Virus record (IMG/VR): IMGVR_UViG_3300024262_006558
Span: 62,001-126,000 of that record
Length of the DNA: 64,000 nt
Reading direction: 5' to 3' (one strand)
Shown: positions 1 through 64,000 of the stretch, piece after piece
Layout: every line of letters starts with the position of its first letter
Position numbering within the stretch: position 1 is the stretch's first letter
The notes under the pieces: generated by a model
What the model was told of the DNA's origin: nothing
What the model saw: the letters and a program-made list of their open reading frames with translations, nothing else
Database searches by the model: none
Position numbers and translations under genes: made by a program

Positions 1-1602
1 AGTATGAATCTTACTTGCAAACACATTATTTAAATTTGTCCCTCCTGAATATATATTACTAACATCCAATGATTCCCCAAAAAACACTGCCTCTGTTGTG
101 TTTCCAGAAAAAACATCAGAATAAGTTGTTCCTGTTATATATAAATCTGTAAAATTTTGAGTTTCTAAACTTCCAGAGTCTCCCTTTAGTCCTCTAGGGC
201 CTTGTATTTTAACAATATTAAGAGAGGATCCATTGGCTTGTAATTGAAGTGTCCCACCTCCCTGTCCTCTTCTAAATCCTATTCTTAATTTATACCCTTC
301 TTTTAAATCTAAAGAAACAAAAAATGATCCTGTTGCACCAAACCCTGTTTGCCTGATATACATCTCAGATAACGTACCGTCTACTTCTTGCCATGTGGAT
401 CCTGTGTTTATTTCTAGTCTACATTCTGCCTGAGTTCTACTAGTACTACCAGTTCCTTTTATAGACACTCTACCAAGAACAAGATATGTAAAATCTGAAT
501 TTATAGTAACTTCATCACTGTCTACTATTACATCATGAGAAAAGTTTAAATCTGTTTTCCTTTCTTCATTTAGAGGTACTGTTGCGACCCAGGCTGTAGA
601 TGTTGTCGTTGTTCCCCCGACTCCATCATAAGCATCAAAATAAGAAGTTGATAAACCTGATAGCGACTCATCTATTATAGAGTCTATTATATCTTCTAAA
701 TATGTTCCGCCAGAATATATAGTAGTAGCCGATAATATATTAAATAATGAATCTCCACTAACTGAGATGTTATCAAATGAACCTCCACTTATATTTACCG
801 TTGGATTATTGTCCGTCCCCCCAGTAAATGTATTTAACCCATCTTGAACTCTTGTTATGTCACTTGTGCCCCCAGTTGGTATCAAAGATATAATTACATC
901 CTCTAAATCTGTTCCGCCTGAATATATAGTCCCACCAGATAATGTCGGAGCATAAACTCCTCCAATAAACGTAGCGCCAGATAAATTAGCTTTAGAATCT
1001 AGGATGCCCTGGAGATTGTTTATATCACTTATATTATGCGTGTGAATCTTGCTTGCAAACACATCACTTAAATCCGTGCTTCCAGAATATATAGTAGTAG
1101 CCGATAACGCATTAAATAAAGAACTTCCACTAATTGAAATGTTATCAAATGACCCCCCGCTTATATTCACAGTAGGATTTAAAATAGTACCTCCAGTAAA
1201 TGTATTTAATCCATCTTGTATTTTTGATGAATTTTGTGCTGTAGATGCCGTTATTACACTTTCTAAATCAGTTCCACCTGACAATATCACACCAAAAGAT
1301 GCTGTAGACGCTGTTACATTCCCAACTATTGTTACATCTGAATTTATAACACCATTATATGCTGCTATATAATTAATTCCTACCGTATTAACATTTATAA
1401 TTAAATCCCCGTCTGATGATAAAATAATATCACCAGAATCAACACTACTTTGAAGATCCAATGAAGCCCTTACTTCATCAATAGTAAAATTGCCATCAGG
1501 AGAAATTAACTCGGTAGAAGTGCCTGCTGAAAAAATAGTTCCATTAGGCTCTATTAAATCACTTATTAATTGAGTTGTTATAGCGCTTAATATAATCCCC
1601 AT
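1..1602 (-). CDS. Fibre-like G/S/T-rich repeat protein, truncated at window edge
   Basis: ATG at 1602 overlaps the TAA of the upstream gene. Reads MGIILSAITTQLISDLIEPNG... and contains the shared module ITRVQDGLNTFTGGTDNNPTVNISGG. Not in the ORF track because it runs off the window. Confidence 0.75.
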   Translation of the reverse strand, partial: MGIILSAITTQLISDLIEPNGTIFSAGTSTELISPDGNFTIDEVRASLDLQSSVDSGDIILSSDGDLIINVNTVGINYIAAYNGVINSDVTIVGNVTASTASFGVILSGGTDLESVITASTAQNSSKIQDGLNTFTGGTILNPTVNISGGSFDNISISGSSLFNALSATTIYSGSTDLSDVFASKIHTHNISDINNLQGILDSKANLSGATFIGGVYAPTLSGGTIYSGGTDLEDVIISLIPTGGTSDITRVQDGLNTFTGGTDNNPTVNISGGSFDNISVSGDSLFNILSATTIYSGGTYLEDIIDSIIDESLSGLSTSYFDAYDGVGGTTTTSTAWVATVPLNEERKTDLNFSHDVIVDSDEVTINSDFTYLVLGRVSIKGTGSTSRTQAECRLEINTGSTWQEVDGTLSEMYIRQTGFGATGSFFVSLDLKEGYKLRIGFRRGQGGGTLQLQANGSSLNIVKIQGPRGLKGDSGSLETQNFTDLYITGTTYSDVFSGNTTEAVFFGESLDVSNIYSGGTNLNNVFASKIHT

Positions 1603-4493
1603 TATATACTTAGTTTTGTTATTGTTATATTACTATCATTAGCAATTGTTGTTAATGAACCACTTCCAGCATGAATAGATATTTGAACTTTTATCTTATC
1701 TCCTGAGTTAAATCTTTGTTTTATAGTTTTTGAAATGCTGCATTCGCCATTTGCTGTGCTTCTATGATATCCATAAGAAGCGCTTCTAAATATTTCATTA
1801 TATCCACCGCCAGAGTCTAACACAATTCTATTTTTTGAATTCTTTCTACCTCCTGAATTAATATCTATAGATAATCCATATGTTACCTCATAGAAACCAT
1901 CAGTTAATAGAGAAACTTCAGTGCCAGAATGAGAATAATTACTTCCAACTATTATTTCTGAATCCCAATTAACATCAGAATACACCCCTGTAGTAATAGT
2001 TGTCCCTGATTGGTATATGTCTAAATTCCAATCTTCTTTTATTATTTGATCATAACTTACTCCGCCAGTAATGGTAATATTATTTAAATCATTTCTGCTT
2101 AGCGTAAATGTTCCCCCTGACGAAACCGTACCTCCTGTAACAAAGGTGTCTGAAGAATTTATAATATCCTCAAGATTAGTCCCTCCAGAATATATAGTAC
2201 CCCCACTTATCGTAGGAGCATAGACTACACCAGTAAATGTTGCTCCAGATAAACTTGCTTTTGTATCAAGGCTTCCCTGTAGATTGTTTATATCATTTAT
2301 TTCATGAGTATGTCCAGTTACTGAAAATAACTCATATAAATTAGTGGATCCTGAATTTATAGTGTCAGCACTTAATGTGTTAAGATTTGTTGATCCAGTT
2401 ACAATTAAACTATCAAATGTTCCACCGCTAATATTGACTGTTGGATTATTTGCAGTGCCTCCAGTAAATGTGTTGATACCATTCCCAATACGGGTTATAT
2501 CACTTGTGTCCCCGCTTAAAATTAAAGAAATTATTATATCTTCAAGATCCGTTGAACCAGAATACAAAGTTCCACCACTTAGGGTAGGAGCGTAAACCCC
2601 ACCAATGAATGTTGCTCCAGATAAATTTGCTTTTGAATCAAGACTTCCCTGTAGATTGTTTATGTCACCTATTTCATGAGTATGTCCAGTTACCGAGAAT
2701 ATCTCATATAGATTAGTGGAGCCAGATATTATAGTACTAGCACTTAATGTGTTAAATGAGGATGATCCACTTACTGAAATGCTATCAAATGTTCCACCGC
2801 TAATATTAATTATTGGATTTAACTCAGTTCCTCCAGTATATGTATTTAAACCATTTTGGACACGAGTGACATCTAACAATTCAGTTTCGGATGCAATTGA
2901 TCTAATTATATCATCAAGTTCAGTAGAACCAGAATATATAGTGCCACCGCTTAATGTTGGAGCATATACTCCCCCAGTAAATGTTGCCCCAGAAAGATTA
3001 GCCTTTGAATCAAGGCTTCCCTGCAGATTGTTTATGTCACCTATTTCATGAGTATGTCCAGTTACTGAGAATATCTCATATAAATTTGTAGACCCTGAAC
3101 TTATATTGCTAGCACTTAATGCATTAAGATTTGTTAGCCCAGTTACAATTAAACTATCAAATGTTCCTCCAGTGATGTTAATTGTTGGATTATTATCTGT
3201 ACCTCCCGTAAAAGTATTTATTCCATTACCAACGCGAGTTACATCACTCGTATCCCCGCTTAATATTAAAGAAATGATTACATCTTCAAGATTTGTTGAT
3301 CCTGAAAACAAAGTCCCTCCACTTAGTGTATTTGCGCTAAATGAGTTAGACGAGCTTGTTCCTGATACATAAAGATTATCTAAGCTAGCGCCAGTAATAT
3401 TAACTGTTGGATTTAAATCAGTTCCTCCCGTAAAAGTATTTATTCCATTACCAACGCGGGTTACATCACTAGTATCACCGCTTAATATCAAAGAAATGAT
3501 TACATCTTCAAGATTGGTTCCTCCAGAATATATGGTGCCACCGCTTATTGTTGGAGCATATACTCCCCCAGTAAATGTTGCTCCAGAAAGATTAGCTTTT
3601 GAATCAAGACTGCCTTGTAAATTAAGTATATCGCTTATTTCATGAGTATGTATCTTGCTTGCAAACACATCATTAAGATTGGTGTTTCCAGAATAAATAC
3701 TACTTCCTGAAAGTGATGTCGCTGCAAATCCTACATTTGAATTCCAGTCTCCATTGAAAATTGTGGATATGCTTGATGAACTACCATCAGTCTGTCCAGA
3801 CAATACTGTTATCCCTCCGCCTACAGCGCTAAGATGTGTACCACCATAATTAAGATCAATGTTATTGTCTTTAGATTGAACTACTTCTGTGTTTAATGTC
3901 GTAGCTGTGCCAAGCACTTCTAAATCTCCAGTAATCGAAACATTTCCTGTGATAGTCCCGCCTGTTTTGTCATACTTAGAAACATTTAGATCATTAATAA
4001 AAAACCCTAAATCAGTACTTCCAGAATAAAATGTGGTAGCACTCAGCGTGTTAAACGCAGCTTCTCCACTAACTATTATATTATCAAAAGTTCCCCCAGT
4101 AACATTAACTGTTGGATTATTATCTGTGCCTCCCGTAAAAGTATTTATTCCATTACCAACGCGAGTTACATCACTAGTATCACCGCTTAATATCAAAGAA
4201 ATGATTACATCTTCAAGATTGGTTCCTCCAGAATATATGGTAGACGCGCTTAGCGTATCAAATAAAGATGCTCCACTTACTGATATATTATCAAAAGTTC
4301 CTCCAGTAATATTTACTGTAGGGAATAATTTAGTGCCTCCAGTAAATGTATTTAAACCATTTTGTACTGAAGTAGCATTTTGATTTAATATAAATCCAAG
4401 CTCAGTAGACCCTGAATAGTAAGTTGACGCACTAAAAGATTGCCTCACTATAGAGCTTCTATCAATATCTAACCCTCCCTTTACTTTTGCCAT
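1602..4493 (-). CDS. Putative tail fibre/virion appendage protein with many internal repeats (963 aa)
   Basis: Repeated TIYSGSTNL...DVTRVGNGINTFTGGTDNNPTVN and HTHEIxDINNLQGSLDSKAN (HxH fibre repeat) modules. The C-terminal domain is beta-rich. Confidence 0.75.
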   Translation of the reverse strand: MAKVKGGLDIDRSSIVRQSFSASTYYSGSTELGFILNQNATSVQNGLNTFTGGTKLFPTVNITGGTFDNISVSGASLFDTLSASTIYSGGTNLEDVIISLILSGDTSDVTRVGNGINTFTGGTDNNPTVNVTGGTFDNIIVSGEAAFNTLSATTFYSGSTDLGFFINDLNVSKYDKTGGTITGNVSITGDLEVLGTATTLNTEVVQSKDNNIDLNYGGTHLSAVGGGITVLSGQTDGSSSSISTIFNGDWNSNVGFAATSLSGSSIYSGNTNLNDVFASKIHTHEISDILNLQGSLDSKANLSGATFTGGVYAPTISGGTIYSGGTNLEDVIISLILSGDTSDVTRVGNGINTFTGGTDLNPTVNITGASLDNLYVSGTSSSNSFSANTLSGGTLFSGSTNLEDVIISLILSGDTSDVTRVGNGINTFTGGTDNNPTINITGGTFDSLIVTGLTNLNALSASNISSGSTNLYEIFSVTGHTHEIGDINNLQGSLDSKANLSGATFTGGVYAPTLSGGTIYSGSTELDDIIRSIASETELLDVTRVQNGLNTYTGGTELNPIINISGGTFDSISVSGSSSFNTLSASTIISGSTNLYEIFSVTGHTHEIGDINNLQGSLDSKANLSGATFIGGVYAPTLSGGTLYSGSTDLEDIIISLILSGDTSDITRIGNGINTFTGGTANNPTVNISGGTFDSLIVTGSTNLNTLSADTINSGSTNLYELFSVTGHTHEINDINNLQGSLDTKASLSGATFTGVVYAPTISGGTIYSGGTNLEDIINSSDTFVTGGTVSSGGTFTLSRNDLNNITITGGVSYDQIIKEDWNLDIYQSGTTITTGVYSDVNWDSEIIVGSNYSHSGTEVSLLTDGFYEVTYGLSIDINSGGRKNSKNRIVLDSGGGYNEIFRSASYGYHRSTANGECSISKTIKQRFNSGDKIKVQISIHAGSGSLTTIANDSNITITKLSI

Positions 4494-4549
4494 TACTAGT
4501 GTTTTTTATAAATATCAAAAACTTATTAAAATAAGCTTTTTATTATGCT

Positions 4550-6868
4550 TTAAATGTCAACCGTTGTAATAACAGCCATGCATATTTTAATGCCATTTAT
4601 ACCGACCCCGCTACCTGATTGATTTTCAAACTCAATACCTATTAGATCTCCAGATGATATAGATCCAGAAATATCTAAATTAGCACTTTGAAAGGCGTTG
4701 CCAGTCAAATCATTATTAACCCCTATACCTGATGTATCACTAAGCACTATGTTAGCTGTTTCTAGCAATGTTCTAGATGAATATAAATGTTTGTATATAT
4801 TAATCCTTAAAGTTGGACTGAGGCCAACAGAAGCATTGTCAACAGATGCGTTTGCAATAGTAATAGATATGTTTTTTAGATTTGAATCCTTTGGTATTAT
4901 AAAAGGGTTGATGCTTCCTCCACTAAAAACGTTTACGCTACTGGTTGTTGTTATGCCAGAATCATTAGTGAATTTATAAAAAGGGGCGGTAGCTCCCGTT
5001 ATCTCATTGAGATATTCAAACTGATATTCTCTTTCTTTTTTAGTTAAAGAGTTAATTATAGTTTCAAGATCAGTTCCTCCAGATAAAAAGAGAGATGAGT
5101 CTATGGAATTAATTCCACTTAAATCATTTGAATCGTTTAAAAGTACATTGGAGCCTTTTATCACTTTCCCGCTTGTTCCATTAAATCTAGATAATGAATT
5201 ATTTATAGAAGATGCTGGAGCAATAACATCACCAAACGACCCTCCAGATACAATTACATTAGAAGAACCGCATTTCTGAACTATCGTTCTGATTGTACAA
5301 CCGCTATCACCCACAAATACTCTAATAGATTCATTATTTAACCTTTCAATATCTCCAGGTATAATATCTCTATTATTTGTTAGATCATATGCAGTTATAT
5401 CAACATCTAAACTTCCTAAATTATGCTTAAAGTCTGCATAGTAAAAAGATGTGTCTGCTGAAAACGGAAACCAAGTACTAAGAGTGGTTGCTGTGCATCC
5501 AGTTATTTCTGGTATAGCATCTTTTATAATGTCGTATAGATCAGTGGTCCCAGAGTAGAAAGTAGCAGCTGTTATAGTTGTAGCGCTCAAAGCGTTGAAC
5601 ACGCTTTGACCTGAAGCGTTAATGCTATTAACTATTGGATCATCAATTAATCCAACTATTGGCTTATTAGCCGTGCCTCCAGTATAAATATTGTTTCCAG
5701 GCTGAACTCTTGTCAATTCACCGCTCGTAACAGTTGAACCGCATTTCTGAACCAGTGTTCTAATGGTACACCCGCTATCGCTTATGTAAAGCCTTACATC
5801 ATCAACGCTTATTCTTTGTATGTCATCTAAAAAAATGTCTTTTTTAGTAAAAAAGTCATAAGCAGTAACATCAACATCGTAAGTATCTAGATTGTGATTA
5901 AAATCTGCATAGTACAAAGTGGGGTCTCCTGAAAATGGCAGCCAGGAACTTATTGTAGTAGAAGCACATCCTGAAATTTCAAAGTTAATTAAATTACTTA
6001 TTATCTCTTCAAGATTTGTTCCTCCAGAATAAAAAGTGGTAGCCGATATTGTAATAGCGCTCAATGTGTTAAACACAGAGTCTCCGCTTACATATATATT
6101 ATCAAAAGTTCCACCAGTAATATTAACTGTTGGAAAATTATCAGTGCCTCCAGTAAATGTGTTTACACCACTTTGTACACGAGTTATGTCTCCAGTTGCA
6201 CCGCTGCCAACCAGGGATATGATTACATTTTCAAGATTTGTTCCTCCAGAATATATAGTGGTTGCGCTTAAAATATTAAGACTAGTTGCCCCGCTTACAT
6301 TTAACGTATCAAAAGTTCCTCCAGTAATGTTAACTGTTGGGTAATTATCTGTGCCTCCAGTAAATGTGTTTATACCACCTTGAACGCGAGTGATATCTCC
6401 AGTAGCCCCGCTTCCAGCTAGTGATATTATTATATCCTCAAGATTAGTGTTTCCAGAATAAATTGTAGTAGCTGACAGTTCATTAAATGAAGAGTCCCCA
6501 CTAACTGTTATATTGTCAATTGATAAACCTGTTACATTTACCTCTGGGTAATTATCAGTTCCTCCAGTAAATGTGTTTATACCACCTTGAACGCGAGTGA
6601 TATCTCCACTCCCCCCTCCTCCACTTCCAAAAATATCATATAAATCAGTAGAGCCAGAATATATAGTTCCAGCAGAAATTGTAACCGCGCTAACACCAGC
6701 ATTAAACGTAGTTAACCCTGTAACGGTCCCGCCAGATAAAGGTAGGAAGTTTTTAGAAAAATAATCATTACAATAATTTATAGATTCGAAATTATCATTT
6801 AACTTTATTCGAAGTCTATGCTCATTGTTAATGTCCGTGTTAAATATTTCTTGAAGATTACAAGGCAT
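4550..6868 (-). CDS. Putative fibre/appendage protein (772 aa)
   Basis: Same DITRVQxGxNTFTGGT module, plus a duplicated HNLxxxDVDVTAYD domain. Confidence 0.7.
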   Translation of the reverse strand: MPCNLQEIFNTDINNEHRLRIKLNDNFESINYCNDYFSKNFLPLSGGTVTGLTTFNAGVSAVTISAGTIYSGSTDLYDIFGSGGGGSGDITRVQGGINTFTGGTDNYPEVNVTGLSIDNITVSGDSSFNELSATTIYSGNTNLEDIIISLAGSGATGDITRVQGGINTFTGGTDNYPTVNITGGTFDTLNVSGATSLNILSATTIYSGGTNLENVIISLVGSGATGDITRVQSGVNTFTGGTDNFPTVNITGGTFDNIYVSGDSVFNTLSAITISATTFYSGGTNLEEIISNLINFEISGCASTTISSWLPFSGDPTLYYADFNHNLDTYDVDVTAYDFFTKKDIFLDDIQRISVDDVRLYISDSGCTIRTLVQKCGSTVTSGELTRVQPGNNIYTGGTANKPIVGLIDDPIVNSINASGQSVFNALSATTITAATFYSGTTDLYDIIKDAIPEITGCTATTLSTWFPFSADTSFYYADFKHNLGSLDVDITAYDLTNNRDIIPGDIERLNNESIRVFVGDSGCTIRTIVQKCGSSNVIVSGGSFGDVIAPASSINNSLSRFNGTSGKVIKGSNVLLNDSNDLSGINSIDSSLFLSGGTDLETIINSLTKKEREYQFEYLNEITGATAPFYKFTNDSGITTTSSVNVFSGGSINPFIIPKDSNLKNISITIANASVDNASVGLSPTLRINIYKHLYSSRTLLETANIVLSDTSGIGVNNDLTGNAFQSANLDISGSISSGDLIGIEFENQSGSGVGINGIKICMAVITTVDI

Positions 6869-6930
6869 TTATAAATTTTTTTTTATATAAATAGCTGTCA
6901 TTTTAAAGCAAGACAGCTGTATATAAAAAA

Positions 6931-7359
6931 CTACCTTATATAAGATTTGGTGCCAAACACTCTCACCATAGCATATCTTATAATATTATCAGTTAAACTC
7001 CACAATGTCCTATCATTTAAAACATTGCTCCACATTAACTGCTCTTTATCGGCAAGTTTTTTAGCTACTTTAACTCCAGAAATGCTTCTTACATAGTCAA
7101 ACTCATACATCCAATCATGTATCATTGCAGCAAACAAAAATGGGCCATAAGCTGGGAAAATCCCCCTTAATAATCTAGGTGAAGAGCTGCCATTAAAATT
7201 AAAGCCTTTATCTATAGTTATTATACTTCCGCAAGAAAGTTGTATGTCTATTTCTTTGTTTACAATAAAATACTTTTCATCATCAACAAACTTATTAGAA
7301 ATAACTCCTATATATTTATTAAGATCTAATTCTTTAACATTAACTAAAGTAACTAGCAT
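6931..7359 (-). CDS. DUF1353-like protein
   Basis: GFxFxGxSxPR...AAMIHDWMY...ADK motif pattern. Confidence 0.7.
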   Translation of the reverse strand: MLVTLVNVKELDLNKYIGVISNKFVDDEKYFIVNKEIDIQLSCGSIITIDKGFNFNGSSSPRLLRGIFPAYGPFLFAAMIHDWMYEFDYVRSISGVKVAKKLADKEQLMWSNVLNDRTLWSLTDNIIRYAMVRVFGTKSYIR

Positions 7360-7688
7360 TATAATTGTATTTCTACAATCCCAGTAGCACCAGAGCTATA
7401 TCCTAATTTTTCTAAAACCCAATACTTCAAGTATTCGTTAACACCCTCTGGGTCTAAAGCTAAATATCCTGCCTGATCTAAAACTAGATTATAATTGTTA
7501 GGAAATTCATTTATTCTTCTAATTTTTGACATCCCATTATCATAGTCAGTCTCAGATCTGTATATACTTAAATTGTAGTCAACGTTATATCCTTTTTCTG
7601 GAAATATTGTTGAAAATTTTACTAATGATCCAGATGCTACAACTCCACCATCTGGTGTGTTTAATTCTTCGTTTATTTTAAGTGCCAT
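7359..7688 (-). CDS. Hypothetical protein (possible fibre chaperone)
   Basis: 109-aa ORF directly after an adhesin-like gene. Function inferred from position only. Confidence 0.6.
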   Translation of the reverse strand: MALKINEELNTPDGGVVASGSLVKFSTIFPEKGYNVDYNLSIYRSETDYDNGMSKIRRINEFPNNYNLVLDQAGYLALDPEGVNEYLKYWVLEKLGYSSGATGIVEIQL

Positions 7689-7730
7689 TTTTGTATTATT
7701 TATTTTAAATATTATTCTTAAATATTATTT

Positions 7731-10268
7731 TTAATGGAAATCAACCCACGTACTTCCATCATACCCTCTAAATTTGCTAGTAGTAGAATTAAAAACTATC
7801 ATTCCAGCCGTTGCTGTCAACGCTCCCTCCTCGGTAGTATCTACAACATTAGTTTTAAAAACTCTTGTTGTAGATTTCAAATCTAAACCAACAGAGGAGG
7901 TTGTCGCAGTAAGCCCGTGTATTACTAAAGCGCCAGTTCCATTTATGTATTGATCTTCAGTTTTAGCAAACAACACTCTAGGCACGTCTTCAGCCCATCC
8001 AAGAGCAAAAGAATCACTTAGTAAATTATCTACTGAATCCCCCATTGTAATAGAACGAGCCCCTAAAGCCTGATTGTAATTAACATTATTACCAATACTT
8101 ATAGTGTTTATTCCAGATGTTCCAGTAGTACCTCCTCCAGCTCTATATCCAATACAAACTTGAGCCTGAGCTCTAGCTGCAGATTGCGTACCTATAGACA
8201 CAGCATTTGTGCTATCCACTGTAGCATCTCCAATAGCTATAGACCCATTACCACTCGCAAAAGAACTACTTCCAATAGCGATAGACCCGCTACCATCACT
8301 TCTAGATGTGCTACCAATAGCTAAAGCTGTACTGCCAGAAGAGCTTGCTCCTGGACCTATTGTGACTGAGTTTGCTCCGATTGTTGCAGCGTTATAATTA
8401 GTCGCGCTTCCTATGGTTATAGAAGAGGCACCAAACGTTGTCACATTACCACCACCCGCTCTATATCCTAAAGAAATTGCTCCATTAGCATCGCTTTCAG
8501 ATTGATTTCCGATAGCTACAGCATTTGCGTCTTTAGCTTCAGACTGAGTCCCTATTGCTACAGAGTTGGATCCTATGTTTACAGATCCATCGTTTGATTG
8601 ATATCCTATAGAAACCGAAGAATTCCCTTTTGTCCCTGTCGTATTTCCAGCGTTATACCCAACAGCTATAGCTCCAAGAACTTCGCTTGTAGCTACATTT
8701 CCTATAGACAAAGAATATTGACCTGATGCTACTGAGCTCCTCCCTAGTGATATAGAATATAAACCGCTAGAATCCACATTATGACCTACAGCTACAGAGG
8801 ATGTAGTTGTTGCTTGCGATAAGTAACCTATACATACTGATTCACCTCCCGATGACGTAGTTGTACTGCCGACTGCTACTGAATTATTACCTATATCTGT
8901 AGTGCCTTGATTTGAGTTATACCCCATTGACACCGTCACTGAACCTTTGGTTCCAGTGGTGTTTCCAGCGTTTTTACCAATGGTTACAACTCCTAAATTC
9001 TCAGCTTTAGCTGACCTACCTATAGCTATAGATTCAAGACCTGAAGCTATAGAATTGTATCCTACAGAAACTGAATCATTTCCATCTGACTGAGAAAAGC
9101 CTCCAACTGATATACCTCTTTCCCCCTTAGCATTTGAAGCTCCTCCAATAGACACAGATGTTACACCTGTAGCTTCAGCCAAATACCCTAAGGAAACAGA
9201 GTAGTTAGAACGAGTCTTAGATTGATATCCTATTGCAACAGAATCTAAACCTATATCATTAGATCCATTATTAGATAAATGCCCAATGCTTATTGCATAA
9301 TTATTTTTTGCACCGCTAGTGTTTCCAGCATTATACCCAATCGACACGCACCCTGAAGCAGATTTAGAAAGCCTACCTATAGAAATGCTATCGGTTTCTG
9401 TAGATGAAGCTTCCGAGCCTATAGCAATGGAATAGTCACCAATTGCATCCGACTGATACCCTACAGCAGTAGGTCTAACTCCAGAAGCGTTAGCGCTCTC
9501 ACCTACAGATACAGCTGAAGAACTACTTCCAGAAGCCAAATAACCTAAACTAAAAGAGCCATCATTTTTTAAAGTTAATAAATCATTCGACCCAGTTTTG
9601 AAATCCAAATCATAACCATTAAGCTCTAGTGAGGTGTCTTGAATTATGCTACCTCCAAACCCAAAAGTGTTTGCGCTATATTCAGTTATAGCATTTACAA
9701 AACTATTAGAAGATCCACCCCCGCCTAATAGTAAAGATAAATCCGTACTACCTGAATAAAACGTGGTTGCACTTATCGTAGATGCGCTAAACGAGTTAGC
9801 TGAATTACTTCCGCTTACGTATAAATTATCTAAACTTGCTCCAGTGATATTTACCGTTGGTAAATTTTCCGTCCCGCCAGTGAATGTGTTTACACCATTA
9901 CCAATTCGAGTAATATCCACAGCTCCATTTCCAAACAACAAAGACAAATCCGTACTTCCTGAATATATTGTTGCAGCGCTTATTGTAATAGCGCTAAACG
10001 AGTTAACCTGACTATCTCCACTTACCGTAATATTATCAACAGTTAAGCCAGTAATGTTTACCGTTGGTATATTATCCGTTCCTCCAGTAAATGAATTTAC
10101 ACCATTACCAACGCGAGTAACATCTATAGACCCGCTTCCAAACAATAAAGACAAATCCGTACTTCCAGAATATATAGTGTCACCCGAAATAGATGGATTC
10201 GAATTTACACTGCTTAAAAAATTATTTTCATCTAATCCCCTTCTAGGAAAACCACTCTTACTTCCCAT
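7731..10268 (-). CDS. Adhesin/fibre protein with YadA-head-like (Hep/Hag) repeats
   Basis: Dozens of 14-aa S(V/I)AIGxxSxA repeats. The N-terminal part carries the shared fibre module. Confidence 0.8.
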   Translation of the reverse strand: MGSKSGFPRRGLDENNFLSSVNSNPSISGDTIYSGSTDLSLLFGSGSIDVTRVGNGVNSFTGGTDNIPTVNITGLTVDNITVSGDSQVNSFSAITISAATIYSGSTDLSLLFGNGAVDITRIGNGVNTFTGGTENLPTVNITGASLDNLYVSGSNSANSFSASTISATTFYSGSTDLSLLLGGGGSSNSFVNAITEYSANTFGFGGSIIQDTSLELNGYDLDFKTGSNDLLTLKNDGSFSLGYLASGSSSSAVSVGESANASGVRPTAVGYQSDAIGDYSIAIGSEASSTETDSISIGRLSKSASGCVSIGYNAGNTSGAKNNYAISIGHLSNNGSNDIGLDSVAIGYQSKTRSNYSVSLGYLAEATGVTSVSIGGASNAKGERGISVGGFSQSDGNDSVSVGYNSIASGLESIAIGRSAKAENLGVVTIGKNAGNTTGTKGSVTVSMGYNSNQGTTDIGNNSVAVGSTTTSSGGESVCIGYLSQATTTSSVAVGHNVDSSGLYSISLGRSSVASGQYSLSIGNVATSEVLGAIAVGYNAGNTTGTKGNSSVSIGYQSNDGSVNIGSNSVAIGTQSEAKDANAVAIGNQSESDANGAISLGYRAGGGNVTTFGASSITIGSATNYNAATIGANSVTIGPGASSSGSTALAIGSTSRSDGSGSIAIGSSSFASGNGSIAIGDATVDSTNAVSIGTQSAARAQAQVCIGYRAGGGTTGTSGINTISIGNNVNYNQALGARSITMGDSVDNLLSDSFALGWAEDVPRVLFAKTEDQYINGTGALVIHGLTATTSSVGLDLKSTTRVFKTNVVDTTEEGALTATAGMIVFNSTTSKFRGYDGSTWVDFH

Positions 10269-10279
10269 AATTAACTTTA

Positions 10280-10801
10280 TTAATAAATAGCATCAAATAT
10301 ACCTCTTGAATCCATCTCTAAAACTTTATTTCTAATCGCGTCTGGTAATGTTGCGTTTTTTTCAATCATTACTAAATTAAAGAAATAATCAAACTCACCT
10401 ATCTCCGTCTCCATTCCTTCATTTAATAAAAAATCATTACCTATTTTGAACGTGTGTCTCTTCTCAATAGGTAAACCCGATTCATCTATATATGTTATCA
10501 ACATAGAAGCGTACATAGTTCTAGTGGAAAAATCCATGGGCATTGAGAGAATTGTTACCTTCCTTTCATTGTCAGTTTCTTCAAAAACATAATTTGAAAT
10601 TATTACATCAAATATTGATTCTTCTTCTAAATCAAAATCGAAAACAATGGAGCTATAATCAATATTCTTTCTTCTAAAAAAGTGTATAGCCTCATCCAGT
10701 TCACCAACAAAAGCTTTTTCTTTTGTTCTAGTTATAGACGTTTCTTCATGCTCTATACATGAAAGAACTTCTGTGTCGTTGTATAATATTCTATACTCCA
10801 T
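10280..10801 (-). CDS. Hypothetical protein
   Basis: 173-aa ORF in operon context. Confidence 0.65.
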   Translation of the reverse strand: MEYRILYNDTEVLSCIEHEETSITRTKEKAFVGELDEAIHFFRRKNIDYSSIVFDFDLEEESIFDVIISNYVFEETDNERKVTILSMPMDFSTRTMYASMLITYIDESGLPIEKRHTFKIGNDFLLNEGMETEIGEFDYFFNLVMIEKNATLPDAIRNKVLEMDSRGIFDAIY

Positions 10802-10816
10802 AATTATTTATTATTT

Positions 10817-13498
10817 TTAAATTCCACCACCATCAATTATTACCCAAGATGAATTGCTTATTAAGTTTGCTCTAGCTGTATCTGCCGCCCCACCTAGAGT
10901 GTATGTAGAAGAGCCAAAATCAGCAGTGACACTAGATTGAACCGCTCCACCTTCCCATGCTATTAATAGAGCATCATAATCAGCTGTTGATATATTAGTG
11001 CCATTTAAGAAACCTGTCATATCGGTAACGCCTGAAATGTCCCATTCATCAAAATTAACACTAGTTAATGAAGTGCAATCTTTAAATGTATCCACTAACG
11101 TTGTATCTAAAATTAAATCTGGAATATCTGTTGCTGTTACTTCTAAGTTAGCGCATCCATTAAGATTAAGAGTGTATGGCTTATTAGTACCCCATTGTTT
11201 CACTTTTTTAATTTTCAACTTATCCCCCGTATCATCAAAATGAAAATGTGGTATATCTGTATTGTTTAACGACATCATTCTTATTTCATATGTACCAGCA
11301 GTACTATATTCGTGACTTAAATCAGGTGTTGTATTATGTCGCTCCGCTTCATCATCTCCCCAAAACACCTTAAAATTATTAGCACCTGCTCCTATATCTT
11401 GTGTAGGTAAAGTAAACGTTTCGTTACCACTTGTCGTTTCTACTTCAATGATAAACTCATTCCATATTTCAGATTCAGTTGTAACAGACCATCCAGCATT
11501 AGTCAAAGTTGTCACGGCAGATAACCCATCATAACCACCACTAGTGCCATCGGGTGCTGAATTGTTTGATATATTCAAACTTCCGCTTCCATAACTATGT
11601 GTAGTTTCCATACTAGCAATATCCACTAATATTTTATTTACTTGTGCTGTTGTAAAATAATTAGTAGTTAATTGTATATCTGTTCCTAAACAGTTTAATG
11701 CTGAAAAAGCATTTATATCTAAATCTGTAGTTAATCCATATAAATTTGTTAACCACAAATTTGTCCCTCTTGACCCTCTTGCTAAATAACCACCTGTTCT
11801 AAAAGGGATTTCTTTTACTCTATGAAAATGTTGCAATCTTAAATCTCTGTGATTTATAAATCCCGACATATCACATACTGTTCCATCATATTGATTTGTA
11901 AGAGCAAGGAAAGACGATGGTGGCGTAACATCACTACCACTAGGAGGAAATATAATATTAACGTCAGTGATGCTTAAATTTGATATATCTCTACAATCCA
12001 TCCAAGCTGAAGCAATCATGTCTTCTCTTGATAAATCAAGAGTACCTGTTAAGTTAGGCACAAATCTACAATTAAACTGAGTAATTCTACCAAACGTATT
12101 TGATGGAGTAAACATGTTAACGGTTGCTAAATTAACATTATTGCTTATAGTAAAGCTACCACCCAAAAAAATAGAGGTAGATAAATCTAATTCTGTGATA
12201 GTGCCATTATTTGTCAAATTTAATCCTCTAATTCTAGTCCCATCAAAATCGTATGATGAAACATTTAGATTTCCAAGTGATAATGATACACCATCAGTTC
12301 TTTGGTATGCTGAAAAATCTAAACTACCAGTGATACCACCGTTATTTGTTAAGTTCAATGTTGAAATATTACTTTCTTGCCCATTATCTACTGTAAAAGA
12401 TGTTAATCCAATATCATCTAATTGTAAATTGGCATCAACAAATGTAACACCTGTCAAATCCAATACTCCAATATTAGCACTAGAATTACTACCTATGTCT
12501 AACTCTGTATATGTTGTTGTTGCGTTTGGCGGCAAAGTTATAGATGTTAAATTTCCTGTTCCTTGCCCTTGAACTCGGAGTATCCCATTAAAATTTTTAA
12601 AACCAGATAAGTCTAAAGTGTTTATTGTATTGTTATATAATCTTACTTGTGTGATTTCATTAGTTATATTACTATTAAATGTTAATGTACTAATTTCACA
12701 ATGATTTAAAAAAATATTACCACCTAAATTATGCATTGCTGATAAATCAAATACTTTATCAGCAGTATTATCAACACCAGTACCTTCTGTAAAATCTATT
12801 TTAGTTATTATAGGAGCATCCAATTCTACGAATGTTGGAAATGTTATACCACTATGCACTGTTCTATCTATTGTTATAGAACCACCCAATCTTGACCATG
12901 TTGATAAATCTAATACCGCATCAGCATTGGTATTGTTATCTCTTAGATTTAATATCGTCACTGGTCTAGTCACATTTATTGGTAGAATTGGGTCATTAAC
13001 ACCAAATATGTTAGAAAAATTTATTATACCACCAAACATACCATTTACATTCAATGGTGTTAAATCCAACCTACCATCTATTGAATTTTCACCGCCATAT
13101 GTTACTATTCCATCTAAATCATTAATTTGTGCTAACGGTACTACAATCTCTGGTAATGTTATATTATCAGCACTCAAAAAAACAGAGCCTAATTGAATGT
13201 ACTCTAGATATTTATATTCGGATAAATCTAAAACACCAATAGTGTTGGTATCAGGAACAGTATATGTATTACCTCTTTTTTGTTGTATTATTAAAGTTTC
13301 TAGTTTGTTTGTAAATCCAATATCATCATCACTCTGCTTAACGCCATAATCAATAAAATATGTGTTATTACTATATGAGCCATCTGCGTATTTTATTAAA
13401 CCGAAATTACCACTACCATAACCAGATTCTTCATAATTTGGTCTAGGTATGACTAATCTTTTATACTTCGCTGATGCTAAAATTCCTCCAAATCCCAT
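10817..13498 (-). CDS. Leucine-rich-repeat protein with C-terminal PKD-like and BspA/DUF285-like region
   Basis: Repeated LDLS/LxLxNN motifs, VFWGD..HEYSTAGTYEI, and KQWG...FKDCTSL...WDISGVTDMTGF. Confidence 0.7.
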   Translation of the reverse strand: MGFGGILASAKYKRLVIPRPNYEESGYGSGNFGLIKYADGSYSNNTYFIDYGVKQSDDDIGFTNKLETLIIQQKRGNTYTVPDTNTIGVLDLSEYKYLEYIQLGSVFLSADNITLPEIVVPLAQINDLDGIVTYGGENSIDGRLDLTPLNVNGMFGGIINFSNIFGVNDPILPINVTRPVTILNLRDNNTNADAVLDLSTWSRLGGSITIDRTVHSGITFPTFVELDAPIITKIDFTEGTGVDNTADKVFDLSAMHNLGGNIFLNHCEISTLTFNSNITNEITQVRLYNNTINTLDLSGFKNFNGILRVQGQGTGNLTSITLPPNATTTYTELDIGSNSSANIGVLDLTGVTFVDANLQLDDIGLTSFTVDNGQESNISTLNLTNNGGITGSLDFSAYQRTDGVSLSLGNLNVSSYDFDGTRIRGLNLTNNGTITELDLSTSIFLGGSFTISNNVNLATVNMFTPSNTFGRITQFNCRFVPNLTGTLDLSREDMIASAWMDCRDISNLSITDVNIIFPPSGSDVTPPSSFLALTNQYDGTVCDMSGFINHRDLRLQHFHRVKEIPFRTGGYLARGSRGTNLWLTNLYGLTTDLDINAFSALNCLGTDIQLTTNYFTTAQVNKILVDIASMETTHSYGSGSLNISNNSAPDGTSGGYDGLSAVTTLTNAGWSVTTESEIWNEFIIEVETTSGNETFTLPTQDIGAGANNFKVFWGDDEAERHNTTPDLSHEYSTAGTYEIRMMSLNNTDIPHFHFDDTGDKLKIKKVKQWGTNKPYTLNLNGCANLEVTATDIPDLILDTTLVDTFKDCTSLTSVNFDEWDISGVTDMTGFLNGTNISTADYDALLIAWEGGAVQSSVTADFGSSTYTLGGAADTARANLISNSSWVIIDGGGI

Positions 13499-13515
13499 TT
13501 AATTAAATCTATTTT

Positions 13516-15882
13516 TTAGTTATAACCTATACCTGTATCAATACTAATATCAACACCATCATATTGGATGAATACTTTATTCGTATCATTCGCTATTGTG
13601 CTTAACGCTAATGGTGATTTAATACCATTATTGGCAACAATTGCAGTATTTGCAATGGTAACTTCGTGTCCACCTGTCCCATCTTGTTTAATGTTGGCTT
13701 GATATTCTCCACCATTTACATGGTTAGAAATTGTGATTGTGGTATCCGCTGTTATTGTTATGGTAATCTTTGGCTCCACCGAAACATCCCATGCATAAGT
13801 TACTCCAGTGTTTCCAACTGCTGTAAAGGCGGTTGGGCCGCCTCCAGACAAGTCTCTAATAATTGTTTCTACATCCGTAGATCCAGAATAAAATGTAGTT
13901 GCGCTTAATGATGTGAAAGATGACTCTCCACTAACCGTTATATTATCAACAGTTAACCCAGTTACGTTTATCGTTGGTAAATTTTCCGTCCCGCCAGTGA
14001 ATGTATTTACACCACTTTGAACTCTTGTGATATCAGCATTGTCACCAGTAGTATCTAAATCAACATACTCTTCAGGATTAAAGAACATCCTACCATCATA
14101 ATACCAACCAACCTGCTGAAGGAATCCACTAGAATACTGGTTGTCAGTTAACCCTCCAAGAACAGTTTGAGAAAGATAAATAGCTGTAGCGCTTGAGTAG
14201 CCCAAATCTATATCTAAAGTTGACCCAACCGTGCCTATATTGATAGTATTAGCGTCTACAACAGAGCTTACATAGTTTGTAACAAAGCTATCATTAATAT
14301 CAGCGCTAGAGTTAGCTATAGATTTTGTCCAAACGGATCCGCTTATACTCACCATATCACCTACTGATAATCCGTGACTAGCTTGAGTATAACTCAGGGA
14401 TTCTGTAGCAAATATATCAAGTAAATTCGTGCTTCCTGAATAAAAAGAGGTTGCTGAAACCGATCCTTGAGCATTAAAATTGATCCCATAAACAGTGTCC
14501 TCCGTTTCCCCAGTAATGCTTTGCCCCCCTAAAATAACAGATCTAAAAGCCGCTGGTGTTAACATGTTGCTTTGGCCGCCTAATATTGCAGACTCGCTAG
14601 ATATTACAGTTGATCCCGAAGAGTGAATAAATGATCTTGGTCCAATAGCTGAAGATTTAGACCCTCCCGCGTGAGTATTATTTCCTAGCGCTGTAGTATA
14701 CTCCCCTTCTGAATGAGAATTGGGCCCAGAAGCAGTAGTTGAATAACCTTCAGCATGAGACGCTATACCTATAGCTTTATTGCTTAGACCTTCAGAAAAG
14801 GAAGCGTTACCTGACGCTGTTGTGCCAGAACCTATCGCGAAAGAAAAGTCGCCAGTAGATAAATTGTTCCCACTTACAGAGAGTATAGCCCCGTTTATTG
14901 GATTTCCACTAAGTGGGGATGATGTTATATTCTCTTTTATTAAACCTATTGATGGTATGTTATTATCGTCAGTTGACCAGGTTACATTAGGTTCATCAGA
15001 TGCTCTATCAAAAAACTTTAAACCTCTACCTGTATAGCTTTCTCTTATCGTGGTTCCTGAGTTAGAGACTCCATCAGGGTAAATGTAAAACCCTTGATAT
15101 GTTGTGCTTGAAGAATATGTTTTTCTGTGTATTATTCCAATTCTTGTTGCAGAAACACCTGTAACTTCACCTCTAAGAGCAATTTCAGATCTAGTGATAG
15201 AAGAATAGTGGTCTGGATATCCTGCATTAGCTCTAAATGAAATTTTCCCTGGACCTGTTTCATATGGGACCCCAAAATAATCACCTTTTCTATTTGACCC
15301 TTGACTCGTATCAAAACTAGAAGAGTCGCCTACTTTTGTTGGGAATGAATTAAAATATAATCCAGCATTTGTTTTTCCAACCGCATCAGATGATGATGTT
15401 GTAAAATCAATATAACCTCCAAACCCAGTAGTTCCAGACCCGATGTTATTAAAAAACATTCCATCATTAGTCTTAAACCCTCCTTGTTTTAATCTAGATG
15501 ATGAAGTACCTAGTGAAAGAATATTCGTGTCTCCACCATTTAAATTTCTACTAGATGTTAATGTGCCATCGCTGTTATATATATTTGTCTCCCCTCCAAA
15601 CAAATCAGACAGATCAGTCCCCCCAGAATATATAGTGGTTGCTGAAATTGAACCTGTTATATCCAGATCTCCTACAACTGTTCCCCCACTTAAATTTAGA
15701 TAAGATTTAGCTCCAATTTCAAAAATGTTACTTCCGTCATAGGAAAACAACTTTTGATCAGCCGTGTTCAAAGCAAGCTCGCCTTGCTTAATAAGATTAG
15801 ACTCGCTACCAGTAGTTCCAGATGGAACTCTACTAGGAATCGCGGTTTTCTTTACTATTAACCGTACGCTTCTATCTGACAT
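13516..15882 (-). CDS. Putative tail fibre with SHAEG repeats
   Basis: N-terminal GELALNTADQKLF fibre-attachment-like motif, SHAEG/SHSEG repeats and the shared module. ATG at 15882 preferred over the upstream TTG. Confidence 0.7.
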   Translation of the reverse strand: MSDRSVRLIVKKTAIPSRVPSGTTGSESNLIKQGELALNTADQKLFSYDGSNIFEIGAKSYLNLSGGTVVGDLDITGSISATTIYSGGTDLSDLFGGETNIYNSDGTLTSSRNLNGGDTNILSLGTSSSRLKQGGFKTNDGMFFNNIGSGTTGFGGYIDFTTSSSDAVGKTNAGLYFNSFPTKVGDSSSFDTSQGSNRKGDYFGVPYETGPGKISFRANAGYPDHYSSITRSEIALRGEVTGVSATRIGIIHRKTYSSSTTYQGFYIYPDGVSNSGTTIRESYTGRGLKFFDRASDEPNVTWSTDDNNIPSIGLIKENITSSPLSGNPINGAILSVSGNNLSTGDFSFAIGSGTTASGNASFSEGLSNKAIGIASHAEGYSTTASGPNSHSEGEYTTALGNNTHAGGSKSSAIGPRSFIHSSGSTVISSESAILGGQSNMLTPAAFRSVILGGQSITGETEDTVYGINFNAQGSVSATSFYSGSTNLLDIFATESLSYTQASHGLSVGDMVSISGSVWTKSIANSSADINDSFVTNYVSSVVDANTINIGTVGSTLDIDLGYSSATAIYLSQTVLGGLTDNQYSSGFLQQVGWYYDGRMFFNPEEYVDLDTTGDNADITRVQSGVNTFTGGTENLPTINVTGLTVDNITVSGESSFTSLSATTFYSGSTDVETIIRDLSGGGPTAFTAVGNTGVTYAWDVSVEPKITITITADTTITISNHVNGGEYQANIKQDGTGGHEVTIANTAIVANNGIKSPLALSTIANDTNKVFIQYDGVDISIDTGIGYN

Positions 15883-15960
15883 AACAACGAAATTATATAA
15901 CTTCAATTACCGCCCTTAAAGAGCGGTGAACTATAGAGTTCATAATATAAATAACAAAAA

Positions 15961-15991
15961 AAAAAGCCCTTTCTATATAGAAAGGGCTTTT
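15961..15991. terminator. Intrinsic (bidirectional) terminator
   Basis: aaaaagccctttct-atat-agaaagggctttt. Confidence 0.8.
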
Positions 15992-16010
15992 GGTTTCAAT
16001 TATTTTTTAG

Positions 16011-18254
16011 TTAGAAGGTTCCCCCATCTAAAACATCAAGCTCAGCTAAAAGCCTAACCCCGTTAGGTGACGAAATCGTCCCTGTCTCTCTTATTCTTAC
16101 ATCTTCCAAGTTCGTGGTAAACGCTCTATTGGAAATTCCAGTAGACGCCCCTCTTATGTCAAAGAATACATCTGTACCAGGAGTTCCTGAACCGTCTTGT
16201 ATTGACCAACCTGAACCTAAAGATGTAGATTCTGTAGAAGCTGTAGGGTTAAAATTTAATTCAATTTTATTGTCCTCAATATAAAGCTCTGAAGTAAATC
16301 CTGAAATAGCATCTCCAATTAAAAGAATATTACCATATACTGTTGCTGTTGTATCCGCTGTTGTAGCTGGATTACCAATAACAATGCTTGGAGTTTTCAA
16401 CTCGTTGTTAACAGCGTCATAAGTAAATCCTGCCTCACCTGTTAAAACTCCATCAGTCCCAGCATAAGCAACTTGCTGATCTGTAAAACCGCCAGTCTCA
16501 GTTAAAAAAATTGATGATAAATCCGTAGATCCAGAATAAAACGTGGTAGCCGAAACTGAACCTTGAGCATTGAAGTTGATTCCGTAAACCGTATCAGATT
16601 CAGTCCCTGTAATATTCTGGCCACCTAAAACAACCGATCTAGCCGCAGATGAGGTTAACTCATTATTATTACCGCCTAGTATCGCAGATTCAGCGCCTCC
16701 AGCAATTGAGCTTCTACCGTGAACAAAAGAATACTGAGTGTCCGCTGTGGTACCATATCCTCCAGCGTGAGACTGATCTCCCAAAGCTTGAGTGCTATAC
16801 CCTTCAGCATGTGACGCCACCCCTGACGCTGTAGTGTAACCTCCTTCAGCATGAGAGCTTTGACCATTTGCTGTTGTATTAAATCCTTCAGCATGAGAAG
16901 ATGCCCCTAACGCTTTAGAGTATTGACCTTCAGCATGAGCTTGGCTTCCCGCTGTAGTAGATAAACCTTCAGCGTGACCAAATGATCCAGTAACTAATGT
17001 ATATTGACCTTCAGCGTGAGATGCTAGTGTGGTTGCAGATGTCTTAAAACCTTGAGCGTTTGCAAATGAACTTGTTGCCTCAGTTCTATATCCAGTCGCT
17101 GTAGACCCTTGTCCTGATGCTATAGAATAAAATCCTGCCGCATGAGACTGATCTCCAGAAGCTATTGTGTGAAATCCTTCAGAGTGAGAACCGCTTCCTG
17201 ATGCTGTGGTATTTTCACCTTCAGCGTGAGACTGATCCCCTGAGGCTAACGTGTATTGACCTTCAGCGTGAGATGAAAATGTTGTAGCTGATGTTTTAAA
17301 TCCTTGAGCGTTCGAATAACTACCAGAGGCAACATTCTGTTTACCTCCATTGACTATTGAATAGGACCCTGATGAAATATTACTACCGCTAATAGTGCTT
17401 ATTGCTCCATTAATAGAGTTCCCGCTAAAAGGTGAGTTTATATCAGCAGCAGTTAAGAATAAATCTTCTAAATTAGTAGAACCAGAATAAATACTTCCAC
17501 CACTTAAATTTACAGCATAAACCCCATTTAATACCGTATCATTAGTTACGGTTAAATTATCTAAAGTTCCCCCAGATATATTTACAGTTGGACTATTATC
17601 TGTTCCTCCAGTATAGGTATTTAAACCATTTCCAACACGAGTTACATCTAATAATTCAGTCTCACTTGCAATAGTTCTTATTACTGAGTCAAGATCAGTA
17701 GAGCCAGAATAAATAGTTACACCACTTAAATTTGTTACATCAGCATTAGTTATTGTTGCTGTAGTAATAGTAGAAACTCCAGATACAGATAAATTATTTA
17801 CTGATGGACTATCTACTAAACTAACAATAGGAAGCGCAATAGTCCCCCCCGTTGCGATGTTTGATCCTGGTTGTACTTTTGTGGGATCTAAAGAATCCGC
17901 TATATTAGTTATATTAGCAAGAACAAATCCGTCAGTTGTTCCAGATAGAAACTTACCAGTAAGACCAGAGCCATTAACCCCTTCATATGTTGATATTGTG
18001 CCAGTGTCTCCAGATATGACGAATTTAGAATTTATCGATAATCTATTTGAGATAGATGAATTGAATAGTCTAGAACCCACTTCAAAGACACCGCTTTCAC
18101 TTGATGTTTCAAAAGATCCTCCAGTTACACCAGAGTACTTTAGTATACCATCGTATGCATTTACAAAACCTTCCCCAAAAAGTGCGTCTCCTGGTAACCC
18201 TCCGCCTGTAGTTAATTTTTTTCTTGTTAATATTGTTGCGCTTCTATTAGCCAT
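16011..18254 (-). CDS. Putative tail fibre/adhesin with long SHAEG beta-roll repeat
   Basis: Many tandem 14-aa ASGxxSHAEGxxTx repeats. C-terminal LDGGTF. Confidence 0.75.
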   Translation of the reverse strand: MANRSATILTRKKLTTGGGLPGDALFGEGFVNAYDGILKYSGVTGGSFETSSESGVFEVGSRLFNSSISNRLSINSKFVISGDTGTISTYEGVNGSGLTGKFLSGTTDGFVLANITNIADSLDPTKVQPGSNIATGGTIALPIVSLVDSPSVNNLSVSGVSTITTATITNADVTNLSGVTIYSGSTDLDSVIRTIASETELLDVTRVGNGLNTYTGGTDNSPTVNISGGTLDNLTVTNDTVLNGVYAVNLSGGSIYSGSTNLEDLFLTAADINSPFSGNSINGAISTISGSNISSGSYSIVNGGKQNVASGSYSNAQGFKTSATTFSSHAEGQYTLASGDQSHAEGENTTASGSGSHSEGFHTIASGDQSHAAGFYSIASGQGSTATGYRTEATSSFANAQGFKTSATTLASHAEGQYTLVTGSFGHAEGLSTTAGSQAHAEGQYSKALGASSHAEGFNTTANGQSSHAEGGYTTASGVASHAEGYSTQALGDQSHAGGYGTTADTQYSFVHGRSSIAGGAESAILGGNNNELTSSAARSVVLGGQNITGTESDTVYGINFNAQGSVSATTFYSGSTDLSSIFLTETGGFTDQQVAYAGTDGVLTGEAGFTYDAVNNELKTPSIVIGNPATTADTTATVYGNILLIGDAISGFTSELYIEDNKIELNFNPTASTESTSLGSGWSIQDGSGTPGTDVFFDIRGASTGISNRAFTTNLEDVRIRETGTISSPNGVRLLAELDVLDGGTF

Positions 18255-18290
18255 TTTTTCTATTTATTTGATTATAAATACTATTTTTTA

Positions 18291-18818
18291 TTAATAAAGA
18301 CCTCCGTCTAACGTGTCTCCAGATAGAAAAATATTATGCTCCGTCATTTCCCTTGTGCCTAATAATATTTTAGTGCTTGCTGTAAAATTGGTAGCTATAC
18401 CATTTTTAGTGTGCAAGTTCCTAAATCTCTTAAAGGCATTACCTATATCCACCGTATCATCTGCTATAGGATCAATACTATAACTAGCGTTTATCGTGCT
18501 TGAAGTTATAGTTGTTGATAATAAGGATGATGCCGTTGTAGATCCTGTAAAATTATAAGGACCTCCAGTGCCTCCAGATAATGCTAGGTATAAACCTAGA
18601 TCACTAGAAGTGCCTATAGATTCCCATGTAGGAACCGTCTTGTCCTTTAAAATATATAACTGCTTTTCAGTTTCAACAAAAACTTGAAGGCCATTAAATT
18701 CTCTACCTGAGCCAATTAAACTGTCTCTGGATGTAATACCAGTAGCGACATACCTATCTCCATCGATAGGGTCAGCTCCTGCTATTCTTACTCCAAAAGG
18801 TAAATTAAAAAATGCCAT
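18291..18818 (-). CDS. Virion appendage protein sharing its N-terminal domain with the next gene
   Basis: MAFFNLPFGVRIAGADPIDGDRY is identical to the N-terminus of 18833..20821. Confidence 0.7.
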   Translation of the reverse strand: MAFFNLPFGVRIAGADPIDGDRYVATGITSRDSLIGSGREFNGLQVFVETEKQLYILKDKTVPTWESIGTSSDLGLYLALSGGTGGPYNFTGSTTASSLLSTTITSSTINASYSIDPIADDTVDIGNAFKRFRNLHTKNGIATNFTASTKILLGTREMTEHNIFLSGDTLDGGLY

Positions 18819-18832
18819 TAAATTATATTATC

Positions 18833-20821
18833 TTAATTAATTGTTACGCTATAGTTAGCAGTAGATGGATACCCACCCCCTCCAATTGTTGTTGTATAAA
18901 CATCATATGAAACAGGGTTGCCTCCAGCATCATCAACATTAAATGTTGTAACTGAAAAAGATCCAGTCACATCAGCATTACTACTTTCCACATAAAGGAC
19001 TGTTGCCGTCTTCCCTGCAGGAACCGCAAAGAACACTAAAGGCTCACTTGCCGCAATTGTAATAGTAAACGAACCATTATTACTTCCATTTAAGAAAACT
19101 CTATCTGTACCAGTTCTTACCTCACTTGAGTTTGCTGGCAATATTCCAGTATCATAAAAGCCATAATACCTACCTGTTATAGTATTTGAGTTATCCGATA
19201 CGTTTCCAGCAACCCTACTACCATCTAAAGAAGTGTCTACACCACCTTTTGAATCGTAATAAAGTCCTGTTCCAATATCATGATTTACTAAAACGTTCCA
19301 AACATTAGACCCAAAGGCAACTTGTGAAGTTGTGAAACCTGTATCACTTGTTGTGATTGAAGTTGGGTTCGTTGAAGTGTCTACAACTGAAGTTGTTGAT
19401 ATACCTGGTCCAGTAAATGTAAATTTATTAGCAAGACCTACTAAATCTGGTCCAGAACTTCCATCACCATTCTCAATGTCACCCTGATTAAAAGTAGCAG
19501 TTAAAGTAGGGTCTAAAGTAGTACCCACCTCAACTGTAGACAATGAAGGTGTAAAAGATAAAATTACAGACTTAGCTACAGATATTGTAGAGAATACTGT
19601 AGGGAATAAGTAATTATCTATAAAATCTGAAAAAGTTTGCCCAGTAACATCACCAACAGTCAGGCCTCCTGGTATTGTCCAACCAGGTGAAGTAGTTGCT
19701 GGAGGTATAGATGAAGTGTATGTATCTTGATAGTTTATCCCTTTAAACAGCTCACTCATATTAGTGCCACCAGAATAGATGGTTGTAGCACTTAATATAT
19801 TAAGTTCAGTTGTTCCAGTGACTTCTAAATCATAAAAAGTACCACCAGTAATATTTACTGTTGGATTTAAGTCGGTACCTCCAGTATAAGTGTTTATACC
19901 ATCCTGTACACGAGTAACATCTAATTGCTCCGTTTCTGAAGCAATATTTCTAATTATAGTGTCAAGATCTGTAGATCCAGAATAAATAGTATCTCCAGAA
20001 ATGTTAGTAGCATAAAACCCTACATTTGAGTGCCAGTCTCCAGCATCATCAGAAAGTATGCTCGATGAACTGCCGTCAGTCTGTCCAGAAATTAATGTAA
20101 TACCTCCACCTACAGCGCTTATATGACTTCCGCTATAATTAAGATCAATGTTATTATCCTTAGTTTGAACAACTTCAGTGTTTAAAGTCGTGGCCGTACC
20201 TAATACTTCTAAATTTCCAGTGATGGAAACATTACCACTTATAGTTCCGCCAGATTTATCATATTTAGAAGAAACATCTAAATTACTTATAATATCTCCT
20301 AAATCTGTACTTCCTGAATAAAATGTAGTTGCGCTAATTGCTCCCTGAGCAAAAGCGTTTGGCATATAAACAGTATCTTCAGAAGTTCCAGTAATTCCAG
20401 TCCCTCCTAAAATTGTAGAGCCAGTAGCTGAATTAATCAGTAAACCTCCCTGCCCTCCTATTATAGAAGAGTAATTTCCATTTACTGTCCCACCTGTTCC
20501 TCCAGCTATAAAAGAGAAATCTCCAGAAGCAGTATTATCTCCCTCTACAGTGGAAATTGATCCGTTTACCGTATTAGCTGAGAAAGGGGATGTTGCCCCA
20601 GTCAAAGCTGAAGACCCTACTACATCCCAAGTACCTAGAGCCTTGTCTACTAATATGTATAATGTTTTATCAGATTCAACGAAAACTTGAAGTCCGTCAA
20701 ATTCTCTACCTGAACCAACTAAACTATCTCTTGTAGCTAAATCTACAGCTATATATCTATCTCCATCGATAGGGTCAGCTCCTGCTATTCTTACTCCAAA
20801 AGGTAAATTAAAAAACGCCAT
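18833..20821 (-). CDS. Mosaic virion appendage protein (662 aa)
   Basis: N-terminus shared with 18291..18818, middle with 1602..4493, C-terminus with 20851..21927. Confidence 0.7.
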   Translation of the reverse strand: MAFFNLPFGVRIAGADPIDGDRYIAVDLATRDSLVGSGREFDGLQVFVESDKTLYILVDKALGTWDVVGSSALTGATSPFSANTVNGSISTVEGDNTASGDFSFIAGGTGGTVNGNYSSIIGGQGGLLINSATGSTILGGTGITGTSEDTVYMPNAFAQGAISATTFYSGSTDLGDIISNLDVSSKYDKSGGTISGNVSITGNLEVLGTATTLNTEVVQTKDNNIDLNYSGSHISAVGGGITLISGQTDGSSSSILSDDAGDWHSNVGFYATNISGDTIYSGSTDLDTIIRNIASETEQLDVTRVQDGINTYTGGTDLNPTVNITGGTFYDLEVTGTTELNILSATTIYSGGTNMSELFKGINYQDTYTSSIPPATTSPGWTIPGGLTVGDVTGQTFSDFIDNYLFPTVFSTISVAKSVILSFTPSLSTVEVGTTLDPTLTATFNQGDIENGDGSSGPDLVGLANKFTFTGPGISTTSVVDTSTNPTSITTSDTGFTTSQVAFGSNVWNVLVNHDIGTGLYYDSKGGVDTSLDGSRVAGNVSDNSNTITGRYYGFYDTGILPANSSEVRTGTDRVFLNGSNNGSFTITIAASEPLVFFAVPAGKTATVLYVESSNADVTGSFSVTTFNVDDAGGNPVSYDVYTTTIGGGGYPSTANYSVTIN

Positions 20822-20850
20822 TTTATTTTTTTTATTTAAATTATTATTTA

Positions 20851-21927
20851 CTAAACTATTGTTACATTATAAGTTGCGTTAGACGGGTATCCCCCCCCTC
20901 CAATTGTTGTTGTATAAATATCATATGATACAGGATTGCCTCCAGCATCATCAACATTAAATGTTGTAACTGAAAAAGATCCAGTCACATCAGCATTACT
21001 ACTTTCCACATAAAGAACTGTTGCTGATTTACCCGCTGGAACTGCAAAAAACGCTAAAGGTTCATTTGCAGATATAGATATATTAAAACTACCAGCATTA
21101 CTTCCACTTAAAAAACTTTTACTAGACCCAACTCTTACTTCATTTGAATTTGTTGGTAATATCCCAGTATTATAAAAAGCATAATACCTTCCCGTTATAG
21201 TGTTTGAGTTGTCTGAAACATTTCCAGCAACTCTATTTCCATCTAAATTGCTGGCAATATTACCTTTTGAATCAAAATAAACACCCGTACCTATACTATG
21301 TATTATGTTTACACTCCAAATATTAGAACCAAATACAGCTTTAGATATTTCATAACCTGGGTTTGATGTATTTATATTTATAGGAGAAGACATTGAACTT
21401 ATCACAACAGAAGTCGCGATCCCTGGACCAGTAAAGGTGTAGGTATTTGGTAAACCCACTAAACTTGGCCCAGCAGATCCGTTCCCGTTCTGAATTTGCC
21501 CTTGATTAAATGATGCTGTTAAAGTTTCATTTAATGAAGTTCCAACCTCTACCGTATTTAATGTAGGAGTAGCTATTAGTTGTCCTGATTTATTTGAAGA
21601 TATACTTGCGTCCGTAGTAGGGAACACATAGTTATCTATAAAGTTTGAAAATGTTTGCCCTCTTATATCCTCTACAGTAGTTCCGACTGGAACATTGATT
21701 CCTGGAGAAGTGGTTCCGCTAAATAAATTGGTTTCATATATTGTAGCAGCAGTTAGGGTTGACGCTGTTGTTAAGAATATATTAGATATATCAGTATCTC
21801 CAGAGTAAATGGTGCCACCAGATAAAGTGCTGCCACTAATTCCATTAGTAAAGTTTGTCAAACCAGTTACGGTTCCACCTGACAAATCTAAAAAATTACC
21901 CGAAGGAAATATGTATCTACCAGCCAT
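20851..21927 (-). CDS. Virion appendage protein, paralogous to the C-terminal half of 18833..20821
   Basis: Near-identical ATVLYVESSNADVTGSFSVTTFNVDDAGGNPVSYD...GGGGYPS. Confidence 0.7.
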   Translation of the reverse strand: MAGRYIFPSGNFLDLSGGTVTGLTNFTNGISGSTLSGGTIYSGDTDISNIFLTTASTLTAATIYETNLFSGTTSPGINVPVGTTVEDIRGQTFSNFIDNYVFPTTDASISSNKSGQLIATPTLNTVEVGTSLNETLTASFNQGQIQNGNGSAGPSLVGLPNTYTFTGPGIATSVVISSMSSPININTSNPGYEISKAVFGSNIWSVNIIHSIGTGVYFDSKGNIASNLDGNRVAGNVSDNSNTITGRYYAFYNTGILPTNSNEVRVGSSKSFLSGSNAGSFNISISANEPLAFFAVPAGKSATVLYVESSNADVTGSFSVTTFNVDDAGGNPVSYDIYTTTIGGGGYPSNATYNVTIV

Positions 21928-22057
21928 TAAAAACTTTTCTTTATAAATAGCACAAAAATATATAGCACGCGCTATTTCCCTATTTAATTAATGGTTTTTT
22001 TAATATTTAATCATATATAATAATAAAAGAAAAAACATGTGTAAAAAATTTTTTTGC

Positions 22058-22065
22058 TATTTATA
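22058..22065 (+). promoter_or_regulatory. TATTTATA putative late-promoter motif (representative copy)
   Basis: Recurs on the coding strand a few to about 60 nt upstream of about 20 mostly structural genes (see findings). Confidence 0.65.
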
Positions 22066-22095
22066 ATAAACAAACACAACTTAAACTGATACGAC

Positions 22096-22584
22096 ATGGC
22101 AGATATGTTTAGACCAGTTCCAATTGAACAGGAACCTAAAAGAAAAAATAGGTTTGCTCTTGAATTTCCTACCGAGCTTGGTATTGATCAATTCATAGTG
22201 CAAACTTCTGGGAAACCAAAGTTAAATATTAACCCAGTGGAAATACCATATATGAATACTAGTACTTGGGTTGCTGGTAGATCTGTATGGCAATCGATTG
22301 ATGTAACATTCATCGATGTTATCGGACCCTCTACTACTCAAAAGCTTATGGAATGGATTAGACTTCATTTCGAATCAGCTACTGGTCGTATGGGATATGC
22401 TGTTGGTTACAAAAAGAACTTAGTATTAAAAGCGCTTGATCCGACTGGTATAGAGGTGGAAAAATGGACTCTTATCGGCTCAATGATTACTAATATCGAT
22501 TTTGGTGGATTTGACTACGGCGATGATGGACTTGCTGACATCACAATAAGTGTTCAAATGGACAGATGTTTATTAGCAGCTTAA
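22096..22584 (+). CDS. Tail tube protein (T4 gp19-like)
   Basis: PKRKNRF...EIPYMN...AGR..WQ.I.VTF...LDPTG..VEKWTL...D.G.FDY pattern, 162 aa. Confidence 0.85.
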   Translation: MADMFRPVPIEQEPKRKNRFALEFPTELGIDQFIVQTSGKPKLNINPVEIPYMNTSTWVAGRSVWQSIDVTFIDVIGPSTTQKLMEWIRLHFESATGRMGYAVGYKKNLVLKALDPTGIEVEKWTLIGSMITNIDFGGFDYGDDGLADITISVQMDRCLLAA

Positions 22585-22603
22585 TTCTCTAAAAGAATAC
22601 TTT

Positions 22604-22652
22604 AAAAGGATTTGTCTAACCTACGTCAGGTTTTAGGCAAATCCTTTTTTTT
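22604..22652 (+). terminator. Intrinsic terminator after tail tube gene
   Basis: aaggatttgtctaa...ttaggcaaatcc followed by a T-run. Confidence 0.75.
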
Positions 22653-22659
22653 AACACTC

Positions 22660-23022
22660 ATGGCAAATATAAGACTATATAGAAAATTTGTATGTATTAG
22701 CGCTCCTACCAGCGCTACAACAGCTTATGAATTTATCACCCCTTTCGGACTAACCGCAAACACTACAACTGCAGCAAGTAGTGGTGGAACGTTTATTGAA
22801 TCTGGACTGAGTCCGATTCAAGAATCTAAAGGAATTTACTATGTAGATCTAAATCCCAATTTATATGCTGGAGATGTTACTTATGAATTGATATGGAATG
22901 TGATATACCTTGCTGGGGTTCCAGTTAAAAGGTTGCAAACCAGATTTAGAATAGCCCCAAATATAGTTGGGGGAAATTTGGCTATAGAGGTTATGAATTA
23001 CCCATTAGAGATTGGTATATAA
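22660..23022 (+). CDS. Hypothetical structural protein
   Basis: ATG at 22660 after a terminator (MANIRLYRK...). Beta-rich, with GIYYVD. Confidence 0.6.
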   Translation: MANIRLYRKFVCISAPTSATTAYEFITPFGLTANTTTAASSGGTFIESGLSPIQESKGIYYVDLNPNLYAGDVTYELIWNVIYLAGVPVKRLQTRFRIAPNIVGGNLAIEVMNYPLEIGI

Positions 23023-23048
23023 AATAATATGATTGATATTGAGATTGG

Positions 23049-23411
23049 TTAAGAATTGTTGAGATCATCATTAATTTCAATATCTATACCTCCCACCTGC
23101 GGAATAGTAAGTTTCCCTCCTCCCGTGTATGATAATTCAAACTCCCCTTTATAATTTCCTGAAACGTTAGTATCTCCAAGTTTCCAATTATACTGAATCA
23201 CCCCTCCTGAAACGCAAGTTATCTGAGCTTCTTGATTAAGTATTTTTGCTATGTCGCAAGAAGTGTCAACCATCGTAAAAGTAACTCCAGTTACCCCGCT
23301 TAAGCTATAGTATTGCTTTTGCAAAAGCCTACCTCTATCAATTACATTTACCATCAATGATGGCATTGTGTCATTTCTTTTTATTGCGAATGTAGTTTTA
23401 CTTAATGGCAT
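23049..23411 (-). CDS. BppU-like baseplate/fibre-attachment domain protein
   Basis: IKRNDT.PSL...VTFTM...GVIQYNW..GDT...G.Y.GEF pattern. Confidence 0.6.
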   Translation of the reverse strand: MPLSKTTFAIKRNDTMPSLMVNVIDRGRLLQKQYYSLSGVTGVTFTMVDTSCDIAKILNQEAQITCVSGGVIQYNWKLGDTNVSGNYKGEFELSYTGGGKLTIPQVGGIDIEINDDLNNS

Positions 23412-23533
23412 CAGGAAACTCTATTTTATTATAAATAGATCAGAAAAATTAATGATTACCCTTTTTATTATCCTTAATTTCATTTAAAACTCTACTATAT
23501 TCTTCCCCCACTTTCATTTATAACATAATAACA

Positions 23534-23737
23534 TTATTTGTTTCTAATATACTTTTTTTTATTTATAGATTCTCTATCTCTTTTCTTAGATGTTAAGTGC
23601 CATCTATTACATAGATCGCATAAATATGACCTAATTGGCTTAACTCCTCTATTCTTAGCTCTCTTTATCCTTTTTAAATCCTTATTAGCAGACCCTTGAG
23701 ACACGTATCTAATTTTATCACACGATTCATCATTCAT
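23534..23737 (-). CDS. Small basic protein with Zn-finger-like YxCxxCxxWHLT motif
   Basis: C-x-K...SYLCDLCNRWHLTSK. Confidence 0.65.
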   Translation of the reverse strand: MNDESCDKIRYVSQGSANKDLKRIKRAKNRGVKPIRSYLCDLCNRWHLTSKKRDRESINKKKYIRNK

Positions 23738-24142
23738 CTAAAATACCTCCAGTTCTGGAACCCATCTCTTAGGAATCCTTTTAAATTTAACTTCTATTCT
23801 ATCTGGTCCGCTTCCAGAATAAATTTCCCATTTTCTATGTTTAGGATCAGGTTTTCTATCATTATACCTAAAAGGGTTTGCCGCGTTCATTTGAACCTTG
23901 TCTTTCCAGAATTTCCAAATGTCTCTATGCTTACCTCGATGCCAAAGAGATAGGTTAACAAAATATTTTTCCTTGAAAGTCTGCTCTATATATTTTTCAA
24001 CTTCTCTCAGATATCCTTTAACTAGAAAATTTCCCTTACTTGAATATACGTATGCTAAAGTGTATGCCCCGCCCCACATGCCAGTTTCTCCGCTAGCAGG
24101 AACTTCAATAACGCTTCTCCATCTTGTTTTTTGTTTACTCAT
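23738..24142 (-). CDS. Hypothetical protein
   Basis: 134-aa ORF. Confidence 0.65.
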   Translation of the reverse strand: MSKQKTRWRSVIEVPASGETGMWGGAYTLAYVYSSKGNFLVKGYLREVEKYIEQTFKEKYFVNLSLWHRGKHRDIWKFWKDKVQMNAANPFRYNDRKPDPKHRKWEIYSGSGPDRIEVKFKRIPKRWVPELEVF

Positions 24143-24397
24143 AAGAAAATTTTTAAAGAGGAAGGTATATTGAAATTTCCTTCTATTGGGTAGATTGAGC
24201 GTTTATAGTTCTACTCCTTTGTGAATCAGATAATGAACATAAGCCCAACCTGCAAAGCGAGAATACCACGGGAAATTTACCAAGGGCGTATTAAGCTTTC
24301 TGTATAGCCGCCACGTTTCACCTTCCTCTAATTATTTAATAAGTTAATGTCTTATATAGTACAACGAAGAAAGTTATAGAATTGTTGCGTGAAGCAA

Positions 24398-24508
24398 CTA
24401 ATTATTTTTACCCTCTTCTTGCTTTCGAACTTCATATCCACATTCTCTACTGCATGCAGGAGAAGTTTCTTTAGGTAGTGGATTGCCACAAATTGTACAT
24501 GTTCCCAT
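24398..24508 (-). CDS. 36-aa zinc-ribbon-like peptide
   Basis: Hand translation MGTCTICGNPLPKETSPACSRECGYEVRKQEEGKNN. Preceded by the TATTTAT motif. Confidence 0.5.
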   Translation of the reverse strand: MGTCTICGNPLPKETSPACSRECGYEVRKQEEGKNN

Positions 24509-24564
24509 GTTAATAAATAGACAAAAAAAGATTTGTAATGATCCCTTTTTAAATATTAATTACG

Positions 24565-24624
24565 ATAACAGAAAATAAAAGATAACTCTTCGAGTCGCTT
24601 AACGCTTATCTTTATTTTCGTGTT
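24565..24624 (-). repeat. Terminal hairpin site of array A, inverted copy of 60263..60322
   Basis: The reverse complement matches 60263..60322 at 59/60 nt. Confidence 0.95.
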
Positions 24625-24688
24625 GTATGCCATTAAAACGGTACGCTCGTACCTCGCCATACAACATGGTATATAAAACATACACTCA

Positions 24689-24847
24689 CTACCACTTTTC
24701 TTCTTTAAGAATTATAGGGTCAAAGGCGTAACCTAAATACGCCTTATACAGTTCAGGTCTTATCCAACCCCTATGTTTAGTTTTTAACCAAATTCCTTTT
24801 TTTATACGCCTTATTATGCGTATTTCATTCCATATACTTGTTATCAT
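24689..24847 (-). CDS. 52-aa basic, Trp-rich peptide encoded inside a hairpin loop
   Basis: Hand translation MITSIWNEIRIIRRIKKGIWLKTKHRGWIRPELYKAYLGYAFDPIILKEEKW. Flanked by arms gtatataaaacata / tacgtttcatatac. Confidence 0.6.
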   Translation of the reverse strand: MITSIWNEIRIIRRIKKGIWLKTKHRGWIRPELYKAYLGYAFDPIILKEEKW

Positions 24848-24890
24848 AATCCGTTCGTTTTACGTTTCATATACTTACCGTTGTAACACA

Positions 24891-25181
24891 TTAGCCAACT
24901 CTCGCTAAGTGCTTTCTAAAATCTTCGTTTTCCTTTTCCATAAATTCAGTAGCCTTTTGCATACATTCAATTAGGTTGTGGTTCTTGGTTTCTATTATTT
25001 CAGCAACTCCTTTCCATTGTCTTACTTCAGATGGGCTACCTTTGTCGCTTACATTTATGAAATAACCATCTTCATAGTCATACATAAAACAGATATTTCT
25101 TTCTTTTGCCAACGCTTCAAAACGTGTTACAACATTTTGTATAGTGCATGGCTTAATTTCGTTTTCTTTATTAGTGTTCAT
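24891..25181 (-). CDS. Cassette hypothetical protein (starts in loop, reads through the site)
   Basis: CTIQNVVTR is encoded by the hairpin arm and GTT. Confidence 0.65.
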   Translation of the reverse strand: MNTNKENEIKPCTIQNVVTRFEALAKERNICFMYDYEDGYFINVSDKGSPSEVRQWKGVAEIIETKNHNLIECMQKATEFMEKENEDFRKHLARVG

Positions 25182-25263
25182 CCTTATTTAAGTTTTTGGT
25201 CATTTATTTAATTAGCGGTTTCAAATCGCCACGACACCATACAAGATGCCGTTGTGTGTAATA

Positions 25264-25473
25264 CTAGCAACTACCATATCTGAAACTCCCAAATCCTTCA
25301 CCTTCGTATTCAGAATCAATAAAGAACCCTAATTTATCAAGTTCCTCAATATCATCCTTGCTCACTAATTCAGGGTCAATAGCTACATAAAAGTAGTCGT
25401 GTTCACAATGGCTTGGGTTTCTTGGGTTGCCATATTTTAAAAGTATTTGTAATGCTTTAATTAAATCTTCCAT
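25264..25473 (-). CDS. Cassette hypothetical protein
   Basis: MEDLIKALQILLKYGN...HCEHD. ATG at 25473. Confidence 0.7.
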   Translation of the reverse strand: MEDLIKALQILLKYGNPRNPSHCEHDYFYVAIDPELVSKDDIEELDKLGFFIDSEYEGEGFGSFRYGSC

Positions 25474-25612
25474 CTTTCTATTTAGTTTGTGGCTTAAATT
25501 CCGTACTACACACAACAATGTATATAGTTTATAAGCCTAATTAATATTATTTTTCAATTTGTAAATTTGTGCTATGGCTTACAAAACCATATACTCAACG
25601 TTATGCTTAACA

Positions 25613-25864
25613 CTATTGCATTAATTCTAACATAGCGTCTATACCATGTATTTGTTTAGTTGCTTTGAGTGTATCGTCTTCTTTGCTCTCTATATTTAAA
25701 GAGTAGCTTTTGCCATAACAAACTACTTTATCACTATGTATGTGGCAAAATCCAGCACTTATAGGTTCAAGGTGTTTAAAAGTCGAGTGTTCTATTGTTG
25801 TCGGGAAAATTATAATTTCGTCATATTCTCCTAATCTTACGTATTTCTGTTTTGTATCGTACAT
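25613..25864 (-). CDS. Cassette hypothetical protein
   Basis: KYV...IIIFP..IEHS...PISAGFC....CYGKSYSLNI pattern, typical of small phage proteins. Confidence 0.7.
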   Translation of the reverse strand: MYDTKQKYVRLGEYDEIIIFPTTIEHSTFKHLEPISAGFCHIHSDKVVCYGKSYSLNIESKEDDTLKATKQIHGIDAMLELMQ

Positions 25865-25960
25865 TTTCAATTTTAGTTTAGTGGTTTAACAATCCGTGAT
25901 AAGCATAACACAACCTATAAAGCCAAAAAAAAGGCTTATAGCTTTGTGCATTAGGCACAA

Positions 25961-26185
25961 TTAAGAAACGAACTCATTAAATTCATCTTCCTTAATTTCT
26001 CGTGCTTTACTATTCGTTACACCACCATACTTTTTAGATACCTTTAAAACCGCATCATCTTCATTTAATGCAAATGTGTAAGCACTCGAAGGTGTACAGT
26101 AAGGTCTTGATACCCTATAAAATTTAACTGTGCCTAACATTGTGTATAGCACATTGCTTTCGGTGTTTTTTGATACTGTATTCAT
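25961..26185 (-). CDS. Cassette hypothetical protein (reads through site)
   Basis: VLYTMLGTV is encoded by the arm and GTT. Confidence 0.6.
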   Translation of the reverse strand: MNTVSKNTESNVLYTMLGTVKFYRVSRPYCTPSSAYTFALNEDDAVLKVSKKYGGVTNSKAREIKEDEFNEFVS

Positions 26186-26257
26186 AGTTTTAAGTTTTTT
26201 ATTTTCAATTTAAGTTAGTGAGGCAACGCGCCATACACTCGTTCGTTATAGTGCATA

Positions 26258-26440
26258 TTATTGCTTTACTTCTTTACCACAATCAAAACACTCGTATTCT
26301 GTTTCGCTTATTGGTTTTTGCATACTTGGCTGCACACAATCGCAATAAAACGTACCCTTCGGCACAATAACATTATCTATATTTAATAGCTTGTTTTCTG
26401 CTTCCTTTTTACCTTCGTTGTACATTTGAAAATCATTCAT
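26258..26440 (-). CDS. Cassette Cys-rich small protein (reads through site)
   Basis: LNIDNVIVP crosses the site. Contains CxC...CxxC. Confidence 0.6.
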   Translation of the reverse strand: MNDFQMYNEGKKEAENKLLNIDNVIVPKGTFYCDCVQPSMQKPISETEYECFDCGKEVKQ

Positions 26441-26500
26441 AATTCATATTTTTAAGTTATTAATCGCTACTAAAACATAGACCTTACATTATATTTAATG

Positions 26501-26698
26501 CTACTTATGTAGTTCTAAACAACGGTATCTAAAATTATATTCATCGTACCAAAAACTTCTACAATTCCACATATTTATAGCATCCCCATAAACATTATTA
26601 TCAAACTTTAACCCTCTTTCTTCTGCTTGTTTGCAACTGTCTATCACTTTAAATCTGTGATAAAAGCATACAGTCATAAATCTTAATATTTTTTTCAT
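26501..26698 (-). CDS. Cassette hypothetical protein
   Basis: 65 aa, with NVYGDAIN..NCRS.W. Confidence 0.65.
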   Translation of the reverse strand: MKKILRFMTVCFYHRFKVIDSCKQAEERGLKFDNNVYGDAINMWNCRSFWYDEYNFRYRCLELHK

Positions 26699-26792
26699 TT
26701 TATCTATTTTGTTTTTAGTTAATTAACCGCACTAAAATATAACACGGTATAAAATGGCATTAAAACGCCATCTATACAACCGTTATATGCAA

Positions 26793-27101
26793 TTATAGTT
26801 TTAGTATTTGTTTAATGTCTGAATAACTAAACGTGCTACTTTTGAATTGATTCTTATCATTAGGGTTATACTTACCTATTTTATGACAATCTCTTTGTAT
26901 ATGATACAATAAATCACCAGTAGCGTACAGACTGCCATCTTTATTTATGCTGTAAACTACCCCTTCTTTTACCGTGTACAAATCTCTTCTTGCAACATAA
27001 TCTCTACCACAATAACACAAAGATATTTCCGCAAACAACCCACCTTCAAGCTCTCCACTTATTCTTAAATTTTCGGATAGTTCTTTTTCTATTAAATCCA
27101 T
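26793..27101 (-). CDS. Cassette hypothetical protein
   Basis: 102-aa ORF bounded by complementary ends. Confidence 0.65.
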   Translation of the reverse strand: MDLIEKELSENLRISGELEGGLFAEISLCYCGRDYVARRDLYTVKEGVVYSINKDGSLYATGDLLYHIQRDCHKIGKYNPNDKNQFKSSTFSYSDIKQILKL

Positions 27102-27256
27102 TCTATTAAGTTTATCGGTTAATAATCAACTGCATACAGCATATAGTAAACGGCAATACAAAACTTCTACTTTAACATTATGAGCAACATTTTAACCATT
27201 TCTTTATTTGTGGTTATTTATCCGTAAAATAAAACATTTTATAGCTGTACTCATTA

Positions 27257-27895
27257 TCACCCTATTAGCTTAGTGTTTTGTTGAATTAACAATTGAGCAC
27301 CTTCTGAATCTAGATCAAAAAACAAAGACATTTTTTTAACTAGTTCTTGCATGCCCTTTTTGATGTTTTCAAAGAACTCAAGATTATCTTTAGTGTATTC
27401 AATAAACGTCATCCCATCCAATACGGTCCAGTGAATATTATTTACTGAAGAGACTTTATGATCCTCATCTACTGGAAAATACTCATTAGACTTCCCATTA
27501 AATACCTCCATGAAAATTTTATAATCAATTCCAATAGCGCAATCTGGAGCAGTAAAAGCATCGAACCCTTTTATCTTGCGCGACACGCCTTCAATCGTAC
27601 CTGAATAACTACCTTCACTTACACTATTCATCGTTAGAGAAGTTGTTGCTTTGCATCTGTAAGCTATTACAAGGCGTTCACTTTTTTTAAATTCATGATA
27701 CTTTGGTATGGCTTTATATATAGCTTCTGTCAGCTCAGCTTCTGTGTTGTAGCCAGCATTACTAACTCCCGTCAAATTAAAGAACTCCTCATCTATCCCT
27801 CTAATTTCAAAACCATATTTTTGAGTATAAAACAAAGGGTAGGACACTGGATGTTCTGTGCCAATTCTAAATTCTTTTTTACCAACTTTAGCCAT
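27257..27895 (-). CDS. Hypothetical protein upstream of array A
   Basis: 212-aa ORF. No tyrosine-recombinase motifs recognised. Confidence 0.7.
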   Translation of the reverse strand: MAKVGKKEFRIGTEHPVSYPLFYTQKYGFEIRGIDEEFFNLTGVSNAGYNTEAELTEAIYKAIPKYHEFKKSERLVIAYRCKATTSLTMNSVSEGSYSGTIEGVSRKIKGFDAFTAPDCAIGIDYKIFMEVFNGKSNEYFPVDEDHKVSSVNNIHWTVLDGMTFIEYTKDNLEFFENIKKGMQELVKKMSLFFDLDSEGAQLLIQQNTKLIG

Positions 27896-28020
27896 AACAT
27901 ATTTCTTTTGTATGATTTAATAACGAATTAATTTTAAATTTGTTGCCTATGAATCCGTTATAATATTATTACTTAATCGGAAATTTTCCGATTATCATAT
28001 CTCATATTTACATTTTTAGC

Positions 28021-28053
28021 AAAAAAAAAGAGACCCTTTTGAGGTCTCTTTTT
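28021..28053 (-). terminator. Intrinsic terminator after sheath gene
   Basis: A-run, agagacc...ggtctct, T-run. Confidence 0.8.
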
Positions 28054-28076
28054 ATATATTTGATTATTAATCTCTG

Positions 28077-30458
28077 TTAAAAATCTTCGAACGAAGCGCC
28101 AGTTGGTAAAACTTGAAAGGTCAAGTCGATGAATTCAACTGATGGAGTTGGTTGTAATTGAATCTTACCTACCAATGTGTTTCTATCAATTGTATCTGTA
28201 GAGTTCAAAGTGTCATCCATTACCACATTAAAAGCATTTAAACCTCTTTGGTTTTGGATATTCAATAATATTGGCTCCACTTTCGCTAAGAATTGATCTC
28301 TTAACGTCTGATCGTTTTGTTCGAAAAGCAATGTTAAAGATGCTGCAGCTACTAATCTTCTTACTTGAAGTAATAATCTTCTTACGTTGATTCTATCAAG
28401 TGAAGAACTTTGTCTCTGTAGTGTCTTCTGACCAAAGATAACGATACCTTGTTGAACGAAAGATGCAATTGGATTGACTCTTCCTTGGTAAAGCGTATCT
28501 CTGTTTCCAGCGTTCATTTTCACATCAACTTTGTTTACAAAGTCTCCTAACAAACCTCTGTTGATACCTGCTGGCGCGAACCATGGGTTAGCAACATTAT
28601 CTGTAAGCGCGATTGCTTGAACAGCTCCCATTGTAGGTGCTTGGTAAGTATAAACACTATTGTTAGCGTCTATAATTTGAATCCAAGGCCAATAAGTAGC
28701 AGCATAACTAGAATCAATTCCTGTTGAATCTAATATAGACACAATCTCTTCTGGAGTTCCCTTAACTTCACCAGAGGTAAGTCTTGGAGCATCCATTATG
28801 TATAAGCTATCAGCTCTATCTTCAACCATTTCAAGCGCAGAATTAATTAACTCAAAGTTATTTGAGAAATCTATACCTGGCGTTGCGAATAGGTTGATGT
28901 CAACCTCTTCTGGATTAGAAAATGTTCCAATACCTGCTTTAAATGAATTTGAGTTATCTATTTTAGATGCTGCAAATTCTTCATATTGCTCTTCATAAGA
29001 ATACAATTTATCCCATCCATCAAAACCGCCTGCTGGCACTAATGTGAATTTCAATTTATTTCTATCAATTCTAGTTCCTGCAGCATTAGTATAAGCTGAC
29101 ATTGAAATTTTATCTCCAGTAGTAAATCCTGTTGGCGCAGCGCTTTCCATATGGAAACCGTTAACAGTTGTCATTCCGCTAGAAACCCCTCCTTGATAAG
29201 AGAAAAAATCTTTCTCAAGAGTCTTGATAGAATTCTGGAAAGAAATCTCATTTTGAGTTTGAGAAGTGTATCCAAGCTCAGTAAGACCTAAATAAGATCT
29301 AAAGATTGAATCTCCTGACAAATATGTAGTTTTATAAAATAAATCTGGAGCAGTTGTTCCAGAAACTCCATTATTTCTAATGCTATATCCTCTAAAACCA
29401 CCTGGTACAGTGTTAGATGGTATATTTTGAGCCATCTCTACAGTTATGTAAGAAGATCTCCTTGGGTAATCCTCATCAGTTGTACCAATTACTCTTGCAA
29501 TGTAACCGTTTGAAGTTTCATCTAACGAAAGATTAGAGAATCTTTCAAGAGCTGTTTGGCTAGCTGTTTTGTCTGTATCATTAAAGCTTCTTACTAGAAG
29601 ATCGAATGTATAGTTGTTAATGTCAATGTTTTGAATTGATATCTTGATTTCTTCATTTGCAGAATCACCATCAGAAATTGTTCTAACCTTGAAAAGGTTT
29701 CTAACTTCATTTCCTATAACTCTAGAAACAACCCATGGAGTAACTGCGTCAGAATAACTGTCAGCATAATCTGTATAAGAAGCATCATTTGCGTATACTA
29801 AAGTAGGACTCAAATCTGACAACTCACCTCTTGCAAAAGATTCTCTCACATAATGAGGAAAAATACTTTCAACATAAAGATCAATTTCCCCTGTTATAAC
29901 ATCTGGACTTTCACCTAACGCTCTAACAATGTAATCATCTCTAGTTTCATCTAAAGATACTGTCATTCCGCTTCCAGTAATCCCTGTCATAGGACCTGTA
30001 GTTGCGCTTAATACGAATGAACTAAGAGGTGTACTACCTGTAGTTAACCCCCCTATAGTCACGTCACTTTCCTCATTGAATGAGAACTCTCCGCTAATTT
30101 GATTTGCTTTACTTCTAAGAACTGCTAATACTGATCCAGCATTAGTTGATCCTGTTCCAGCAACGATTAACCACGCTCCTGAGTTAGTAAAACCATTTTG
30201 TCCCAAAATTCTTGTGACCGTTAACTCATTGGACTGTGCCAAGAATGCGTTCGCAACATAAGGGAGTGAAAATTTAGGGTTTGTGCTTCCAAATCTTGCA
30301 AGGTACTCATCGGTACTTGCAATTTTTACTGGTTCGAAAGCAGGCCCTTTTAACGTTTTACCAACAAGACCCAATCTTGTGATACCAACTCTTGATGCAA
30401 AGATGGTAAAATCTTGTTCTCTAGTAAAAACACCTGGTGATAAGAATACTGTAGCCAT
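28077..30458 (-). CDS. Tail sheath protein (T4 gp18-like)
   Basis: SPGVFTREQD N-terminus; YAATYWPW, PWFAPAG.NRG, NPI, GQKTLQ...DRINVRRL C-terminus. Confidence 0.95.
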   Translation of the reverse strand: MATVFLSPGVFTREQDFTIFASRVGITRLGLVGKTLKGPAFEPVKIASTDEYLARFGSTNPKFSLPYVANAFLAQSNELTVTRILGQNGFTNSGAWLIVAGTGSTNAGSVLAVLRSKANQISGEFSFNEESDVTIGGLTTGSTPLSSFVLSATTGPMTGITGSGMTVSLDETRDDYIVRALGESPDVITGEIDLYVESIFPHYVRESFARGELSDLSPTLVYANDASYTDYADSYSDAVTPWVVSRVIGNEVRNLFKVRTISDGDSANEEIKISIQNIDINNYTFDLLVRSFNDTDKTASQTALERFSNLSLDETSNGYIARVIGTTDEDYPRRSSYITVEMAQNIPSNTVPGGFRGYSIRNNGVSGTTAPDLFYKTTYLSGDSIFRSYLGLTELGYTSQTQNEISFQNSIKTLEKDFFSYQGGVSSGMTTVNGFHMESAAPTGFTTGDKISMSAYTNAAGTRIDRNKLKFTLVPAGGFDGWDKLYSYEEQYEEFAASKIDNSNSFKAGIGTFSNPEEVDINLFATPGIDFSNNFELINSALEMVEDRADSLYIMDAPRLTSGEVKGTPEEIVSILDSTGIDSSYAATYWPWIQIIDANNSVYTYQAPTMGAVQAIALTDNVANPWFAPAGINRGLLGDFVNKVDVKMNAGNRDTLYQGRVNPIASFVQQGIVIFGQKTLQRQSSSLDRINVRRLLLQVRRLVAAASLTLLFEQNDQTLRDQFLAKVEPILLNIQNQRGLNAFNVVMDDTLNSTDTIDRNTLVGKIQLQPTPSVEFIDLTFQVLPTGASFEDF

Positions 30459-30481
30459 TTAACTTCTATTTTTAGTCTTTT

Positions 30482-30835
30482 TTACTCGGTTTTTTTTGTT
30501 TTTTTACTTTTTGCAGAAGAAGCTTCCTTAATGATTTCCGAATCTTTCTCATCAATCACTCCGTCCTTGTTTACATCTGCAATATATTCTTCAGTTTGTT
30601 CTTTAGCCTTTTCCACTTCAGAAATCACTTTCTTTGGTGCTTCAGGGGCTGGAGCTGCTATTGAAGCTTCTACTAGGTGTCCATGTTTAAATAGAAATTT
30701 GTTAACCACTTGATCAACACTATTCAAAGTTGGAATATCAACCGTTTCACCAGCTAATATCTTGTATACAACCGATCTAACTCCATCTTTGAAGTGTAAT
30801 GTGGCATATCCTTGTTTTGTGTTCCTAACTATCAT
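30482..30835 (-). CDS. Hypothetical protein with an EF-hand/dockerin-like loop
   Basis: ADVNKDGVIDEKD. Confidence 0.6.
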   Translation of the reverse strand: MIVRNTKQGYATLHFKDGVRSVVYKILAGETVDIPTLNSVDQVVNKFLFKHGHLVEASIAAPAPEAPKKVISEVEKAKEQTEEYIADVNKDGVIDEKDSEIIKEASSAKSKKTKKTE

Positions 30836-30902
30836 TCTACACGCTATTTTTAGATAAATAGATAAAAATTTTCAAACTTATGCTTATTTACCTGAATACT
30901 AA

Positions 30903-31622
30903 TTAATCTTTTTTCTCGCAAATATTGATTGCTATTTTAGTAATCGTACTTACTTTCTCAAAGTCAGAAGGGTCTATTAATTTTCCGTGTACCTCTAAAG
31001 GTATTCTCACCGTATAAATAGACTCTTGAGTCAAATCATCAATATTATTTTCAGTGCTTGGATCTCCAGACATATATGCTGGAACATCGTATCCATTTAT
31101 TTTCATATATCCTTGAAAATCTGAAAAACCATCTCTTATAATCATCTCATAAAACTCATTTACATCTTCCATGTAATGAGTTTCAAAAATTAATTCATAA
31201 CCAGTATTAACATAAGTTGGTTGTGGAATTTTATAAATATCATACCCTTTTAAAGTTCCGTCAAAAACAGGAACTTTAACAAATGAAAATTTTCTCTTTC
31301 TTGGTATTGTTGACTTAAGTGGGGATAAGCCTTTTTTCACATTCGTCCTATGGATAGTAACAAACGGTCTAGCTATTTCCTCCCCTCTTTCTTCATTATT
31401 AAAAGCCCAGTTTTGTTTTCTTTCCGCCCAAAGTTCTTTGTTTCCCCAAAGAACTGGTACGGGTATTTGCTTATCCGTTTGATCTGTAACAGAAAAATTT
31501 AACTCTTTTATGTAATCAAAAACTCCTAGATCTAAATCCTCTAAAGCAAGCTTCTGAGGCAAAAAATTGCTGTTTTCAAAATTCTTATCCAGTAAATCTT
31601 GTTGGTTTTTTATAGTACCCAT
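30903..31622 (-). CDS. Putative tail terminator/completion protein (gp15-like)
   Basis: Size, position between sheath and neck genes, and IPVPV...PFVTI.R...IPQP.Y...YEL pattern. Confidence 0.55.
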   Translation of the reverse strand: MGTIKNQQDLLDKNFENSNFLPQKLALEDLDLGVFDYIKELNFSVTDQTDKQIPVPVLWGNKELWAERKQNWAFNNEERGEEIARPFVTIHRTNVKKGLSPLKSTIPRKRKFSFVKVPVFDGTLKGYDIYKIPQPTYVNTGYELIFETHYMEDVNEFYEMIIRDGFSDFQGYMKINGYDVPAYMSGDPSTENNIDDLTQESIYTVRIPLEVHGKLIDPSDFEKVSTITKIAINICEKKD

Positions 31623-31699
31623 AGAGATGTTTATTAATAAATAGCTAACAAATATTTGATTTTTCGCTTTTTACGAGATATATTTGTTTTGTTGTAACC

Positions 31700-31995
31700 C
31701 TTAAAAGGGTGTGAAAGGATATTAAATACTTGAACATTAAACTACGTTCCCCAATGAGATACACGGGTAATTGTTACGAATGCATCCCCATAATACTAGG
31801 GGGTAAATGCTAAGTCTATTATCTTTGTTCTGAGGTGTTATTGAGATAATGGAGCCTAAATCAATGGGGAACTCGTCTTCACAGGAAGTTATCTCGGTTA
31901 ACATGCAATAAGCGCCCCCTATAGATTCCCTTTTTAAAGAGGGGGACTTTAGGGGGTGTTTCTTGCAGATGACCAATCTGCAAAAGAATCTATCT
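31700..31995. ncRNA. Candidate structured non-coding RNA
   Basis: Nested stems gttccccaatga(31747)/tcaatggggaac(31861), gcgccccct/agggggtgt and ttgcagat/atctgcaa. GC-richer than flanks. TAnnTTTG at 31679. Confidence 0.45.
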
Positions 31996-32017
31996 TCTAG
32001 GAATTTATTCTTGAGCC

Positions 32018-32494
32018 TCAGTTAATAAAAGACTCTACTGACTCAATAAAAAATTCTATCTCAAACTGAAGGTTAGAAAAAGTGTTATCATATGATGAAA
32101 CGGGAGATTTAACTGATTCGGGACATACGCCTCGAAGAGCGTATTCACGAATTACATTACCTTCTTCAGAAATCTTCCTAATTACTCCAGATTTTCTAAA
32201 GTTATTGTAATTAACGTCACTTCCAGCGCCAATCCAATTTTTTATTTGATTAAGTGTTCTTTCATCCGCCCTTCTTAATGTTAATTTTAAACTAGCAATT
32301 GTTCTTCCAATTAATCTATTTGTAGCAATTACATGATCCACTAAAAGCTCCTCTTGACCCACAGTTATAATCCCTTCACAAATAAAATTATTGATATTAT
32401 CAAAATCAACCTCAAATAAACCATTTTCATAAAGGCTCGTTATTGGAGAATATTCCTTAATGATGTTATAAGCAATATAGAATTGTTTTCTCAT
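32018..32494 (-). CDS. Divergent tail-tube-like protein
   Basis: LxLTL...W....R....I....EGNVIREYAL.G..P..V resembles the gp19 fold. Confidence 0.45.
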   Translation of the reverse strand: MRKQFYIAYNIIKEYSPITSLYENGLFEVDFDNINNFICEGIITVGQEELLVDHVIATNRLIGRTIASLKLTLRRADERTLNQIKNWIGAGSDVNYNNFRKSGVIRKISEEGNVIREYALRGVCPESVKSPVSSYDNTFSNLQFEIEFFIESVESFIN

Positions 32495-32531
32495 AATGGA
32501 ATTTATTGATTTAAAATGTTAATGTAAACAA

Positions 32532-33098
32532 TTATCTTGCTCTAAAAACATCCCCATCTACCTCTTTCGCTTTTATCGTAAGAGAGAATCTTCTATCTCC
32601 AGCGTAAGAGTGTTGATTAGATATTTGAGCAAATCCATCGTCATATATTTCATAGAATTGACCTTTATGAGCAATGAAATCCCCAGGGTGAAGGTCTACT
32701 GTAATATCGCCACCATCTTTTTTAACCAATCCTTTTTCTTCAAGGTGAGAAATGTGAACAGCAGCAGTAAGGTTCCCAAATGCTTTTTTGTAAGGACCAA
32801 CTCCATTTCTTTTAGATGGATCATTAACTTCTACATTAATTCTACCAAATACTTCAATTTCTTCTTTCCAGTTTTTCTTTTTAGCTTCACCATACAATTT
32901 ATGAGCCCTAGTTTTTTTCATATCCACTCTATAGAGAATAAACGCTTCTTTGAGAATGTCTATAGTTAATTCTTTACCAACTTGATCAAAAAATCTAGCT
33001 TCAGCTTCACCAAAGAAAAGATCAATACCTGTCTTTTTTGTAAGGTTTTCGTTTGCCTCATTGGGTCTTTGTCCAAATTCTCCTAATCCGTCTTTCAT
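32532..33098 (-). CDS. Neck/head-closure protein (gp14-like)
   Basis: LYRVD..KT..HKLYGE...PGDFI pattern; adjacent to the gp13-like gene. Confidence 0.6.
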   Translation of the reverse strand: MKDGLGEFGQRPNEANENLTKKTGIDLFFGEAEARFFDQVGKELTIDILKEAFILYRVDMKKTRAHKLYGEAKKKNWKEEIEVFGRINVEVNDPSKRNGVGPYKKAFGNLTAAVHISHLEEKGLVKKDGGDITVDLHPGDFIAHKGQFYEIYDDGFAQISNQHSYAGDRRFSLTIKAKEVDGDVFRAR

Positions 33099-33104
33099 AA
33101 TTTA

Positions 33105-34283
33105 TTAACCCCAGAATATACCTAAAGGAATTGATTGTAAAGATTTGTTAACTGCTTCTTGCATAGCAGCTCTGTCTTCTAATATTTTCTTTAAAGAAAG
33201 TTTATCTAAAGTCTCTTTAAGTTGATCTAGTAACCTGTCTTGATCAGCTCTACCATTAGTAATAAGGTCAGCGCTATTCATTGTAACAGTTCCATCAGGT
33301 ATAGGTAATTCTCCACTAAATTTACCTCTAATACCAATCCCTAACAACTCTTTAGATAAAGCTTCAGCATAAGCCTTTACCCAGTTTTTACCAACATCAT
33401 TTAAATCATCAAATGCAATATTATATAAAGGCGCATCAGCTGGTCCAGAAACAAGTCCATTACCCGTTTTTCCAGTATCTCCTAATCCTTGAGGATTAGC
33501 AGTATTACCACTAAAAAGTGCATTACCATCAGTACCTACTCTATCAAAGTATCTATAAAATAAAGTACCAGGAGTACCAGCGCCCATTGTATAAACATTT
33601 GATTCTCCAGAGCCTTGAGTTCTTGTAGGAATAGGATATAATCTTAAAACTCTAGTTCCGCCAGATCCAGCATGTATTGTGTAAGAAAATTCTGAACCTC
33701 GAACTTTATTTCTCAACTCCATCGCCTGAGCTGTAAGAATTGTATCAAAAACTGGAACAACAGAATATAATGAGTTTCCAGCGAAACTTGCTCCAAACTC
33801 ATAAAAATCTATACCATTATTACTAAAAGGGCTTAAACCATAAAGATTAATAAAACTAGGCGTGTACCACATAATTTCTTCAACCTCCCTGTTAGCTGGT
33901 ATAGAATAATTCTGAGTACCTGCAGTTAATGATAAACCATCAGTTTTTAACTCTCGCGTAGTATTAACACCTCCACCAATCATTTCTGAAGGATGTTTAG
34001 CCATAGATTTCTCCATGTACAAGCTATTTGCTACATACTTAAGAGTAACGTCTTCATTATTTGGAAGCCCTAGCATTTCTGCCATCCTATTCTCTAAAGC
34101 CCAATTGTTAATGTTACTAGAATACATTTCGATAGCTTGGCATATACACTCTTCTATTTGCTCATCTACTAACTCTACAGTAAGTACAGGAGCGCCAATT
34201 TTTCTACGAATCCTCCTGAAAAGCGCCTGTTGAGCGCTTTCAGTCATTCCAGTTAAACATTTTTCTACTACACAGATGCTCAT
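33105..34283 (-). CDS. Neck protein (T4 gp13-like)
   Basis: RRKIGAPVLTVELVDEQIEECI; WVKAYA.ALSKELLG.IRGKF..LP.PDG.VTMN; C-terminal PLGIFWG. Confidence 0.85.
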   Translation of the reverse strand: MSICVVEKCLTGMTESAQQALFRRIRRKIGAPVLTVELVDEQIEECICQAIEMYSSNINNWALENRMAEMLGLPNNEDVTLKYVANSLYMEKSMAKHPSEMIGGGVNTTRELKTDGLSLTAGTQNYSIPANREVEEIMWYTPSFINLYGLSPFSNNGIDFYEFGASFAGNSLYSVVPVFDTILTAQAMELRNKVRGSEFSYTIHAGSGGTRVLRLYPIPTRTQGSGESNVYTMGAGTPGTLFYRYFDRVGTDGNALFSGNTANPQGLGDTGKTGNGLVSGPADAPLYNIAFDDLNDVGKNWVKAYAEALSKELLGIGIRGKFSGELPIPDGTVTMNSADLITNGRADQDRLLDQLKETLDKLSLKKILEDRAAMQEAVNKSLQSIPLGIFWG

Positions 34284-34292
34284 AATTATTTA

Positions 34293-34589
34293 TTAGTTAG
34301 GGAATACAACAGTGTTTGGATTAAAGCCTGGCTTGTCACCTTTTGTTCTAAAACCTACAAATGTACCTGAGGAAACCGAATAGCTTCCAACCATTATTTT
34401 TACACTTTGACCAGTAGTCATTGGGAATATTGCCGTTCCACCGCCTATAGCCGAAAGCTCAATTGACCCTGATGCAGTACAATAAACTTCGTGAACGGTT
34501 GTAGCTAATACTCCATCATAACCTGCTGCAGCTAAATCTTGAGTTCCAGAAAGGTTTAGAAATGAATAATTTGTATTATGAAATGCCAT
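34293..34589 (-). CDS. Hypothetical small structural protein
   Basis: 98 aa, preceded by the late-type motif. Confidence 0.6.
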   Translation of the reverse strand: MAFHNTNYSFLNLSGTQDLAAAGYDGVLATTVHEVYCTASGSIELSAIGGGTAIFPMTTGQSVKIMVGSYSVSSGTFVGFRTKGDKPGFNPNTVVFPN

Positions 34590-34703
34590 GATTAAATACT
34601 TTTTATTTATAAATAGCTTTGAAAATTCTTCCTTAAGCTGTTTGGATATGATTATTCAAATCTATACATTTACTAAAATACATACATATTAACAAAATAA
34701 ATT

Positions 34704-34958
34704 ATGTCCGAAAAGAAAATAACGTTAACTAAATGTATTGAATGCCCACATCATTCAGTAATAGGAGATCCTGATCCTAACGATTCTTTTTGCTACGATG
34801 ACGAAGCCATAGTTTGTACTAAAACAGAAAAAGATGAGTCAGAAATTAATTTTAATTCTTCATATGCTGTAGATTGGCAGAAGTTTAGAGCTGCAGATTC
34901 TGGCTGTAGACCATATCAAATTAAAAACGTTAAAATACCTGACTGGTGCCCTTTATAA
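34704..34958 (+). CDS. Cys-rich hypothetical protein
   Basis: CxxCPHH...C...C...IPDWCPL. Confidence 0.65.
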   Translation: MSEKKITLTKCIECPHHSVIGDPDPNDSFCYDDEAIVCTKTEKDESEINFNSSYAVDWQKFRAADSGCRPYQIKNVKIPDWCPL

Positions 34959-34959
34959 T

Positions 34960-35667
34960 ATGAAATTTAAACTTCCAGAAGAGCACTTCTTCCTTACAGA
35001 GGAAGAAAGTGATCTGATATCTCAAAAAGTCATCAATCTTAAATCTAAATGGATTAGTAGAGAAGGGTTTTATACATTAGGAGCAGCCTCTTATTTAGAT
35101 AGTAGAGATATTGATGTCTATAAAAAATTATCAGACAATTCAAACGTGATTTTACGTAAAGAATTTGAATCTGTTTATGATAAGATAAAATCATTCTTCG
35201 AATTAAAATTAGGGAAGCCAGTCAAATTCGACCTCGCGTGGCCTGGATTTCACATATTCGAATTTAATAAACAATTTTCTGAGATGAAAAATACTCAATA
35301 CATAGCAAGTATACATGTAGATAAACCTTACTCAAATCATGATTGGGGTTTTGAGGTCAATGAAGAAGAGACGTTCTCATTTACTATACCAGTTAGAATC
35401 CCTAAAAATGGAGCAGGATTAAACTGTTTTAATACCGAAACTGGTCGTAATTATATAGAATTCTACAACTCACCTAATGAGTTACAAGAGCAATTGTTAG
35501 CTTCTAAAAATAGAATTGATTATATTAATGGCAATTTATATTACCATGAGTTCGGTTTACTACATCAGATTTCTAATGATTCACCATTGACACATGGAGA
35601 TATGCGTATAACCATTCAAGGGCACGGGGTTCTTTGTCATAATGAATATTACAATATATTCTTTTAA
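34960..35667 (+). CDS. Putative 2OG-Fe(II) oxygenase-fold protein
   Basis: PGFHIF, HVD (HxD), FSFT, LHQI, RITIQGH. Confidence 0.6.
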   Translation: MKFKLPEEHFFLTEEESDLISQKVINLKSKWISREGFYTLGAASYLDSRDIDVYKKLSDNSNVILRKEFESVYDKIKSFFELKLGKPVKFDLAWPGFHIFEFNKQFSEMKNTQYIASIHVDKPYSNHDWGFEVNEEETFSFTIPVRIPKNGAGLNCFNTETGRNYIEFYNSPNELQEQLLASKNRIDYINGNLYYHEFGLLHQISNDSPLTHGDMRITIQGHGVLCHNEYYNIFF

Positions 35668-35669
35668 AG

Positions 35670-35694
35670 GCAACAAAAAACAAGAATTTACGTT
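35670..35694 (+). promoter_or_regulatory. GCAAC-N16-CGTT putative ECF-sigma-type promoter (representative copy)
   Basis: Also present on the minus strand at 27922-27946 and 24363-24388. Confidence 0.5.
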
Positions 35695-35714
35695 AATAAA
35701 ACAAATACAGACTT

Positions 35715-36275
35715 ATGAACGCATTAGAAAGGCTAAAAAAACATTTTTTCATAAAACTATATACTTTTTCAGAGTATAGAGATTATATAGATGATGAGCA
35801 TGATGAAACAATGGATTTCATTGAAGAGTCTTACGGTATAAATGGTTTAGTATTGATTGCTTGGAGAGGTGAGTATATGGTTGATTCTCATATAACAGAA
35901 ATATATCCCTCACTAGAAGATTTGGGTATACTTGAAGAATGTGAAGGTTTCATGGTGTCTTCTGGAATACCTGAAAAAGACATGCTTGAAAGTAAGTTAA
36001 ATGCTATGGGGTTTAAAACGAATATGGAAGACATGGAACCACTATCAGATCAGCTATTCTATAAATTAATAGACGAGATAGATGAAATGGACGAGAGTGA
36101 AAGAGGGGGCATGGCTCAAGGCTATACTACTATTTCAGATCTAATGGCAGGTAAAACTAAAGAAGAAATTGACATAGAGAGATATACTCGGTTTTTAAAT
36201 AAAGCTGTAGAGGAAGAGGATTATATATTAGCTGCAGAGTTTAGAGATAAACTAAAAGAGGTCACGGGTGAATGA
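35715..36275 (+). CDS. Acidic protein with C-terminal UVR (UvrB/UvrC) motif
   Basis: LNKAVEEEDYILAAEFRDKLK. Confidence 0.65.
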   Translation: MNALERLKKHFFIKLYTFSEYRDYIDDEHDETMDFIEESYGINGLVLIAWRGEYMVDSHITEIYPSLEDLGILEECEGFMVSSGIPEKDMLESKLNAMGFKTNMEDMEPLSDQLFYKLIDEIDEMDESERGGMAQGYTTISDLMAGKTKEEIDIERYTRFLNKAVEEEDYILAAEFRDKLKEVTGE

Positions 36276-36886
36276 TTGACTGGATTTACTGTTTAGACCT
36301 TTTTGGTACTGGCATTTTCGCTATATCTGGAGTATTGATGGCGATTAGAAAAAAGTTTGACCTGGTCGGAACTTTAGTTATTGGTTTCGCAACCGCAGTC
36401 GGTGGCGGAACCATAAGAGATTTATTAATAGGAGTAAGTCCAGTTGGCTGGCTAAATGATAGAAATTATTTTATTGCAATAATATTTGGATACATCATAA
36501 CTTATGCATTTAAAAACAATATTATACAATTTAAACGTAGCATGTTCATATTTGATACTATAGGTATTGGAGTATTTACTATACTTGGGATAGAAACTAC
36601 TATGTCACATAATCTTAATATAGAAATTTGTTTAATAATGGGGGTTATTTCCGCTTGTTTTGGAGGTGTTATAAGAGACGTTCTCACAAATGAGGTGCCA
36701 TTGATATTTAGAAGAGAGATTTACGCATCAGCATGCTTGGTAGGAGGAATAACATACCTTTTATCATCAAAACTAAGCTCGTATAGCGATCTAAATGTAA
36801 TAACTTCTATTTTAGTTGTAATATGCATAAGATATCTTTCAGTAAAATATAAGTGGACACTAAACACGACATTCAAAAAGAAATAA
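36272..36886 (+). CDS. TRIC/UPF0126 (YadS-like) membrane protein
   Basis: FAISG, TAVGGGTIRDLL, FDTIG.GVF, ACFGGVIRDVL..EVPL; about 7 TM segments. Confidence 0.9.
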   Translation: MIDWIYCLDLFGTGIFAISGVLMAIRKKFDLVGTLVIGFATAVGGGTIRDLLIGVSPVGWLNDRNYFIAIIFGYIITYAFKNNIIQFKRSMFIFDTIGIGVFTILGIETTMSHNLNIEICLIMGVISACFGGVIRDVLTNEVPLIFRREIYASACLVGGITYLLSSKLSSYSDLNVITSILVVICIRYLSVKYKWTLNTTFKKK

Positions 36887-36896
36887 ATTTACCTAC

Positions 36897-37586
36897 ATGA
36901 AAACAAATGTAACATTAAAAAGCTCTGATAGAGATCTTTTTGGAATAAAGATAAGGCAACAAACAAAAACTGAAATGCTTTCAGTTACAGATCTTCAAAA
37001 ATCATACGAAAAAGCTAGATGGTCTTATGGTTGGTCTGAAAGAACTTATCATACCGTAATGCAATCTAAAGATTTTCAAGAAAGATTGTTTTTTATATTA
37101 AAAGAGCAGGATTTCATAAACTTAGGAATTCCTCAGTTTATGGAAATGATAAAAAAAGAGTCGATTGCAAAGGTTTTGAAAGGTTTAGGGGTGTGGAAAA
37201 CAACTGGTAGAGGAGAAAATAGGATGACAGTTTGCAATCCTTATATTTGGGTTCTTTTAGCGTTGGAGCTAAACCCTATGATTTATGCTAAGGTTATAAT
37301 ATGGCTTACTGACTCCTTAGTGTTTGATAGAATTGAGGCTGGCACAGAATTCTTACCTATGAACTCAGCTATTAAATCTATTATCGAAAAACCTAATTAC
37401 CCAGAATACTCCAGGACAATTAATAGAAAAGTTTTTGGAACTCATCAGAGAGGTATTAGGGATTTATCATCATCTAAACAATTGAGGAAAATATCAGATA
37501 TAGAGAAATTTGTCACAAATTGCATTAATATGAAAATTGTAACAAATGAAGCTCAGTTGTTTACTGTAATTAATGGGTATAAATAA
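36897..37586 (+). CDS. KilA-N-like DNA-binding protein
   Basis: IRQ.TK..MLSVTDL...TTGRG....T.CNPYIWV..A.ELNP. Confidence 0.65.
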   Translation: MKTNVTLKSSDRDLFGIKIRQQTKTEMLSVTDLQKSYEKARWSYGWSERTYHTVMQSKDFQERLFFILKEQDFINLGIPQFMEMIKKESIAKVLKGLGVWKTTGRGENRMTVCNPYIWVLLALELNPMIYAKVIIWLTDSLVFDRIEAGTEFLPMNSAIKSIIEKPNYPEYSRTINRKVFGTHQRGIRDLSSSKQLRKISDIEKFVTNCINMKIVTNEAQLFTVINGYK

Positions 37587-37615
37587 AAAAGCCCCGACCA
37601 AAAGGTCAGGGCTTT
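37585..37615 (-). terminator. Terminator after major capsid gene
   Basis: aaaaaagccccgacc-aaaa-ggtcagggcttt. Confidence 0.75.
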
Positions 37616-37638
37616 AATGTAGTTATATTATCTACTGA

Positions 37639-39297
37639 TTATGCTGCACCGTAAGTGTTAACATTATCGATAATTACAACTCCGTAGAAACGGTTATTAA
37701 CCATTTTCTTAGCGTATCTAGTCATGATACCTTTTCTTGGAGTGAAATCATTTGGATCGTAGATAGTTTGAGTCAATTGTAAAGGAATGTATGGAGCGTA
37801 GATATATCCAGCTTCAAGGAACGTAGACCCTTTGTGACCAACTAATACAATTTGAGAAGGTAAATAAGGATCTTTAAATACAGAGTATCTGTTTCCTAAG
37901 TTACCAATTTTTTCAACACCTAAGTTGTACTTCTCCATATCAGGAGCTGCAGATCCAGCAACGTGGAAGTAATCCAAGTCATCAAATATTGCACCCGCCT
38001 CAGCAGAACATACAATCCAGTTAGCACCACCTCTTAAAGTAGCCTTGTGAATTTGAGCTGAAAGTTCATTTACTCTAGTAATAAGAGTTTGGTTCCAGTC
38101 TTTTTGCGTTCCGAAGAAGTTAGCATTGTTAGAAAGACCATTGTAATCCCATCTTGCTCTGAATGGAGCTTGGTTGATTAAGTCAATGATGATTTCTCTA
38201 TCAACCTCTGCAGCAATGTGCTCAGAAAGAAGAGCTGTTAACTCAGCTTCTGCATCGATAGAGTGGTATGCTTCAAGATCTTGCGCTAATTCTGGAGTCC
38301 AGTGAGCTCTAAGTTTTCTTGTGATAGTTGTTACAGTTACAGAAGAGAATCTGATTGTAAGTTCAGCCATTTCAGACTTACCTTCAAGGTCGTTAAACAC
38401 TTCGTAAGCAGGAGTTATAGCAATATTGAATGCCGCACCAGAATTACCAGCTCCGTCATTTATATTTGCAGAACTAAAGCTTGAAGAATCAACTCCAGCA
38501 GGTCTCAAGTCAAGAATAACATCAGCGAACTGAGAGCTAAACATATCTTGAGTATAATCTTGGATTTGGTGGTAATAAGGTACACCTTGACCAGCTGCTA
38601 CAACTAATAAGTTCTGAGAACCTGAAGAGTAGTAGATGTCAGTTCCAGCAGAGAATCTTAAAGTAGCAGAAGACTGTTGCTTAGAGATATCAAAACCTTG
38701 ACCTAAATCGAAAGTAGTAGATAAAATACCATTTGTCCATCCAGAAGCGTTAAGCGCTGCTGCAGTACCAACTACAGTTTCTCCTGTCCCGAAAGAAAGA
38801 TCAAAACCCTTGTTGTTATAAAATCTTTCATATGCAGATGTGCTTGCAAATGTAGGACCAGGCTTTTCAGTAGCAGTGTTTGCAGGTGCAACTCTCTGTA
38901 CTCTAGCCAATTCTTGTTGTCTAGTTAATTGATTTTTTTGAGTGTTATCAGCACCATTCCAAGATACTCTCGCATCAAGATAAAATAACAATCCAGAAGG
39001 AAGTGCTAAAGGTTGTACAGAAACTAACTCGTTAGCTAATAATCTTGAGAATACTCTTCTCACGATTGGAAAAGCTACAGTATCAAAACGACCTGCAGAT
39101 GTATCAAGAGTAACCTCTTGTAACATGTGAGATGCTTGATTTTCTAGAAGTTGAGCGATGTTCGCTTTCTCCATTCCTTGAAGTCCTTTTAAAAGACCAG
39201 AGTTATCCCAAGAAGCCACGATAGACTTTCTTTGCTCTGCAAGGCTTTTAATGTTGGTTAAACCAACTTTGCCGCTTGTTAATAATTCGCTTGCCAT
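37639..39297 (-). CDS. Major capsid protein (T4 gp23-like)
   Basis: VQPL..PSGL.F, TRKLRA.WT.ELAQDL.A.H.IDAEAEL..LLSE.I..E.DREII, YAPYIPL, FTP..GIMTRY. Confidence 0.97.
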   Translation of the reverse strand: MASELLTSGKVGLTNIKSLAEQRKSIVASWDNSGLLKGLQGMEKANIAQLLENQASHMLQEVTLDTSAGRFDTVAFPIVRRVFSRLLANELVSVQPLALPSGLLFYLDARVSWNGADNTQKNQLTRQQELARVQRVAPANTATEKPGPTFASTSAYERFYNNKGFDLSFGTGETVVGTAAALNASGWTNGILSTTFDLGQGFDISKQQSSATLRFSAGTDIYYSSGSQNLLVVAAGQGVPYYHQIQDYTQDMFSSQFADVILDLRPAGVDSSSFSSANINDGAGNSGAAFNIAITPAYEVFNDLEGKSEMAELTIRFSSVTVTTITRKLRAHWTPELAQDLEAYHSIDAEAELTALLSEHIAAEVDREIIIDLINQAPFRARWDYNGLSNNANFFGTQKDWNQTLITRVNELSAQIHKATLRGGANWIVCSAEAGAIFDDLDYFHVAGSAAPDMEKYNLGVEKIGNLGNRYSVFKDPYLPSQIVLVGHKGSTFLEAGYIYAPYIPLQLTQTIYDPNDFTPRKGIMTRYAKKMVNNRFYGVVIIDNVNTYGAA

Positions 39298-39361
39298 TTT
39301 TTAATAGTTTAATTTTAAATGCTTAATCTTAAATAGTCTGGAAAAACTGTTTTTCCAGTTT

Positions 39362-40828
39362 TTAACCATTTAGTGGTTTAATTCCCGCTAAATTTTGCCA
39401 TCTTCTTGACTCATCACTTTCGTAAAGAGTTTCAGTTTCTGACTTTTCAGTTGGTTGTCCAGCTTTGATACTTGAACTTCTCACTTTATCAAGTCCAGAT
39501 TTCTTAATAGAAATACTGTGCTCTTTGATGATCTTGTCATATACCTTCTTAGCTGCTTCTGCATTAGATGCTTCAGCAAATGCTTCGTTGATAGCGACTT
39601 TCTCACTGTTAGTTAAGCCTCCGTTCGTAAGAATCTTGTTAGCTAAAGCCAACTTTGCATTAAGAGTGTTCATTTCGTGAAACTGTGTTCTAAGTTCGAT
39701 GAATGAATTTTTATATTCCTCGATCTCAGTTTTTAAACTATCGTTTTCCTCGTTCAGCTCCTCTATGTTAGAGTCTTGTTGAGCCGTCAGTTCCGAGAAC
39801 TCTTTATGTTCTTTGTTTATTCTTTTACTTTGTGATTTTGGGTTGTTCTCCCCGCCAAATTTAGAGCTTTGACCTTTAGTAGATACAGAATGAGAAACTC
39901 CATGCATTTCTTCCATACCCTCTTCTCCTTCAACAGATTCGAAATCATCTTCATCAACAATTTCAATCGTTTCTTCTAATTGCTCATCTTCAGCAATGAA
40001 ATCACTTTCTTCAAAAGTGTTCATGCTAAACTCTTCTTCCATAGCTGGAGCTTCTTCCTCCGCTTCTGGTTCCATTGCAGTTTCGTCTCCAGCAGGCTCT
40101 TCACCTAAAGGGTCTTCCATCACTTCTTCCTCTCCACCCAATTCTTCTCCAGGCTCAGCTACTTCTTCGTCATCAACGATTTCAACTTCTCCTTCAGCAT
40201 CGCCTTCATCAGATGTTCCACCTTCTAGTTTAGATTCAATATCATCTAGTCTACTAAGAATAATATCAAACGGATTAGCCATTTCTGGTTCCCCCTCATC
40301 TTCTAATTCTTGGTCCTCTACAATTTCTTTAATCTCAAAAAGAGTTTCTTCAATCTCTTCAGGCTCTTCCTCATCTTCATCATCTTCATCAGATGTTTCA
40401 TCGTCAATTTCTTCAGCTTCAGCTTCTTCAGAATCGAATGTTTCAATTTCATCTTCGGCGTCACCACCTTCAATTTCTTCCTCATCTCCGATAGCTTCAA
40501 AACCTGATTCAATTTCTCCACCCATAATAGGCTCAATTTCAGACCCCATTTCAGCTCCCATATCGAAACCAGATTCAACTTCTGCTTCACTATCCCCAAC
40601 AGTAACTTTAGTGCCACCCTTTTCAATAGTTACTGTAGTATCAGTAACTTCAACATCAACACCATCCTTTTCGATAGAGATGTTTTCTTTCAATTGTTTG
40701 TCGAGAATTTTCTCTAGCTTGGAATCTACTTTTTTTGCCATATCTTCTTTAGCTTCTTTCATAGCGAATTCAGTTATTTGGTTGTATTCTGCAATAGCTT
40801 CCTTGATGATGTGTTTTTTGTCTGCCAT
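39362..40828 (-). CDS. Prohead core/scaffold protein
   Basis: Highly acidic with a C-terminal coiled coil; lies between protease and capsid genes. Confidence 0.75.
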   Translation of the reverse strand: MADKKHIIKEAIAEYNQITEFAMKEAKEDMAKKVDSKLEKILDKQLKENISIEKDGVDVEVTDTTVTIEKGGTKVTVGDSEAEVESGFDMGAEMGSEIEPIMGGEIESGFEAIGDEEEIEGGDAEDEIETFDSEEAEAEEIDDETSDEDDEDEEEPEEIEETLFEIKEIVEDQELEDEGEPEMANPFDIILSRLDDIESKLEGGTSDEGDAEGEVEIVDDEEVAEPGEELGGEEEVMEDPLGEEPAGDETAMEPEAEEEAPAMEEEFSMNTFEESDFIAEDEQLEETIEIVDEDDFESVEGEEGMEEMHGVSHSVSTKGQSSKFGGENNPKSQSKRINKEHKEFSELTAQQDSNIEELNEENDSLKTEIEEYKNSFIELRTQFHEMNTLNAKLALANKILTNGGLTNSEKVAINEAFAEASNAEAAKKVYDKIIKEHSISIKKSGLDKVRSSSIKAGQPTEKSETETLYESDESRRWQNLAGIKPLNG

Positions 40829-40890
40829 TTTTTGTCTTATTTTACAATAAATATTTTGAAAAAATCAAAAAACGAGTATTACCTCATTTT

Positions 40891-41562
40891 TTATATATTT
40901 TTCCAGAAATCGTCGTTTAACATATTATTTAACTTCTGGTGATATTCGTAGATACTTCCACTATCGTCCTTGGCTAATTTAAAAATCTTTTCGGCCTCTG
41001 GAGTAAGAGGGACCATTCCTCGCTTAGCATCCACCCCTTCCTTGAACATGTATGCTCCAGGTGTTGAAGGTGATGAAACAAAGTCAAATGCAATTAATTC
41101 AAAATCTTCTTGAACAACATCATTTCCACCTTTTGAAGTTACAGAACCCACCCCTCTTGATGAGATACCTAAAGTTCCTCCCATCTTTAAAAGTGATTTT
41201 AATTTTTTACCTGCATCATCTTCTGGATCAACTACTACTTTGCCATAAAGAGTCTTCTCTTGCCACCACATATCTGTTACCAAATGTGATACGTTAGCTA
41301 AACTAACTACAGCTGAATCTGGATGATCTAACTCTCCGTAAGCAACGCCTTTTTCTACACATTCCTGCATATAAGTTTCAGCTTGACGCTTAAGTATGTC
41401 GTATGGATAAATTCTACCGTTCCTATTTAGTGTGTCGGCTTTTTGTAAAATTCCAACTAAAGTAATAAGCCCGCCCTGCTCAATCGCTTCTTTAATAAGT
41501 TGCGGATCAGCTTTGAACTCGAAATATTCCGAGATGATGTATTTTTCCGATTTTGTGCTCAT
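40891..41562 (-). CDS. Prohead protease (T4 gp21-like)
   Basis: N.NGRIYP, GELDHP, VSH, GISSRGVGS, DFVSSPS. Start MSTKSEK follows the TATTTATA motif. Confidence 0.93.
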   Translation of the reverse strand: MSTKSEKYIISEYFEFKADPQLIKEAIEQGGLITLVGILQKADTLNRNGRIYPYDILKRQAETYMQECVEKGVAYGELDHPDSAVVSLANVSHLVTDMWWQEKTLYGKVVVDPEDDAGKKLKSLLKMGGTLGISSRGVGSVTSKGGNDVVQEDFELIAFDFVSSPSTPGAYMFKEGVDAKRGMVPLTPEAEKIFKLAKDDSGSIYEYHQKLNNMLNDDFWKNI

Positions 41563-41685
41563 GTCTATAAATATTGGTTTTTTTTCTAATTCACGTATTT
41601 TAGAATTAAAACAAAAAAATAAATCCATTTGCATGGATTTATATAGACAATTGCTAGGAACTGTTAAAAAATATGTGCTACAAAG

Positions 41686-42177
41686 TTATTTTTTCCGAGA
41701 CACATCAAAAATAGGGTTTTCATTCAAGTGAGGTGATTTGCATATTATTTGAGCTATTTTTAAAGCCTCATCATATAAAGTTGTATTCTTTTTATTACTT
41801 AAAGGGAAGAAAGATTTACCATCTAAATTAATAGTGTGCAATGTAACATCAATAGAAACAAAATTCTTTTTTCCATTGTAGTCAATGTTTTCAGGAATAT
41901 TTAATATGTATAAATTATCTTTAAATTTCGGAAAGAATTCATTATCTCTTAAAACAGGATCAAGGTCTTGAGTGTTTATTTCGCTCAATTGTTTATGTAA
42001 AGCCTTTCTTAGTTCTTTAGAAGAAATATCGTGTTTTTTGTTTTTGATCCAAAAAGATATCTCCACATATATTGTTTCTGGTTTGTCCCTATTTTCAGCT
42101 GTACCTATTTTAATACTAACTGACTGATTATCAAATTCTTCAGGCTTTAACTTTATTTCTCTAGCTTTTACTAACAT
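41686..42177 (-). CDS. Hypothetical protein
   Basis: 163-aa ORF. Confidence 0.65.
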   Translation of the reverse strand: MLVKAREIKLKPEEFDNQSVSIKIGTAENRDKPETIYVEISFWIKNKKHDISSKELRKALHKQLSEINTQDLDPVLRDNEFFPKFKDNLYILNIPENIDYNGKKNFVSIDVTLHTINLDGKSFFPLSNKKNTTLYDEALKIAQIICKSPHLNENPIFDVSRKK

Positions 42178-42223
42178 TGCTTATTTATTTATTTATAACT
42201 TAAACAAAAATTATAAATTAAGC

Positions 42224-42258
42224 AAAAAAAATGAGAGATGTTTTGCATCTCTCATTTT
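42224..42258 (-). terminator. Intrinsic terminator
   Basis: aaaatgagagatg-tttt-gcatctctcatttt. Confidence 0.75.
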
Positions 42259-42280
42259 AAGTATATATCTTTGCAAAATT

Positions 42281-43090
42281 TTATTTAGATAATATCTCTT
42301 TTAGTTCGAAGCAAGAAATAATAGCCTCATCTATTTGAGCGATATCCTGGGAATCAATCTTATCAAGTTTCTGTCTAAAGTTTCCTAGAGCAGCTACCTC
42401 TAATTCTTCAGAGCCACTTTCAATAAGTTTTTCTATAAGAGCTATGTTTTCTAATTTTAGATCTTCCAAATAATTTGTTTTATGATTACTTGGAGAAAGT
42501 AAGACTTTTAATAAAGATCTATCCCCCTCATTAAGATGCTCATATCTTTTATTAAAATTATTAACAGCTAAACTAGTTACGAATTTCCAAGATCCAATTT
42601 TAGGATTTTCTGTTGATTCATTAACCTGTTCAGGTTCAATAACTTCTTCAAGAGCAGGTCTCATGATATAATTTAAAACAACCTCATAAGCCTCTTGATC
42701 TTCAGTAGGGTTTATAGCATGACACCTAGACTCGATCAAAGTGTTTATAGAGTTAAAAAGTTCATCTTTACCTGAGGTGGAGCTTACATGGCTCTCACCT
42801 AAGAACTTAACCCTTACGTATTCATTAGTTTTTAGAATGTCTTTCCAATCCAATCCTTCAAACAATCTAAAGCTTTGATTTATGAATCTTTCAGCAAGAT
42901 GATCTTTAGTGAAAGGTTTTGCGTTTTCAAAAATCTTATATATTAGATATTGTTTTTTAAGAATTTCGTTATTCTGTATTTCTTCCGCAAACCCACTAAC
43001 GGTTTCCTTGTCTTCATTTAAGAATTGGTTAGCAGAATATCTAAGAACAGATTCTTTTATAGCGCCAAAGTTTAGAGATATTTCTTTCAT
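42281..43090 (-). CDS. Hypothetical head-module protein
   Basis: Helical 269-aa ORF with FN..Y..L motif and late-type promoter motif. Confidence 0.6.
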   Translation of the reverse strand: MKEISLNFGAIKESVLRYSANQFLNEDKETVSGFAEEIQNNEILKKQYLIYKIFENAKPFTKDHLAERFINQSFRLFEGLDWKDILKTNEYVRVKFLGESHVSSTSGKDELFNSINTLIESRCHAINPTEDQEAYEVVLNYIMRPALEEVIEPEQVNESTENPKIGSWKFVTSLAVNNFNKRYEHLNEGDRSLLKVLLSPSNHKTNYLEDLKLENIALIEKLIESGSEELEVAALGNFRQKLDKIDSQDIAQIDEAIISCFELKEILSK

Positions 43091-43127
43091 TACAATGTTT
43101 TCCTATAAATAGATGAAAAAAGAGAAA

Positions 43128-44408
43128 TTACGCTTTAATAATTTCCTTTTTATCAGTCATAATGCTTTTGTAGAAATCCACTCTTTCTTCAGTAACTTTC
43201 TTTATGTTGTATTTCTCGATAACAAACTGGTGAAGGTTATCAGCTAATTCCTCTCTGTAATCCTTGTCGAGAATAACTTTTTTAATAGCTTTATACCACT
43301 CTTTGTTATGCTTCTTTTTACATGGTATCAGTATACCGTTTTTACCATCTTCAATTAACTCTTTATAGATACCGAAATCCTGAGCAATAAGAGTCTTCCT
43401 TTTTATACCAGCTTCAATAATCTTTAATTCAGATTTAACTTCATTAAAAATATTGTGTTGATTAATTATTTGACCTTTAGGAGTTCTTATTTGATCTACA
43501 TCACAAATAGGAGCTAAACATACATCACAGTAGTCATAATGCTTCCCGTACTGAGTTAATGGCAAAGTCCATCTTCTTACATAATTTTGCTCGTTAGCGG
43601 TCTTATATGGATCTTTAACGATTCTATTTAAATAATCAGTGTAATCTGGATTGTCTCCATTTACCTTGTAATCTGAAGTAACTATTTCTTCAAACCTTTT
43701 CCAAACACTCTCATTTGGAGTTATCGGCCTAGTTTTCTGACGCCCATCTGGACTTACTTCCGTAATATTACCCCTAGTATCAAATCCGCAAAGCACCATT
43801 TGATATTTATCTTTAAGCTCAGCACTTGAGTGTAATATGCCCATAGAAGTTTCTAGCAATTTCAAATCAGCATGGTGAGAAGATCCTCCAATCCAAGCAA
43901 TTCTAACTTTGTCATTATCCTCAGATCTTTGATCGGTACCGCTCCACATTTTATGCTCTGGATATACAGAGTTTGGCAACACGGAAACATTAGGATTATA
44001 TTTCAATATTTCATTTCTAAATATACTAGTGGTAGTAGTAACGTGATCAACTAAAGGTAATAGCGATCTAATTTTATCACCTATCTTTTCTTGTTTTATT
44101 ATGTAATAGAGAGGGTGAGCTCCAAAAGGTTCCCAGTAATCATCAATATCCATAATCACAGTTAAACCCAAACTTTTAAGCATTTGAATTTGTTTTGGAG
44201 ATGTGTTTATATCCCCAAGTTGCCTATGAAAATGAACTATATCAAATTTTTTGAAATATTCTAAATCATTAAAGTCTGGAGTTGTATTTATCTCCACTTC
44301 TATCTCATCTTGATGGTTTCTGTTGATAGCCTGAGCTGGCCATATGTTACGAAAGTGACCAACACCCATTGTGTCAGAAGGAAGCATCAAAAGTTTTATC
44401 TTGCCCAT
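43128..44408 (-). CDS. Glycosyltransferase (GT-B/GT4-like)
   Basis: G.GHFR..WP, DIDDYW, V.VLPN, IAWIGGSSH..DL, FN..KSELK.IEAG. Confidence 0.85.
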   Translation of the reverse strand: MGKIKLLMLPSDTMGVGHFRNIWPAQAINRNHQDEIEVEINTTPDFNDLEYFKKFDIVHFHRQLGDINTSPKQIQMLKSLGLTVIMDIDDYWEPFGAHPLYYIIKQEKIGDKIRSLLPLVDHVTTTTSIFRNEILKYNPNVSVLPNSVYPEHKMWSGTDQRSEDNDKVRIAWIGGSSHHADLKLLETSMGILHSSAELKDKYQMVLCGFDTRGNITEVSPDGRQKTRPITPNESVWKRFEEIVTSDYKVNGDNPDYTDYLNRIVKDPYKTANEQNYVRRWTLPLTQYGKHYDYCDVCLAPICDVDQIRTPKGQIINQHNIFNEVKSELKIIEAGIKRKTLIAQDFGIYKELIEDGKNGILIPCKKKHNKEWYKAIKKVILDKDYREELADNLHQFVIEKYNIKKVTEERVDFYKSIMTDKKEIIKA

Positions 44409-44506
44409 AATTAGGTTTTTAGGAAAACTTAATCATACTTTCTTAGATTATAAAGCTTGGCAAGGAAAAAGTTTGTATATTTGTTTCTTATATATAAATA
44501 AATTAT

Positions 44507-44806
44507 ATGAAACAACTAAAAAGTGAGCCATTATATTTAATGGTGACAATGTTTGTTATTGCAATATTCTTGACTGGGTGCGCTGATTCAATTAATATTG
44601 ATTAATGCGCAATTGATGAACCTTATGGATTTTTCTCAGGATTATGGCATGGGTCTATCGTCATTTTCTCTTTCATAGGAAGTTTATTCTATGACGATAT
44701 AAGCATTTATGCTATGAATAATTCTGGCGGGATGTATGATTTTGGCTTTATGCTAGGCAGTGGATTGATTGGTTTTTCAGCAGTTAAAGGGACATCTAGA
44801 AGATAA
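44507..44806 (+). pseudogene. Small lipoprotein/membrane protein gene with an in-frame TAA
   Basis: MKQLK...IFLTGC (lipobox) ADSINID*CAIDEPYGFFSGLWHG...YDFGFMLG. Stop at 44603-44605. TAnnTTTG at 44476 and a terminator downstream. Confidence 0.7.
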
Positions 44807-44838
44807 AAAAAAGGATCTCGTTTGGAGATCCTTTTTTT
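44805..44838. terminator. Bidirectional terminator between convergent genes
   Basis: aaaaaaaggatctc...gagatccttttttt. Confidence 0.8.
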
Positions 44839-45145
44839 ATTTCATGTATTCATCAGTATTACTTTGGACTTTATCTATATGCCCAATTTCATATTGTTCT
44901 CCGAGTGGTAAATCTAATACGGAATTATCAAACTCTTCATCTATAGTCACAAACCTTCTTCGGTTTTGAGCATCTAATGATGTAGTTATTTGAGCCATTC
45001 CTATTACAAAATTTCCAGGCTCTATAATAACAGCTTTACTTGCGTTACTGTTTATTTTAACAACTACTTTAACTTTTTGAGAGCTTGGAGCCCCAGAGTT
45101 ACCAGTGTTGTTGATTACTTTCCAAAATTTAGGTTGTGCTTTCAT
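44837..45145 (-). CDS. Hypothetical protein
   Basis: 102-aa ORF. Confidence 0.65.
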   Translation of the reverse strand: MKAQPKFWKVINNTGNSGAPSSQKVKVVVKINSNASKAVIIEPGNFVIGMAQITTSLDAQNRRRFVTIDEEFDNSVLDLPLGEQYEIGHIDKVQSNTDEYMK

Positions 45146-45193
45146 AATGTCTTTTCTTTGAATTTAACACATTCTTTATCATATGTAAAGCGA

Positions 45194-46288
45194 TTATCGC
45201 TTTACATAGCATTTGTTAGAAGAAATTATATTTACAGGATAAAAGTAAGACACGCCTTCAAACTTTAATTCTTGTACTTCTTTACCTTTAGAGACTAATA
45301 AACTATCTACATTTTTAGGGTCAGACAATGACTCTACTAACCCTTTTGGAGCATCGACTTTTCTATAAGCCCTCTCATTCATAGCAAGTTCTACCATTTT
45401 AATCTCATTCTCCTCAGCTTCAGATATTTCAGTTTTTACACTATTTCTCCCCATAGCATCTTGCGCGTTATCTGCAATAATTAAATTCTCTTCTGTTTTT
45501 TTAGGAGACTCTTGCATAGGCATTTCTGGAGTTGGAGTTTCAGTTTCTGGAGCCTGCATTTGAAAGCTAGTATTTAACTGAGCTCTCAAAGCGTCTTCAA
45601 TATACTTCTTCATCATACCTTCTATATTAATGGAACTTAGATCCATAGTAATAGGTCCAGCTGAATTACTTCCAGTAACCTGCAAGTTAGCTGATCCGTC
45701 TGCGTATGGATTCTGCTTCTCTCCAGGGATTGAAATATTATTAATTCTCTTTTCCTCGAATTTAGAAGTTCCAGCTAACGGGTCAAAGGATATATCTCCA
45801 ATCTCTTCGAATTTAGCAACATATACTTTCGCTTTCCTTTTACCCTCCTCAATCCAGCATTGATGTATTGATCTCCTAATATCAGGATTATCAAAAGTTC
45901 TGAATTGTTTGTTTGAAAGATTTACCCCACCTTCACTTAACTCGTTCATATCAAATACTACAAATTGATCTGGCTCTATTTTATCTAGAAAAGAAGGCAT
46001 TTGAGGCGTGTATCCTTCCACGTTAGCTTCAGTTGAGAAATCAGTATTATTAGGATCTTCTCCCCCTCCAGGTAGAGAGTCAACTACCCCACCGTCCTCC
46101 ACATCCTCTTGTACAGCAGCGCTTTCTTCAGTGTCCACTTCCTCTTCTAAAACAGGAGTGTTAATTTTTTCAGATACTGTTTTTCGAACCTGATCAATGA
46201 ATTCTTCGTTGAAAACAGTGTTCATTCCCATTTCTTTTATTTGTGAGGCTATCTCAGTAGCTAGTTGTTCTTTGGATAGATTTTTCAT
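45194..46288 (-). CDS. Acidic hypothetical protein (possible head-internal protein)
   Basis: 364 aa, acidic, with late-type motif upstream. Confidence 0.6.
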   Translation of the reverse strand: MKNLSKEQLATEIASQIKEMGMNTVFNEEFIDQVRKTVSEKINTPVLEEEVDTEESAAVQEDVEDGGVVDSLPGGGEDPNNTDFSTEANVEGYTPQMPSFLDKIEPDQFVVFDMNELSEGGVNLSNKQFRTFDNPDIRRSIHQCWIEEGKRKAKVYVAKFEEIGDISFDPLAGTSKFEEKRINNISIPGEKQNPYADGSANLQVTGSNSAGPITMDLSSINIEGMMKKYIEDALRAQLNTSFQMQAPETETPTPEMPMQESPKKTEENLIIADNAQDAMGRNSVKTEISEAEENEIKMVELAMNERAYRKVDAPKGLVESLSDPKNVDSLLVSKGKEVQELKFEGVSYFYPVNIISSNKCYVKR

Positions 46289-46388
46289 CTTTAAGATCTT
46301 TTTTGATATAAATATCTAGATTTTTGTGATTTTTTTGTTTAGGTTATTTAAAAGGTATAAATGAAACCTATTTATTAACAAAAAACGT

Positions 46389-47138
46389 ATGGCTAAAGGT
46401 AAAAACCTATCGAGAGAACAAAAAGAAGAGTTTGATTTATATCAAATGTCTCAAGAGTTAAAGGAAAAAACTCATAAACGTATTAAGGAAATTAATTATA
46501 AACCTGGAATAAAAGCCAAGAATCCCTCCCAAGAAAAGCTTATACAGAAAATAAAAAATAACAATATAACGTTCGTCTCTGGACCAGCTGGTGTTGGTAA
46601 AACTTTAATCGCACTTAAAGCGGCTATGGATGCTATGAAAAATAATGAAAAAATCACTCGACTAATCTTTACAAAACCTATTGTGGAAGCTGATGAGTCT
46701 ATGGGGTTTCTTCCAGGAGATATGTCTGAAAAGATAGCTCCATACATGTCTTCATATTATTCAAACATGGAGAAATTAATAGGTTCATCCCCTACTCAAT
46801 GGATGATTACAAACAAAATAATACAAGAAGAACCGCTTAATTTCATGAGAGGTAACACGTATGATGATGCTATAATGATCTTAGATGAAGCTCAAAATAC
46901 TACAATTAAAGGGCTAAAATTATTCATATCAAGATTAGGAGAAAATTCTAAAATGATTGTTATGGGAGACGCTGATCAGACAGATCTCAAACTTAAAGGT
47001 AATGAAAAGTCTGGATTACAAGATGCTTTTGAAAGGTTTCAGGGATTACAAGGCGTTACCACTCACGAGTTCGAGGAGAAGGATATAGTTAGAAACAGCA
47101 TACTTATAGAGGTTATGAAAAGGTATAAAAACAAATAA
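46389..47138 (+). CDS. phoH: PhoH-family ATPase
   Basis: GPAGVGKT, GFLPG, MRG.T, ILDEAQN, SRLGENSK...GD..Q.DL, DIVR. Confidence 0.95.
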   Translation: MAKGKNLSREQKEEFDLYQMSQELKEKTHKRIKEINYKPGIKAKNPSQEKLIQKIKNNNITFVSGPAGVGKTLIALKAAMDAMKNNEKITRLIFTKPIVEADESMGFLPGDMSEKIAPYMSSYYSNMEKLIGSSPTQWMITNKIIQEEPLNFMRGNTYDDAIMILDEAQNTTIKGLKLFISRLGENSKMIVMGDADQTDLKLKGNEKSGLQDAFERFQGLQGVTTHEFEEKDIVRNSILIEVMKRYKNK

Positions 47139-47191
47139 CATACTTTTTACCTCTATTTATAATTACTTAAGTACAATTTAAATAATCGATT

Positions 47192-47389
47192 ATGGACAAT
47201 TTTTTAACAGACAATTTACTTGACCCTAATGGTTTAGACAAAAACGGAAAACCATTAAATAAAGTTCAAGAACAAAAAAAGATCAATGTAGCTCAGGATG
47301 GGTTAATGGAGAGAAAGACTCCTAGCACGCCTTTAACTGATGATGGAAGATCTTTATTAAAAGAAGAAAGTCACAAAGGCCTTCTTTAA
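47192..47389 (+). CDS. Small hypothetical protein
   Basis: 65 aa, with DGLMER...TDDGR.LLKE; promoter motif and terminator present. Confidence 0.6.
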   Translation: MDNFLTDNLLDPNGLDKNGKPLNKVQEQKKINVAQDGLMERKTPSTPLTDDGRSLLKEESHKGLL

Positions 47390-47407
47390 GAAAAACTCTT
47401 TTAAAAC

Positions 47408-47440
47408 AAAAAAGGATAGTCATTGACTATCCTTTTTTTT
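47408..47440. terminator. Bidirectional terminator between convergent genes
   Basis: aaaaaaggatagtca-t-tgactatcctttttt. Confidence 0.8.
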
Positions 47441-47459
47441 GTTACTTATTACTTTAAAT

Positions 47460-48563
47460 TTACATTCCAGCTAAACGTTGCATTCTAGCTCTAAATGATT
47501 CAGAAAGTAAAGACGCACCTTCATCTTTACCCTCATTTAATTTTTCTTTTACAGTATCTATTATTTCTTTAGACTCTTTAGATGTCATTTTAGAAGCTAC
47601 GCTTTCTTGAATCTTTTCAAGATCAACCTCTTCCTCCACATCCTCTTCCTCTATAACCTCTTCTCCAGAAACTTCTTCCATCTCATACATTCCCATGTCT
47701 TCGATTTCAAAAACTTCTTCAGAATCATCAATTGAAAAGGAATCATCTTCCATTTCATCTAACTCTTCTTTTAACCACTCTGGTAGCATTTCGCTCCCTG
47801 GCTCTTCAATAGATTCCGAGCTAAATTCCTCAATCTCACCATCAACTATTTCTTCATCTTCAGCAACCATGCTAGTGTCTCCACCTTGAGCAGCGTCATA
47901 TTTAGCTTTAAGAACACCAACGTGTTTAGATAGAGCTTTTTCACCATCTGGATCAGTAAATACTATTTCACCATTCTCCATTTTAGCTATTGGAAGATCA
48001 TATAGCTTTGCTATGTCGCCCTCCCATTGAATTGCGTTCTCAAGACCTTCGTTAATTTCAGCCTCTCCCAAACCGCTTACTTCAGCAACCTCTTGGTTAG
48101 AATCGATTGAATTTGCAATTTTATCAGCAGAACCACCGCCTTTAGCGATTAGATTTTGAATATAACTATCTAAGTCTCCTTTACCTTGAACATCTCCTGG
48201 TGCAGAAATTTCTTCCCCATCACCTTCCGAAACAGATTGTTCACCACCGCCTTTAGCGACTAAGTTTTGAATATACTTATCTAAGTCTCCATCACTCTTA
48301 ACTTGGTCTGGAGAAGAAATATCACCTTCACCTTCCTCAGTTAAATGCGTTCCTTTAACATCAAAAACAGGCTCCTTTTGGCCCGCGTGATAATCCTGGT
48401 TTTTATCCATTTCGGATCCAGCCATCACTTCATTTAATTGATTTAGTTCAGCTTGAAGCTTTGCCTTTTCTTCTTGAAGCGTTTTTTTCTTCGCGAAGTT
48501 AACAAGCTCTTTCTTTACCATTTCGTAAAGTGCGCCTTTAGTAATTTCGTTTTTGTTTGCCAT
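47460..48563 (-). CDS. Acidic hypothetical protein with RxxxLAG C-terminus
   Basis: Internal duplication GDLDxYIQNLxAKGGG; ends ESFRARMQRLAGM. Confidence 0.65.
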   Translation of the reverse strand: MANKNEITKGALYEMVKKELVNFAKKKTLQEEKAKLQAELNQLNEVMAGSEMDKNQDYHAGQKEPVFDVKGTHLTEEGEGDISSPDQVKSDGDLDKYIQNLVAKGGGEQSVSEGDGEEISAPGDVQGKGDLDSYIQNLIAKGGGSADKIANSIDSNQEVAEVSGLGEAEINEGLENAIQWEGDIAKLYDLPIAKMENGEIVFTDPDGEKALSKHVGVLKAKYDAAQGGDTSMVAEDEEIVDGEIEEFSSESIEEPGSEMLPEWLKEELDEMEDDSFSIDDSEEVFEIEDMGMYEMEEVSGEEVIEEEDVEEEVDLEKIQESVASKMTSKESKEIIDTVKEKLNEGKDEGASLLSESFRARMQRLAGM

Positions 48564-48611
48564 TGTAATGGTTTTTGAGTTCTTAAATTAGATACAAAAA
48601 TAAAAATTCGA

Positions 48612-49010
48612 TTATTTTTTAATCGATTCTTTAATAGCTTTTTGCTCTTTTTTCATATCCTCGATTTGTTTTTTAAGTTCAGAAACAGTATCTACAAGAT
48701 CTTCATTCACTTGCTCTGTAGCTTTTTCTTGAGCTATAGTTTCTTCGTGAGCCGCTTGTATCTCAGCTCCTAAGCTAGATAATCTACCAGCGTAGAATTC
48801 GTTCTCAAATCCAGTTTTAGTTTTAGCTGCAGTATCTCCAGGAGCCGCAAAGCCATGAGAGCTAACCATTCCTCTATGAGCTTCCTCAATAGTAGTCAAT
48901 TCCTTAGCTATTTCAACAGCCTTACCCCAAAGCTCTTCTTTCTTCTTATTAAGAATAGCAGTTTCGATAATTATTTTCTTAAGAGATTCTTTTGAAAGTC
49001 CTTTTGCCAT
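48612..49010 (-). CDS. Hypothetical coiled-coil protein
   Basis: 132 aa, with late-type motif upstream. Confidence 0.6.
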   Translation of the reverse strand: MAKGLSKESLKKIIIETAILNKKKEELWGKAVEIAKELTTIEEAHRGMVSSHGFAAPGDTAAKTKTGFENEFYAGRLSSLGAEIQAAHEETIAQEKATEQVNEDLVDTVSELKKQIEDMKKEQKAIKESIKK

Positions 49011-49229
49011 GATCGGTTATGTTTTTTTTAATAAATAGAACGAAAATTTATAAATTCCACGATTATAATTTGATTAAAAGGTGTAAAATGTTTAAATTTT
49101 AGTTACTGTCAATATTAAATAGTCTGGTTAATGGAAAATTCAATTAAAATTATCACACCTTTTTTATTTGGTTTTTACCACTATTTAATGGAGCGATTTG
49201 TTTAACAATAAAATAAAAGCTGTTGTGAT

Positions 49230-49874
49230 ATGAAAAAGCCAACTATAAACATATATTCAATAACAAGCTCTAATCAAAATTCATGTATATACATAGGAGT
49301 AACTTCTAGGAGTTTAAAAATTAGACTTTCTGAACATATTAGAAATAATACTGGAACATGTTTCAAACAATGGTTGGAGCAAGAAATTAGCCAAGGTCAT
49401 GAAATTTTTATTAACACACTAGATGTTGTATATAAAAAAGAGTCTAAATTTTGGGAAGGGTTTTGGATATGTAACTTTAAATCCTGGGGGTTTACAACCC
49501 TAAATTCAAATATTGGAGGAGGTGGCCCTCTTTATATGACTACACAACAAAAAGAGAAAATGAGTCTTTGTAAGAAGGGTGTGAAAAACCCTTTTTATAA
49601 TAAGAAGCACACAAAAATTTCTAAAGAAAAAATAAGCTGTAACAACTCCAGGTATTGGAAAGGTAGAAAATTAAGACCAGAAATGGTTAGAAAACTTTCT
49701 GAATCCAACTCTATACCAGTGGATCAATTTGATAAATTAGGGAACTTTATAAAGCATTGGAGCTCTATAACAGAGGCTTCAAACATATTGGGTATAGACT
49801 CAAGTTCAATCGTTAAAGTGTTAAAAAACAAAAGAAAAAAAGCAGGAAACTATGGATGGAAATATAAAAAATAG
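49230..49874 (+). CDS. GIY-YIG homing endonuclease with NUMOD3/NUMOD1 domains
   Basis: IYSI...IYIGVT...RL.EH, NPFYNKKHT..SKEKIS, SITEAS..LGI....I..V......AG.Y.WKY. Confidence 0.85.
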   Translation: MKKPTINIYSITSSNQNSCIYIGVTSRSLKIRLSEHIRNNTGTCFKQWLEQEISQGHEIFINTLDVVYKKESKFWEGFWICNFKSWGFTTLNSNIGGGGPLYMTTQQKEKMSLCKKGVKNPFYNKKHTKISKEKISCNNSRYWKGRKLRPEMVRKLSESNSIPVDQFDKLGNFIKHWSSITEASNILGIDSSSIVKVLKNKRKKAGNYGWKYKK

Positions 49875-50607
49875 ATTTGTTATTATCACCCCTTTCTATA
49901 ACCCAGGGGAGTTTTTAGATATTTGTGTTAGAAGCGTCATGACTCAAAAGTATGATGACTTTAAAGTTATTTTCATAGATGATGCGTCTACAGATGACTC
50001 ATGGGACAAGTTGCCACATGAAGATAGTAGAGCAGTTTGCATTCGTAATGAAGAAAATCTTACCGCGCTGGAAAATATCCATAACGCCACCATGAATCAT
50101 TGCGATCCAGATGATATTATTGTATTAGTTGATGGTGATGACTGGTTAAGTTCAAACAAAGTTTTAAATTACCTTAATGATTTTTACAATGAAAATGATT
50201 GCTGGATTTCTTACGGACAAGCCTCTTGGACTAACGGGATGAGAGGTATAGCTAGGCCTATGCCAAAAGAGGTATTTGAAAATATGAGAGAGCACTCTTT
50301 TTACATTTCTCATATAAGAACCTACAGAGCTGGACTGTATCAGAAGATTCAGGAACAAGATGAAAATTTTTCTTGCATGAAAGATAAAGATGGTAAATTC
50401 TATCGATGCACTTACGATGTAGCTATTATGTATCCTATTATGGAAATGGCTGGATATGACAAGACGAAGTATAACGATAAACCTTTGTACATATACAATA
50501 GAGATAATCCAATTTCTGATGATAGAGTTAGACAGGGCATGCAATGGCAAATACATCAAGAAATACTTAAAAAGACAGCCTTTAAAAAGATTGAAAGCTA
50601 TAAATAG
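49852..50607 (+). CDS. Glycosyltransferase family 2
   Basis: IITPFYN, IDDASTD, VDGDDW. Confidence 0.9.
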   Translation: MDGNIKNRFVIITPFYNPGEFLDICVRSVMTQKYDDFKVIFIDDASTDDSWDKLPHEDSRAVCIRNEENLTALENIHNATMNHCDPDDIIVLVDGDDWLSSNKVLNYLNDFYNENDCWISYGQASWTNGMRGIARPMPKEVFENMREHSFYISHIRTYRAGLYQKIQEQDENFSCMKDKDGKFYRCTYDVAIMYPIMEMAGYDKTKYNDKPLYIYNRDNPISDDRVRQGMQWQIHQEILKKTAFKKIESYK

Positions 50608-51056
50608 TGAAAAAGATATTCTACATATCTCAATGCCCGCTACCGCATCCTAACTTAGACCTTGAAAGTGAGGTAGGTGAATTCATTGAAAAATTTATTC
50701 ACCTACCTTTTATTCATCAAACAAATGCGTGGTATGAGAAAAGATTTAATGAAGCTATAGACGCTTTTAATTCCCAGAGAGATAGTATAGGCAACGATCT
50801 ATTTAATACTGGAGGTAAGATGAGATTAAAAAGGGATTCAATATTATGGATCAGGAAAATTGCTCATATAAAAATTAAAATCGACCTTCTTGAAGGTATG
50901 GAAATAAATAATTCAGAATCAACCCCTATATACAATCAAAAGTTTATAGAAAAAAAGATTCTAAAATTAGAAGGGGATTTAAAATTAAACACACTTTTCC
51001 CTTTTCACAATTACGCTAATAGGTTTGATATAGCAAATGGAGGAATGGTAGTATAA
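50607..51056 (+). CDS. Hypothetical protein
   Basis: 149-aa ORF in operon. Confidence 0.55.
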   Translation: MKKIFYISQCPLPHPNLDLESEVGEFIEKFIHLPFIHQTNAWYEKRFNEAIDAFNSQRDSIGNDLFNTGGKMRLKRDSILWIRKIAHIKIKIDLLEGMEINNSESTPIYNQKFIEKKILKLEGDLKLNTLFPFHNYANRFDIANGGMVV

Positions 51057-51058
51057 TT

Positions 51059-51970
51059 ATGGTAAATAACCCGAAAAATATGATAGATGAAATCAATGAT
51101 AACATCTTCGATTATGATTCTGTAAAAAAAGACAGTATAATAATCATTCAAAACCCTGATGAAATTTATGACATCAATGTTATAATTCCAGTGAAAGGTA
51201 GAAGGGAGTTTGCTCTACCTATGTACAACAGCTTTGTGGCAGCTAGGGAAAGTAGCGGTTTAAACATAACATATACAATAGTTGAATTTTCTGATATACC
51301 TGAGCATTCACAATTTTGTAAGAATAATAAAATAAATTATTTATGGATCCCCAGCAAGCCTGGAGACCTGTTTAATAAATGCCTAGCATTCAATATAGGG
51401 GTATTCTTTAGTAATAGAGCAAAGTATATTTTAATGCATGATATAGATTGTTTAATGCAATCTGATTTTTTTGTAAAACTAGAAGAGAATGTATCAGTTA
51501 AGAAATGTAAAGCAATACAATGCTTTACAGGGAGAAGGGTCCTATATTGTAATTCAGAATTGACTTCAAAAATTATAGATGGAAATTTCGACATTGACAA
51601 CCTAAGTATAGATATGCCAGAGGTTGATTACCCTAGGATGGGAGGTCAAATAATGATAGGAGCTCCAGGGGGATCCATCATGATTGATAGGGAATTGTTT
51701 TTTGAAGTTGGAGGTTATGATCCAGAATTATTTCAAGCCAATTCCCCAGAAGACGCATTCTTTTGGGAGAAAGTTAATACTATTTCTAAGATGGAAACAG
51801 CAAATGAGCCAGACATAGAAATATACCATATGTTTCACCCCCCTACATATTATAGCAATCCTAAACTGCAAGACATGCAAGCTATACATCAATACTTCCA
51901 AAGAATGGATACTGATAGTAAAAAAAAAGTGATTGACTATAAATCAGATTTAATAAAAAAATATAAATAA
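51059..51970 (+). CDS. GT-A glycosyltransferase (GT2/GT7C-like)
   Basis: VIIPVKGR, FNK..AFNIG, HDID, VGGYD.......ED..F, H.FHP. Confidence 0.8.
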   Translation: MVNNPKNMIDEINDNIFDYDSVKKDSIIIIQNPDEIYDINVIIPVKGRREFALPMYNSFVAARESSGLNITYTIVEFSDIPEHSQFCKNNKINYLWIPSKPGDLFNKCLAFNIGVFFSNRAKYILMHDIDCLMQSDFFVKLEENVSVKKCKAIQCFTGRRVLYCNSELTSKIIDGNFDIDNLSIDMPEVDYPRMGGQIMIGAPGGSIMIDRELFFEVGGYDPELFQANSPEDAFFWEKVNTISKMETANEPDIEIYHMFHPPTYYSNPKLQDMQAIHQYFQRMDTDSKKKVIDYKSDLIKKYK

Positions 51971-51971
51971 T

Positions 51972-53162
51972 ATGACACCCACCTGGAAAGATGTAATGAA
52001 ATTTGAATTGCCTGATAACCCTATTATTTTTGATATAGGAGGATTTAATGGAGACTGGACCCAAATAGCGTTAGATGAATATACTGCACCAACGATTTAT
52101 GTGTTTGAGCCTGTAAAGCAGTTTTATGAAAAAATCAAAAAAAGATACGCCGATAAAAAAAATGTTAAAGTATTTCATTTTGGATTATCTGACTCCACAA
52201 CATCTTTGGAAATTTCTGTATCTGGAGACGCCTCTTCTGTATTTAAGACAAATGGCGCCTCAGAAACTATACAGCTTAAAAGCATTGTTGAATTCATGAA
52301 GGAAGAGGGGGTTTACCATGTTGATCTTGCTAAGATCAACATAGAAGGGGAAGAATATAGACTCTTAGAGCACTTGGTAAAACTGCCTGAACTAAACATT
52401 TTTAACAATTTTTTAATACAATTTCATAAGTTTGTAGACAATTACGAAGAGAGAAGAAGGCTAATTCAAAAGGAGTTATCTAAATATTATGACATGCCTT
52501 TTAATTTTGAAATGATCTTTGAAGGATGGTCTAATAAAAAGGTTGAATTGATTAATTGTGTAGGAGATAGTCATGTTAGCAATTTTGCTAACACAGAAAA
52601 ATTGACTGATATGAAAGTGCCGTCTATCAATAATATGTTTAAAACTTATAGAGCTGGCCCGTACACTGCTTTTAATGTAAATCAAAAAAGCGATGTTAAA
52701 AACTATATAGAATCTATTAGCGATAAAGAGTCTTTACTTATTTGTTTTGGGGAAATAGACTGCAGAGCGCAAGTGAAAAAGGTAATGGAAAATACCAACA
52801 GGAAATATAGAGAAGTGATAGACGAAATTATAGATAACTATATAGATATAATTCAAAACTTTAAAGGTGACAATGTATATTTATGCTCAATAACCCCATG
52901 CATAGAGGATAAACCTCACTGGTACTACTATGAATCTCACCAGGAAGCCTTTGACTGCCCTAAAGGGACTAAGGAAGAAAGAAATTCATATAAAGAATAT
53001 TTTAATGAAAAATTAAAAAGTATATCTTCAAAAAAAGGATATAAATTCATTAGCATTTTTGACTATGTCAAAGATAGAAAAGATTTTTACCTAGATGATA
53101 TACATCTATCTCCAAAAAAAGTTAATTACTTAATAAGAAGGGAGGTACTAAAATTAGCATAA
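51972..53162 (+). CDS. FkbM-family methyltransferase fused to SGNH-hydrolase-like domain
   Basis: DIGGFNG, FEP, KINIEGEEY; then GDSH, FGEIDCR, DDIHL. Confidence 0.8.
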   Translation: MTPTWKDVMKFELPDNPIIFDIGGFNGDWTQIALDEYTAPTIYVFEPVKQFYEKIKKRYADKKNVKVFHFGLSDSTTSLEISVSGDASSVFKTNGASETIQLKSIVEFMKEEGVYHVDLAKINIEGEEYRLLEHLVKLPELNIFNNFLIQFHKFVDNYEERRRLIQKELSKYYDMPFNFEMIFEGWSNKKVELINCVGDSHVSNFANTEKLTDMKVPSINNMFKTYRAGPYTAFNVNQKSDVKNYIESISDKESLLICFGEIDCRAQVKKVMENTNRKYREVIDEIIDNYIDIIQNFKGDNVYLCSITPCIEDKPHWYYYESHQEAFDCPKGTKEERNSYKEYFNEKLKSISSKKGYKFISIFDYVKDRKDFYLDDIHLSPKKVNYLIRREVLKLA

Positions 53163-53959
53163 TGAAAGACATAATAGTAAAAAGTAATTGGGGCATGAAA
53201 GTTAATCTACAACATGAAAAACAAATATATCTTTTTGTTGATGATTTATCTGGAGCGAACACTCAAGTTGACGGTGTTAAGATTTTGTATTTATGTGAGC
53301 CAAATGAAATTTCAGGATTAGCTCAAAAAGCTATTTTAGAAAGCAGCAAATTTGATTACGTATTAACCCATGAATCAACAGTGTTAGACAGATGTAAAAA
53401 TGCTGTACTGTTTGAATTTGGAGGTTGTTGGATTCAAGGATATGAGTTCCCAGAAAAAGAGTTCTCAGTTTCAACAATCGTAGGTTTTAAGAAAATGGCT
53501 GAAGGTCATCTATTAAGACATAATTTATGGATTAGACAAGATGCTATAACTACTCCTAAAAAGTTCTTTATTAGCGGTAATGATCCTCACCACTTAAGGA
53601 TGCCAGCATTTGGAGAAAACCCAGTATTGGAAGGGGAAAAAACCCCATTGTTTGATAGCATGTTTCATATTGTTATTGAAAACTGTAAGAAAGACAATTG
53701 GTTTACAGAAAAGTTAATAGACACATTACAAACGAAGACATTACCTATTTACTGGGGATGCCCTAATATAGGTAACTGGTTCAATACTGACGGGATGATA
53801 ATAGTTAATAATGTTGACGATCTTATTGAGCAAGTAAATAAATTAACCCCAGAATTATATCAAGAAAAACTTTCTTTTATTGAAAGAAATTACGAAAAAT
53901 CCAAAGAGTTTATTAACTTAAGTGATAGGGTTGCAGATAAATTAAAAGAGATTTTATAA
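53162..53959 (+). CDS. GT10 (alpha-1,3-fucosyltransferase-like) protein
   Basis: FHIVIEN....WFTEKL.D......PIYWG.PNI. Confidence 0.75.
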   Translation: MKDIIVKSNWGMKVNLQHEKQIYLFVDDLSGANTQVDGVKILYLCEPNEISGLAQKAILESSKFDYVLTHESTVLDRCKNAVLFEFGGCWIQGYEFPEKEFSVSTIVGFKKMAEGHLLRHNLWIRQDAITTPKKFFISGNDPHHLRMPAFGENPVLEGEKTPLFDSMFHIVIENCKKDNWFTEKLIDTLQTKTLPIYWGCPNIGNWFNTDGMIIVNNVDDLIEQVNKLTPELYQEKLSFIERNYEKSKEFINLSDRVADKLKEIL

Positions 53960-54032
53960 TGAGGGTCATAGGAAACTATTTTTTCACCATTCTAGAAAAA
54001 GGGGAAGTTTGAAACTTTAAAATATATTGAAA

Positions 54033-54824
54033 ATGTATAAAAATATTGTCACATCTCAACTTGCTGGAGGCCTTGGCAACTATTTATTTCAAATAGCTGC
54101 AGCATACTCTTATGCTCTAAAGCATGGCAAAAAGCCAGTTTTTAACACTAATTTATCCATAAAAGTTCACAGGGGAATAGAATGTTATTTTGACAACATA
54201 CTTCGATCGATAGAGAAGAAAGATACGGTAGCAACTCAGACCACAATTGGTGAACAAGGATTTCAATTTACAGAATTGCCTTTTGTTGCAAATGGAGTAG
54301 CTTTAACTGGATATTTTCAATCTGAAAAATACTTTAAGGAATACGAAAAAGAGATTAAAGATCTCTTTTCCTGCCCTGATCACATAAAAGAATCTATAAA
54401 CAAAAGATTCCCTAGTATGGATAGTGTGGAATCATGTTCTATACATGTCCGCAGAGGTGACTATGTAAAACTGCAAGATATACACCCAGTTCAGAGCATG
54501 CCTTACTTTATGAAAGCTTTAAATAAGATGCCAAAAGATTGTAGCATATTTGTTTTTTCTGATGATATAGAGTGGTGTAAAAATTCTTTCCCAGATATGG
54601 GGGAAAGAATTCATTTCGTAGAAGGATATTCCGATGTAGAAGATTTGTATTTAATGTCAATGTGTGATCATAACATTATTTCAAATAGCACTTTTTCATG
54701 GTGGGCTGCCTGGTTAAATGATAATCCTAAAAAAATAGTAGTGGCTCCAAAGAAATGGTTTGGGCCAATGAACTCTCATTTAGATACAAAGGATATTTAT
54801 CCAGAAAAATGGGAGAAAATATAA
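54033..54824 (+). CDS. GT11 alpha-1,2-fucosyl/colitosyl-transferase
   Basis: GGLGNYLFQ, GYFQSEKYF, HVRRGDY, FSDDI.WC, NSTFSWW.AWL. Confidence 0.92.
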   Translation: MYKNIVTSQLAGGLGNYLFQIAAAYSYALKHGKKPVFNTNLSIKVHRGIECYFDNILRSIEKKDTVATQTTIGEQGFQFTELPFVANGVALTGYFQSEKYFKEYEKEIKDLFSCPDHIKESINKRFPSMDSVESCSIHVRRGDYVKLQDIHPVQSMPYFMKALNKMPKDCSIFVFSDDIEWCKNSFPDMGERIHFVEGYSDVEDLYLMSMCDHNIISNSTFSWWAAWLNDNPKKIVVAPKKWFGPMNSHLDTKDIYPEKWEKI

Positions 54825-54967
54825 TGATTTAGGTAGTGATATTAATCTGAATCACTTTTGAATTTTGAAGGACCTAAAATGAGGAAAATGTTAAACGATA
54901 AAGGTAGTAAATGATTATCTAGATAATCATTTAATAAATAGAATTAAACGTATTTATAAAAAAGATT

Positions 54968-55348
54968 GTGAAATTTATGAGAAAACTCTTCTACGTAAAT
55001 AATAGTGGATATAAAACGTCTCTTAATCAAACTCTCAGGCAAGCTGAAGAATCTGCCACAATTAATTACATAAGGGAGAAGTGCAGCGTTTTTATAGCTC
55101 AAATGATTGAATTAAATATAGAGTCGACATTTGGCCCAATGGAATTGCATAACTTTAATATAAGGTGTAGCAAATTTTTTAAGACTATTAATGTCCATGA
55201 TTTTGGTGTAGTATATGATGAGTCTATTTGGATGCCTCAAGACATACCAAGAAATATGTTAAGGGTAACAGTTCAATTAAGCAGTTATTTACATGCATAT
55301 GAGATGGACTTCTCTATATCTAATATTAAGAAAAAATACAATTTATGA
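54968..55348 (+). CDS. Hypothetical protein resembling the tail sheath C-terminal domain
   Basis: NQTLRQ...F.VVYDE......IPRNML...VQL parallels sheath GQKTLQR...FNVVMDD......IDRNTL...IQL. Confidence 0.45.
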   Translation: MKFMRKLFYVNNSGYKTSLNQTLRQAEESATINYIREKCSVFIAQMIELNIESTFGPMELHNFNIRCSKFFKTINVHDFGVVYDESIWMPQDIPRNMLRVTVQLSSYLHAYEMDFSISNIKKKYNL

Positions 55349-56277
55349 AAAGTAAAAGACCGACTAATACAATAATAGTAACTGGAGGCTCTGGGTTACT
55401 TGGAAAACATTTACGAGAAATATGGGATAATGATCACGTAATTTATATTTCATCTAAAGACTTTGATCTCACAAACGAGCAATCGGTTAGAACAATGTTT
55501 AAATTTTACCAACCAAAAGTTGTAGTTCATCTAGCGGCTCAAGTTGGAGGTATTATGGATAATTCTAAACATCCAGTTAAATACCTTAACAATAACATAA
55601 AGATGGATGCTAATGTGTTAAAGTGGGCTGAAGATTTCGGAGTCGAAAAAGTAATAGGCATGCTTAGTACATGTATATATCCTGATAATCTAAATGAAGA
55701 TCAATATCCTATGAAAGAGGAAGTGCTTCATGATGGACCTCCAGCTATAACAAATTTCTCATACGGATACGCCAAGCGATGCATGGCAGTTCAAATGGAG
55801 GCGTACAATAAAGAGTTTGGAACCAATTTTCAATGGATTGCTCCATGCAATCTTTATGGGGAGCATGATAATTTTGATCACGAACAAAAAGCTCACTTTA
55901 TTACAGCTTTAATCAAAAAGATTGATACTGCAGTAAAAAATGGAGATGATAATATTCAACTGTTCGGAACTGGGTCTCCATTGCGTCAATTTATGCATGC
56001 TGGAGATTTAGCTAAAATTATCATAGATTGTGTCGAAAATGATTATAATTTAAATATGAATGTTGCAGTCCCTTGGAATTACTCAATTAAGGATATGGCT
56101 GAAATAGCTCTTAAAGCTTGCGGGGCTGAGCATCTAAAGATAGAATTTGACCCATCTAAGCCAGATGGTCAATATAGAAAAGATGCATCAACTGAAAGGT
56201 TTAAAAAAACCTTCCCCGACTTTCAGTTTACCTCACTTGAAGAAGGTATAAAAAAGGTTTATCAAGCATTGCAATAA
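55345..56277 (+). CDS. fcl: GDP-L-fucose synthase / ColC-type epimerase-reductase
   Basis: TGGSGLLG, HLAA.VGGI, STCIYP, YGYAKR, PCNLYG, GTG.PLRQF, KPDG. Confidence 0.9.
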   Translation: MKSKRPTNTIIVTGGSGLLGKHLREIWDNDHVIYISSKDFDLTNEQSVRTMFKFYQPKVVVHLAAQVGGIMDNSKHPVKYLNNNIKMDANVLKWAEDFGVEKVIGMLSTCIYPDNLNEDQYPMKEEVLHDGPPAITNFSYGYAKRCMAVQMEAYNKEFGTNFQWIAPCNLYGEHDNFDHEQKAHFITALIKKIDTAVKNGDDNIQLFGTGSPLRQFMHAGDLAKIIIDCVENDYNLNMNVAVPWNYSIKDMAEIALKACGAEHLKIEFDPSKPDGQYRKDASTERFKKTFPDFQFTSLEEGIKKVYQALQ

Positions 56278-56389
56278 AGTTTAGATATTCATAAAGATGA
56301 TCCTGCTATAGTTTGACAGGTATTGCATTTTAAACTCAAAAATGATACCTTTACCTTTTGACTCTGAATAATAACTTTAATATATCTAT

Positions 56390-56701
56390 ATGAAGCTTAT
56401 AAATCTAAAACAAGTATCTGATCATAAAGTTAACAAATGGCTTGAGGATAATATAGCTGAACTAACCGCATACCAAAAAGAGCGCATTAGAAATGATGAG
56501 ATGGTAAGATGGGCTCCTTTTAAATTCTATGAACGTAGGAAGAAGGTTGACAGTATATGGATTAGGATATCTGCTTTGTTTATACCTTTAGCGTGGACCG
56601 TGCTAGTTATTGGGCTGCCTTTCGACTTTCTCATTACTGGAACTTGGGGATATAATAAGATAGACTGGTTTAGCAACTGGAGCAGCGCTTGTGGGTTTTA
56701 A
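56390..56701 (+). CDS. Hypothetical membrane protein at the head of array B
   Basis: 103 aa with a hydrophobic segment; the stop codon overlaps the first site. Confidence 0.65.
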   Translation: MKLINLKQVSDHKVNKWLEDNIAELTAYQKERIRNDEMVRWAPFKFYERRKKVDSIWIRISALFIPLAWTVLVIGLPFDFLITGTWGYNKIDWFSNWSSACGF

Positions 56702-56738
56702 TGTTAAGTATATGAGTAGGATTTTAAACGATTAAGTA

Positions 56739-56876
56739 ATGAGCAGTAAAAAGCACGATAAATTAAACAACGCAGAAGTTATAAAGGTGTTAGAAGAAAT
56801 AACAACGGAAGAGAAGTTAGCAATGTTTGGAATAACTAAACCAAGTACAGATGATAAAGATAAGCCGAAAAAGTAA
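56739..56876 (+). CDS. 45-aa peptide inside a hairpin loop
   Basis: MSSKKHDKLNNAEVIKVLEEITTEEKLAMFGITKPSTDDKDKPKK, between arms 56708-56729 and 56877-56898. Confidence 0.5.
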   Translation: MSSKKHDKLNNAEVIKVLEEITTEEKLAMFGITKPSTDDKDKPKK

Positions 56877-57051
56877 GTTTAAAATATTACGCATATACCT
56901 TGTTGTGAAGCGTTTTATGGGCGAGATGTTTACTTTTGAGTGCCACCATAAAAAATGCGATGGTAGGTGCTCTTACTTAGGTGATGATAGGCAGACAGGA
57001 GTTTGGATTAGCTTATATGAATGCAATAAGTGCGGAACTGAATGGATGTAA
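56851..57051 (+). CDS. Cassette Cys-rich protein (reads through site)
   Basis: ILRIYLVVKR is encoded by the arm and GTT; C-terminal CxxC. Confidence 0.55.
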   Translation: MIKISRKSKFKILRIYLVVKRFMGEMFTFECHHKKCDGRCSYLGDDRQTGVWISLYECNKCGTEWM

Positions 57052-57073
57052 TGCTTTACAATAATATATATAT

Positions 57074-57382
57074 ATGACATTTGAAGAAATAGAAACAAAC
57101 CCTGATCTTTCAAACAATTCAGAGCAGGAATATGTTAGACTTAAAAAAAGAAACGTAATGATCAGAAAGTCATTCTACCATAGCTACAATAAATCGGTCT
57201 GCGAGTATGATGTAAACGGTCATCCTACCAAATGCGAATGTGGATGCGAGGATTTCGATCAAGATATCATAGAAATGGTCGAAGGTCATATTCATGAATA
57301 TGACCTTACATGCTCAAATGAAGGCTGTAGAAAAATAGTTGGATACTGGTCTTATGGATCTTGGCAGTCTTTAGAATTGTAA
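57074..57382 (+). CDS. Hypothetical Zn-binding protein
   Basis: CECG...C...C...GYWSYG.W. Confidence 0.65.
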   Translation: MTFEEIETNPDLSNNSEQEYVRLKKRNVMIRKSFYHSYNKSVCEYDVNGHPTKCECGCEDFDQDIIEMVEGHIHEYDLTCSNEGCRKIVGYWSYGSWQSLEL

Positions 57383-57395
57383 TAAAACACATATA

Positions 57396-57635
57396 ATGAA
57401 AAAATTTATAGACATAGAATTGCCTAAAAATTTTATGAACGTATCTATTACCGATAACAACGAATTAGTAGCGGATAACAATAGTAGTTCGGAATGGGAT
57501 ACTTTAAAATTCCCATTGCCAAAAAGGGTGTGGGGAGTGTATAGCTATGAAGCTACCGTAGATAATCAAAACGCTAAATCTATTGCTAGACTAGTTGATT
57601 GTCGAGGTTGGATAAGAAGGTTCTTAGAGGTTTAA
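57396..57635 (+). CDS. Hypothetical protein
   Basis: 79-aa ORF. Confidence 0.6.
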   Translation: MKKFIDIELPKNFMNVSITDNNELVADNNSSSEWDTLKFPLPKRVWGVYSYEATVDNQNAKSIARLVDCRGWIRRFLEV

Positions 57636-57645
57636 TTATAGAATT

Positions 57646-57825
57646 ATGGATATAAAAGAAATAAAAAAAGAAGAGGTAAGTGAAATATATGACTTTTTAG
57701 AGGGGCTGCAAGATTACGGACACATTTACCACTACCCGCCCGAAAATCTTGACGAACCTTTCAAAAAGATAATGGAAGGAATTGAAGAGGTGCAGGGATT
57801 GATGAAAGATAGCTTTGGGATGTAA
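57646..57825 (+). CDS. 59-aa hypothetical protein
   Basis: Hand translation MDIKEIKKEEVSEIYDFLEG...KDSFGM. Confidence 0.55.
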   Translation: MDIKEIKKEEVSEIYDFLEGLQDYGHIYHYPPENLDEPFKKIMEGIEEVQGLMKDSFGM

Positions 57826-58183
57826 TCTTATTTACATGCTGTTAATAAAACTAGGGCAACGTTTAACGTTTTCTAGTAGATTATAATATGCACTCTACCA
57901 TGTGCCCGACATCGGCAACATGGTTTTATGTTGAATTAAATAGGGGTGGGATTAAATGAACGTCTGCACTAGTCGAGTTGAAAATATACTTGCAAGTTGG
58001 TACTAAAGCCAACTATCCTAGCCAACGGGCTTTGCGGTTCACCCTATTTAATGTAACGCTTTGTGTATGGTTAGTAAACCCTTGCACAGACTTTCAAAAT
58101 TAGTATAAACCTTGGTGGGTTTATTACCTACAATGTTAAATGTATGCTTTGCTAGAGATTACGGACAGATAACCACTAAAACA

Positions 58184-58489
58184 ATGGACTTAAAAAAGAG
58201 AATAGAAGAAATTACACAAAACGGAACGCTTGAAAGCGGTGAACAAATAACCTATGTAGATACCGATGACCTTTACTTGTTGCTGAATGAAGTAAACTCT
58301 AGTGAAGTCATACATCTTGTTAGCGATTGGAATGATTGGGTATATGGATCACCTACATCAATAATAGATGGGAGTCATATTGAAGTTATGTGGTCTGACA
58401 ACTCAGTCACTAAAGTTTTTTATGAATGGAGAAGTAAATCTATGGCACATAAGTTACCACCAATAAAGTGGAGGTATTCTAATAGCTAA
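58184..58489 (+). CDS. Cassette hypothetical protein (first 45 codons lie within the hairpin)
   Basis: MDLKKRIEE...SSEVIHLVSDW. GTT at 58319; the TAA overlaps the closing TAAC. Confidence 0.65.
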   Translation: MDLKKRIEEITQNGTLESGEQITYVDTDDLYLLLNEVNSSEVIHLVSDWNDWVYGSPTSIIDGSHIEVMWSDNSVTKVFYEWRSKSMAHKLPPIKWRYSNS

Positions 58490-58581
58490 CGGTTTGGCTA
58501 TGTGCTGAACGTAGAGCAACGGAGTTTTGCATATAGCTAGTGTTATATGCTTTTAATTATTAACAACTAAAGATTATAAAA

Positions 58582-58932
58582 ATGAGTGAAACAGTACATT
58601 ACAGAGGGATTGCTACTAAAATTGAGCAACCAAACGACAAGACATTAATTGATGTCGCAAAAAGTATTTTAACAGAACGTAACAAAGAAATAGCCGACTA
58701 TTATGACAATGTAATAGAGTGTTTGTGTGATAGCTATTATAGAGAATTTTTCTACCATTCAAAAACACAGACCCTTTACAAATTAGACAATAATGAATAC
58801 GAGCCTGATGAAGATATAATAAGAGCAGAACCGAAAGAAAACGGGACTATTGAATATGAGTTAAGATATTATAACGGTGGTGCTGGATTTGATGAATGTA
58901 TGGAAGAGGCTTTTGATAAGCTCGATGCTTAA
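58582..58932 (+). CDS. Cassette hypothetical protein
   Basis: MSETVHYRG...YYNGGAGFDE; bounded by gttatatgc/gcatataac. Confidence 0.75.
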   Translation: MSETVHYRGIATKIEQPNDKTLIDVAKSILTERNKEIADYYDNVIECLCDSYYREFFYHSKTQTLYKLDNNEYEPDEDIIRAEPKENGTIEYELRYYNGGAGFDECMEEAFDKLDA

Positions 58933-59036
58933 TTGCATATAACGGCATCCTGTATGATGTCGTGAAACGAAGTGGAATGCATTCATACACCGTGTTGTGT
59001 GTAGTGCGGATTATTAACTGATAACAAAATTAAAAG

Positions 59037-59216
59037 ATGAATGTATTTGATGAATTTTTAATGGAATCTGAAAAGGAACAATTAAAAGACAACCGACTGA
59101 AAGAACAGAAAGATAAAAAAGACTACTCGTATGAACACGATGGTAGAATAGAAACATGTGACGATTGTAGAACACCTATAAACTCACACGGACACTGCCC
59201 TAGATGCGATTACTAG
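59037..59216 (+). CDS. 59-aa cassette protein with CxxC...CxxC zinc finger
   Basis: Hand translation ends TCDDCRTPINSHGHCPRCDY. Confidence 0.65.
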   Translation: MNVFDEFLMESEKEQLKDNRLKEQKDKKDYSYEHDGRIETCDDCRTPINSHGHCPRCDY

Positions 59217-59267
59217 CATTACACACAACGGATGGTAATATGAATAGTGCGGATTAAAAACATAAAA

Positions 59268-59435
59268 ATGGCAAAGACACGAGAACAAAAAAGAATTGAA
59301 AGTGCGGATAAAGTTTGTAGAGAACTTAGATACCAAATAGTTAAATATGGATTGATAGGTGATTGGGACGCATTAAATAAGCACTTTAATTCTTGGATGA
59401 ATAACGCTAAGAAATCTAAATACGACAGACCCTAG
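59268..59435 (+). CDS. 55-aa protein inside a hairpin loop
   Basis: MAKTREQKR..., between arms gtaatatgaatagtgc and gcattatttatattac. Confidence 0.6.
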   Translation: MAKTREQKRIESADKVCRELRYQIVKYGLIGDWDALNKHFNSWMNNAKKSKYDRP

Positions 59436-59514
59436 CATTATTTATATTACGTGTTGTGCGCACGTTTTAATTGCGACACAACGCTAAGTATAACAAACGG
59501 AAAATTTACGACTT

Positions 59515-59673
59515 ATGAGATTTGAATTAATGCAATGGAAATGGTATAGGAAGTGGAAAGGTGGCTCTTATTACCTTATATGGAATTGGCTACCTATGAA
59601 CACTTTTTGGAGCGACAAACTTATTACAAGCTGTGGAGGCAGAGCCATTAAAGAGGAACACTACCCTAAGTAA
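59515..59673 (+). CDS. 52-aa Trp-rich peptide inside a hairpin loop
   Basis: MRFELMQWKWYRKWKGGSYYLIWNWLPMNTFWSDKLITSCGGRAIKEEHYPK. Confidence 0.6.
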   Translation: MRFELMQWKWYRKWKGGSYYLIWNWLPMNTFWSDKLITSCGGRAIKEEHYPK

Positions 59674-59791
59674 ATTTTATGTTTTGTTATACAATGTTGT
59701 ATGGCAAAGCGTACCGTTTTAATGGCATACAACGGTTGAGTATAAACGTAGTGTTTAACTGAACTTAATTTGAAACACAAAACTTAAAATT

Positions 59792-59992
59792 ATGATAAAA
59801 AGATTGATTGAAAAACTGAAAACATTACGTTTATACTTTGTTAGAAAACGTTGTTTTGAGGTGTATTTCACAGATACCAAAAGTGGAAAGGAAGGAAGAA
59901 TTAATTTATGGGTGAAAGATGTCGATGAAGTAGAACCTTACTTTGAAAAACACTTTCCACATTTGGAATTATATGATATAGGAGAATGTTGA
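59792..59992 (+). CDS. Cassette hypothetical protein (reads through site)
   Basis: TLRLYFVRKR is encoded by the arm and the GTT at 59840. Confidence 0.65.
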   Translation: MIKRLIEKLKTLRLYFVRKRCFEVYFTDTKSGKEGRINLWVKDVDEVEPYFEKHFPHLELYDIGEC

Positions 59993-60102
59993 TTACAATG
60001 TTTTCTAACGACCTGTGTAAAATTTCGTGTGAGGCACGAGCAATGAATTTTAAACCTTGTTAGCGTTTCGTTTTTGAGCGTTGGCATTTAAAAACTAAAA
60101 AG

Positions 60103-60264
60103 ATGAAAGTAAGTATTCAGTTCACAAAAGAAGAATTAAGATTATTAAAAAAGGCGTTATTTTTTGGAATAACACATAATGAAAACAACCAAGAAGCAAA
60201 TAAAATGAATGAATTAGATGCGAAAATGAATTTACTGTGTGCGTTGGCAGAAAATGAACGCTAA
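60103..60264 (+). CDS. 53-aa cassette protein
   Basis: MKVSIQFTKEELRLLKKALFFG...; the TAA overlaps the TAAC of the terminal site. Confidence 0.6.
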   Translation: MKVSIQFTKEELRLLKKALFFGITHNENNQEANKMNELDAKMNLLCALAENER

Positions 60265-60322
60265 CACGAAAATAAAGATAAGCGTTAAGCGACTCAAAGA
60301 GTTATCTTTTATTTTCTGTTAT
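60263..60322 (+). repeat. Terminal hairpin site of array B, inverted copy of 24565..24624
   Basis: aacacgaaaataaagataagcgttaagcgactcaaagagttatcttttattttctgttat. Confidence 0.95.
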
Positions 60323-60394
60323 AACGCGCTTTTAGCTACATAATTTTTATTGATTATATTCAAAAATTTGTTTATGTTTTGAATAAAATCATAA

Positions 60395-61594
60395 ATGACG
60401 GAAGTAAAGATACCCTTAGTAAAAGACACTATATCACATGAGGATATGGATGCTCTTGCGGATTGGATTAAAACCTACCCTCGCCTTACGAAAGGCCCAG
60501 AAACAAATGAATTTGAAAAAGAGTGGTCTGAATGGCTAGGTACAAAGTATTCCGTATTTTGTAACTCTGGATCTTCAGCAAACCTTCTTATGCTTTACGC
60601 TCTTATCGTAGCGAAAAGACTTAACAATAAAAAAATAGTGGTACCAGCATTAGCTTGGGCTACGGATCTTGCTCCAGTAATGCAATTGGGTCTTGAGCCA
60701 ATTATATGCGATTGTAATGGTCAAAATCTCGCTGTAGACCTAAATGATTTAGAACGTATTTTCCAGAAAGACAACCCTTCAGCCCTTATGCTGGTATCGG
60801 TTCTTGGTATCCCTCCAAATATGGATGAGATAATTGTTCTTTGTAAAAAGTATGGAGTTATCCTTTTAGAGGATGCTTGTGAATCACTAGGTTCTGAATA
60901 CAAAGGCAATAAACTCGGAACTTTCGGATCCATGTCAACATTCTCACTATATTTCGGACACCATCTTTCAACTATTGAAGGTGGTATGGTATGCACTGAT
61001 GATGAAGAGCTTTATGAAATATTGAAATCTATTCGTTCTCATGGTTGGGACAGAGATGCTTCAGAAGAGTATCGTAAAAAGTGGAGAGATAAATGGGATG
61101 TGGATGATTTTAACGGCCTTTACACTTTCTACCACCCTGGATTCAATTTAAGAGCTACAGATTTACAAGCATTTATAGGTAGAAGGCAAATTAAAAAAGC
61201 TGATGAAGTTTCTAAAATCAGAGCTGCTAATTTTCAGAAATATCAAGAATTGATATCCGATCATTCTGCATGGAAACCTGAACCGCCAGAAGGCGCTTTT
61301 GTTTCCAATTTTTGTTACCCTGTACTGCACGCAAAGAGAAAAGAGATAGTAACAGATCTAATCGCTAATGGCGTTGAAACTAGACCTATGATATGTGGAT
61401 CTATGAGTACTCAACCATTTTATGTGGACAAATACGGCAGAAAAGAATTATACACCGCAAAGCAAATAGATGATTACGGATTCTACGTGCCTAATAATGA
61501 TAAAATGACTGATGAGGACATTCAAACCGTATGCAACATAATCAATAAGCATACTGTAAACCCTGAAGTAGAACCGCAAGAAAACAATCAATAA
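60395..61594 (+). CDS. DegT/DnrJ-fold PLP enzyme, ColD-like GDP-4-keto-6-deoxymannose 3-dehydratase
   Basis: [29 protein letters not shown] (His at the usual Lys position), RSHGW. Confidence 0.8.
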
Positions 61595-61595
61595 A

Positions 61596-63608
61596 ATGAA
61601 AGAAGATAAAAAGAAAGCTCTCATTATAGGTATCACTGGAATGGATGGGTCTCACTTGTCTGAATTACTTTTAGATAAAGGATATGAAGTTCACGGGGTT
61701 ATTAGAAGACATTCTCATATAGGGGGAACTGGACGAATTGATCACATATTCGATGAATTGAAACTTCATTATGGAGACGTTACTGACGCTTTAAATATAT
61801 CTAGGTTAATTTCCGAAATACAACCCGATGAAATTTACAACCTATCAGCTCAGAGCCATGTAAAAGTTTCTTTTGAAGAACCTGGATATACAGCTCAAGT
61901 AGATGCAATTGGAACATTAAACGTAATGGAATCAGCTAGAATCCATTGTCCTAATGCGAAGATTTACCAAGCATCAACCTCTGAGATGTTTGGAGGTTTA
62001 GCTTACAATAGACCTGAAAATGGTTATACTGAAGAATCTCCATTTCACCCGCGATCACCTTATGGTGTCGCTAAGGTGTACGGTTTTTGGATAGTAAAAA
62101 ACTATAGAGAAGCATACAATATGCATGCTTCCAACGGTATATTATTCAATCATGAAGGTGAAAGACGTGGAGTAACTTTTGTTACTAGAAAAGTGACCAG
62201 AGCATTGGCGGCCATTAAGAAGGGTGAGCAAGATGTTTTGACTCTCGGTAACATGGATTCCTTAAGAGACTGGGGATATGCTAAAGAGTATTGTATAAAT
62301 TTAGATGTACCTATTTTGACAACTAGTGGATGGAAATTTTATGATGAAATTTCTGAAGGTGATCAAATAATTAATTTTAATTCTGAAGAAAATCACATAA
62401 CTACAGATACAGTTAAAAGCAAAATAGTAATTAAATCAAATGGTGAAAAAATTAAATTAACAGGCAGAGGAGTTTGTATAAACGTAACTCCAGATCATCG
62501 GATTTACTATCAGAAAAAAAGTAAAAAATCAAAAGGTGGATGGTCAAAATACAAAATTTGTACAGCTAAAGAATTTTATGATTTATTAAAAAATAAAGCG
62601 TACAGAACAAAGTATGACTATAGGCTGCCGCATTTTCAAGATTATGACAAAAAAGAAAATGAAAAATACTCAGATAACGAACTTTATTTAATAGGGGCTT
62701 TATTGGCGGAAGGTTGTCTATCTAATTCAAATCCTGGGAGAGGGTCTATAGTTTCCTTATCTCAATCTTTTATTAAAAATGAAAAAATTCACAAAAAATT
62801 ACAAAAAATAATAGATGATGAAAAACTTGAAGCTAGGTTATGCAATAAAAACAATGGTGTAACTGAATGGGTCTTTACAGCAGATAGTTCTAAAAAAATT
62901 ATTGAATATTTTGATGGATTTGATGTGCATGTGATGCCTAAAGATTTCTATAATTTAAGCAGTAGGCAATGTAAAATTGTATTTGACTCTTTAATGGATT
63001 GCGATGGATGTTGGGGATCATACACATACACTTCTAAACGTAATTTACTAGCATCTGATTTCCAAACTATAGCTCATCTTGCAGGATATAGAACTACGGG
63101 CGTAAAATTTGTAAATAACGTTTACATAACTAGTGTTATAACACGATCCAAAAAACATATGTATATACAAAATGTGGAATCATATAATGATAACAATGAT
63201 AAAGTTTGGTGTGTGAATAGCAATAATGGAACTATCATAACTAGAGATCAAAACTGCATTAATATAGTAGGTAATTGTGAAGGAATGTGGAGAATGTTGC
63301 AACAAGACACTCCTGATGACTATGTACTGGCAACTAACGAAACTCATACAGTAAGACAATTTGTAGAAGAAGCAGTTAGGTATTGCGGATGGGATATCGA
63401 GTGGAGAGGTGAGGGCGTAGATGAAAAAGGTTATGATAAGTCAACTGGTAAACTTCTCATCGAAATTAACCCTAAATATTATAGACCATCTGAAGTTGAT
63501 CTATTGTTAGGGGACGCTACCAAAGCAAAGGAGAAGATGGGTTGGGAACCTAAAACTAAATTTAAAGATCTAGTCAAATTAATGATGGAGCATGATCTGA
63601 AAGCTTAA
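61596..63608 (+). CDS. gmd: GDP-mannose 4,6-dehydratase interrupted by an intein
   Basis: GITG.DGS.L, AQSHV..SF, QASTSE, PRSPYG.AK, LFNHE..RRG.TFVTRK, RDWG.A; resumes after the insert with WRMLQQD.PDDYV. Confidence 0.95.
62292..63275 (+). mobile_element. Intein with LAGLIDADG homing endonuclease (328 aa)
   Basis: Starts [12 protein letters not shown]; block B VTPDH; LIGALLAEG and FDSLMDCDG; ends VWCV...NG....R.....IVGN followed by Cys+1. Confidence 0.92.
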
Positions 63609-63678
63609 ATGTGGAAAAATTTGTTTTTCTGTTTAAAAAACTATAAATTCGCAATTAGAAGAAGTAAATTAAATACCT

Positions 63679-64000
63679 ATGAAGTTCAAAGAGTTAACTG
63701 AAGAAGATATATCTAAAATCAAAAAGATATACTTTGACAAGGAGATGAAATATGGAAAGAGAATTCAGATCATATCAGATTTTTTTGGAAAAGAAGAGCG
63801 ACAAACAAGAAAATGGCTAGTTAAACTAGGTATTAAAGAAAAAAAGGATGTAGATGAGCCAGAAGACTTTAAAAAAGCGAAAGGTAAACAAACAGATACT
63901 TCCAAAAAGAGATTTATAGTAACTTGGGCACAGAACGCCACCTCTATTCATCACGAATTCTTTCACTTAATAGAACATTACGCAAAAGATATAGATGCTG
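63679..64000 (+). CDS. Hypothetical protein, truncated at window end
   Basis: MKFKELTEED...RFIVTWAQNAT; open to the edge. Confidence 0.65.
   Translation, partial: MKFKELTEEDISKIKKIYFDKEMKYGKRIQIISDFFGKEERQTRKWLVKLGIKEKKDVDEPEDFKKAKGKQTDTSKKRFIVTWAQNATSIHHEFFHLIEHYAKDIDA

What the first reader, a model, noticed from the sequence alone, without database searches (positions are those of the whole stretch)
59227..59698. Whole genes nested inside the loops of the recombination-site hairpins
Seen: arms gtaatatgaatagtgc (59235) and gcattatttatattac (59435) enclose a complete 55-aa ORF. Arms gtataacaaacggaaaatttac and gtaaattttatgttttgttatac enclose a 52-aa ORF (59515-59673). The same holds for 56739-56876 and 24689-24847. 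These sites are about 200-230 nt long, versus about 45-95 nt for the gene-less ones. Established: canonical attC variable loops are short and non-coding. Inference: there are two cargo positions per unit (between sites and within sites), an inside-out cassette design.
Basis: partly seen in the sequence, partly recalled or inferred. Interest (0 to 1): 0.87.

Follow-up and report, generated by a model that had tools for sequence, protein, structure and literature searches.

The report
Genes inside cassette-site hairpin loops
In the integron-like gene-cassette arrays of this large marine phage, some small genes sit inside the long hairpin that normally only separates cassettes, and the usual gene compartment shrinks to a tiny conserved hairpin; this mirror-image cassette layout recurs in dozens of other phages and some host genomes and I found no description of it.

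Summary
All four arm pairs exist at the stated coordinates and each encloses a complete small ORF.

- **Genes and pairing.** The loop ORFs are under purifying selection (pN/pS 0.09-0.40). The arms show compensatory changes between phages.
- **Setting.** The window is part of a 388-kb T4-like phage with two integron-like cassette arrays. Their sites read xxxxAAC, 4-6 nt, arm, loop, arm', 2-3 nt, GTTxxxx. Each site's 3' box complements the next site's 5' box.
- **Main finding.** Three of the four gene-in-loop sites are followed at once by a 30-44-nt hairpin, "H" (GTTGT-NNNN-TCGTTTTAATG-N'N'N'N'-ACAAC). H is the usual gene compartment collapsed. I found 48 distinct gene-in-loop sites next to H in other phage contigs (124-723 nt). 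One more lies in a Formosa chromosome and one in Polaribacter phage P12002L.
- **Strand.** Non-Watson-Crick arm positions are G·T, not A·C (133:36), so one strand is selected to fold.
- **Recombinase.** Arrays of this build lie directly upstream of a short Xer-like tyrosine recombinase that lacks the IntI-specific insert. None is in the window.
- **Known limits.** A site of this family was the only phage site that IntI1 failed to recombine in published assays.

The two-compartment "inside-out" reading holds. Recombination itself is untested.

The parts
59223..59459 (+). Long hairpin site 4. 5' box ACACAAC (59223-59229), spacer GGATG, arm 59235-59250, loop holding ORF j (59268-59435, 55 aa), arm 59435-59450, spacer GT, 3' box GTTGTGC (59453-59459).
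   Evidence: The ORF j module recurs in L004-L007 at 93% aa identity with pN/pS 0.09-0.11. There is a paired one-base deletion in both arms in L006/L007.
59453..59482 (+). H hairpin 1, the collapsed gene compartment: GTTGTGCGC-ACGTTTTAATT-GCGACACAAC.
   Evidence: It belongs to the H family found in at least 118 IMG/VR stretches and 37 bacterial contigs.
59476..59702 (+). Long hairpin site 5. 5' box ACACAAC, spacer GCTAA, arm 59488-59509, loop holding ORF k (59515-59673, 52 aa), arm 59670-59692, spacer AAT, 3' box GTTGTAT (59696-59702).
   Evidence: ORF k relatives occur in L010-L015 at 41-86% aa identity; pN/pS 0.14-0.40 was computed for four of them (L010, L011, L012, L014). These relatives mostly lack arms.
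59696..59733 (+). H hairpin 2: GTTGTATGGC..CGTACCGTTTTAAT-GGCATACAAC.
   Evidence: A near-identical copy lies in the - array at 24622-24665.
56702..56908 (+). Long hairpin site 1, the first element of the + array. Arms 56708-56729 and 56877-56898, loop holding ORF b (56739-56876, 45 aa), 3' box GTTGTGA (56902-56908). The 5' box is degenerate (TGTTAAG).
   Evidence: The next compartment (56902-57062) is not empty. It holds the 41-44-aa zinc-ribbon-like ORF c between CGTTTT and TAATG.
24659..24887 (-). Long hairpin site G-. 5' box GTTACAAC (24880-24887), spacer GGTAA, arm 24861-24874, loop holding the 52-aa ORF 24689-24847, arm 24669-24682, spacer CAT, 3' box GTTGTAT (24659-24665).
   Evidence: The relative in L017 keeps the arms, with a C-G to A-T double change. 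pN/pS is 0.30-0.33.
24622..24665 (-). H hairpin that follows site G- in the - array.
59727..59846 (+). Intermediate site 6 (ATACAAC ... GTTAGAA). Arms 59739-59756 and 59820-59837. The 63-nt loop holds the ATG of ORF l (59792-59992), which reads through the 3' arm and 3' box.
   Evidence: It is 95.6% identical, from AAC to GTTAG, to uncultured 462-kb phage LR756500, and the flanks differ. There the same 17-codon leader is fused in frame to an unrelated ORF.
58484..59000 (+). Ordinary units. Short site 2 (58484-58548), ORF h (58582-58932), short site 3 (58937-59000). The 3' box of each site complements the 5' box of the next (GTTATAT/ATATAAC, GTTGTGT/ACACAAC).
60003..60324 (+). Short site 7 (60003-60065), ORF m (60103-60264) and short site 8 (60259-60324), which ends the + array.
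   Evidence: Site 7 plus 24 nt is 98.6% identical to Maribacter phage Panino. The site 8 hairpin recurs at 24565-24621 in the - array with a different 5' box.
24398..27101 (-). The whole - strand array. It holds short sites (26737-26789, 24565-24621), a 97-nt site (25510-25606), start-codon-bearing sites (26132-26251, 25127-25257), the gene-in-loop site and H.

Best explanation
**What it is.** The two arrays are integron-like cassette arrays carried by a T4-like jumbo phage of marine Flavobacteriia.

**The recombination structure.** It is a single-stranded DNA hairpin. An outer stem is made by the conserved boxes xxxxAAC and GTTxxxx. Next comes an asymmetric unpaired spacer, 4-6 nt on one side and 2-3 nt on the other. 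Then comes an inner stem, the 'arms'.

**Two loops.** In a circular cassette this stem-spacer-stem rod has a loop at each end.
- In ordinary units the gene is in the loop beyond the outer stem, the 'between sites' position, and the loop beyond the inner stem is short.
- In the four cases flagged, the gene is in the loop beyond the inner stem.
- The other loop is then usually reduced to about 8-11 nt, TCGTTTTAATG, giving hairpin H.
- The rod a recombinase would read is the same in both layouts. Only the side carrying the gene differs.

**Shown.**
- The anatomy and the chaining of boxes between successive sites.
- The regular pairing of gene-in-loop sites with H.
- Covariation of the arms.
- Selection for folding on one strand.
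- Reality of the loop genes.
- Spread of the design across many phages and some Bacteroidota genomes.
- Tight linkage of such arrays to a short Xer-like tyrosine recombinase elsewhere.

**Inferred.**
- That this recombinase, supplied by the host or from outside the window, cuts at the AAC/GTT boxes.
- That both layouts are mobilised.
- That long loops fold during phage replication, when single-stranded DNA is plentiful.
For: **Anatomy and chaining.**. Every 3' box complements the next 5' box: GTTATAT/ATATAAC, GTTGTGT/ACACAAC, GTTGTGC(GC)/(GCG)ACACAAC, GTTGTAT/ATACAAC, GTTAGAA/TTCTAAC, GTTAGCG/CGCTAAC.

**H family.**
- At least 118 IMG/VR stretches matched the pattern, and 91 of the matches pair at the first two or more variable stem positions.
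- 37 bacterial contigs matched, mostly Bacteroidota.

**Gene-in-loop sites next to H.**
- 52 of 78 H contexts have such a site directly upstream, and 49 of the 52 hold an ATG ORF of 46-125 aa.
- A stricter pass gives 48 distinct arm pairs, 124-723 nt long.

**Arm pairing.**
- Own-arm pairing is 0.97 against 0.51 for arms of different sites.
- There is a paired deletion in the ORF j arms.
- There is a C-G to A-T double change in the G- arms.

**One-strand selection.** G·T to A·C is 112:3. With a scoring that treats both alike it is 133:36, p = 3e-14.

**Loop genes are real.** pN/pS is 0.09-0.40.

**Same build in a host chromosome.** Formosa sp. A9 has an array that includes a gene-in-loop site followed by H.

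**Recombinase linkage.**
- Xer-like genes lie beside arrays in Gillisia, Polaribacter and Bacteroidales contigs.
- In IMG/VR loci, 141 distinct strong sites lie within 5 kb upstream of the recombinase gene against 2 downstream.
- One such contig has a phage-type helicase next door.

**Which boxes are conserved.** The AAC/GTT triplets are near-invariant. The first bases of the arms vary (GTA, GTG, GTT, GCA, GGC). That fits outer boxes as the cut site.
Against: - No tyrosine recombinase was found among the about 30 larger window ORFs tested with Pfam. The rest of the 388-kb contig was not seen.
- The linked recombinase lacks the roughly 40-aa insert that defines IntI.
- P12002L_attC1, a short site of this family, was the only one of six phage sites not recombined by IntI1.
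- The arms are AT-rich, and a 14-22-bp stem closing a 150-190-nt loop is thermodynamically weak. The fold is absent from the minimum-energy structure of 24659-24886.
- Modules assort on both sides of the hairpin. Site 6, site 8 and the ORF j module each have different neighbours in different genomes. A single crossover point does not explain that.
- The folding strand is the ORF-sense strand. An RNA-level role is therefore not excluded for the phage arrays.
Confidence: 0.55

Rival explanations
1. Register shift. The small H hairpin with its flanks (..ATAC, 3 nt, GTTGT..ACAAC, 5 nt, GTAT..) is the real recombination site of these units. The long arms are then simply the complementary ends of an ordinary cassette. 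Nothing is 'inside' a site. The array switches between two mirror-image site types.
For: - H is short, strongly conserved and covarying, so it would fold far more easily than a 200-nt loop.
- Read this way, the site has the same short/long spacer asymmetry as the ordinary sites, mirrored.
- The unit of homology between phages is exactly arm-ORF-arm.
- The arm framework GTATATGAATAGTGC / GCATTATTTATATAC is shared by many sites that hold different ORFs.
Against: - In this register the near-invariant AAC/GTT triplets would sit in the inner, uncut position. The variable arm ends (GTA, GTG, GCA, GGC) would be the cut site. That is the reverse of what conservation suggests.
- In the window, consecutive modules have unrelated arms (59435-59450 against 59488-59509), so the outer stem of an H-centred site would be only about 4-5 bp.
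Confidence: 0.25
2. RNA-level or regulatory hairpins. The stems flank each ORF in the polycistronic transcript, acting in processing, protection or termination. Genes are shuffled by homologous recombination at conserved linkers, as proposed for the PeSL motifs of T4-type phages.
For: - The phage is T4-like (gp23, prohead protease and sheath).
- The arrays sit like hyperplastic regions between core genes.
- Folding is favoured on the ORF-sense strand, with G·T meaning G·U.
- Conserved linkers enclose swapped ORFs.
- PeSL-mediated shuffling is documented in PMC2839356 and PMC4122927.
Against: - This reading does not explain the invariant AAC/GTT boxes, the complementarity between successive sites, or the asymmetric spacers.
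- It does not explain the 141:2 placement next to a tyrosine recombinase gene.
- In the Formosa and Gillisia arrays most ORFs lie on the opposite strand, yet the sites keep the same polarity and the same G·T side (read by eye, not counted).
Confidence: 0.12
3. Chance inverted repeats around small ORFs, or small transposable elements with terminal inverted repeats inserted into short sites.
For: - A loose inverted-repeat scan has a high background in this AT-rich DNA (66 hits against 39-50 shuffled).
- Relatives of ORF k and of the 24689-24847 ORF exist without arms in other phages.
Against: - The strict architecture is about 8-fold enriched.
- 48 independent examples have site-specific covarying arms.
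- Compensatory changes are seen.
- The arms differ from site to site, and no transposase is present.
Confidence: 0.03

Closest known systems
Integron gene cassettes and attC sites, including clusters of attC sites lacking an integrase (CALINs) in virulent phages (Qi et al. 2023, PMC9892861)
   Same: - Arrays of mostly co-oriented small genes separated by imperfect hairpins.
- The hairpins have outer boxes ending AAC and beginning GTT, inner paired boxes, an unpaired central spacer and a variable loop.
- The 3' box of one site complements the 5' box of the next, which is the signature of a crossover at the box.
- One strand is favoured for folding.
- There is no integrase in the phage window.
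   Different: - The gene can sit in the variable loop, with the normal cargo position collapsed to hairpin H.
- The linked recombinase is a roughly 270-375-aa Xer-like enzyme without the IntI insert.
- In the IMG/VR loci the array is upstream of that gene, and in L198 (the one checked) its ORFs are co-oriented with it.
- The ORF-sense strand folds better.
- The spacer is asymmetric, 4-6 against 2-3 nt.
- One family member was not a substrate of IntI1.
- The integron review I read mentions only a short ORF within attC (PMC8876359).
PeSL (promoter-early stem-loop) mobile regulatory cassettes of T4-type phages (PMC2839356, PMC4122927)
   Same: - T4-like phage.
- Small ORFs of unknown function in plastic regions, bracketed by repeated hairpin-containing motifs.
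- The same linker is found around different genes in related phages.
   Different: - PeSLs are a conserved promoter plus a terminator-like stem-loop, thought to act through homologous recombination.
- Here the arms are site-specific and covarying.
- Here the boxes chain between sites, and the arrays associate with a tyrosine recombinase.
pdif (Xer-dependent) modules of Acinetobacter plasmids
   Same: - A Xer-type recombinase context.
- Modules bounded by inversely oriented sites, so that two alternating kinds of compartment both carry genes.
   Different: - pdif sites are 28-bp duplex sites of fixed sequence.
- They show no module-specific paired arms, no single-strand bias and no hairpin geometry.

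Membership tests
Integron attC site / cassette array | Outer boxes R'' (RYYYAAC) and R' (GTTRRRY) that pair, with a conserved AAC/GTT triplet. | tested here: met
   Boxes ACACAAC/GTTGTGC, ATACAAC/GTTAGAA and others are seen. Exceptions are the degenerate 5' box at 56702 and AAT variants at 26495 and 25955.
Integron attC site / cassette array | The 3' box of one site is complementary to the 5' box of the next site, meaning a crossover inside the box. | tested here: met
   Six consecutive junctions in the + array and most junctions in the - array. The same holds in L006 and L017.
Integron attC site / cassette array | Inner paired boxes, an unpaired central spacer and extrahelical bases, with a short non-coding variable loop. 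| tested here: not met
   Inner arms and an unpaired spacer are present, and H carries a bulged T. However, the spacer is asymmetric (4-6 against 2-3 nt). The loop is 150-190 nt and coding in four window sites, and sites reach 723 nt overall elsewhere.
Integron attC site / cassette array | Score above threshold with the published attC covariance model (IntegronFinder) or HattCI. | not testable with these tools
   Neither model is available here, and Rfam reported no match in the window. HattCI did call P12002L_attC1, a short member of this family.
Integron attC site / cassette array | Recombined by an integron integrase at G|TT as a folded bottom strand. | tested here: inconclusive
In the published assay, P12002L_attC1 (TGCTAAC..TCGTTTTAATG..GTTAGGC) was the one phage site that gave no verified junction with IntI1. 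Here the ORF-sense strand is the one selected to fold.
Integron (platform) | An IntI tyrosine recombinase with the IntI-specific additional domain, next to the array. | tested here: not met
   - No tyrosine recombinase was found among the about 30 larger window ORFs tested.
- The recombinases beside arrays of this build score below the TIGR02249 cut-off (207 against 265 bits).
- They have 18 residues where VchIntIA has 61.
- The L198 enzyme is only 270 aa.
PeSL cassettes of T4-type phages | A repeated, sequence-conserved early-promoter-plus-stem-loop motif flanking the ORFs. | tested here: inconclusive
   Conserved linkers do exist (TAGTGCGGATTA upstream of ORFs, and CGTTTTAAT loops). The stems, however, are site-specific (own pairing 0.97 against cross 0.51). 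Promoter function was not tested.

The most novel reading that the evidence does not exclude
This is a distinct cassette system of Bacteroidota and their phages. It is run by a short Xer-like recombinase rather than IntI.

Its basic unit is a 'blank' dumbbell of two hairpins that carry the same TCGTTTTAATG loop: H plus a minimal 46-60-nt site. A gene can be installed in either loop. That would make ordinary and inside-out cassettes two outcomes of one gene-capture process.

Hints:
- 11 of 76 H copies are followed by a minimal hairpin with the same loop.
- In several ordinary units the cargo lies between CGTTTT and TAATG, as if the loop had been split (56902-57062 and 25133-24880).
Probability: 0.3. 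Interest if true: 0.9.

Novelty: new variant of a known kind. Interest (0 to 1): 0.8.

Why it matters
**For integron biology.** The recombination hairpin is treated as a short non-coding tail of the cassette. Here the same rod-like structure carries the gene on its other side, and it does so repeatedly and under selection.
- The structure rather than the position of the cargo would define a cassette.

**For phage biology.** The finding exposes a large, apparently undescribed pool of exchangeable small genes.
- The pool is shared between unrelated marine Flavobacteriia phages, from a 77-kb phage to 388-462-kb jumbo phages, and host chromosomes.
- It is linked to a Xer-like recombinase.
- Cargo in related arrays includes DNA methyltransferases and a CdiI immunity protein.

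**For the origin of cassettes.** How cassettes are born is an open question. Blank units and two loading positions make it testable.

Tried and rejected
- A free-energy scan of all AAC..GTT pairs and a loose arm scan were too unspecific, at 66 hits against 39-50 shuffled. I replaced them with an architecture-constrained scan.
- Rfam and tRNA scans of the window found nothing.
- PHROGs matched none of the four loop ORFs or five neighbouring cassette ORFs, apart from ORF h to an unknown-function family, and Pfam matched none of the nine it was given.
- Pfam on about 30 larger window ORFs found no tyrosine recombinase, only a GIY-YIG homing endonuclease.
- Literature searches for a description of this system returned nothing specific. 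The searches covered integron-like arrays in Flavobacteriia or Bacteroidota, ORFs within attC, and phage attC.
- I first read the G·T bias as showing bottom-strand folding, because most ORFs in Formosa and Gillisia lie on the other strand. I dropped that reading when the one recombinase-linked array I checked for gene strand (L198) proved to have its ORFs on the folding strand, as do the phage arrays here.
- MITE or IS insertion was rejected. The arms differ from site to site and no transposase is present.

Full report
**1. What the window is.**

The window is 34% G+C. It encodes:
- a T4-type major capsid protein, a prohead protease, a tail sheath and a tail tube;
- PhoH and a GIY-YIG homing endonuclease;
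- a block of sugar-modification genes.

The closest sheath relatives are only about 31% identical. They include uncultured huge phages, a Microcystis phage and Flavobacterium phages. The sequence is positions 62001-126000 of the 388,594-bp contig IMGVR_UViG_3300024262_006558.

Two runs of small co-oriented ORFs interrupt the core genes. One is on the + strand at about 56700-60330. The other is on the - strand at about 24400-27100.

**2. The observation.**

Coordinates are given in the parts list.

The sites share one architecture: a 5' box ending AAC, 4-6 unpaired bases (often GGNNN), an arm usually starting GTAT, a loop, the complementary arm ending ATAC, 2-3 unpaired bases, and a 3' box starting GTT.

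Statistics:
- A scan for this architecture gives 46 hits against 6 in shuffled sequence.
- Looser scans do not discriminate in this AT-rich DNA.
- With DNA energy parameters the end-to-end pairing appears in the minimum-energy fold of three of the four sites.
- The stems are weak relative to loops of 150-190 nt.

**3. The arrays are chains.**

The 3' box of each site is the reverse complement of the 5' box of the next site. This holds for six junctions in a row on the + strand and for most on the - strand. It is the footprint expected if units enter and leave by a crossover inside the box, as in integrons.

The array can therefore be written as alternating modules:
- X modules end GTTxxxx ... 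xxxxAAC.
- Y modules end GTAT.. ... ..ATAC.
- Each module is bounded by its own inverted repeat, and each either holds a gene or is a bare hairpin.

The + array, listed from site 2 onward, reads: Y(short) X(ORF h), Y(short) X(ORF i), Y(ORF j) X(empty), Y(ORF k) X(empty), Y(start codon only) X(ORF l), Y(short) X(ORF m), Y(short). Upstream lie the 56702 unit and a run of ORFs with no recognisable sites (57074-58489).

With a crossover at AAC, each of these units has exactly one gene, in one of two positions. One window unit, 56702-57062, has a small ORF in both positions.

**4. The empty X module is a conserved element.**

The empty X module, which I call H, reads GTTGT-NNNN-(T)C-GTTTTAAT-G-N'N'N'N'-ACAAC.
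- A pattern search found at least 118 stretches in IMG/VR.
- Most have a covarying inner stem, such as AAAA/TTTT, AGCA/TGCT, GCTT/AAGC and AGTG/CACT.
- H is nearly always preceded by a stop codon plus the right arm of a gene-bearing Y module, and often followed by GGNNN-GTAT.

Searching upstream of H recovered 48 distinct long sites of 124-723 nt. The design flagged in this window is therefore common, not a local oddity.

Other occurrences:
- The cultured Polaribacter phage P12002L has a site at 39512-39713 around gp57.
- The Formosa sp. A9 chromosome has one gene-in-loop site followed by H.

**5. Pairing is selected, and on one strand.**

- Arms pair with their own partner at 97% of positions. 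They pair with the partners of other sites at 51%.
- In L006/L007 the ORF j module has lost one base from each arm at matching positions.
- In L017 the relative of the 24689-24847 module has changed a C-G pair to A-T.
- Non-Watson-Crick positions are G·T far more often than A·C. The ratio is 112:3 with my first scoring and 133:36 with a scoring blind to the difference, p = 3e-14.

Only the strand that carries the phage ORFs therefore keeps a good hairpin. Duplex-level conservation, or complementarity by descent, would give no such bias.

**6. The loop ORFs are genes.**

- ORF j relatives are 93% identical, with pN/pS about 0.1.
- ORF k relatives are 41-86% identical; pN/pS, computed for four of them, is 0.14-0.40.
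- Relatives of the 24689-24847 ORF are 60-77% identical, with pN/pS about 0.3.
- None of them matches Pfam or PHROGs.
- Relatives of ORF k, and one relative of the 24689-24847 ORF, occur in other phages without any arms. The genes exist independently of the hairpin frame.
- The frame GTATATGAATAGTGC / GCATTATTTATATAC is shared by many sites that hold different genes.

**7. What reads the sites.**

None of the roughly 30 larger window ORFs that I tested with Pfam is a tyrosine recombinase.

In bacterial contigs that carry H, a Xer-like tyrosine recombinase lies beside small arrays of the same build. Examples are Gillisia L148, Polaribacter L160 and Bacteroidales L150.

The enzyme:
- It passes the NCBIfam model named 'site-specific tyrosine recombinase/integron integrase' (236 against 220 bits), but fails the integron-integrase model (207 against 265 bits).
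- Aligned to Vibrio IntIA, it has 18 residues where IntIA has 61. It therefore lacks the insert that defines IntI.

Eighty IMG/VR loci encode relatives at 38-47% identity. In those with full flanks:
- 141 distinct strong sites lie within 5 kb upstream of the gene and 2 lie downstream.
- Site lengths peak at 80-100 nt and 115-135 nt.
- A few long sites hold genes, and at least two are followed by H.

One such contig has a 270-aa recombinase followed by a phage-type helicase. Some phages therefore seem to carry the whole platform.

**8. Relation to published work.**

Qi et al. 2023 reported clusters of attC sites in virulent phages, P12002L among them.

Their primer table shows that P12002L_attC1 is TGCTAAC GGCTAC GGCTAAACGG TCGTTTTAATG CCGTTTTAGCC ATT GTTAGGC. 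This is a minimal site of exactly this family. It was the only one of six phage sites that gave no verified recombination with IntI1. That fits a system read by a different recombinase.

IntegronFinder 2.0 reports almost no complete integrons in Bacteroidetes. The integron review I read mentions only a short ORF inside attC. My searches found no description of H, of gene-bearing loops or of this recombinase-array pairing.

**9. Mechanism, and what remains open.**

I favour the inside-out model. The recombinase reads a rod made of outer stem, spacer and inner stem. A circular unit has a loop at each end of that rod, and the gene can occupy either loop.

Points in favour:
- The outer AAC/GTT triplets are the invariant part.
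- The gene-less sites, the host chromosomal sites and the gene-bearing sites all share one geometry.

Points against, or unresolved:
- The long-range stems are weak.
- The hairpins and the modules between them have different partners in different genomes on both sides, so exchange is not limited to one crossover point.
- The mirrored register centred on H would need only short hairpins.
- An RNA-level role cannot be excluded for the phage arrays, because the folding strand is the coding strand. However, it does not account for the boxes, the chaining or the recombinase linkage.

**10. Verdict.**

Calling the hairpins integron attC sites in the strict sense is not justified.

This looks like a new variant of the integron principle. 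Its enzyme may be a different one.

Noticed in passing
window 59727-59992; 26132-26251 (-); 25127-25257 (-); L002 4001-4256: Three intermediate-length sites carry a 5' leader and an ATG in their loop, and the ORF reads through the 3' arm and 3' box into the next compartment. In phage LR756500 the same hairpin supplies the same 17 codons (MIKRLIEKLKTLRLYFV) in frame to an unrelated ORF. This could be a site-borne translation start, or it could be chance.
   Followed up: partly
window 56902-57062; 25133-24880 (-); 59840-60009; 60059-60265: In several ordinary units the cargo lies between CGTTTT (just after the 3' box stem) and TAATG or AATG (just before the closing stem). It looks as if the gene had been inserted into the TCGTTTTAATG loop of an H hairpin. 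The TAA often serves as the stop codon.
   Followed up: no
window 58999-59017, 59242-59260; L001 3264-3285 and 3700-3722; L002 5033-5052: A conserved motif, (A/T)TAGTRCGGATTAWWAAC, lies between the 5' arm and the start codon of many cassette ORFs in unrelated phages. Its core ATTAAAAC resembles the reverse complement of the H loop. Its function is unknown.
   Followed up: no
window 60266-60322 and 24565-24621: The same 57-nt hairpin (ACGAAAATAAAGATAA..TTATCTTTTATTTTCTGTTAT) ends the + array and is the last hairpin of the - array. The 5' boxes differ, and the sequence after GTTAT differs.
   Followed up: partly
window 57827-58185: This is a stretch of about 350 nt without an ATG-initiated ORF inside the + array (only TTG-start ORFs are listed). 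It has its own inverted repeat (57930-57945 / 58042-58057). It has no Rfam match and remains unexplained.
   Followed up: no
window 49230-49874: A free-standing GIY-YIG homing endonuclease with NUMOD1 and NUMOD3 motifs sits at the start of the sugar-gene block.
   Followed up: no
window 49852-56277 and 60395-63608: The phage carries a polysaccharide or sugar-nucleotide gene set: family 2 and family 11 glycosyltransferases, an NAD-dependent epimerase, a DegT-type aminotransferase and a 670-aa GDP-mannose dehydratase-like protein. The + cassette array is inserted in the middle of it.
   Followed up: no
window 18931-19196 and 20949-21214: The same sequence motifs recur in the adjacent ORFs 18833-20821 and 20851-21927, and similar ones recur at 3227-3583. 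This suggests repeated paralogous segments in the long - strand genes.
   Followed up: no
L139 (Formosa sp. A9 chromosome NZ_CP195158) 3300-8000: This is a chromosomal array of near-identical sites of about 125 nt and the same build. Its cassettes are mostly on the opposite strand and include a CdiI immunity protein. An IS21-type element lies at one end. No recombinase lies within the 8 kb seen.
   Followed up: partly
L255 (Polaribacter phage P12002L) 31100-41000, - strand: At least nine sites of this family lie among methyltransferase genes and small ORFs. They include gene-in-loop and start-in-loop forms. No integrase is annotated in the genome.
   Followed up: partly

What the first reader, a model, noticed from the sequence alone, without database searches (positions are those of the whole stretch)
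59453..59733. Empty mini-cassettes, one shared between arrays together with a related loop peptide
Seen: gene-less units gttgtgcgcacgttttaattgcgacacaac (59453-59482) and gttgtatggcaaagcgtaccgttttaatggcatacaac (59696-59733). Array A 24622-24665 read on the minus strand is gttgtatggcgaggtacgagcgtaccgttttaatggcatacaac, the same unit with a small indel. In both arrays it follows a loop-encoded 52-aa basic Trp-rich peptide (RRIKKGIW...ILKEEKW vs RKWKGGSY...AIKEEHY), but it has different downstream neighbours. Inference: this is direct evidence of unit reuse and reordering.
Basis: partly seen in the sequence, partly recalled or inferred. Interest (0 to 1): 0.7.

Follow-up and report, generated by a model that had tools for sequence, protein, structure and literature searches.

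The report
Gene-less hairpins in phage cassette arrays
The two gene-less hairpins are real, reusable building blocks of integron-like arrays of tiny genes in a 388-kb marine phage, and the same blocks recur with other neighbours in dozens of phages, which points to a phage-borne gene-cassette exchange system.

Summary
The array-A copy differs from 59696-59733 by a 6-nt indel and one base. The window lies in a 388,594-bp virus record with three arrays of 40-190-aa ORFs. Their junctions read stop, R'' (..AAC), L'' hairpin L', R' (GTT..), leader, ATG, as at integron attC sites. R' and R'' flanking one ORF are complementary (7.75 of 10 positions). The boxes flanking one hairpin are not (3.8 of 10). 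A mini-unit is an R'..R'' segment with no ORF; the ORF lies in the adjoining L''..L' loop. The shared mini-unit recurs in at least 13 other contigs with different neighbours. A second mini-unit type recurs in 54 contigs. Reuse and reordering are therefore real. The two 52-aa peptides are real but unrelated families (hhalign probability 0.7%). Two clean events between near-identical contigs put the exchange borders right after ..AAC. On that parse the mini-unit is the closed 3' lobe of the preceding ORF's cassette, not a separate empty cassette. The hairpins fold better as the sense strand. This genome has no recombinase, but related arrays end 36-67 nt before a small Xer/IntI-like tyrosine recombinase gene. 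Verdict: an integron-like phage cassette system, a new variant of a known kind.

The parts
59453..59482 (+). Mini-unit 1: an ORF-less R'..R'' hairpin with arms GTTGTGCGCA / TGCGACACAAC and loop TTTTAAT. It is the closed 3' lobe of the cassette 59230-59482.
   Evidence: Sequence. Fold -8 kcal/mol, z -2.8. No other copy in IMG/VR. A metagenome contig has a different mini-unit at this place (loose end at 59455).
59696..59733 (+). Mini-unit 2 (the focal unit): an ORF-less R'..R'' hairpin with arms GTTGTATG / CATACAAC and a conserved CCGTTTTAATGG. It is the closed 3' lobe of the cassette 59483-59733.
   Evidence: z -3.8. Copies with other neighbours.
24622..24665 (-). Copy of mini-unit 2 in array A, carrying a 6-nt insertion that adds an inner 5-bp stem.
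59515..59673 (+). 52-aa ORF of family B, located in the L''..L' loop.
   Evidence: It has 38 homologous cluster representatives at 65-94% identity. Distant homologues lie in ordinary overlapping-gene operons without hairpin frames.
24689..24847 (-). 52-aa ORF of family A, located in the L''..L' loop.
   Evidence: It has 9 homologous representatives at 75-92% identity. In L218 a homologue is followed by a different mini-unit.
59483..59498 (+). L''-type box of the family-B cassette. It pairs with the L' box at 59681-59695.
   Evidence: Nearly the same leader and trailer enclose a different 46-aa ORF in L004.
59681..59695 (+). L'-type box (trailer) of the family-B cassette.
24864..24879 (-). L''-type box of the family-A cassette. 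It pairs with the L' box at 24666-24679.
   Evidence: The same frame type encloses other ORFs in L005, L007 and L134.
24666..24679 (-). L'-type box (trailer) of the family-A cassette.
59230..59482 (+). AAC-to-AAC cassette holding the 55-aa ORF (59268-59435) in the L loop. The L'' box is 59230-59244 and the L' box 59442-59452. Mini-unit 1 closes it.
59483..59733 (+). AAC-to-AAC cassette made of L'' box, leader, 52-aa ORF, L' box and mini-unit 2.
59734..60009 (+). Cassette whose 66-aa ORF (59792-59992) starts in the L lobe (59734-59839, 17 codons). It then runs across the L'|R' border (R' at 59840) into the R lobe. The R'' box is 59996-60009.
   Evidence: LR756500 shares 59731-59844 at 95.6% identity and then diverges after GTTAG.
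60010..60265 (+). Type-1 cassette: L hairpin 60010-60058, R' box 60059-60072, 53-aa ORF 60103-60264, R'' box 60253-60265.
   Evidence: The hairpin, R' and leader are 98.6% identical to Maribacter phage Panino, where another ORF follows.
60266..60322 (+). Array-end hairpin (terminator-like) plus GTTAT. There are five copies in the genome.
24565..24621 (-). The same array-end hairpin, at the end of array A.
58944..59229 (+). Type-1 cassette: L hairpin, R' GTTGTGTGTAGTG, 59-aa ORF, R'' CATTACACACAAC. The same R'/R'' pair encloses unrelated ORFs in arrays A and C.
56390..60322 (+). Array B as a whole. It lies between an epimerase gene and an aminotransferase gene.
24565..27250 (-). Array A as a whole. 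It lies downstream of the tail-sheath gene region.

Best explanation
The units belong to an integron-like gene-cassette system of phages that most likely infect marine Bacteroidota (host inferred). Each junction is a four-box site, R''(..AAC)-L''...L'-R'(GTT..), that folds into two stacked helices. In a circular cassette this gives a figure-eight with two lobes. The ORF can lie in the R lobe, as in a classic integron cassette with a closed L hairpin. It can lie in the L lobe, so that the R lobe closes into a 30-44-nt 'mini-unit'. It can also run across both lobes, as the 66-aa ORF does. Cassettes are exchanged as AAC-to-AAC units, so the hairpin travels with the downstream ORF. I infer that a compact Xer/IntI-like tyrosine recombinase does this by acting on sense-strand hairpins. 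Related phages encode that recombinase directly after the last ..AAC of the array. This jumbo phage lacks it, so its three arrays are recombinase-less, like CALINs. Shown: the architecture, the matched cassette ends, the module reuse, the AAC borders in two events, the sense-strand folding bias and the recombinase adjacency. Inferred: that the recombinase acts on these sites, which strand it uses, and how the rarer joints at |GTT and the ORF swaps inside one frame arise.
For: Junction grammar in three arrays. R'/R'' across one ORF match at 7.75 of 10 positions, against 3.8 of 10 across one hairpin (Mann-Whitney p 1.4e-5, permutation p <= 1e-4). Clean 752-nt insertion/deletion flanked by GCTAAC in L164 versus L166. 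Clean cassette replacement in L183 versus L197, with both borders right after AAC and matched ends in each version. The hairpin is linked to the downstream R' and leader while the upstream R'' differs. This is seen for window 60014-60086 versus phage Panino, for window 58488-58555 versus C1:242247-242314, and for the array-end hairpin in five copies. Mini-units equal the frames of full cassettes minus the ORF (L114; array C). The focal mini-unit occurs in at least 13 other contigs and a second type in 54 contigs, with varied neighbours. The linker modules have 3-8 times the contig depth of the ORFs in four metagenomes. The sense strand folds better in 24 of 26 hairpins (p 1.2e-5), beyond the composition control. 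A tyrosine recombinase (PF13495 + PF00589; best models XerA/integron integrase, XerC, IntI; PDB XerA and IntI4) has its start codon 36-67 nt after an ..AAC box in 11 of 11 loci. These include the isolates Polaribacter phage Leef_1 and Cellulophaga phage Ingeline. It is present in 10 of 72 array loci against 0 of 104 control loci (Fisher p 8.9e-5). A site of the same family, P12002L_attC1, was called an attC by HattCI (PMC9892861, supplement).
Against: The 388-kb genome has no tyrosine recombinase, serine recombinase or Y1 transposase. Joints also occur at |GTT: window versus LR756500 at 59840, the alternative mini-unit in run X3, L218, and L203 versus L207. Identical frames enclose unrelated ORFs, with homology ending at the ATG and resuming near the stop codon. 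A crossover in one box does not explain this. The recombinase lacks the IntI-specific insertion. It could simply be a lysogeny integrase, as PMC8776804 reads it. P12002L_attC1 was the one phage site that gave no verified junction with IntI1. G.U-rich sense-strand hairpins fit an RNA role as well as a DNA role.
Confidence: 0.55

Rival explanations
1. PeSL-like regulatory linkers. On this reading the hairpins and leaders are RNA-level punctuation of polycistronic early transcripts, serving processing, stability, termination or translation start. The phage's general homologous, annealing or template-switch recombination shuffles ORFs wherever 30-70-nt conserved linkers are shared. No dedicated recombinase is involved, and the neighbouring integrase serves lysogeny only.
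For: The sense strand folds better in 24 of 26 hairpins, and 12% of the pairs are G.U. Conserved leaders run up to the ATG, and ORFs are replaced inside identical frames. Joints occur at both borders of the mini-unit. This genome and phage Panino carry no recombinase. The arrays lie in variable regions of large phages, like the hyperplastic regions of T4-type phages (PMC2839356). The array-end hairpin looks like a terminator and, in array C, is followed by a promoter-like motif.
Against: It does not explain why R' and R'' of one ORF co-vary across more than 10 different box families while the boxes around a hairpin do not. It does not explain the invariant AAC and GTT. It does not explain why both clean events break exactly after AAC. 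Sigma-70-type promoters and terminators are not enriched: 12 found against 19 expected, and 3 against 1.8. Bacteroidota promoters are not covered by that scan. The recombinase association has p 8.9e-5.
Confidence: 0.3
2. An ordinary bacterial integron fragment (CALIN) picked up from a host chromosome. The cassettes would be made and moved by a host IntI acting on bottom strands at G|TT.
For: The sites have an attC-like architecture. Phage CALINs have been reported, and some of their sites are recombined by IntI1 (PMC9892861).
Against: The modules were found in phage or phage-like contigs only. The true genome contigs matches are MAG contigs; the one examined in detail (L131) carries phage-type genes. 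The polarity is opposite to the integron rule: borders lie at AAC and the hairpin goes with the downstream ORF. The sense strand, not the bottom strand, folds better. ORFs lie inside the L loop. The cassette ORFs are phage small-gene families.
Confidence: 0.07
3. The mini-units are plain deletion scars. On this reading ORFs were lost by slippage between the TAAT of the leader (TTTTAAT) and the TAAT at the stop codon, and the remnant has no role or mobility of its own.
For: The second mini-unit type equals the frame of the array-C cassette minus the ORF, joined at TAAT. Members of the focal family have variable inner inserts of 0-20 nt.
Against: Identical 44-nt copies lie in many otherwise unrelated contexts: 54 contigs for one type and at least 13 for the other. 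The units always occupy the R-lobe position of a cassette whose ORF is in the L lobe. That is a regular architecture, not random decay.
Confidence: 0.08

Closest known systems
Integron gene-cassette arrays and attC sites, in particular clusters of attC sites lacking an integrase (CALINs) reported in virulent phages (Qi et al. 2023, PMC9892861)
   Same: Both have co-oriented small ORFs and RYYYAAC / GTTRRRY-type boxes with invariant AAC and GTT. Both have an imperfect inner inverted repeat with an unpaired spacer and a variable loop. In both, the two ends of a cassette are complementary to each other. ORF-less cassettes exist in both. The Polaribacter phage site P12002L_attC1 has the same build and the same CGTTTTAATG loop as the hairpins here.
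   Different: Here the exchange borders lie after AAC (R''|L''), not at G|TT, so the hairpin belongs to the downstream ORF. ORFs can occupy the inner (L) loop. The sense strand is the better folder. This genome has no integrase. In relatives the recombinase is a roughly 265-aa Xer-like enzyme without the IntI insertion. It lies downstream of the array and is co-oriented with it, not upstream and divergent.
PeSL (promoter-early stem-loop) cassettes of T4-type phages (Arbiol et al. 2010, PMC2839356; Comeau et al. 2014, PMC4122927)
   Same: Both are conserved composite linkers between ORFans in variable regions of large phages. Both show insertion, deletion and replacement of ORFs between closely related phages. 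Circular intermediates were proposed for PeSLs, and no dedicated recombinase was found in those phages.
   Different: A PeSL is a sigma-70-type promoter plus a terminator, and its crossovers fall at variable points of homology. Here no promoter or terminator enrichment is seen. The boxes are AAC/GTT palindromes with cassette-specific matched ends, and both clean events break at one position.
Xer-dependent integration of folded single-stranded phage DNA (CTX phi and other IMEX elements). This comparison rests on my own knowledge and was not tested here.
   Same: A Xer-family tyrosine recombinase acts on a hairpin formed by one DNA strand.
   Different: Those elements integrate whole phage genomes at the host dif site. 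They do not form arrays of gene cassettes.

Membership tests
Integron cassette array / attC | R'' = RYYYAAC and R' = GTTRRRY boxes with invariant AAC and GTT | tested here: met
   Every well-formed junction (17 curated) of arrays A, B and C has ..AAC after the stop codon and GTT.. before the leader, for example GCATATAAC / GTTATATGC. Some junctions are degenerate or lack one box.
Integron cassette array / attC | Inner imperfect inverted repeat (L''/L') with an unpaired spacer, extra bases on one arm, and a variable loop | tested here: met
   The L'' consensus is G-GTTAGTATATG and the L' consensus is TATAC-NNT. The spacers are about 5 versus 3 nt and the loops 20-190 nt.
Integron cassette array / attC | The two ends of one cassette are complementary, while the boxes of one array site are hybrids | tested here: met
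   7.75 of 10 positions match across an ORF against 3.8 of 10 across a hairpin; p 1.4e-5.
Integron cassette array / attC | The attC lies at the 3' end of its cassette, with the crossover at G|TT of R' | tested here: not met
   The insertion/deletion L164/L166 and the replacement L183/L197 have both borders right after AAC. The hairpin is linked to the downstream R' and leader. Some |GTT joints also exist.
Integron cassette array / attC | The bottom strand is the folded, recombined strand | tested here: inconclusive
   The sense (top) strand folds better in 24 of 26 sites, by a mean of 3.9 kcal/mol. This is an energy proxy, not a recombination assay.
Integron cassette array / attC | An adjacent intI with the IntI-specific extra domain, divergent from the array, together with attI and Pc | tested here: not met
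   The genome has no PF00589 match, and TIGR02249 reaches only 11 bits on an ankyrin protein. The relatives' recombinase is 261-294 aa, matches TIGR02249 in two stretches that skip the middle, scores below all cut-offs, and lies downstream and co-oriented.
Integron cassette array / attC | Recombination of the sites by an integron integrase | not testable with these tools
   From the literature only: P12002L_attC1, a site of the same family, gave no verified junction with IntI1, whereas five other phage sites did (PMC9892861).
PeSL (T4-type phages) | A composite of a strong sigma-70-type early promoter and a terminator stem-loop | tested here: not met
   12 promoter-like sites against 19.2 expected, and 3 terminator-like sites against 1.8 expected, in 56200-60450. 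Bacteroidota promoter types are not covered by the scan.
PeSL (T4-type phages) | Conserved linkers flank ORFans in variable regions, and ORFs are inserted, deleted or replaced between close relatives | tested here: met
   The ORFs tested in or beside the arrays have no Pfam match.
PeSL (T4-type phages) | Crossovers at variable points inside the shared homology | tested here: inconclusive
   Only two clean events were available, and both break after AAC. Frame-internal ORF swaps would fit variable crossovers.

The most novel reading that the evidence does not exclude
These arrays may be a phage-specific, mirror-image counterpart of the integron. A compact Xer/IntI-like recombinase, encoded just after the last ..AAC of the array, would exchange AAC-to-AAC figure-eight cassettes through sense-strand hairpins. 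The gene could then sit in either lobe of the site. Recombinase-less arrays, such as the three in this jumbo phage, would be served in trans by co-infecting phages or by host homologues. If so, this is a second lineage of cassette-capture systems. It would also be a main route by which marine Bacteroidota phages trade small accessory genes.
Probability: 0.35. Interest if true: 0.9.

Novelty: new variant of a known kind. Interest (0 to 1): 0.72.

Why it matters
Integron-like sites in phages have so far been reported as a few scattered attC predictions (PMC9892861). Here the same site family forms long arrays in a 388-kb phage. Individual modules are shared, some at 95-100% identity, across more than 60 viral contigs from seawater, sediment and sponge-associated phages. 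Four rules differ from integrons: the border lies at AAC, the gene can be in either loop, the sense strand folds better, and a Xer-like recombinase lies at the array's 3' end. If the recombinase link holds, the integrases of flavobacterial phages, now read as markers of a temperate lifestyle (PMC8776804), may instead or also drive cassette exchange. It would also give a concrete, testable mechanism for the turnover of small ORFan genes in phage variable regions. Isolated phage-host pairs are available for the test: Leef_1 with Polaribacter and Ingeline with Cellulophaga.

Tried and rejected
- A strict scan for AAC..GTT hairpins with complementary outer boxes found only generic hairpins. It missed the arrays because the outer boxes of one site are not complementary.
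- A loose regular expression gave chance-level counts for long loops: 19 hits against 1-18 in shuffles.
- tRNA and Rfam searches of the window found nothing.
- Relatives of the flanking aminotransferase are at most 57% identical and carry no arrays, so the insertion point of array B could not be compared.
- A statistic on whether a hairpin is linked to its upstream or downstream box across loci had only 2 usable pairs.
- Mini-unit 1 (59453-59482) has no other copy in IMG/VR.
- Six of the 9 genome contigs matches to the 19-mer were chance hits inside genes.
- The weak integron-integrase match in the own genome (11 bits) lies on an ankyrin-repeat protein.
- PHROGs and Pfam scans of the larger ORFs around arrays A and C found no nuclease or recombinase, only a methyltransferase-like gene after array C.
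- The runs hold contigs only and no RNA run holds the region, so transcript ends could not be read.
- A survey of integron integrases across host relatives was not possible, because virus records have no relatives in the tool.

Full report
**Context.** The window is bases 62001-126000 of a single-contig virus record of 388,594 bp with 34% G+C. It encodes a tail sheath at 28077-30458 on the minus strand, and sugar-nucleotide and glycosyltransferase genes. No tRNA or Rfam family is present in the window.

**The observation.** The array-A copy (24622-24665, minus strand) equals the unit at 59696-59733 apart from a 6-nt insertion and one substitution. All three fold as hairpins better than shuffled sequence, with z from -2.7 to -3.8. 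Each shared copy directly follows a 52-aa ORF and has a different downstream neighbour.

**Anatomy of the arrays.** The genome holds three arrays of ORFs of 40-190 aa:
- array A, about 27250 to 24565 on the minus strand;
- array B, 56390-60322 on the plus strand;
- array C, outside the window at C1:241600-249200.

Well-formed junctions read: stop codon, R'' box ending in AAC, L'' box (consensus G-GTTAGTATATG), loop, L' box (TATAC-NNT), R' box starting with GTT, A-rich leader, ATG. This is the build of an integron attC site. The integron hallmark is also present. The R' box before an ORF and the R'' box after it are complementary at 7.75 of 10 positions beyond GTT/AAC, usually 6-7 of them contiguous. 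The boxes on either side of one hairpin match at only 3.8 of 10 (Mann-Whitney p 1.4e-5, permutation p <= 1e-4). More than ten different box pairs co-vary in this way.

**What the mini-units are.** The 52-aa ORFs do not lie between R' and R''. They lie between an L'' box and a complementary L' box: 59483-59498 with 59681-59695, and 24864-24879 with 24666-24679. The following R'..R'' segment is reduced to a hairpin with a TTTTAAT loop. The 55-aa ORF at 59268-59435 is built the same way and is closed by the unit at 59453-59482.

Mini-units carry the ends of real cassettes. In L114 the arms GTTGTATGCC / TGGCATACAAC enclose a 42-aa ORF. A second mini-unit type equals the frame of an 81-aa cassette of array C minus the ORF, joined at TAAT.

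The 66-aa ORF at 59792-59992 starts inside an L loop, where 17 of its codons lie. It continues across the L'|R' border at 59840. The 462-kb phage LR756500 shares the loop part at 95.6% identity and then diverges after GTTAG.

A single picture fits all of these cases. The site is two stacked helices, R and L. A circular cassette would be a figure-eight, and the gene may lie in either lobe or in both. The figure-eight is my inference from the box order. No circle was observed.

**Reuse.** The focal hairpin family has arms GTTGTATG / CATACAAC, a conserved CCGTTTTAATGG and an inner insert of 0-20 nt. It occurs in L002/L006, L003, L004, L005, L007, L008, L018, L046, L064, L127, L131 (twice) and L134. 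It follows at least 8 unrelated ORFs, and every downstream neighbour differs.
- The module that follows it in L007 follows the other mini-unit type in L199.
- The second mini-unit type occurs in 54 contigs.
- L004 has almost the same leader and trailer as the family-B cassette but a different 46-aa ORF.
- Maribacter phage Panino shares the 73-nt stretch at 60014-60086 (hairpin, R' box and start of the leader) at 98.6% identity, with another ORF behind it.
- In four metagenomes the linker modules have 3-8 times the contig depth of the ORFs. Contigs also exist in which the same frames hold other ORFs, and one carries another mini-unit in place of 59453-59482 (contigs only, so this shows presence, not absence).

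**The peptides.** Both are real genes. Family B has 38 cluster representatives at 65-94% identity, with invariant residues. Family A has 9 representatives. They are not demonstrably related:
- BLASTP finds no alignment;
- alignment scores lie within the shuffle range;
- the profile-profile comparison gives probability 0.7%.

Distant family-B genes lie in ordinary overlapping-gene operons without any hairpin frame. A family-A homologue in L218 is followed by a different mini-unit.

**Where exchange happens.** Two clean events between near-identical contigs define the unit of exchange.
- L164 has a 752-nt insert relative to L166. It starts right after GCTAAC and ends with GCTAAC.
- L183 and L197 carry different cassettes between shared flanks. 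Both borders lie right after AAC, and each version has its own matched R'/R'' pair.

The cassette is therefore L hairpin, R' box, leader, ORF, R'' box. This polarity is opposite to the integron, where the attC follows its gene and the crossover is at G|TT. With AAC-to-AAC borders, the last six units of array B hold one ORF each: 58491-58943, 58944-59229, 59230-59482, 59483-59733, 59734-60009 and 60010-60265. On this parse the mini-units are the closed 3' lobes of type-2 cassettes, not separate empty cassettes.

Joints at |GTT also exist, and ORFs are swapped inside identical frames. Neither is explained by a single crossover point. I leave both open.

**Strand.** With RNA energies the sense strand folds better than its complement in 24 of 26 hairpins. 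The mean difference is 3.9 kcal/mol (p 1.2e-5), which exceeds shuffles of the same composition. Mismatches in cross-ORF pairs are G.T on the sense strand 8 times and A.C once. This fits either an RNA role or use of the top DNA strand. It is the opposite of the integron's bottom-strand rule.

**Recombinase.** This genome has no tyrosine recombinase, serine recombinase or Y1 transposase. The weak IntI match lies on an ankyrin protein.

In L131, however, a 261-aa tyrosine recombinase starts 45 nt after the last R'' box of a mini-unit-bearing array.
- Its best family models are XerA/integron integrase, XerC and IntI, all below their cut-offs.
- The nearest solved structures are XerA and IntI4.
- Homologues lie beside arrays in L064, L127, L168, L172, L177, L191, L204, L205 and L218.
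- They also occur in the isolates Polaribacter phage Leef_1 and Cellulophaga phage Ingeline, whose upstream regions show the same cassette grammar.
- In the 11 loci where the gene start could be aligned, the start codon lies 36-67 nt after an ..AAC box, and 7 of them read AAC|TAKTATATRT.
- The gene is present in 10 of 72 array loci and in 0 of 104 control loci (p 8.9e-5).

The source paper reads these integrases only as signs of a temperate lifestyle. That remains a valid alternative.

**Comparison with known systems.** The closest known kinds are integron arrays without an integrase (CALINs) in phages and PeSL cassettes of T4-type phages. For CALINs see PMC9892861. Its site P12002L_attC1 belongs to this site family and gave no verified junction with IntI1. 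For PeSLs see PMC2839356. The system here works like an integron but fails three integron membership features: crossover position, integrase type and place, and strand. It also lacks the promoter-plus-terminator composition that defines a PeSL. I found no paper describing these arrays in flavobacterial phages.

**Verdict.** The sequence facts are confirmed and reuse is real and widespread. Peptide relatedness is not supported. 'Empty cassette' is better described as the closed lobe of a two-lobed cassette. The mechanism is most likely hairpin-directed cassette exchange by a Xer/IntI-like recombinase (confidence 0.55). Linker-mediated general recombination is the main rival (confidence 0.3).

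Noticed in passing
L131:6957-7742; L230 (Polaribacter phage Leef_1) 3489-4352; L231 (Cellulophaga phage Ingeline_1) 3453-4244; also L168, L172, L177, L191, L204, L205, L064, L218: A compact Xer/IntI-like tyrosine recombinase gene starts 36-67 nt after the last ..AAC box of cassette arrays, often behind AAC|TAGTATAT. The window's own genome lacks it.
   Followed up: partly
window 59792-59992 (junction at 59840): The 66-aa ORF is a chimera. Its first 17 codons lie in a hairpin loop shared with phage LR756500. The rest lies in a cassette with its own matched ends, GTTAGAAAACG.. / ..TTTTCTAAC.
   Followed up: partly
window 60266-60322 and 24565-24621 (minus strand); also C1:243259, 244325 and 249091: A 57-60-nt hairpin with an inner short G+C stem and a T-run (terminator-like by eye) closes arrays A and B. 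It occurs five times in the genome. In array C a promoter-like motif follows it.
   Followed up: partly
L221 (G000:C1:238000-252000), for example C1:240912-240959, 245229-245283, 246763-246826 and 249150-249205: A repeated motif of about 40 nt (GTACATAATATCCCC..CACCGTATATATTGGTGAATCTAAAC) precedes the larger ORFs in and around array C. It may be a phage promoter with a Bacteroidota-like TAnnTTTG-type box. It is absent from the window.
   Followed up: no
window 57826-58183: A 358-nt ORF-free stretch lies inside array B. The part at 58054-58130 is also present in contigs of three other metagenomes. It has no Rfam match.
   Followed up: no
window 49230-56277 and 60395-63608: Array B interrupts a phage-borne cluster of sugar-nucleotide and glycosyltransferase genes: epimerases, GDP-mannose dehydratase, a DegT aminotransferase and a family-11 glycosyltransferase.
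   Followed up: no
L221:11466-12767 (C1:249465-250766): A gene whose C-terminal part resembles a DNA methyltransferase follows array C directly. The CALIN reported in Polaribacter phage P12002L also carries methyltransferases.
   Followed up: no
arrays A, B and C; L004, L005, L007: Identical frames (R' plus leader, or L'' plus leader, with the matching trailer) enclose unrelated ORFs. Homology stops at the ATG and resumes a few bases before the stop codon. No mechanism considered here accounts for these in-frame swaps.
   Followed up: partly
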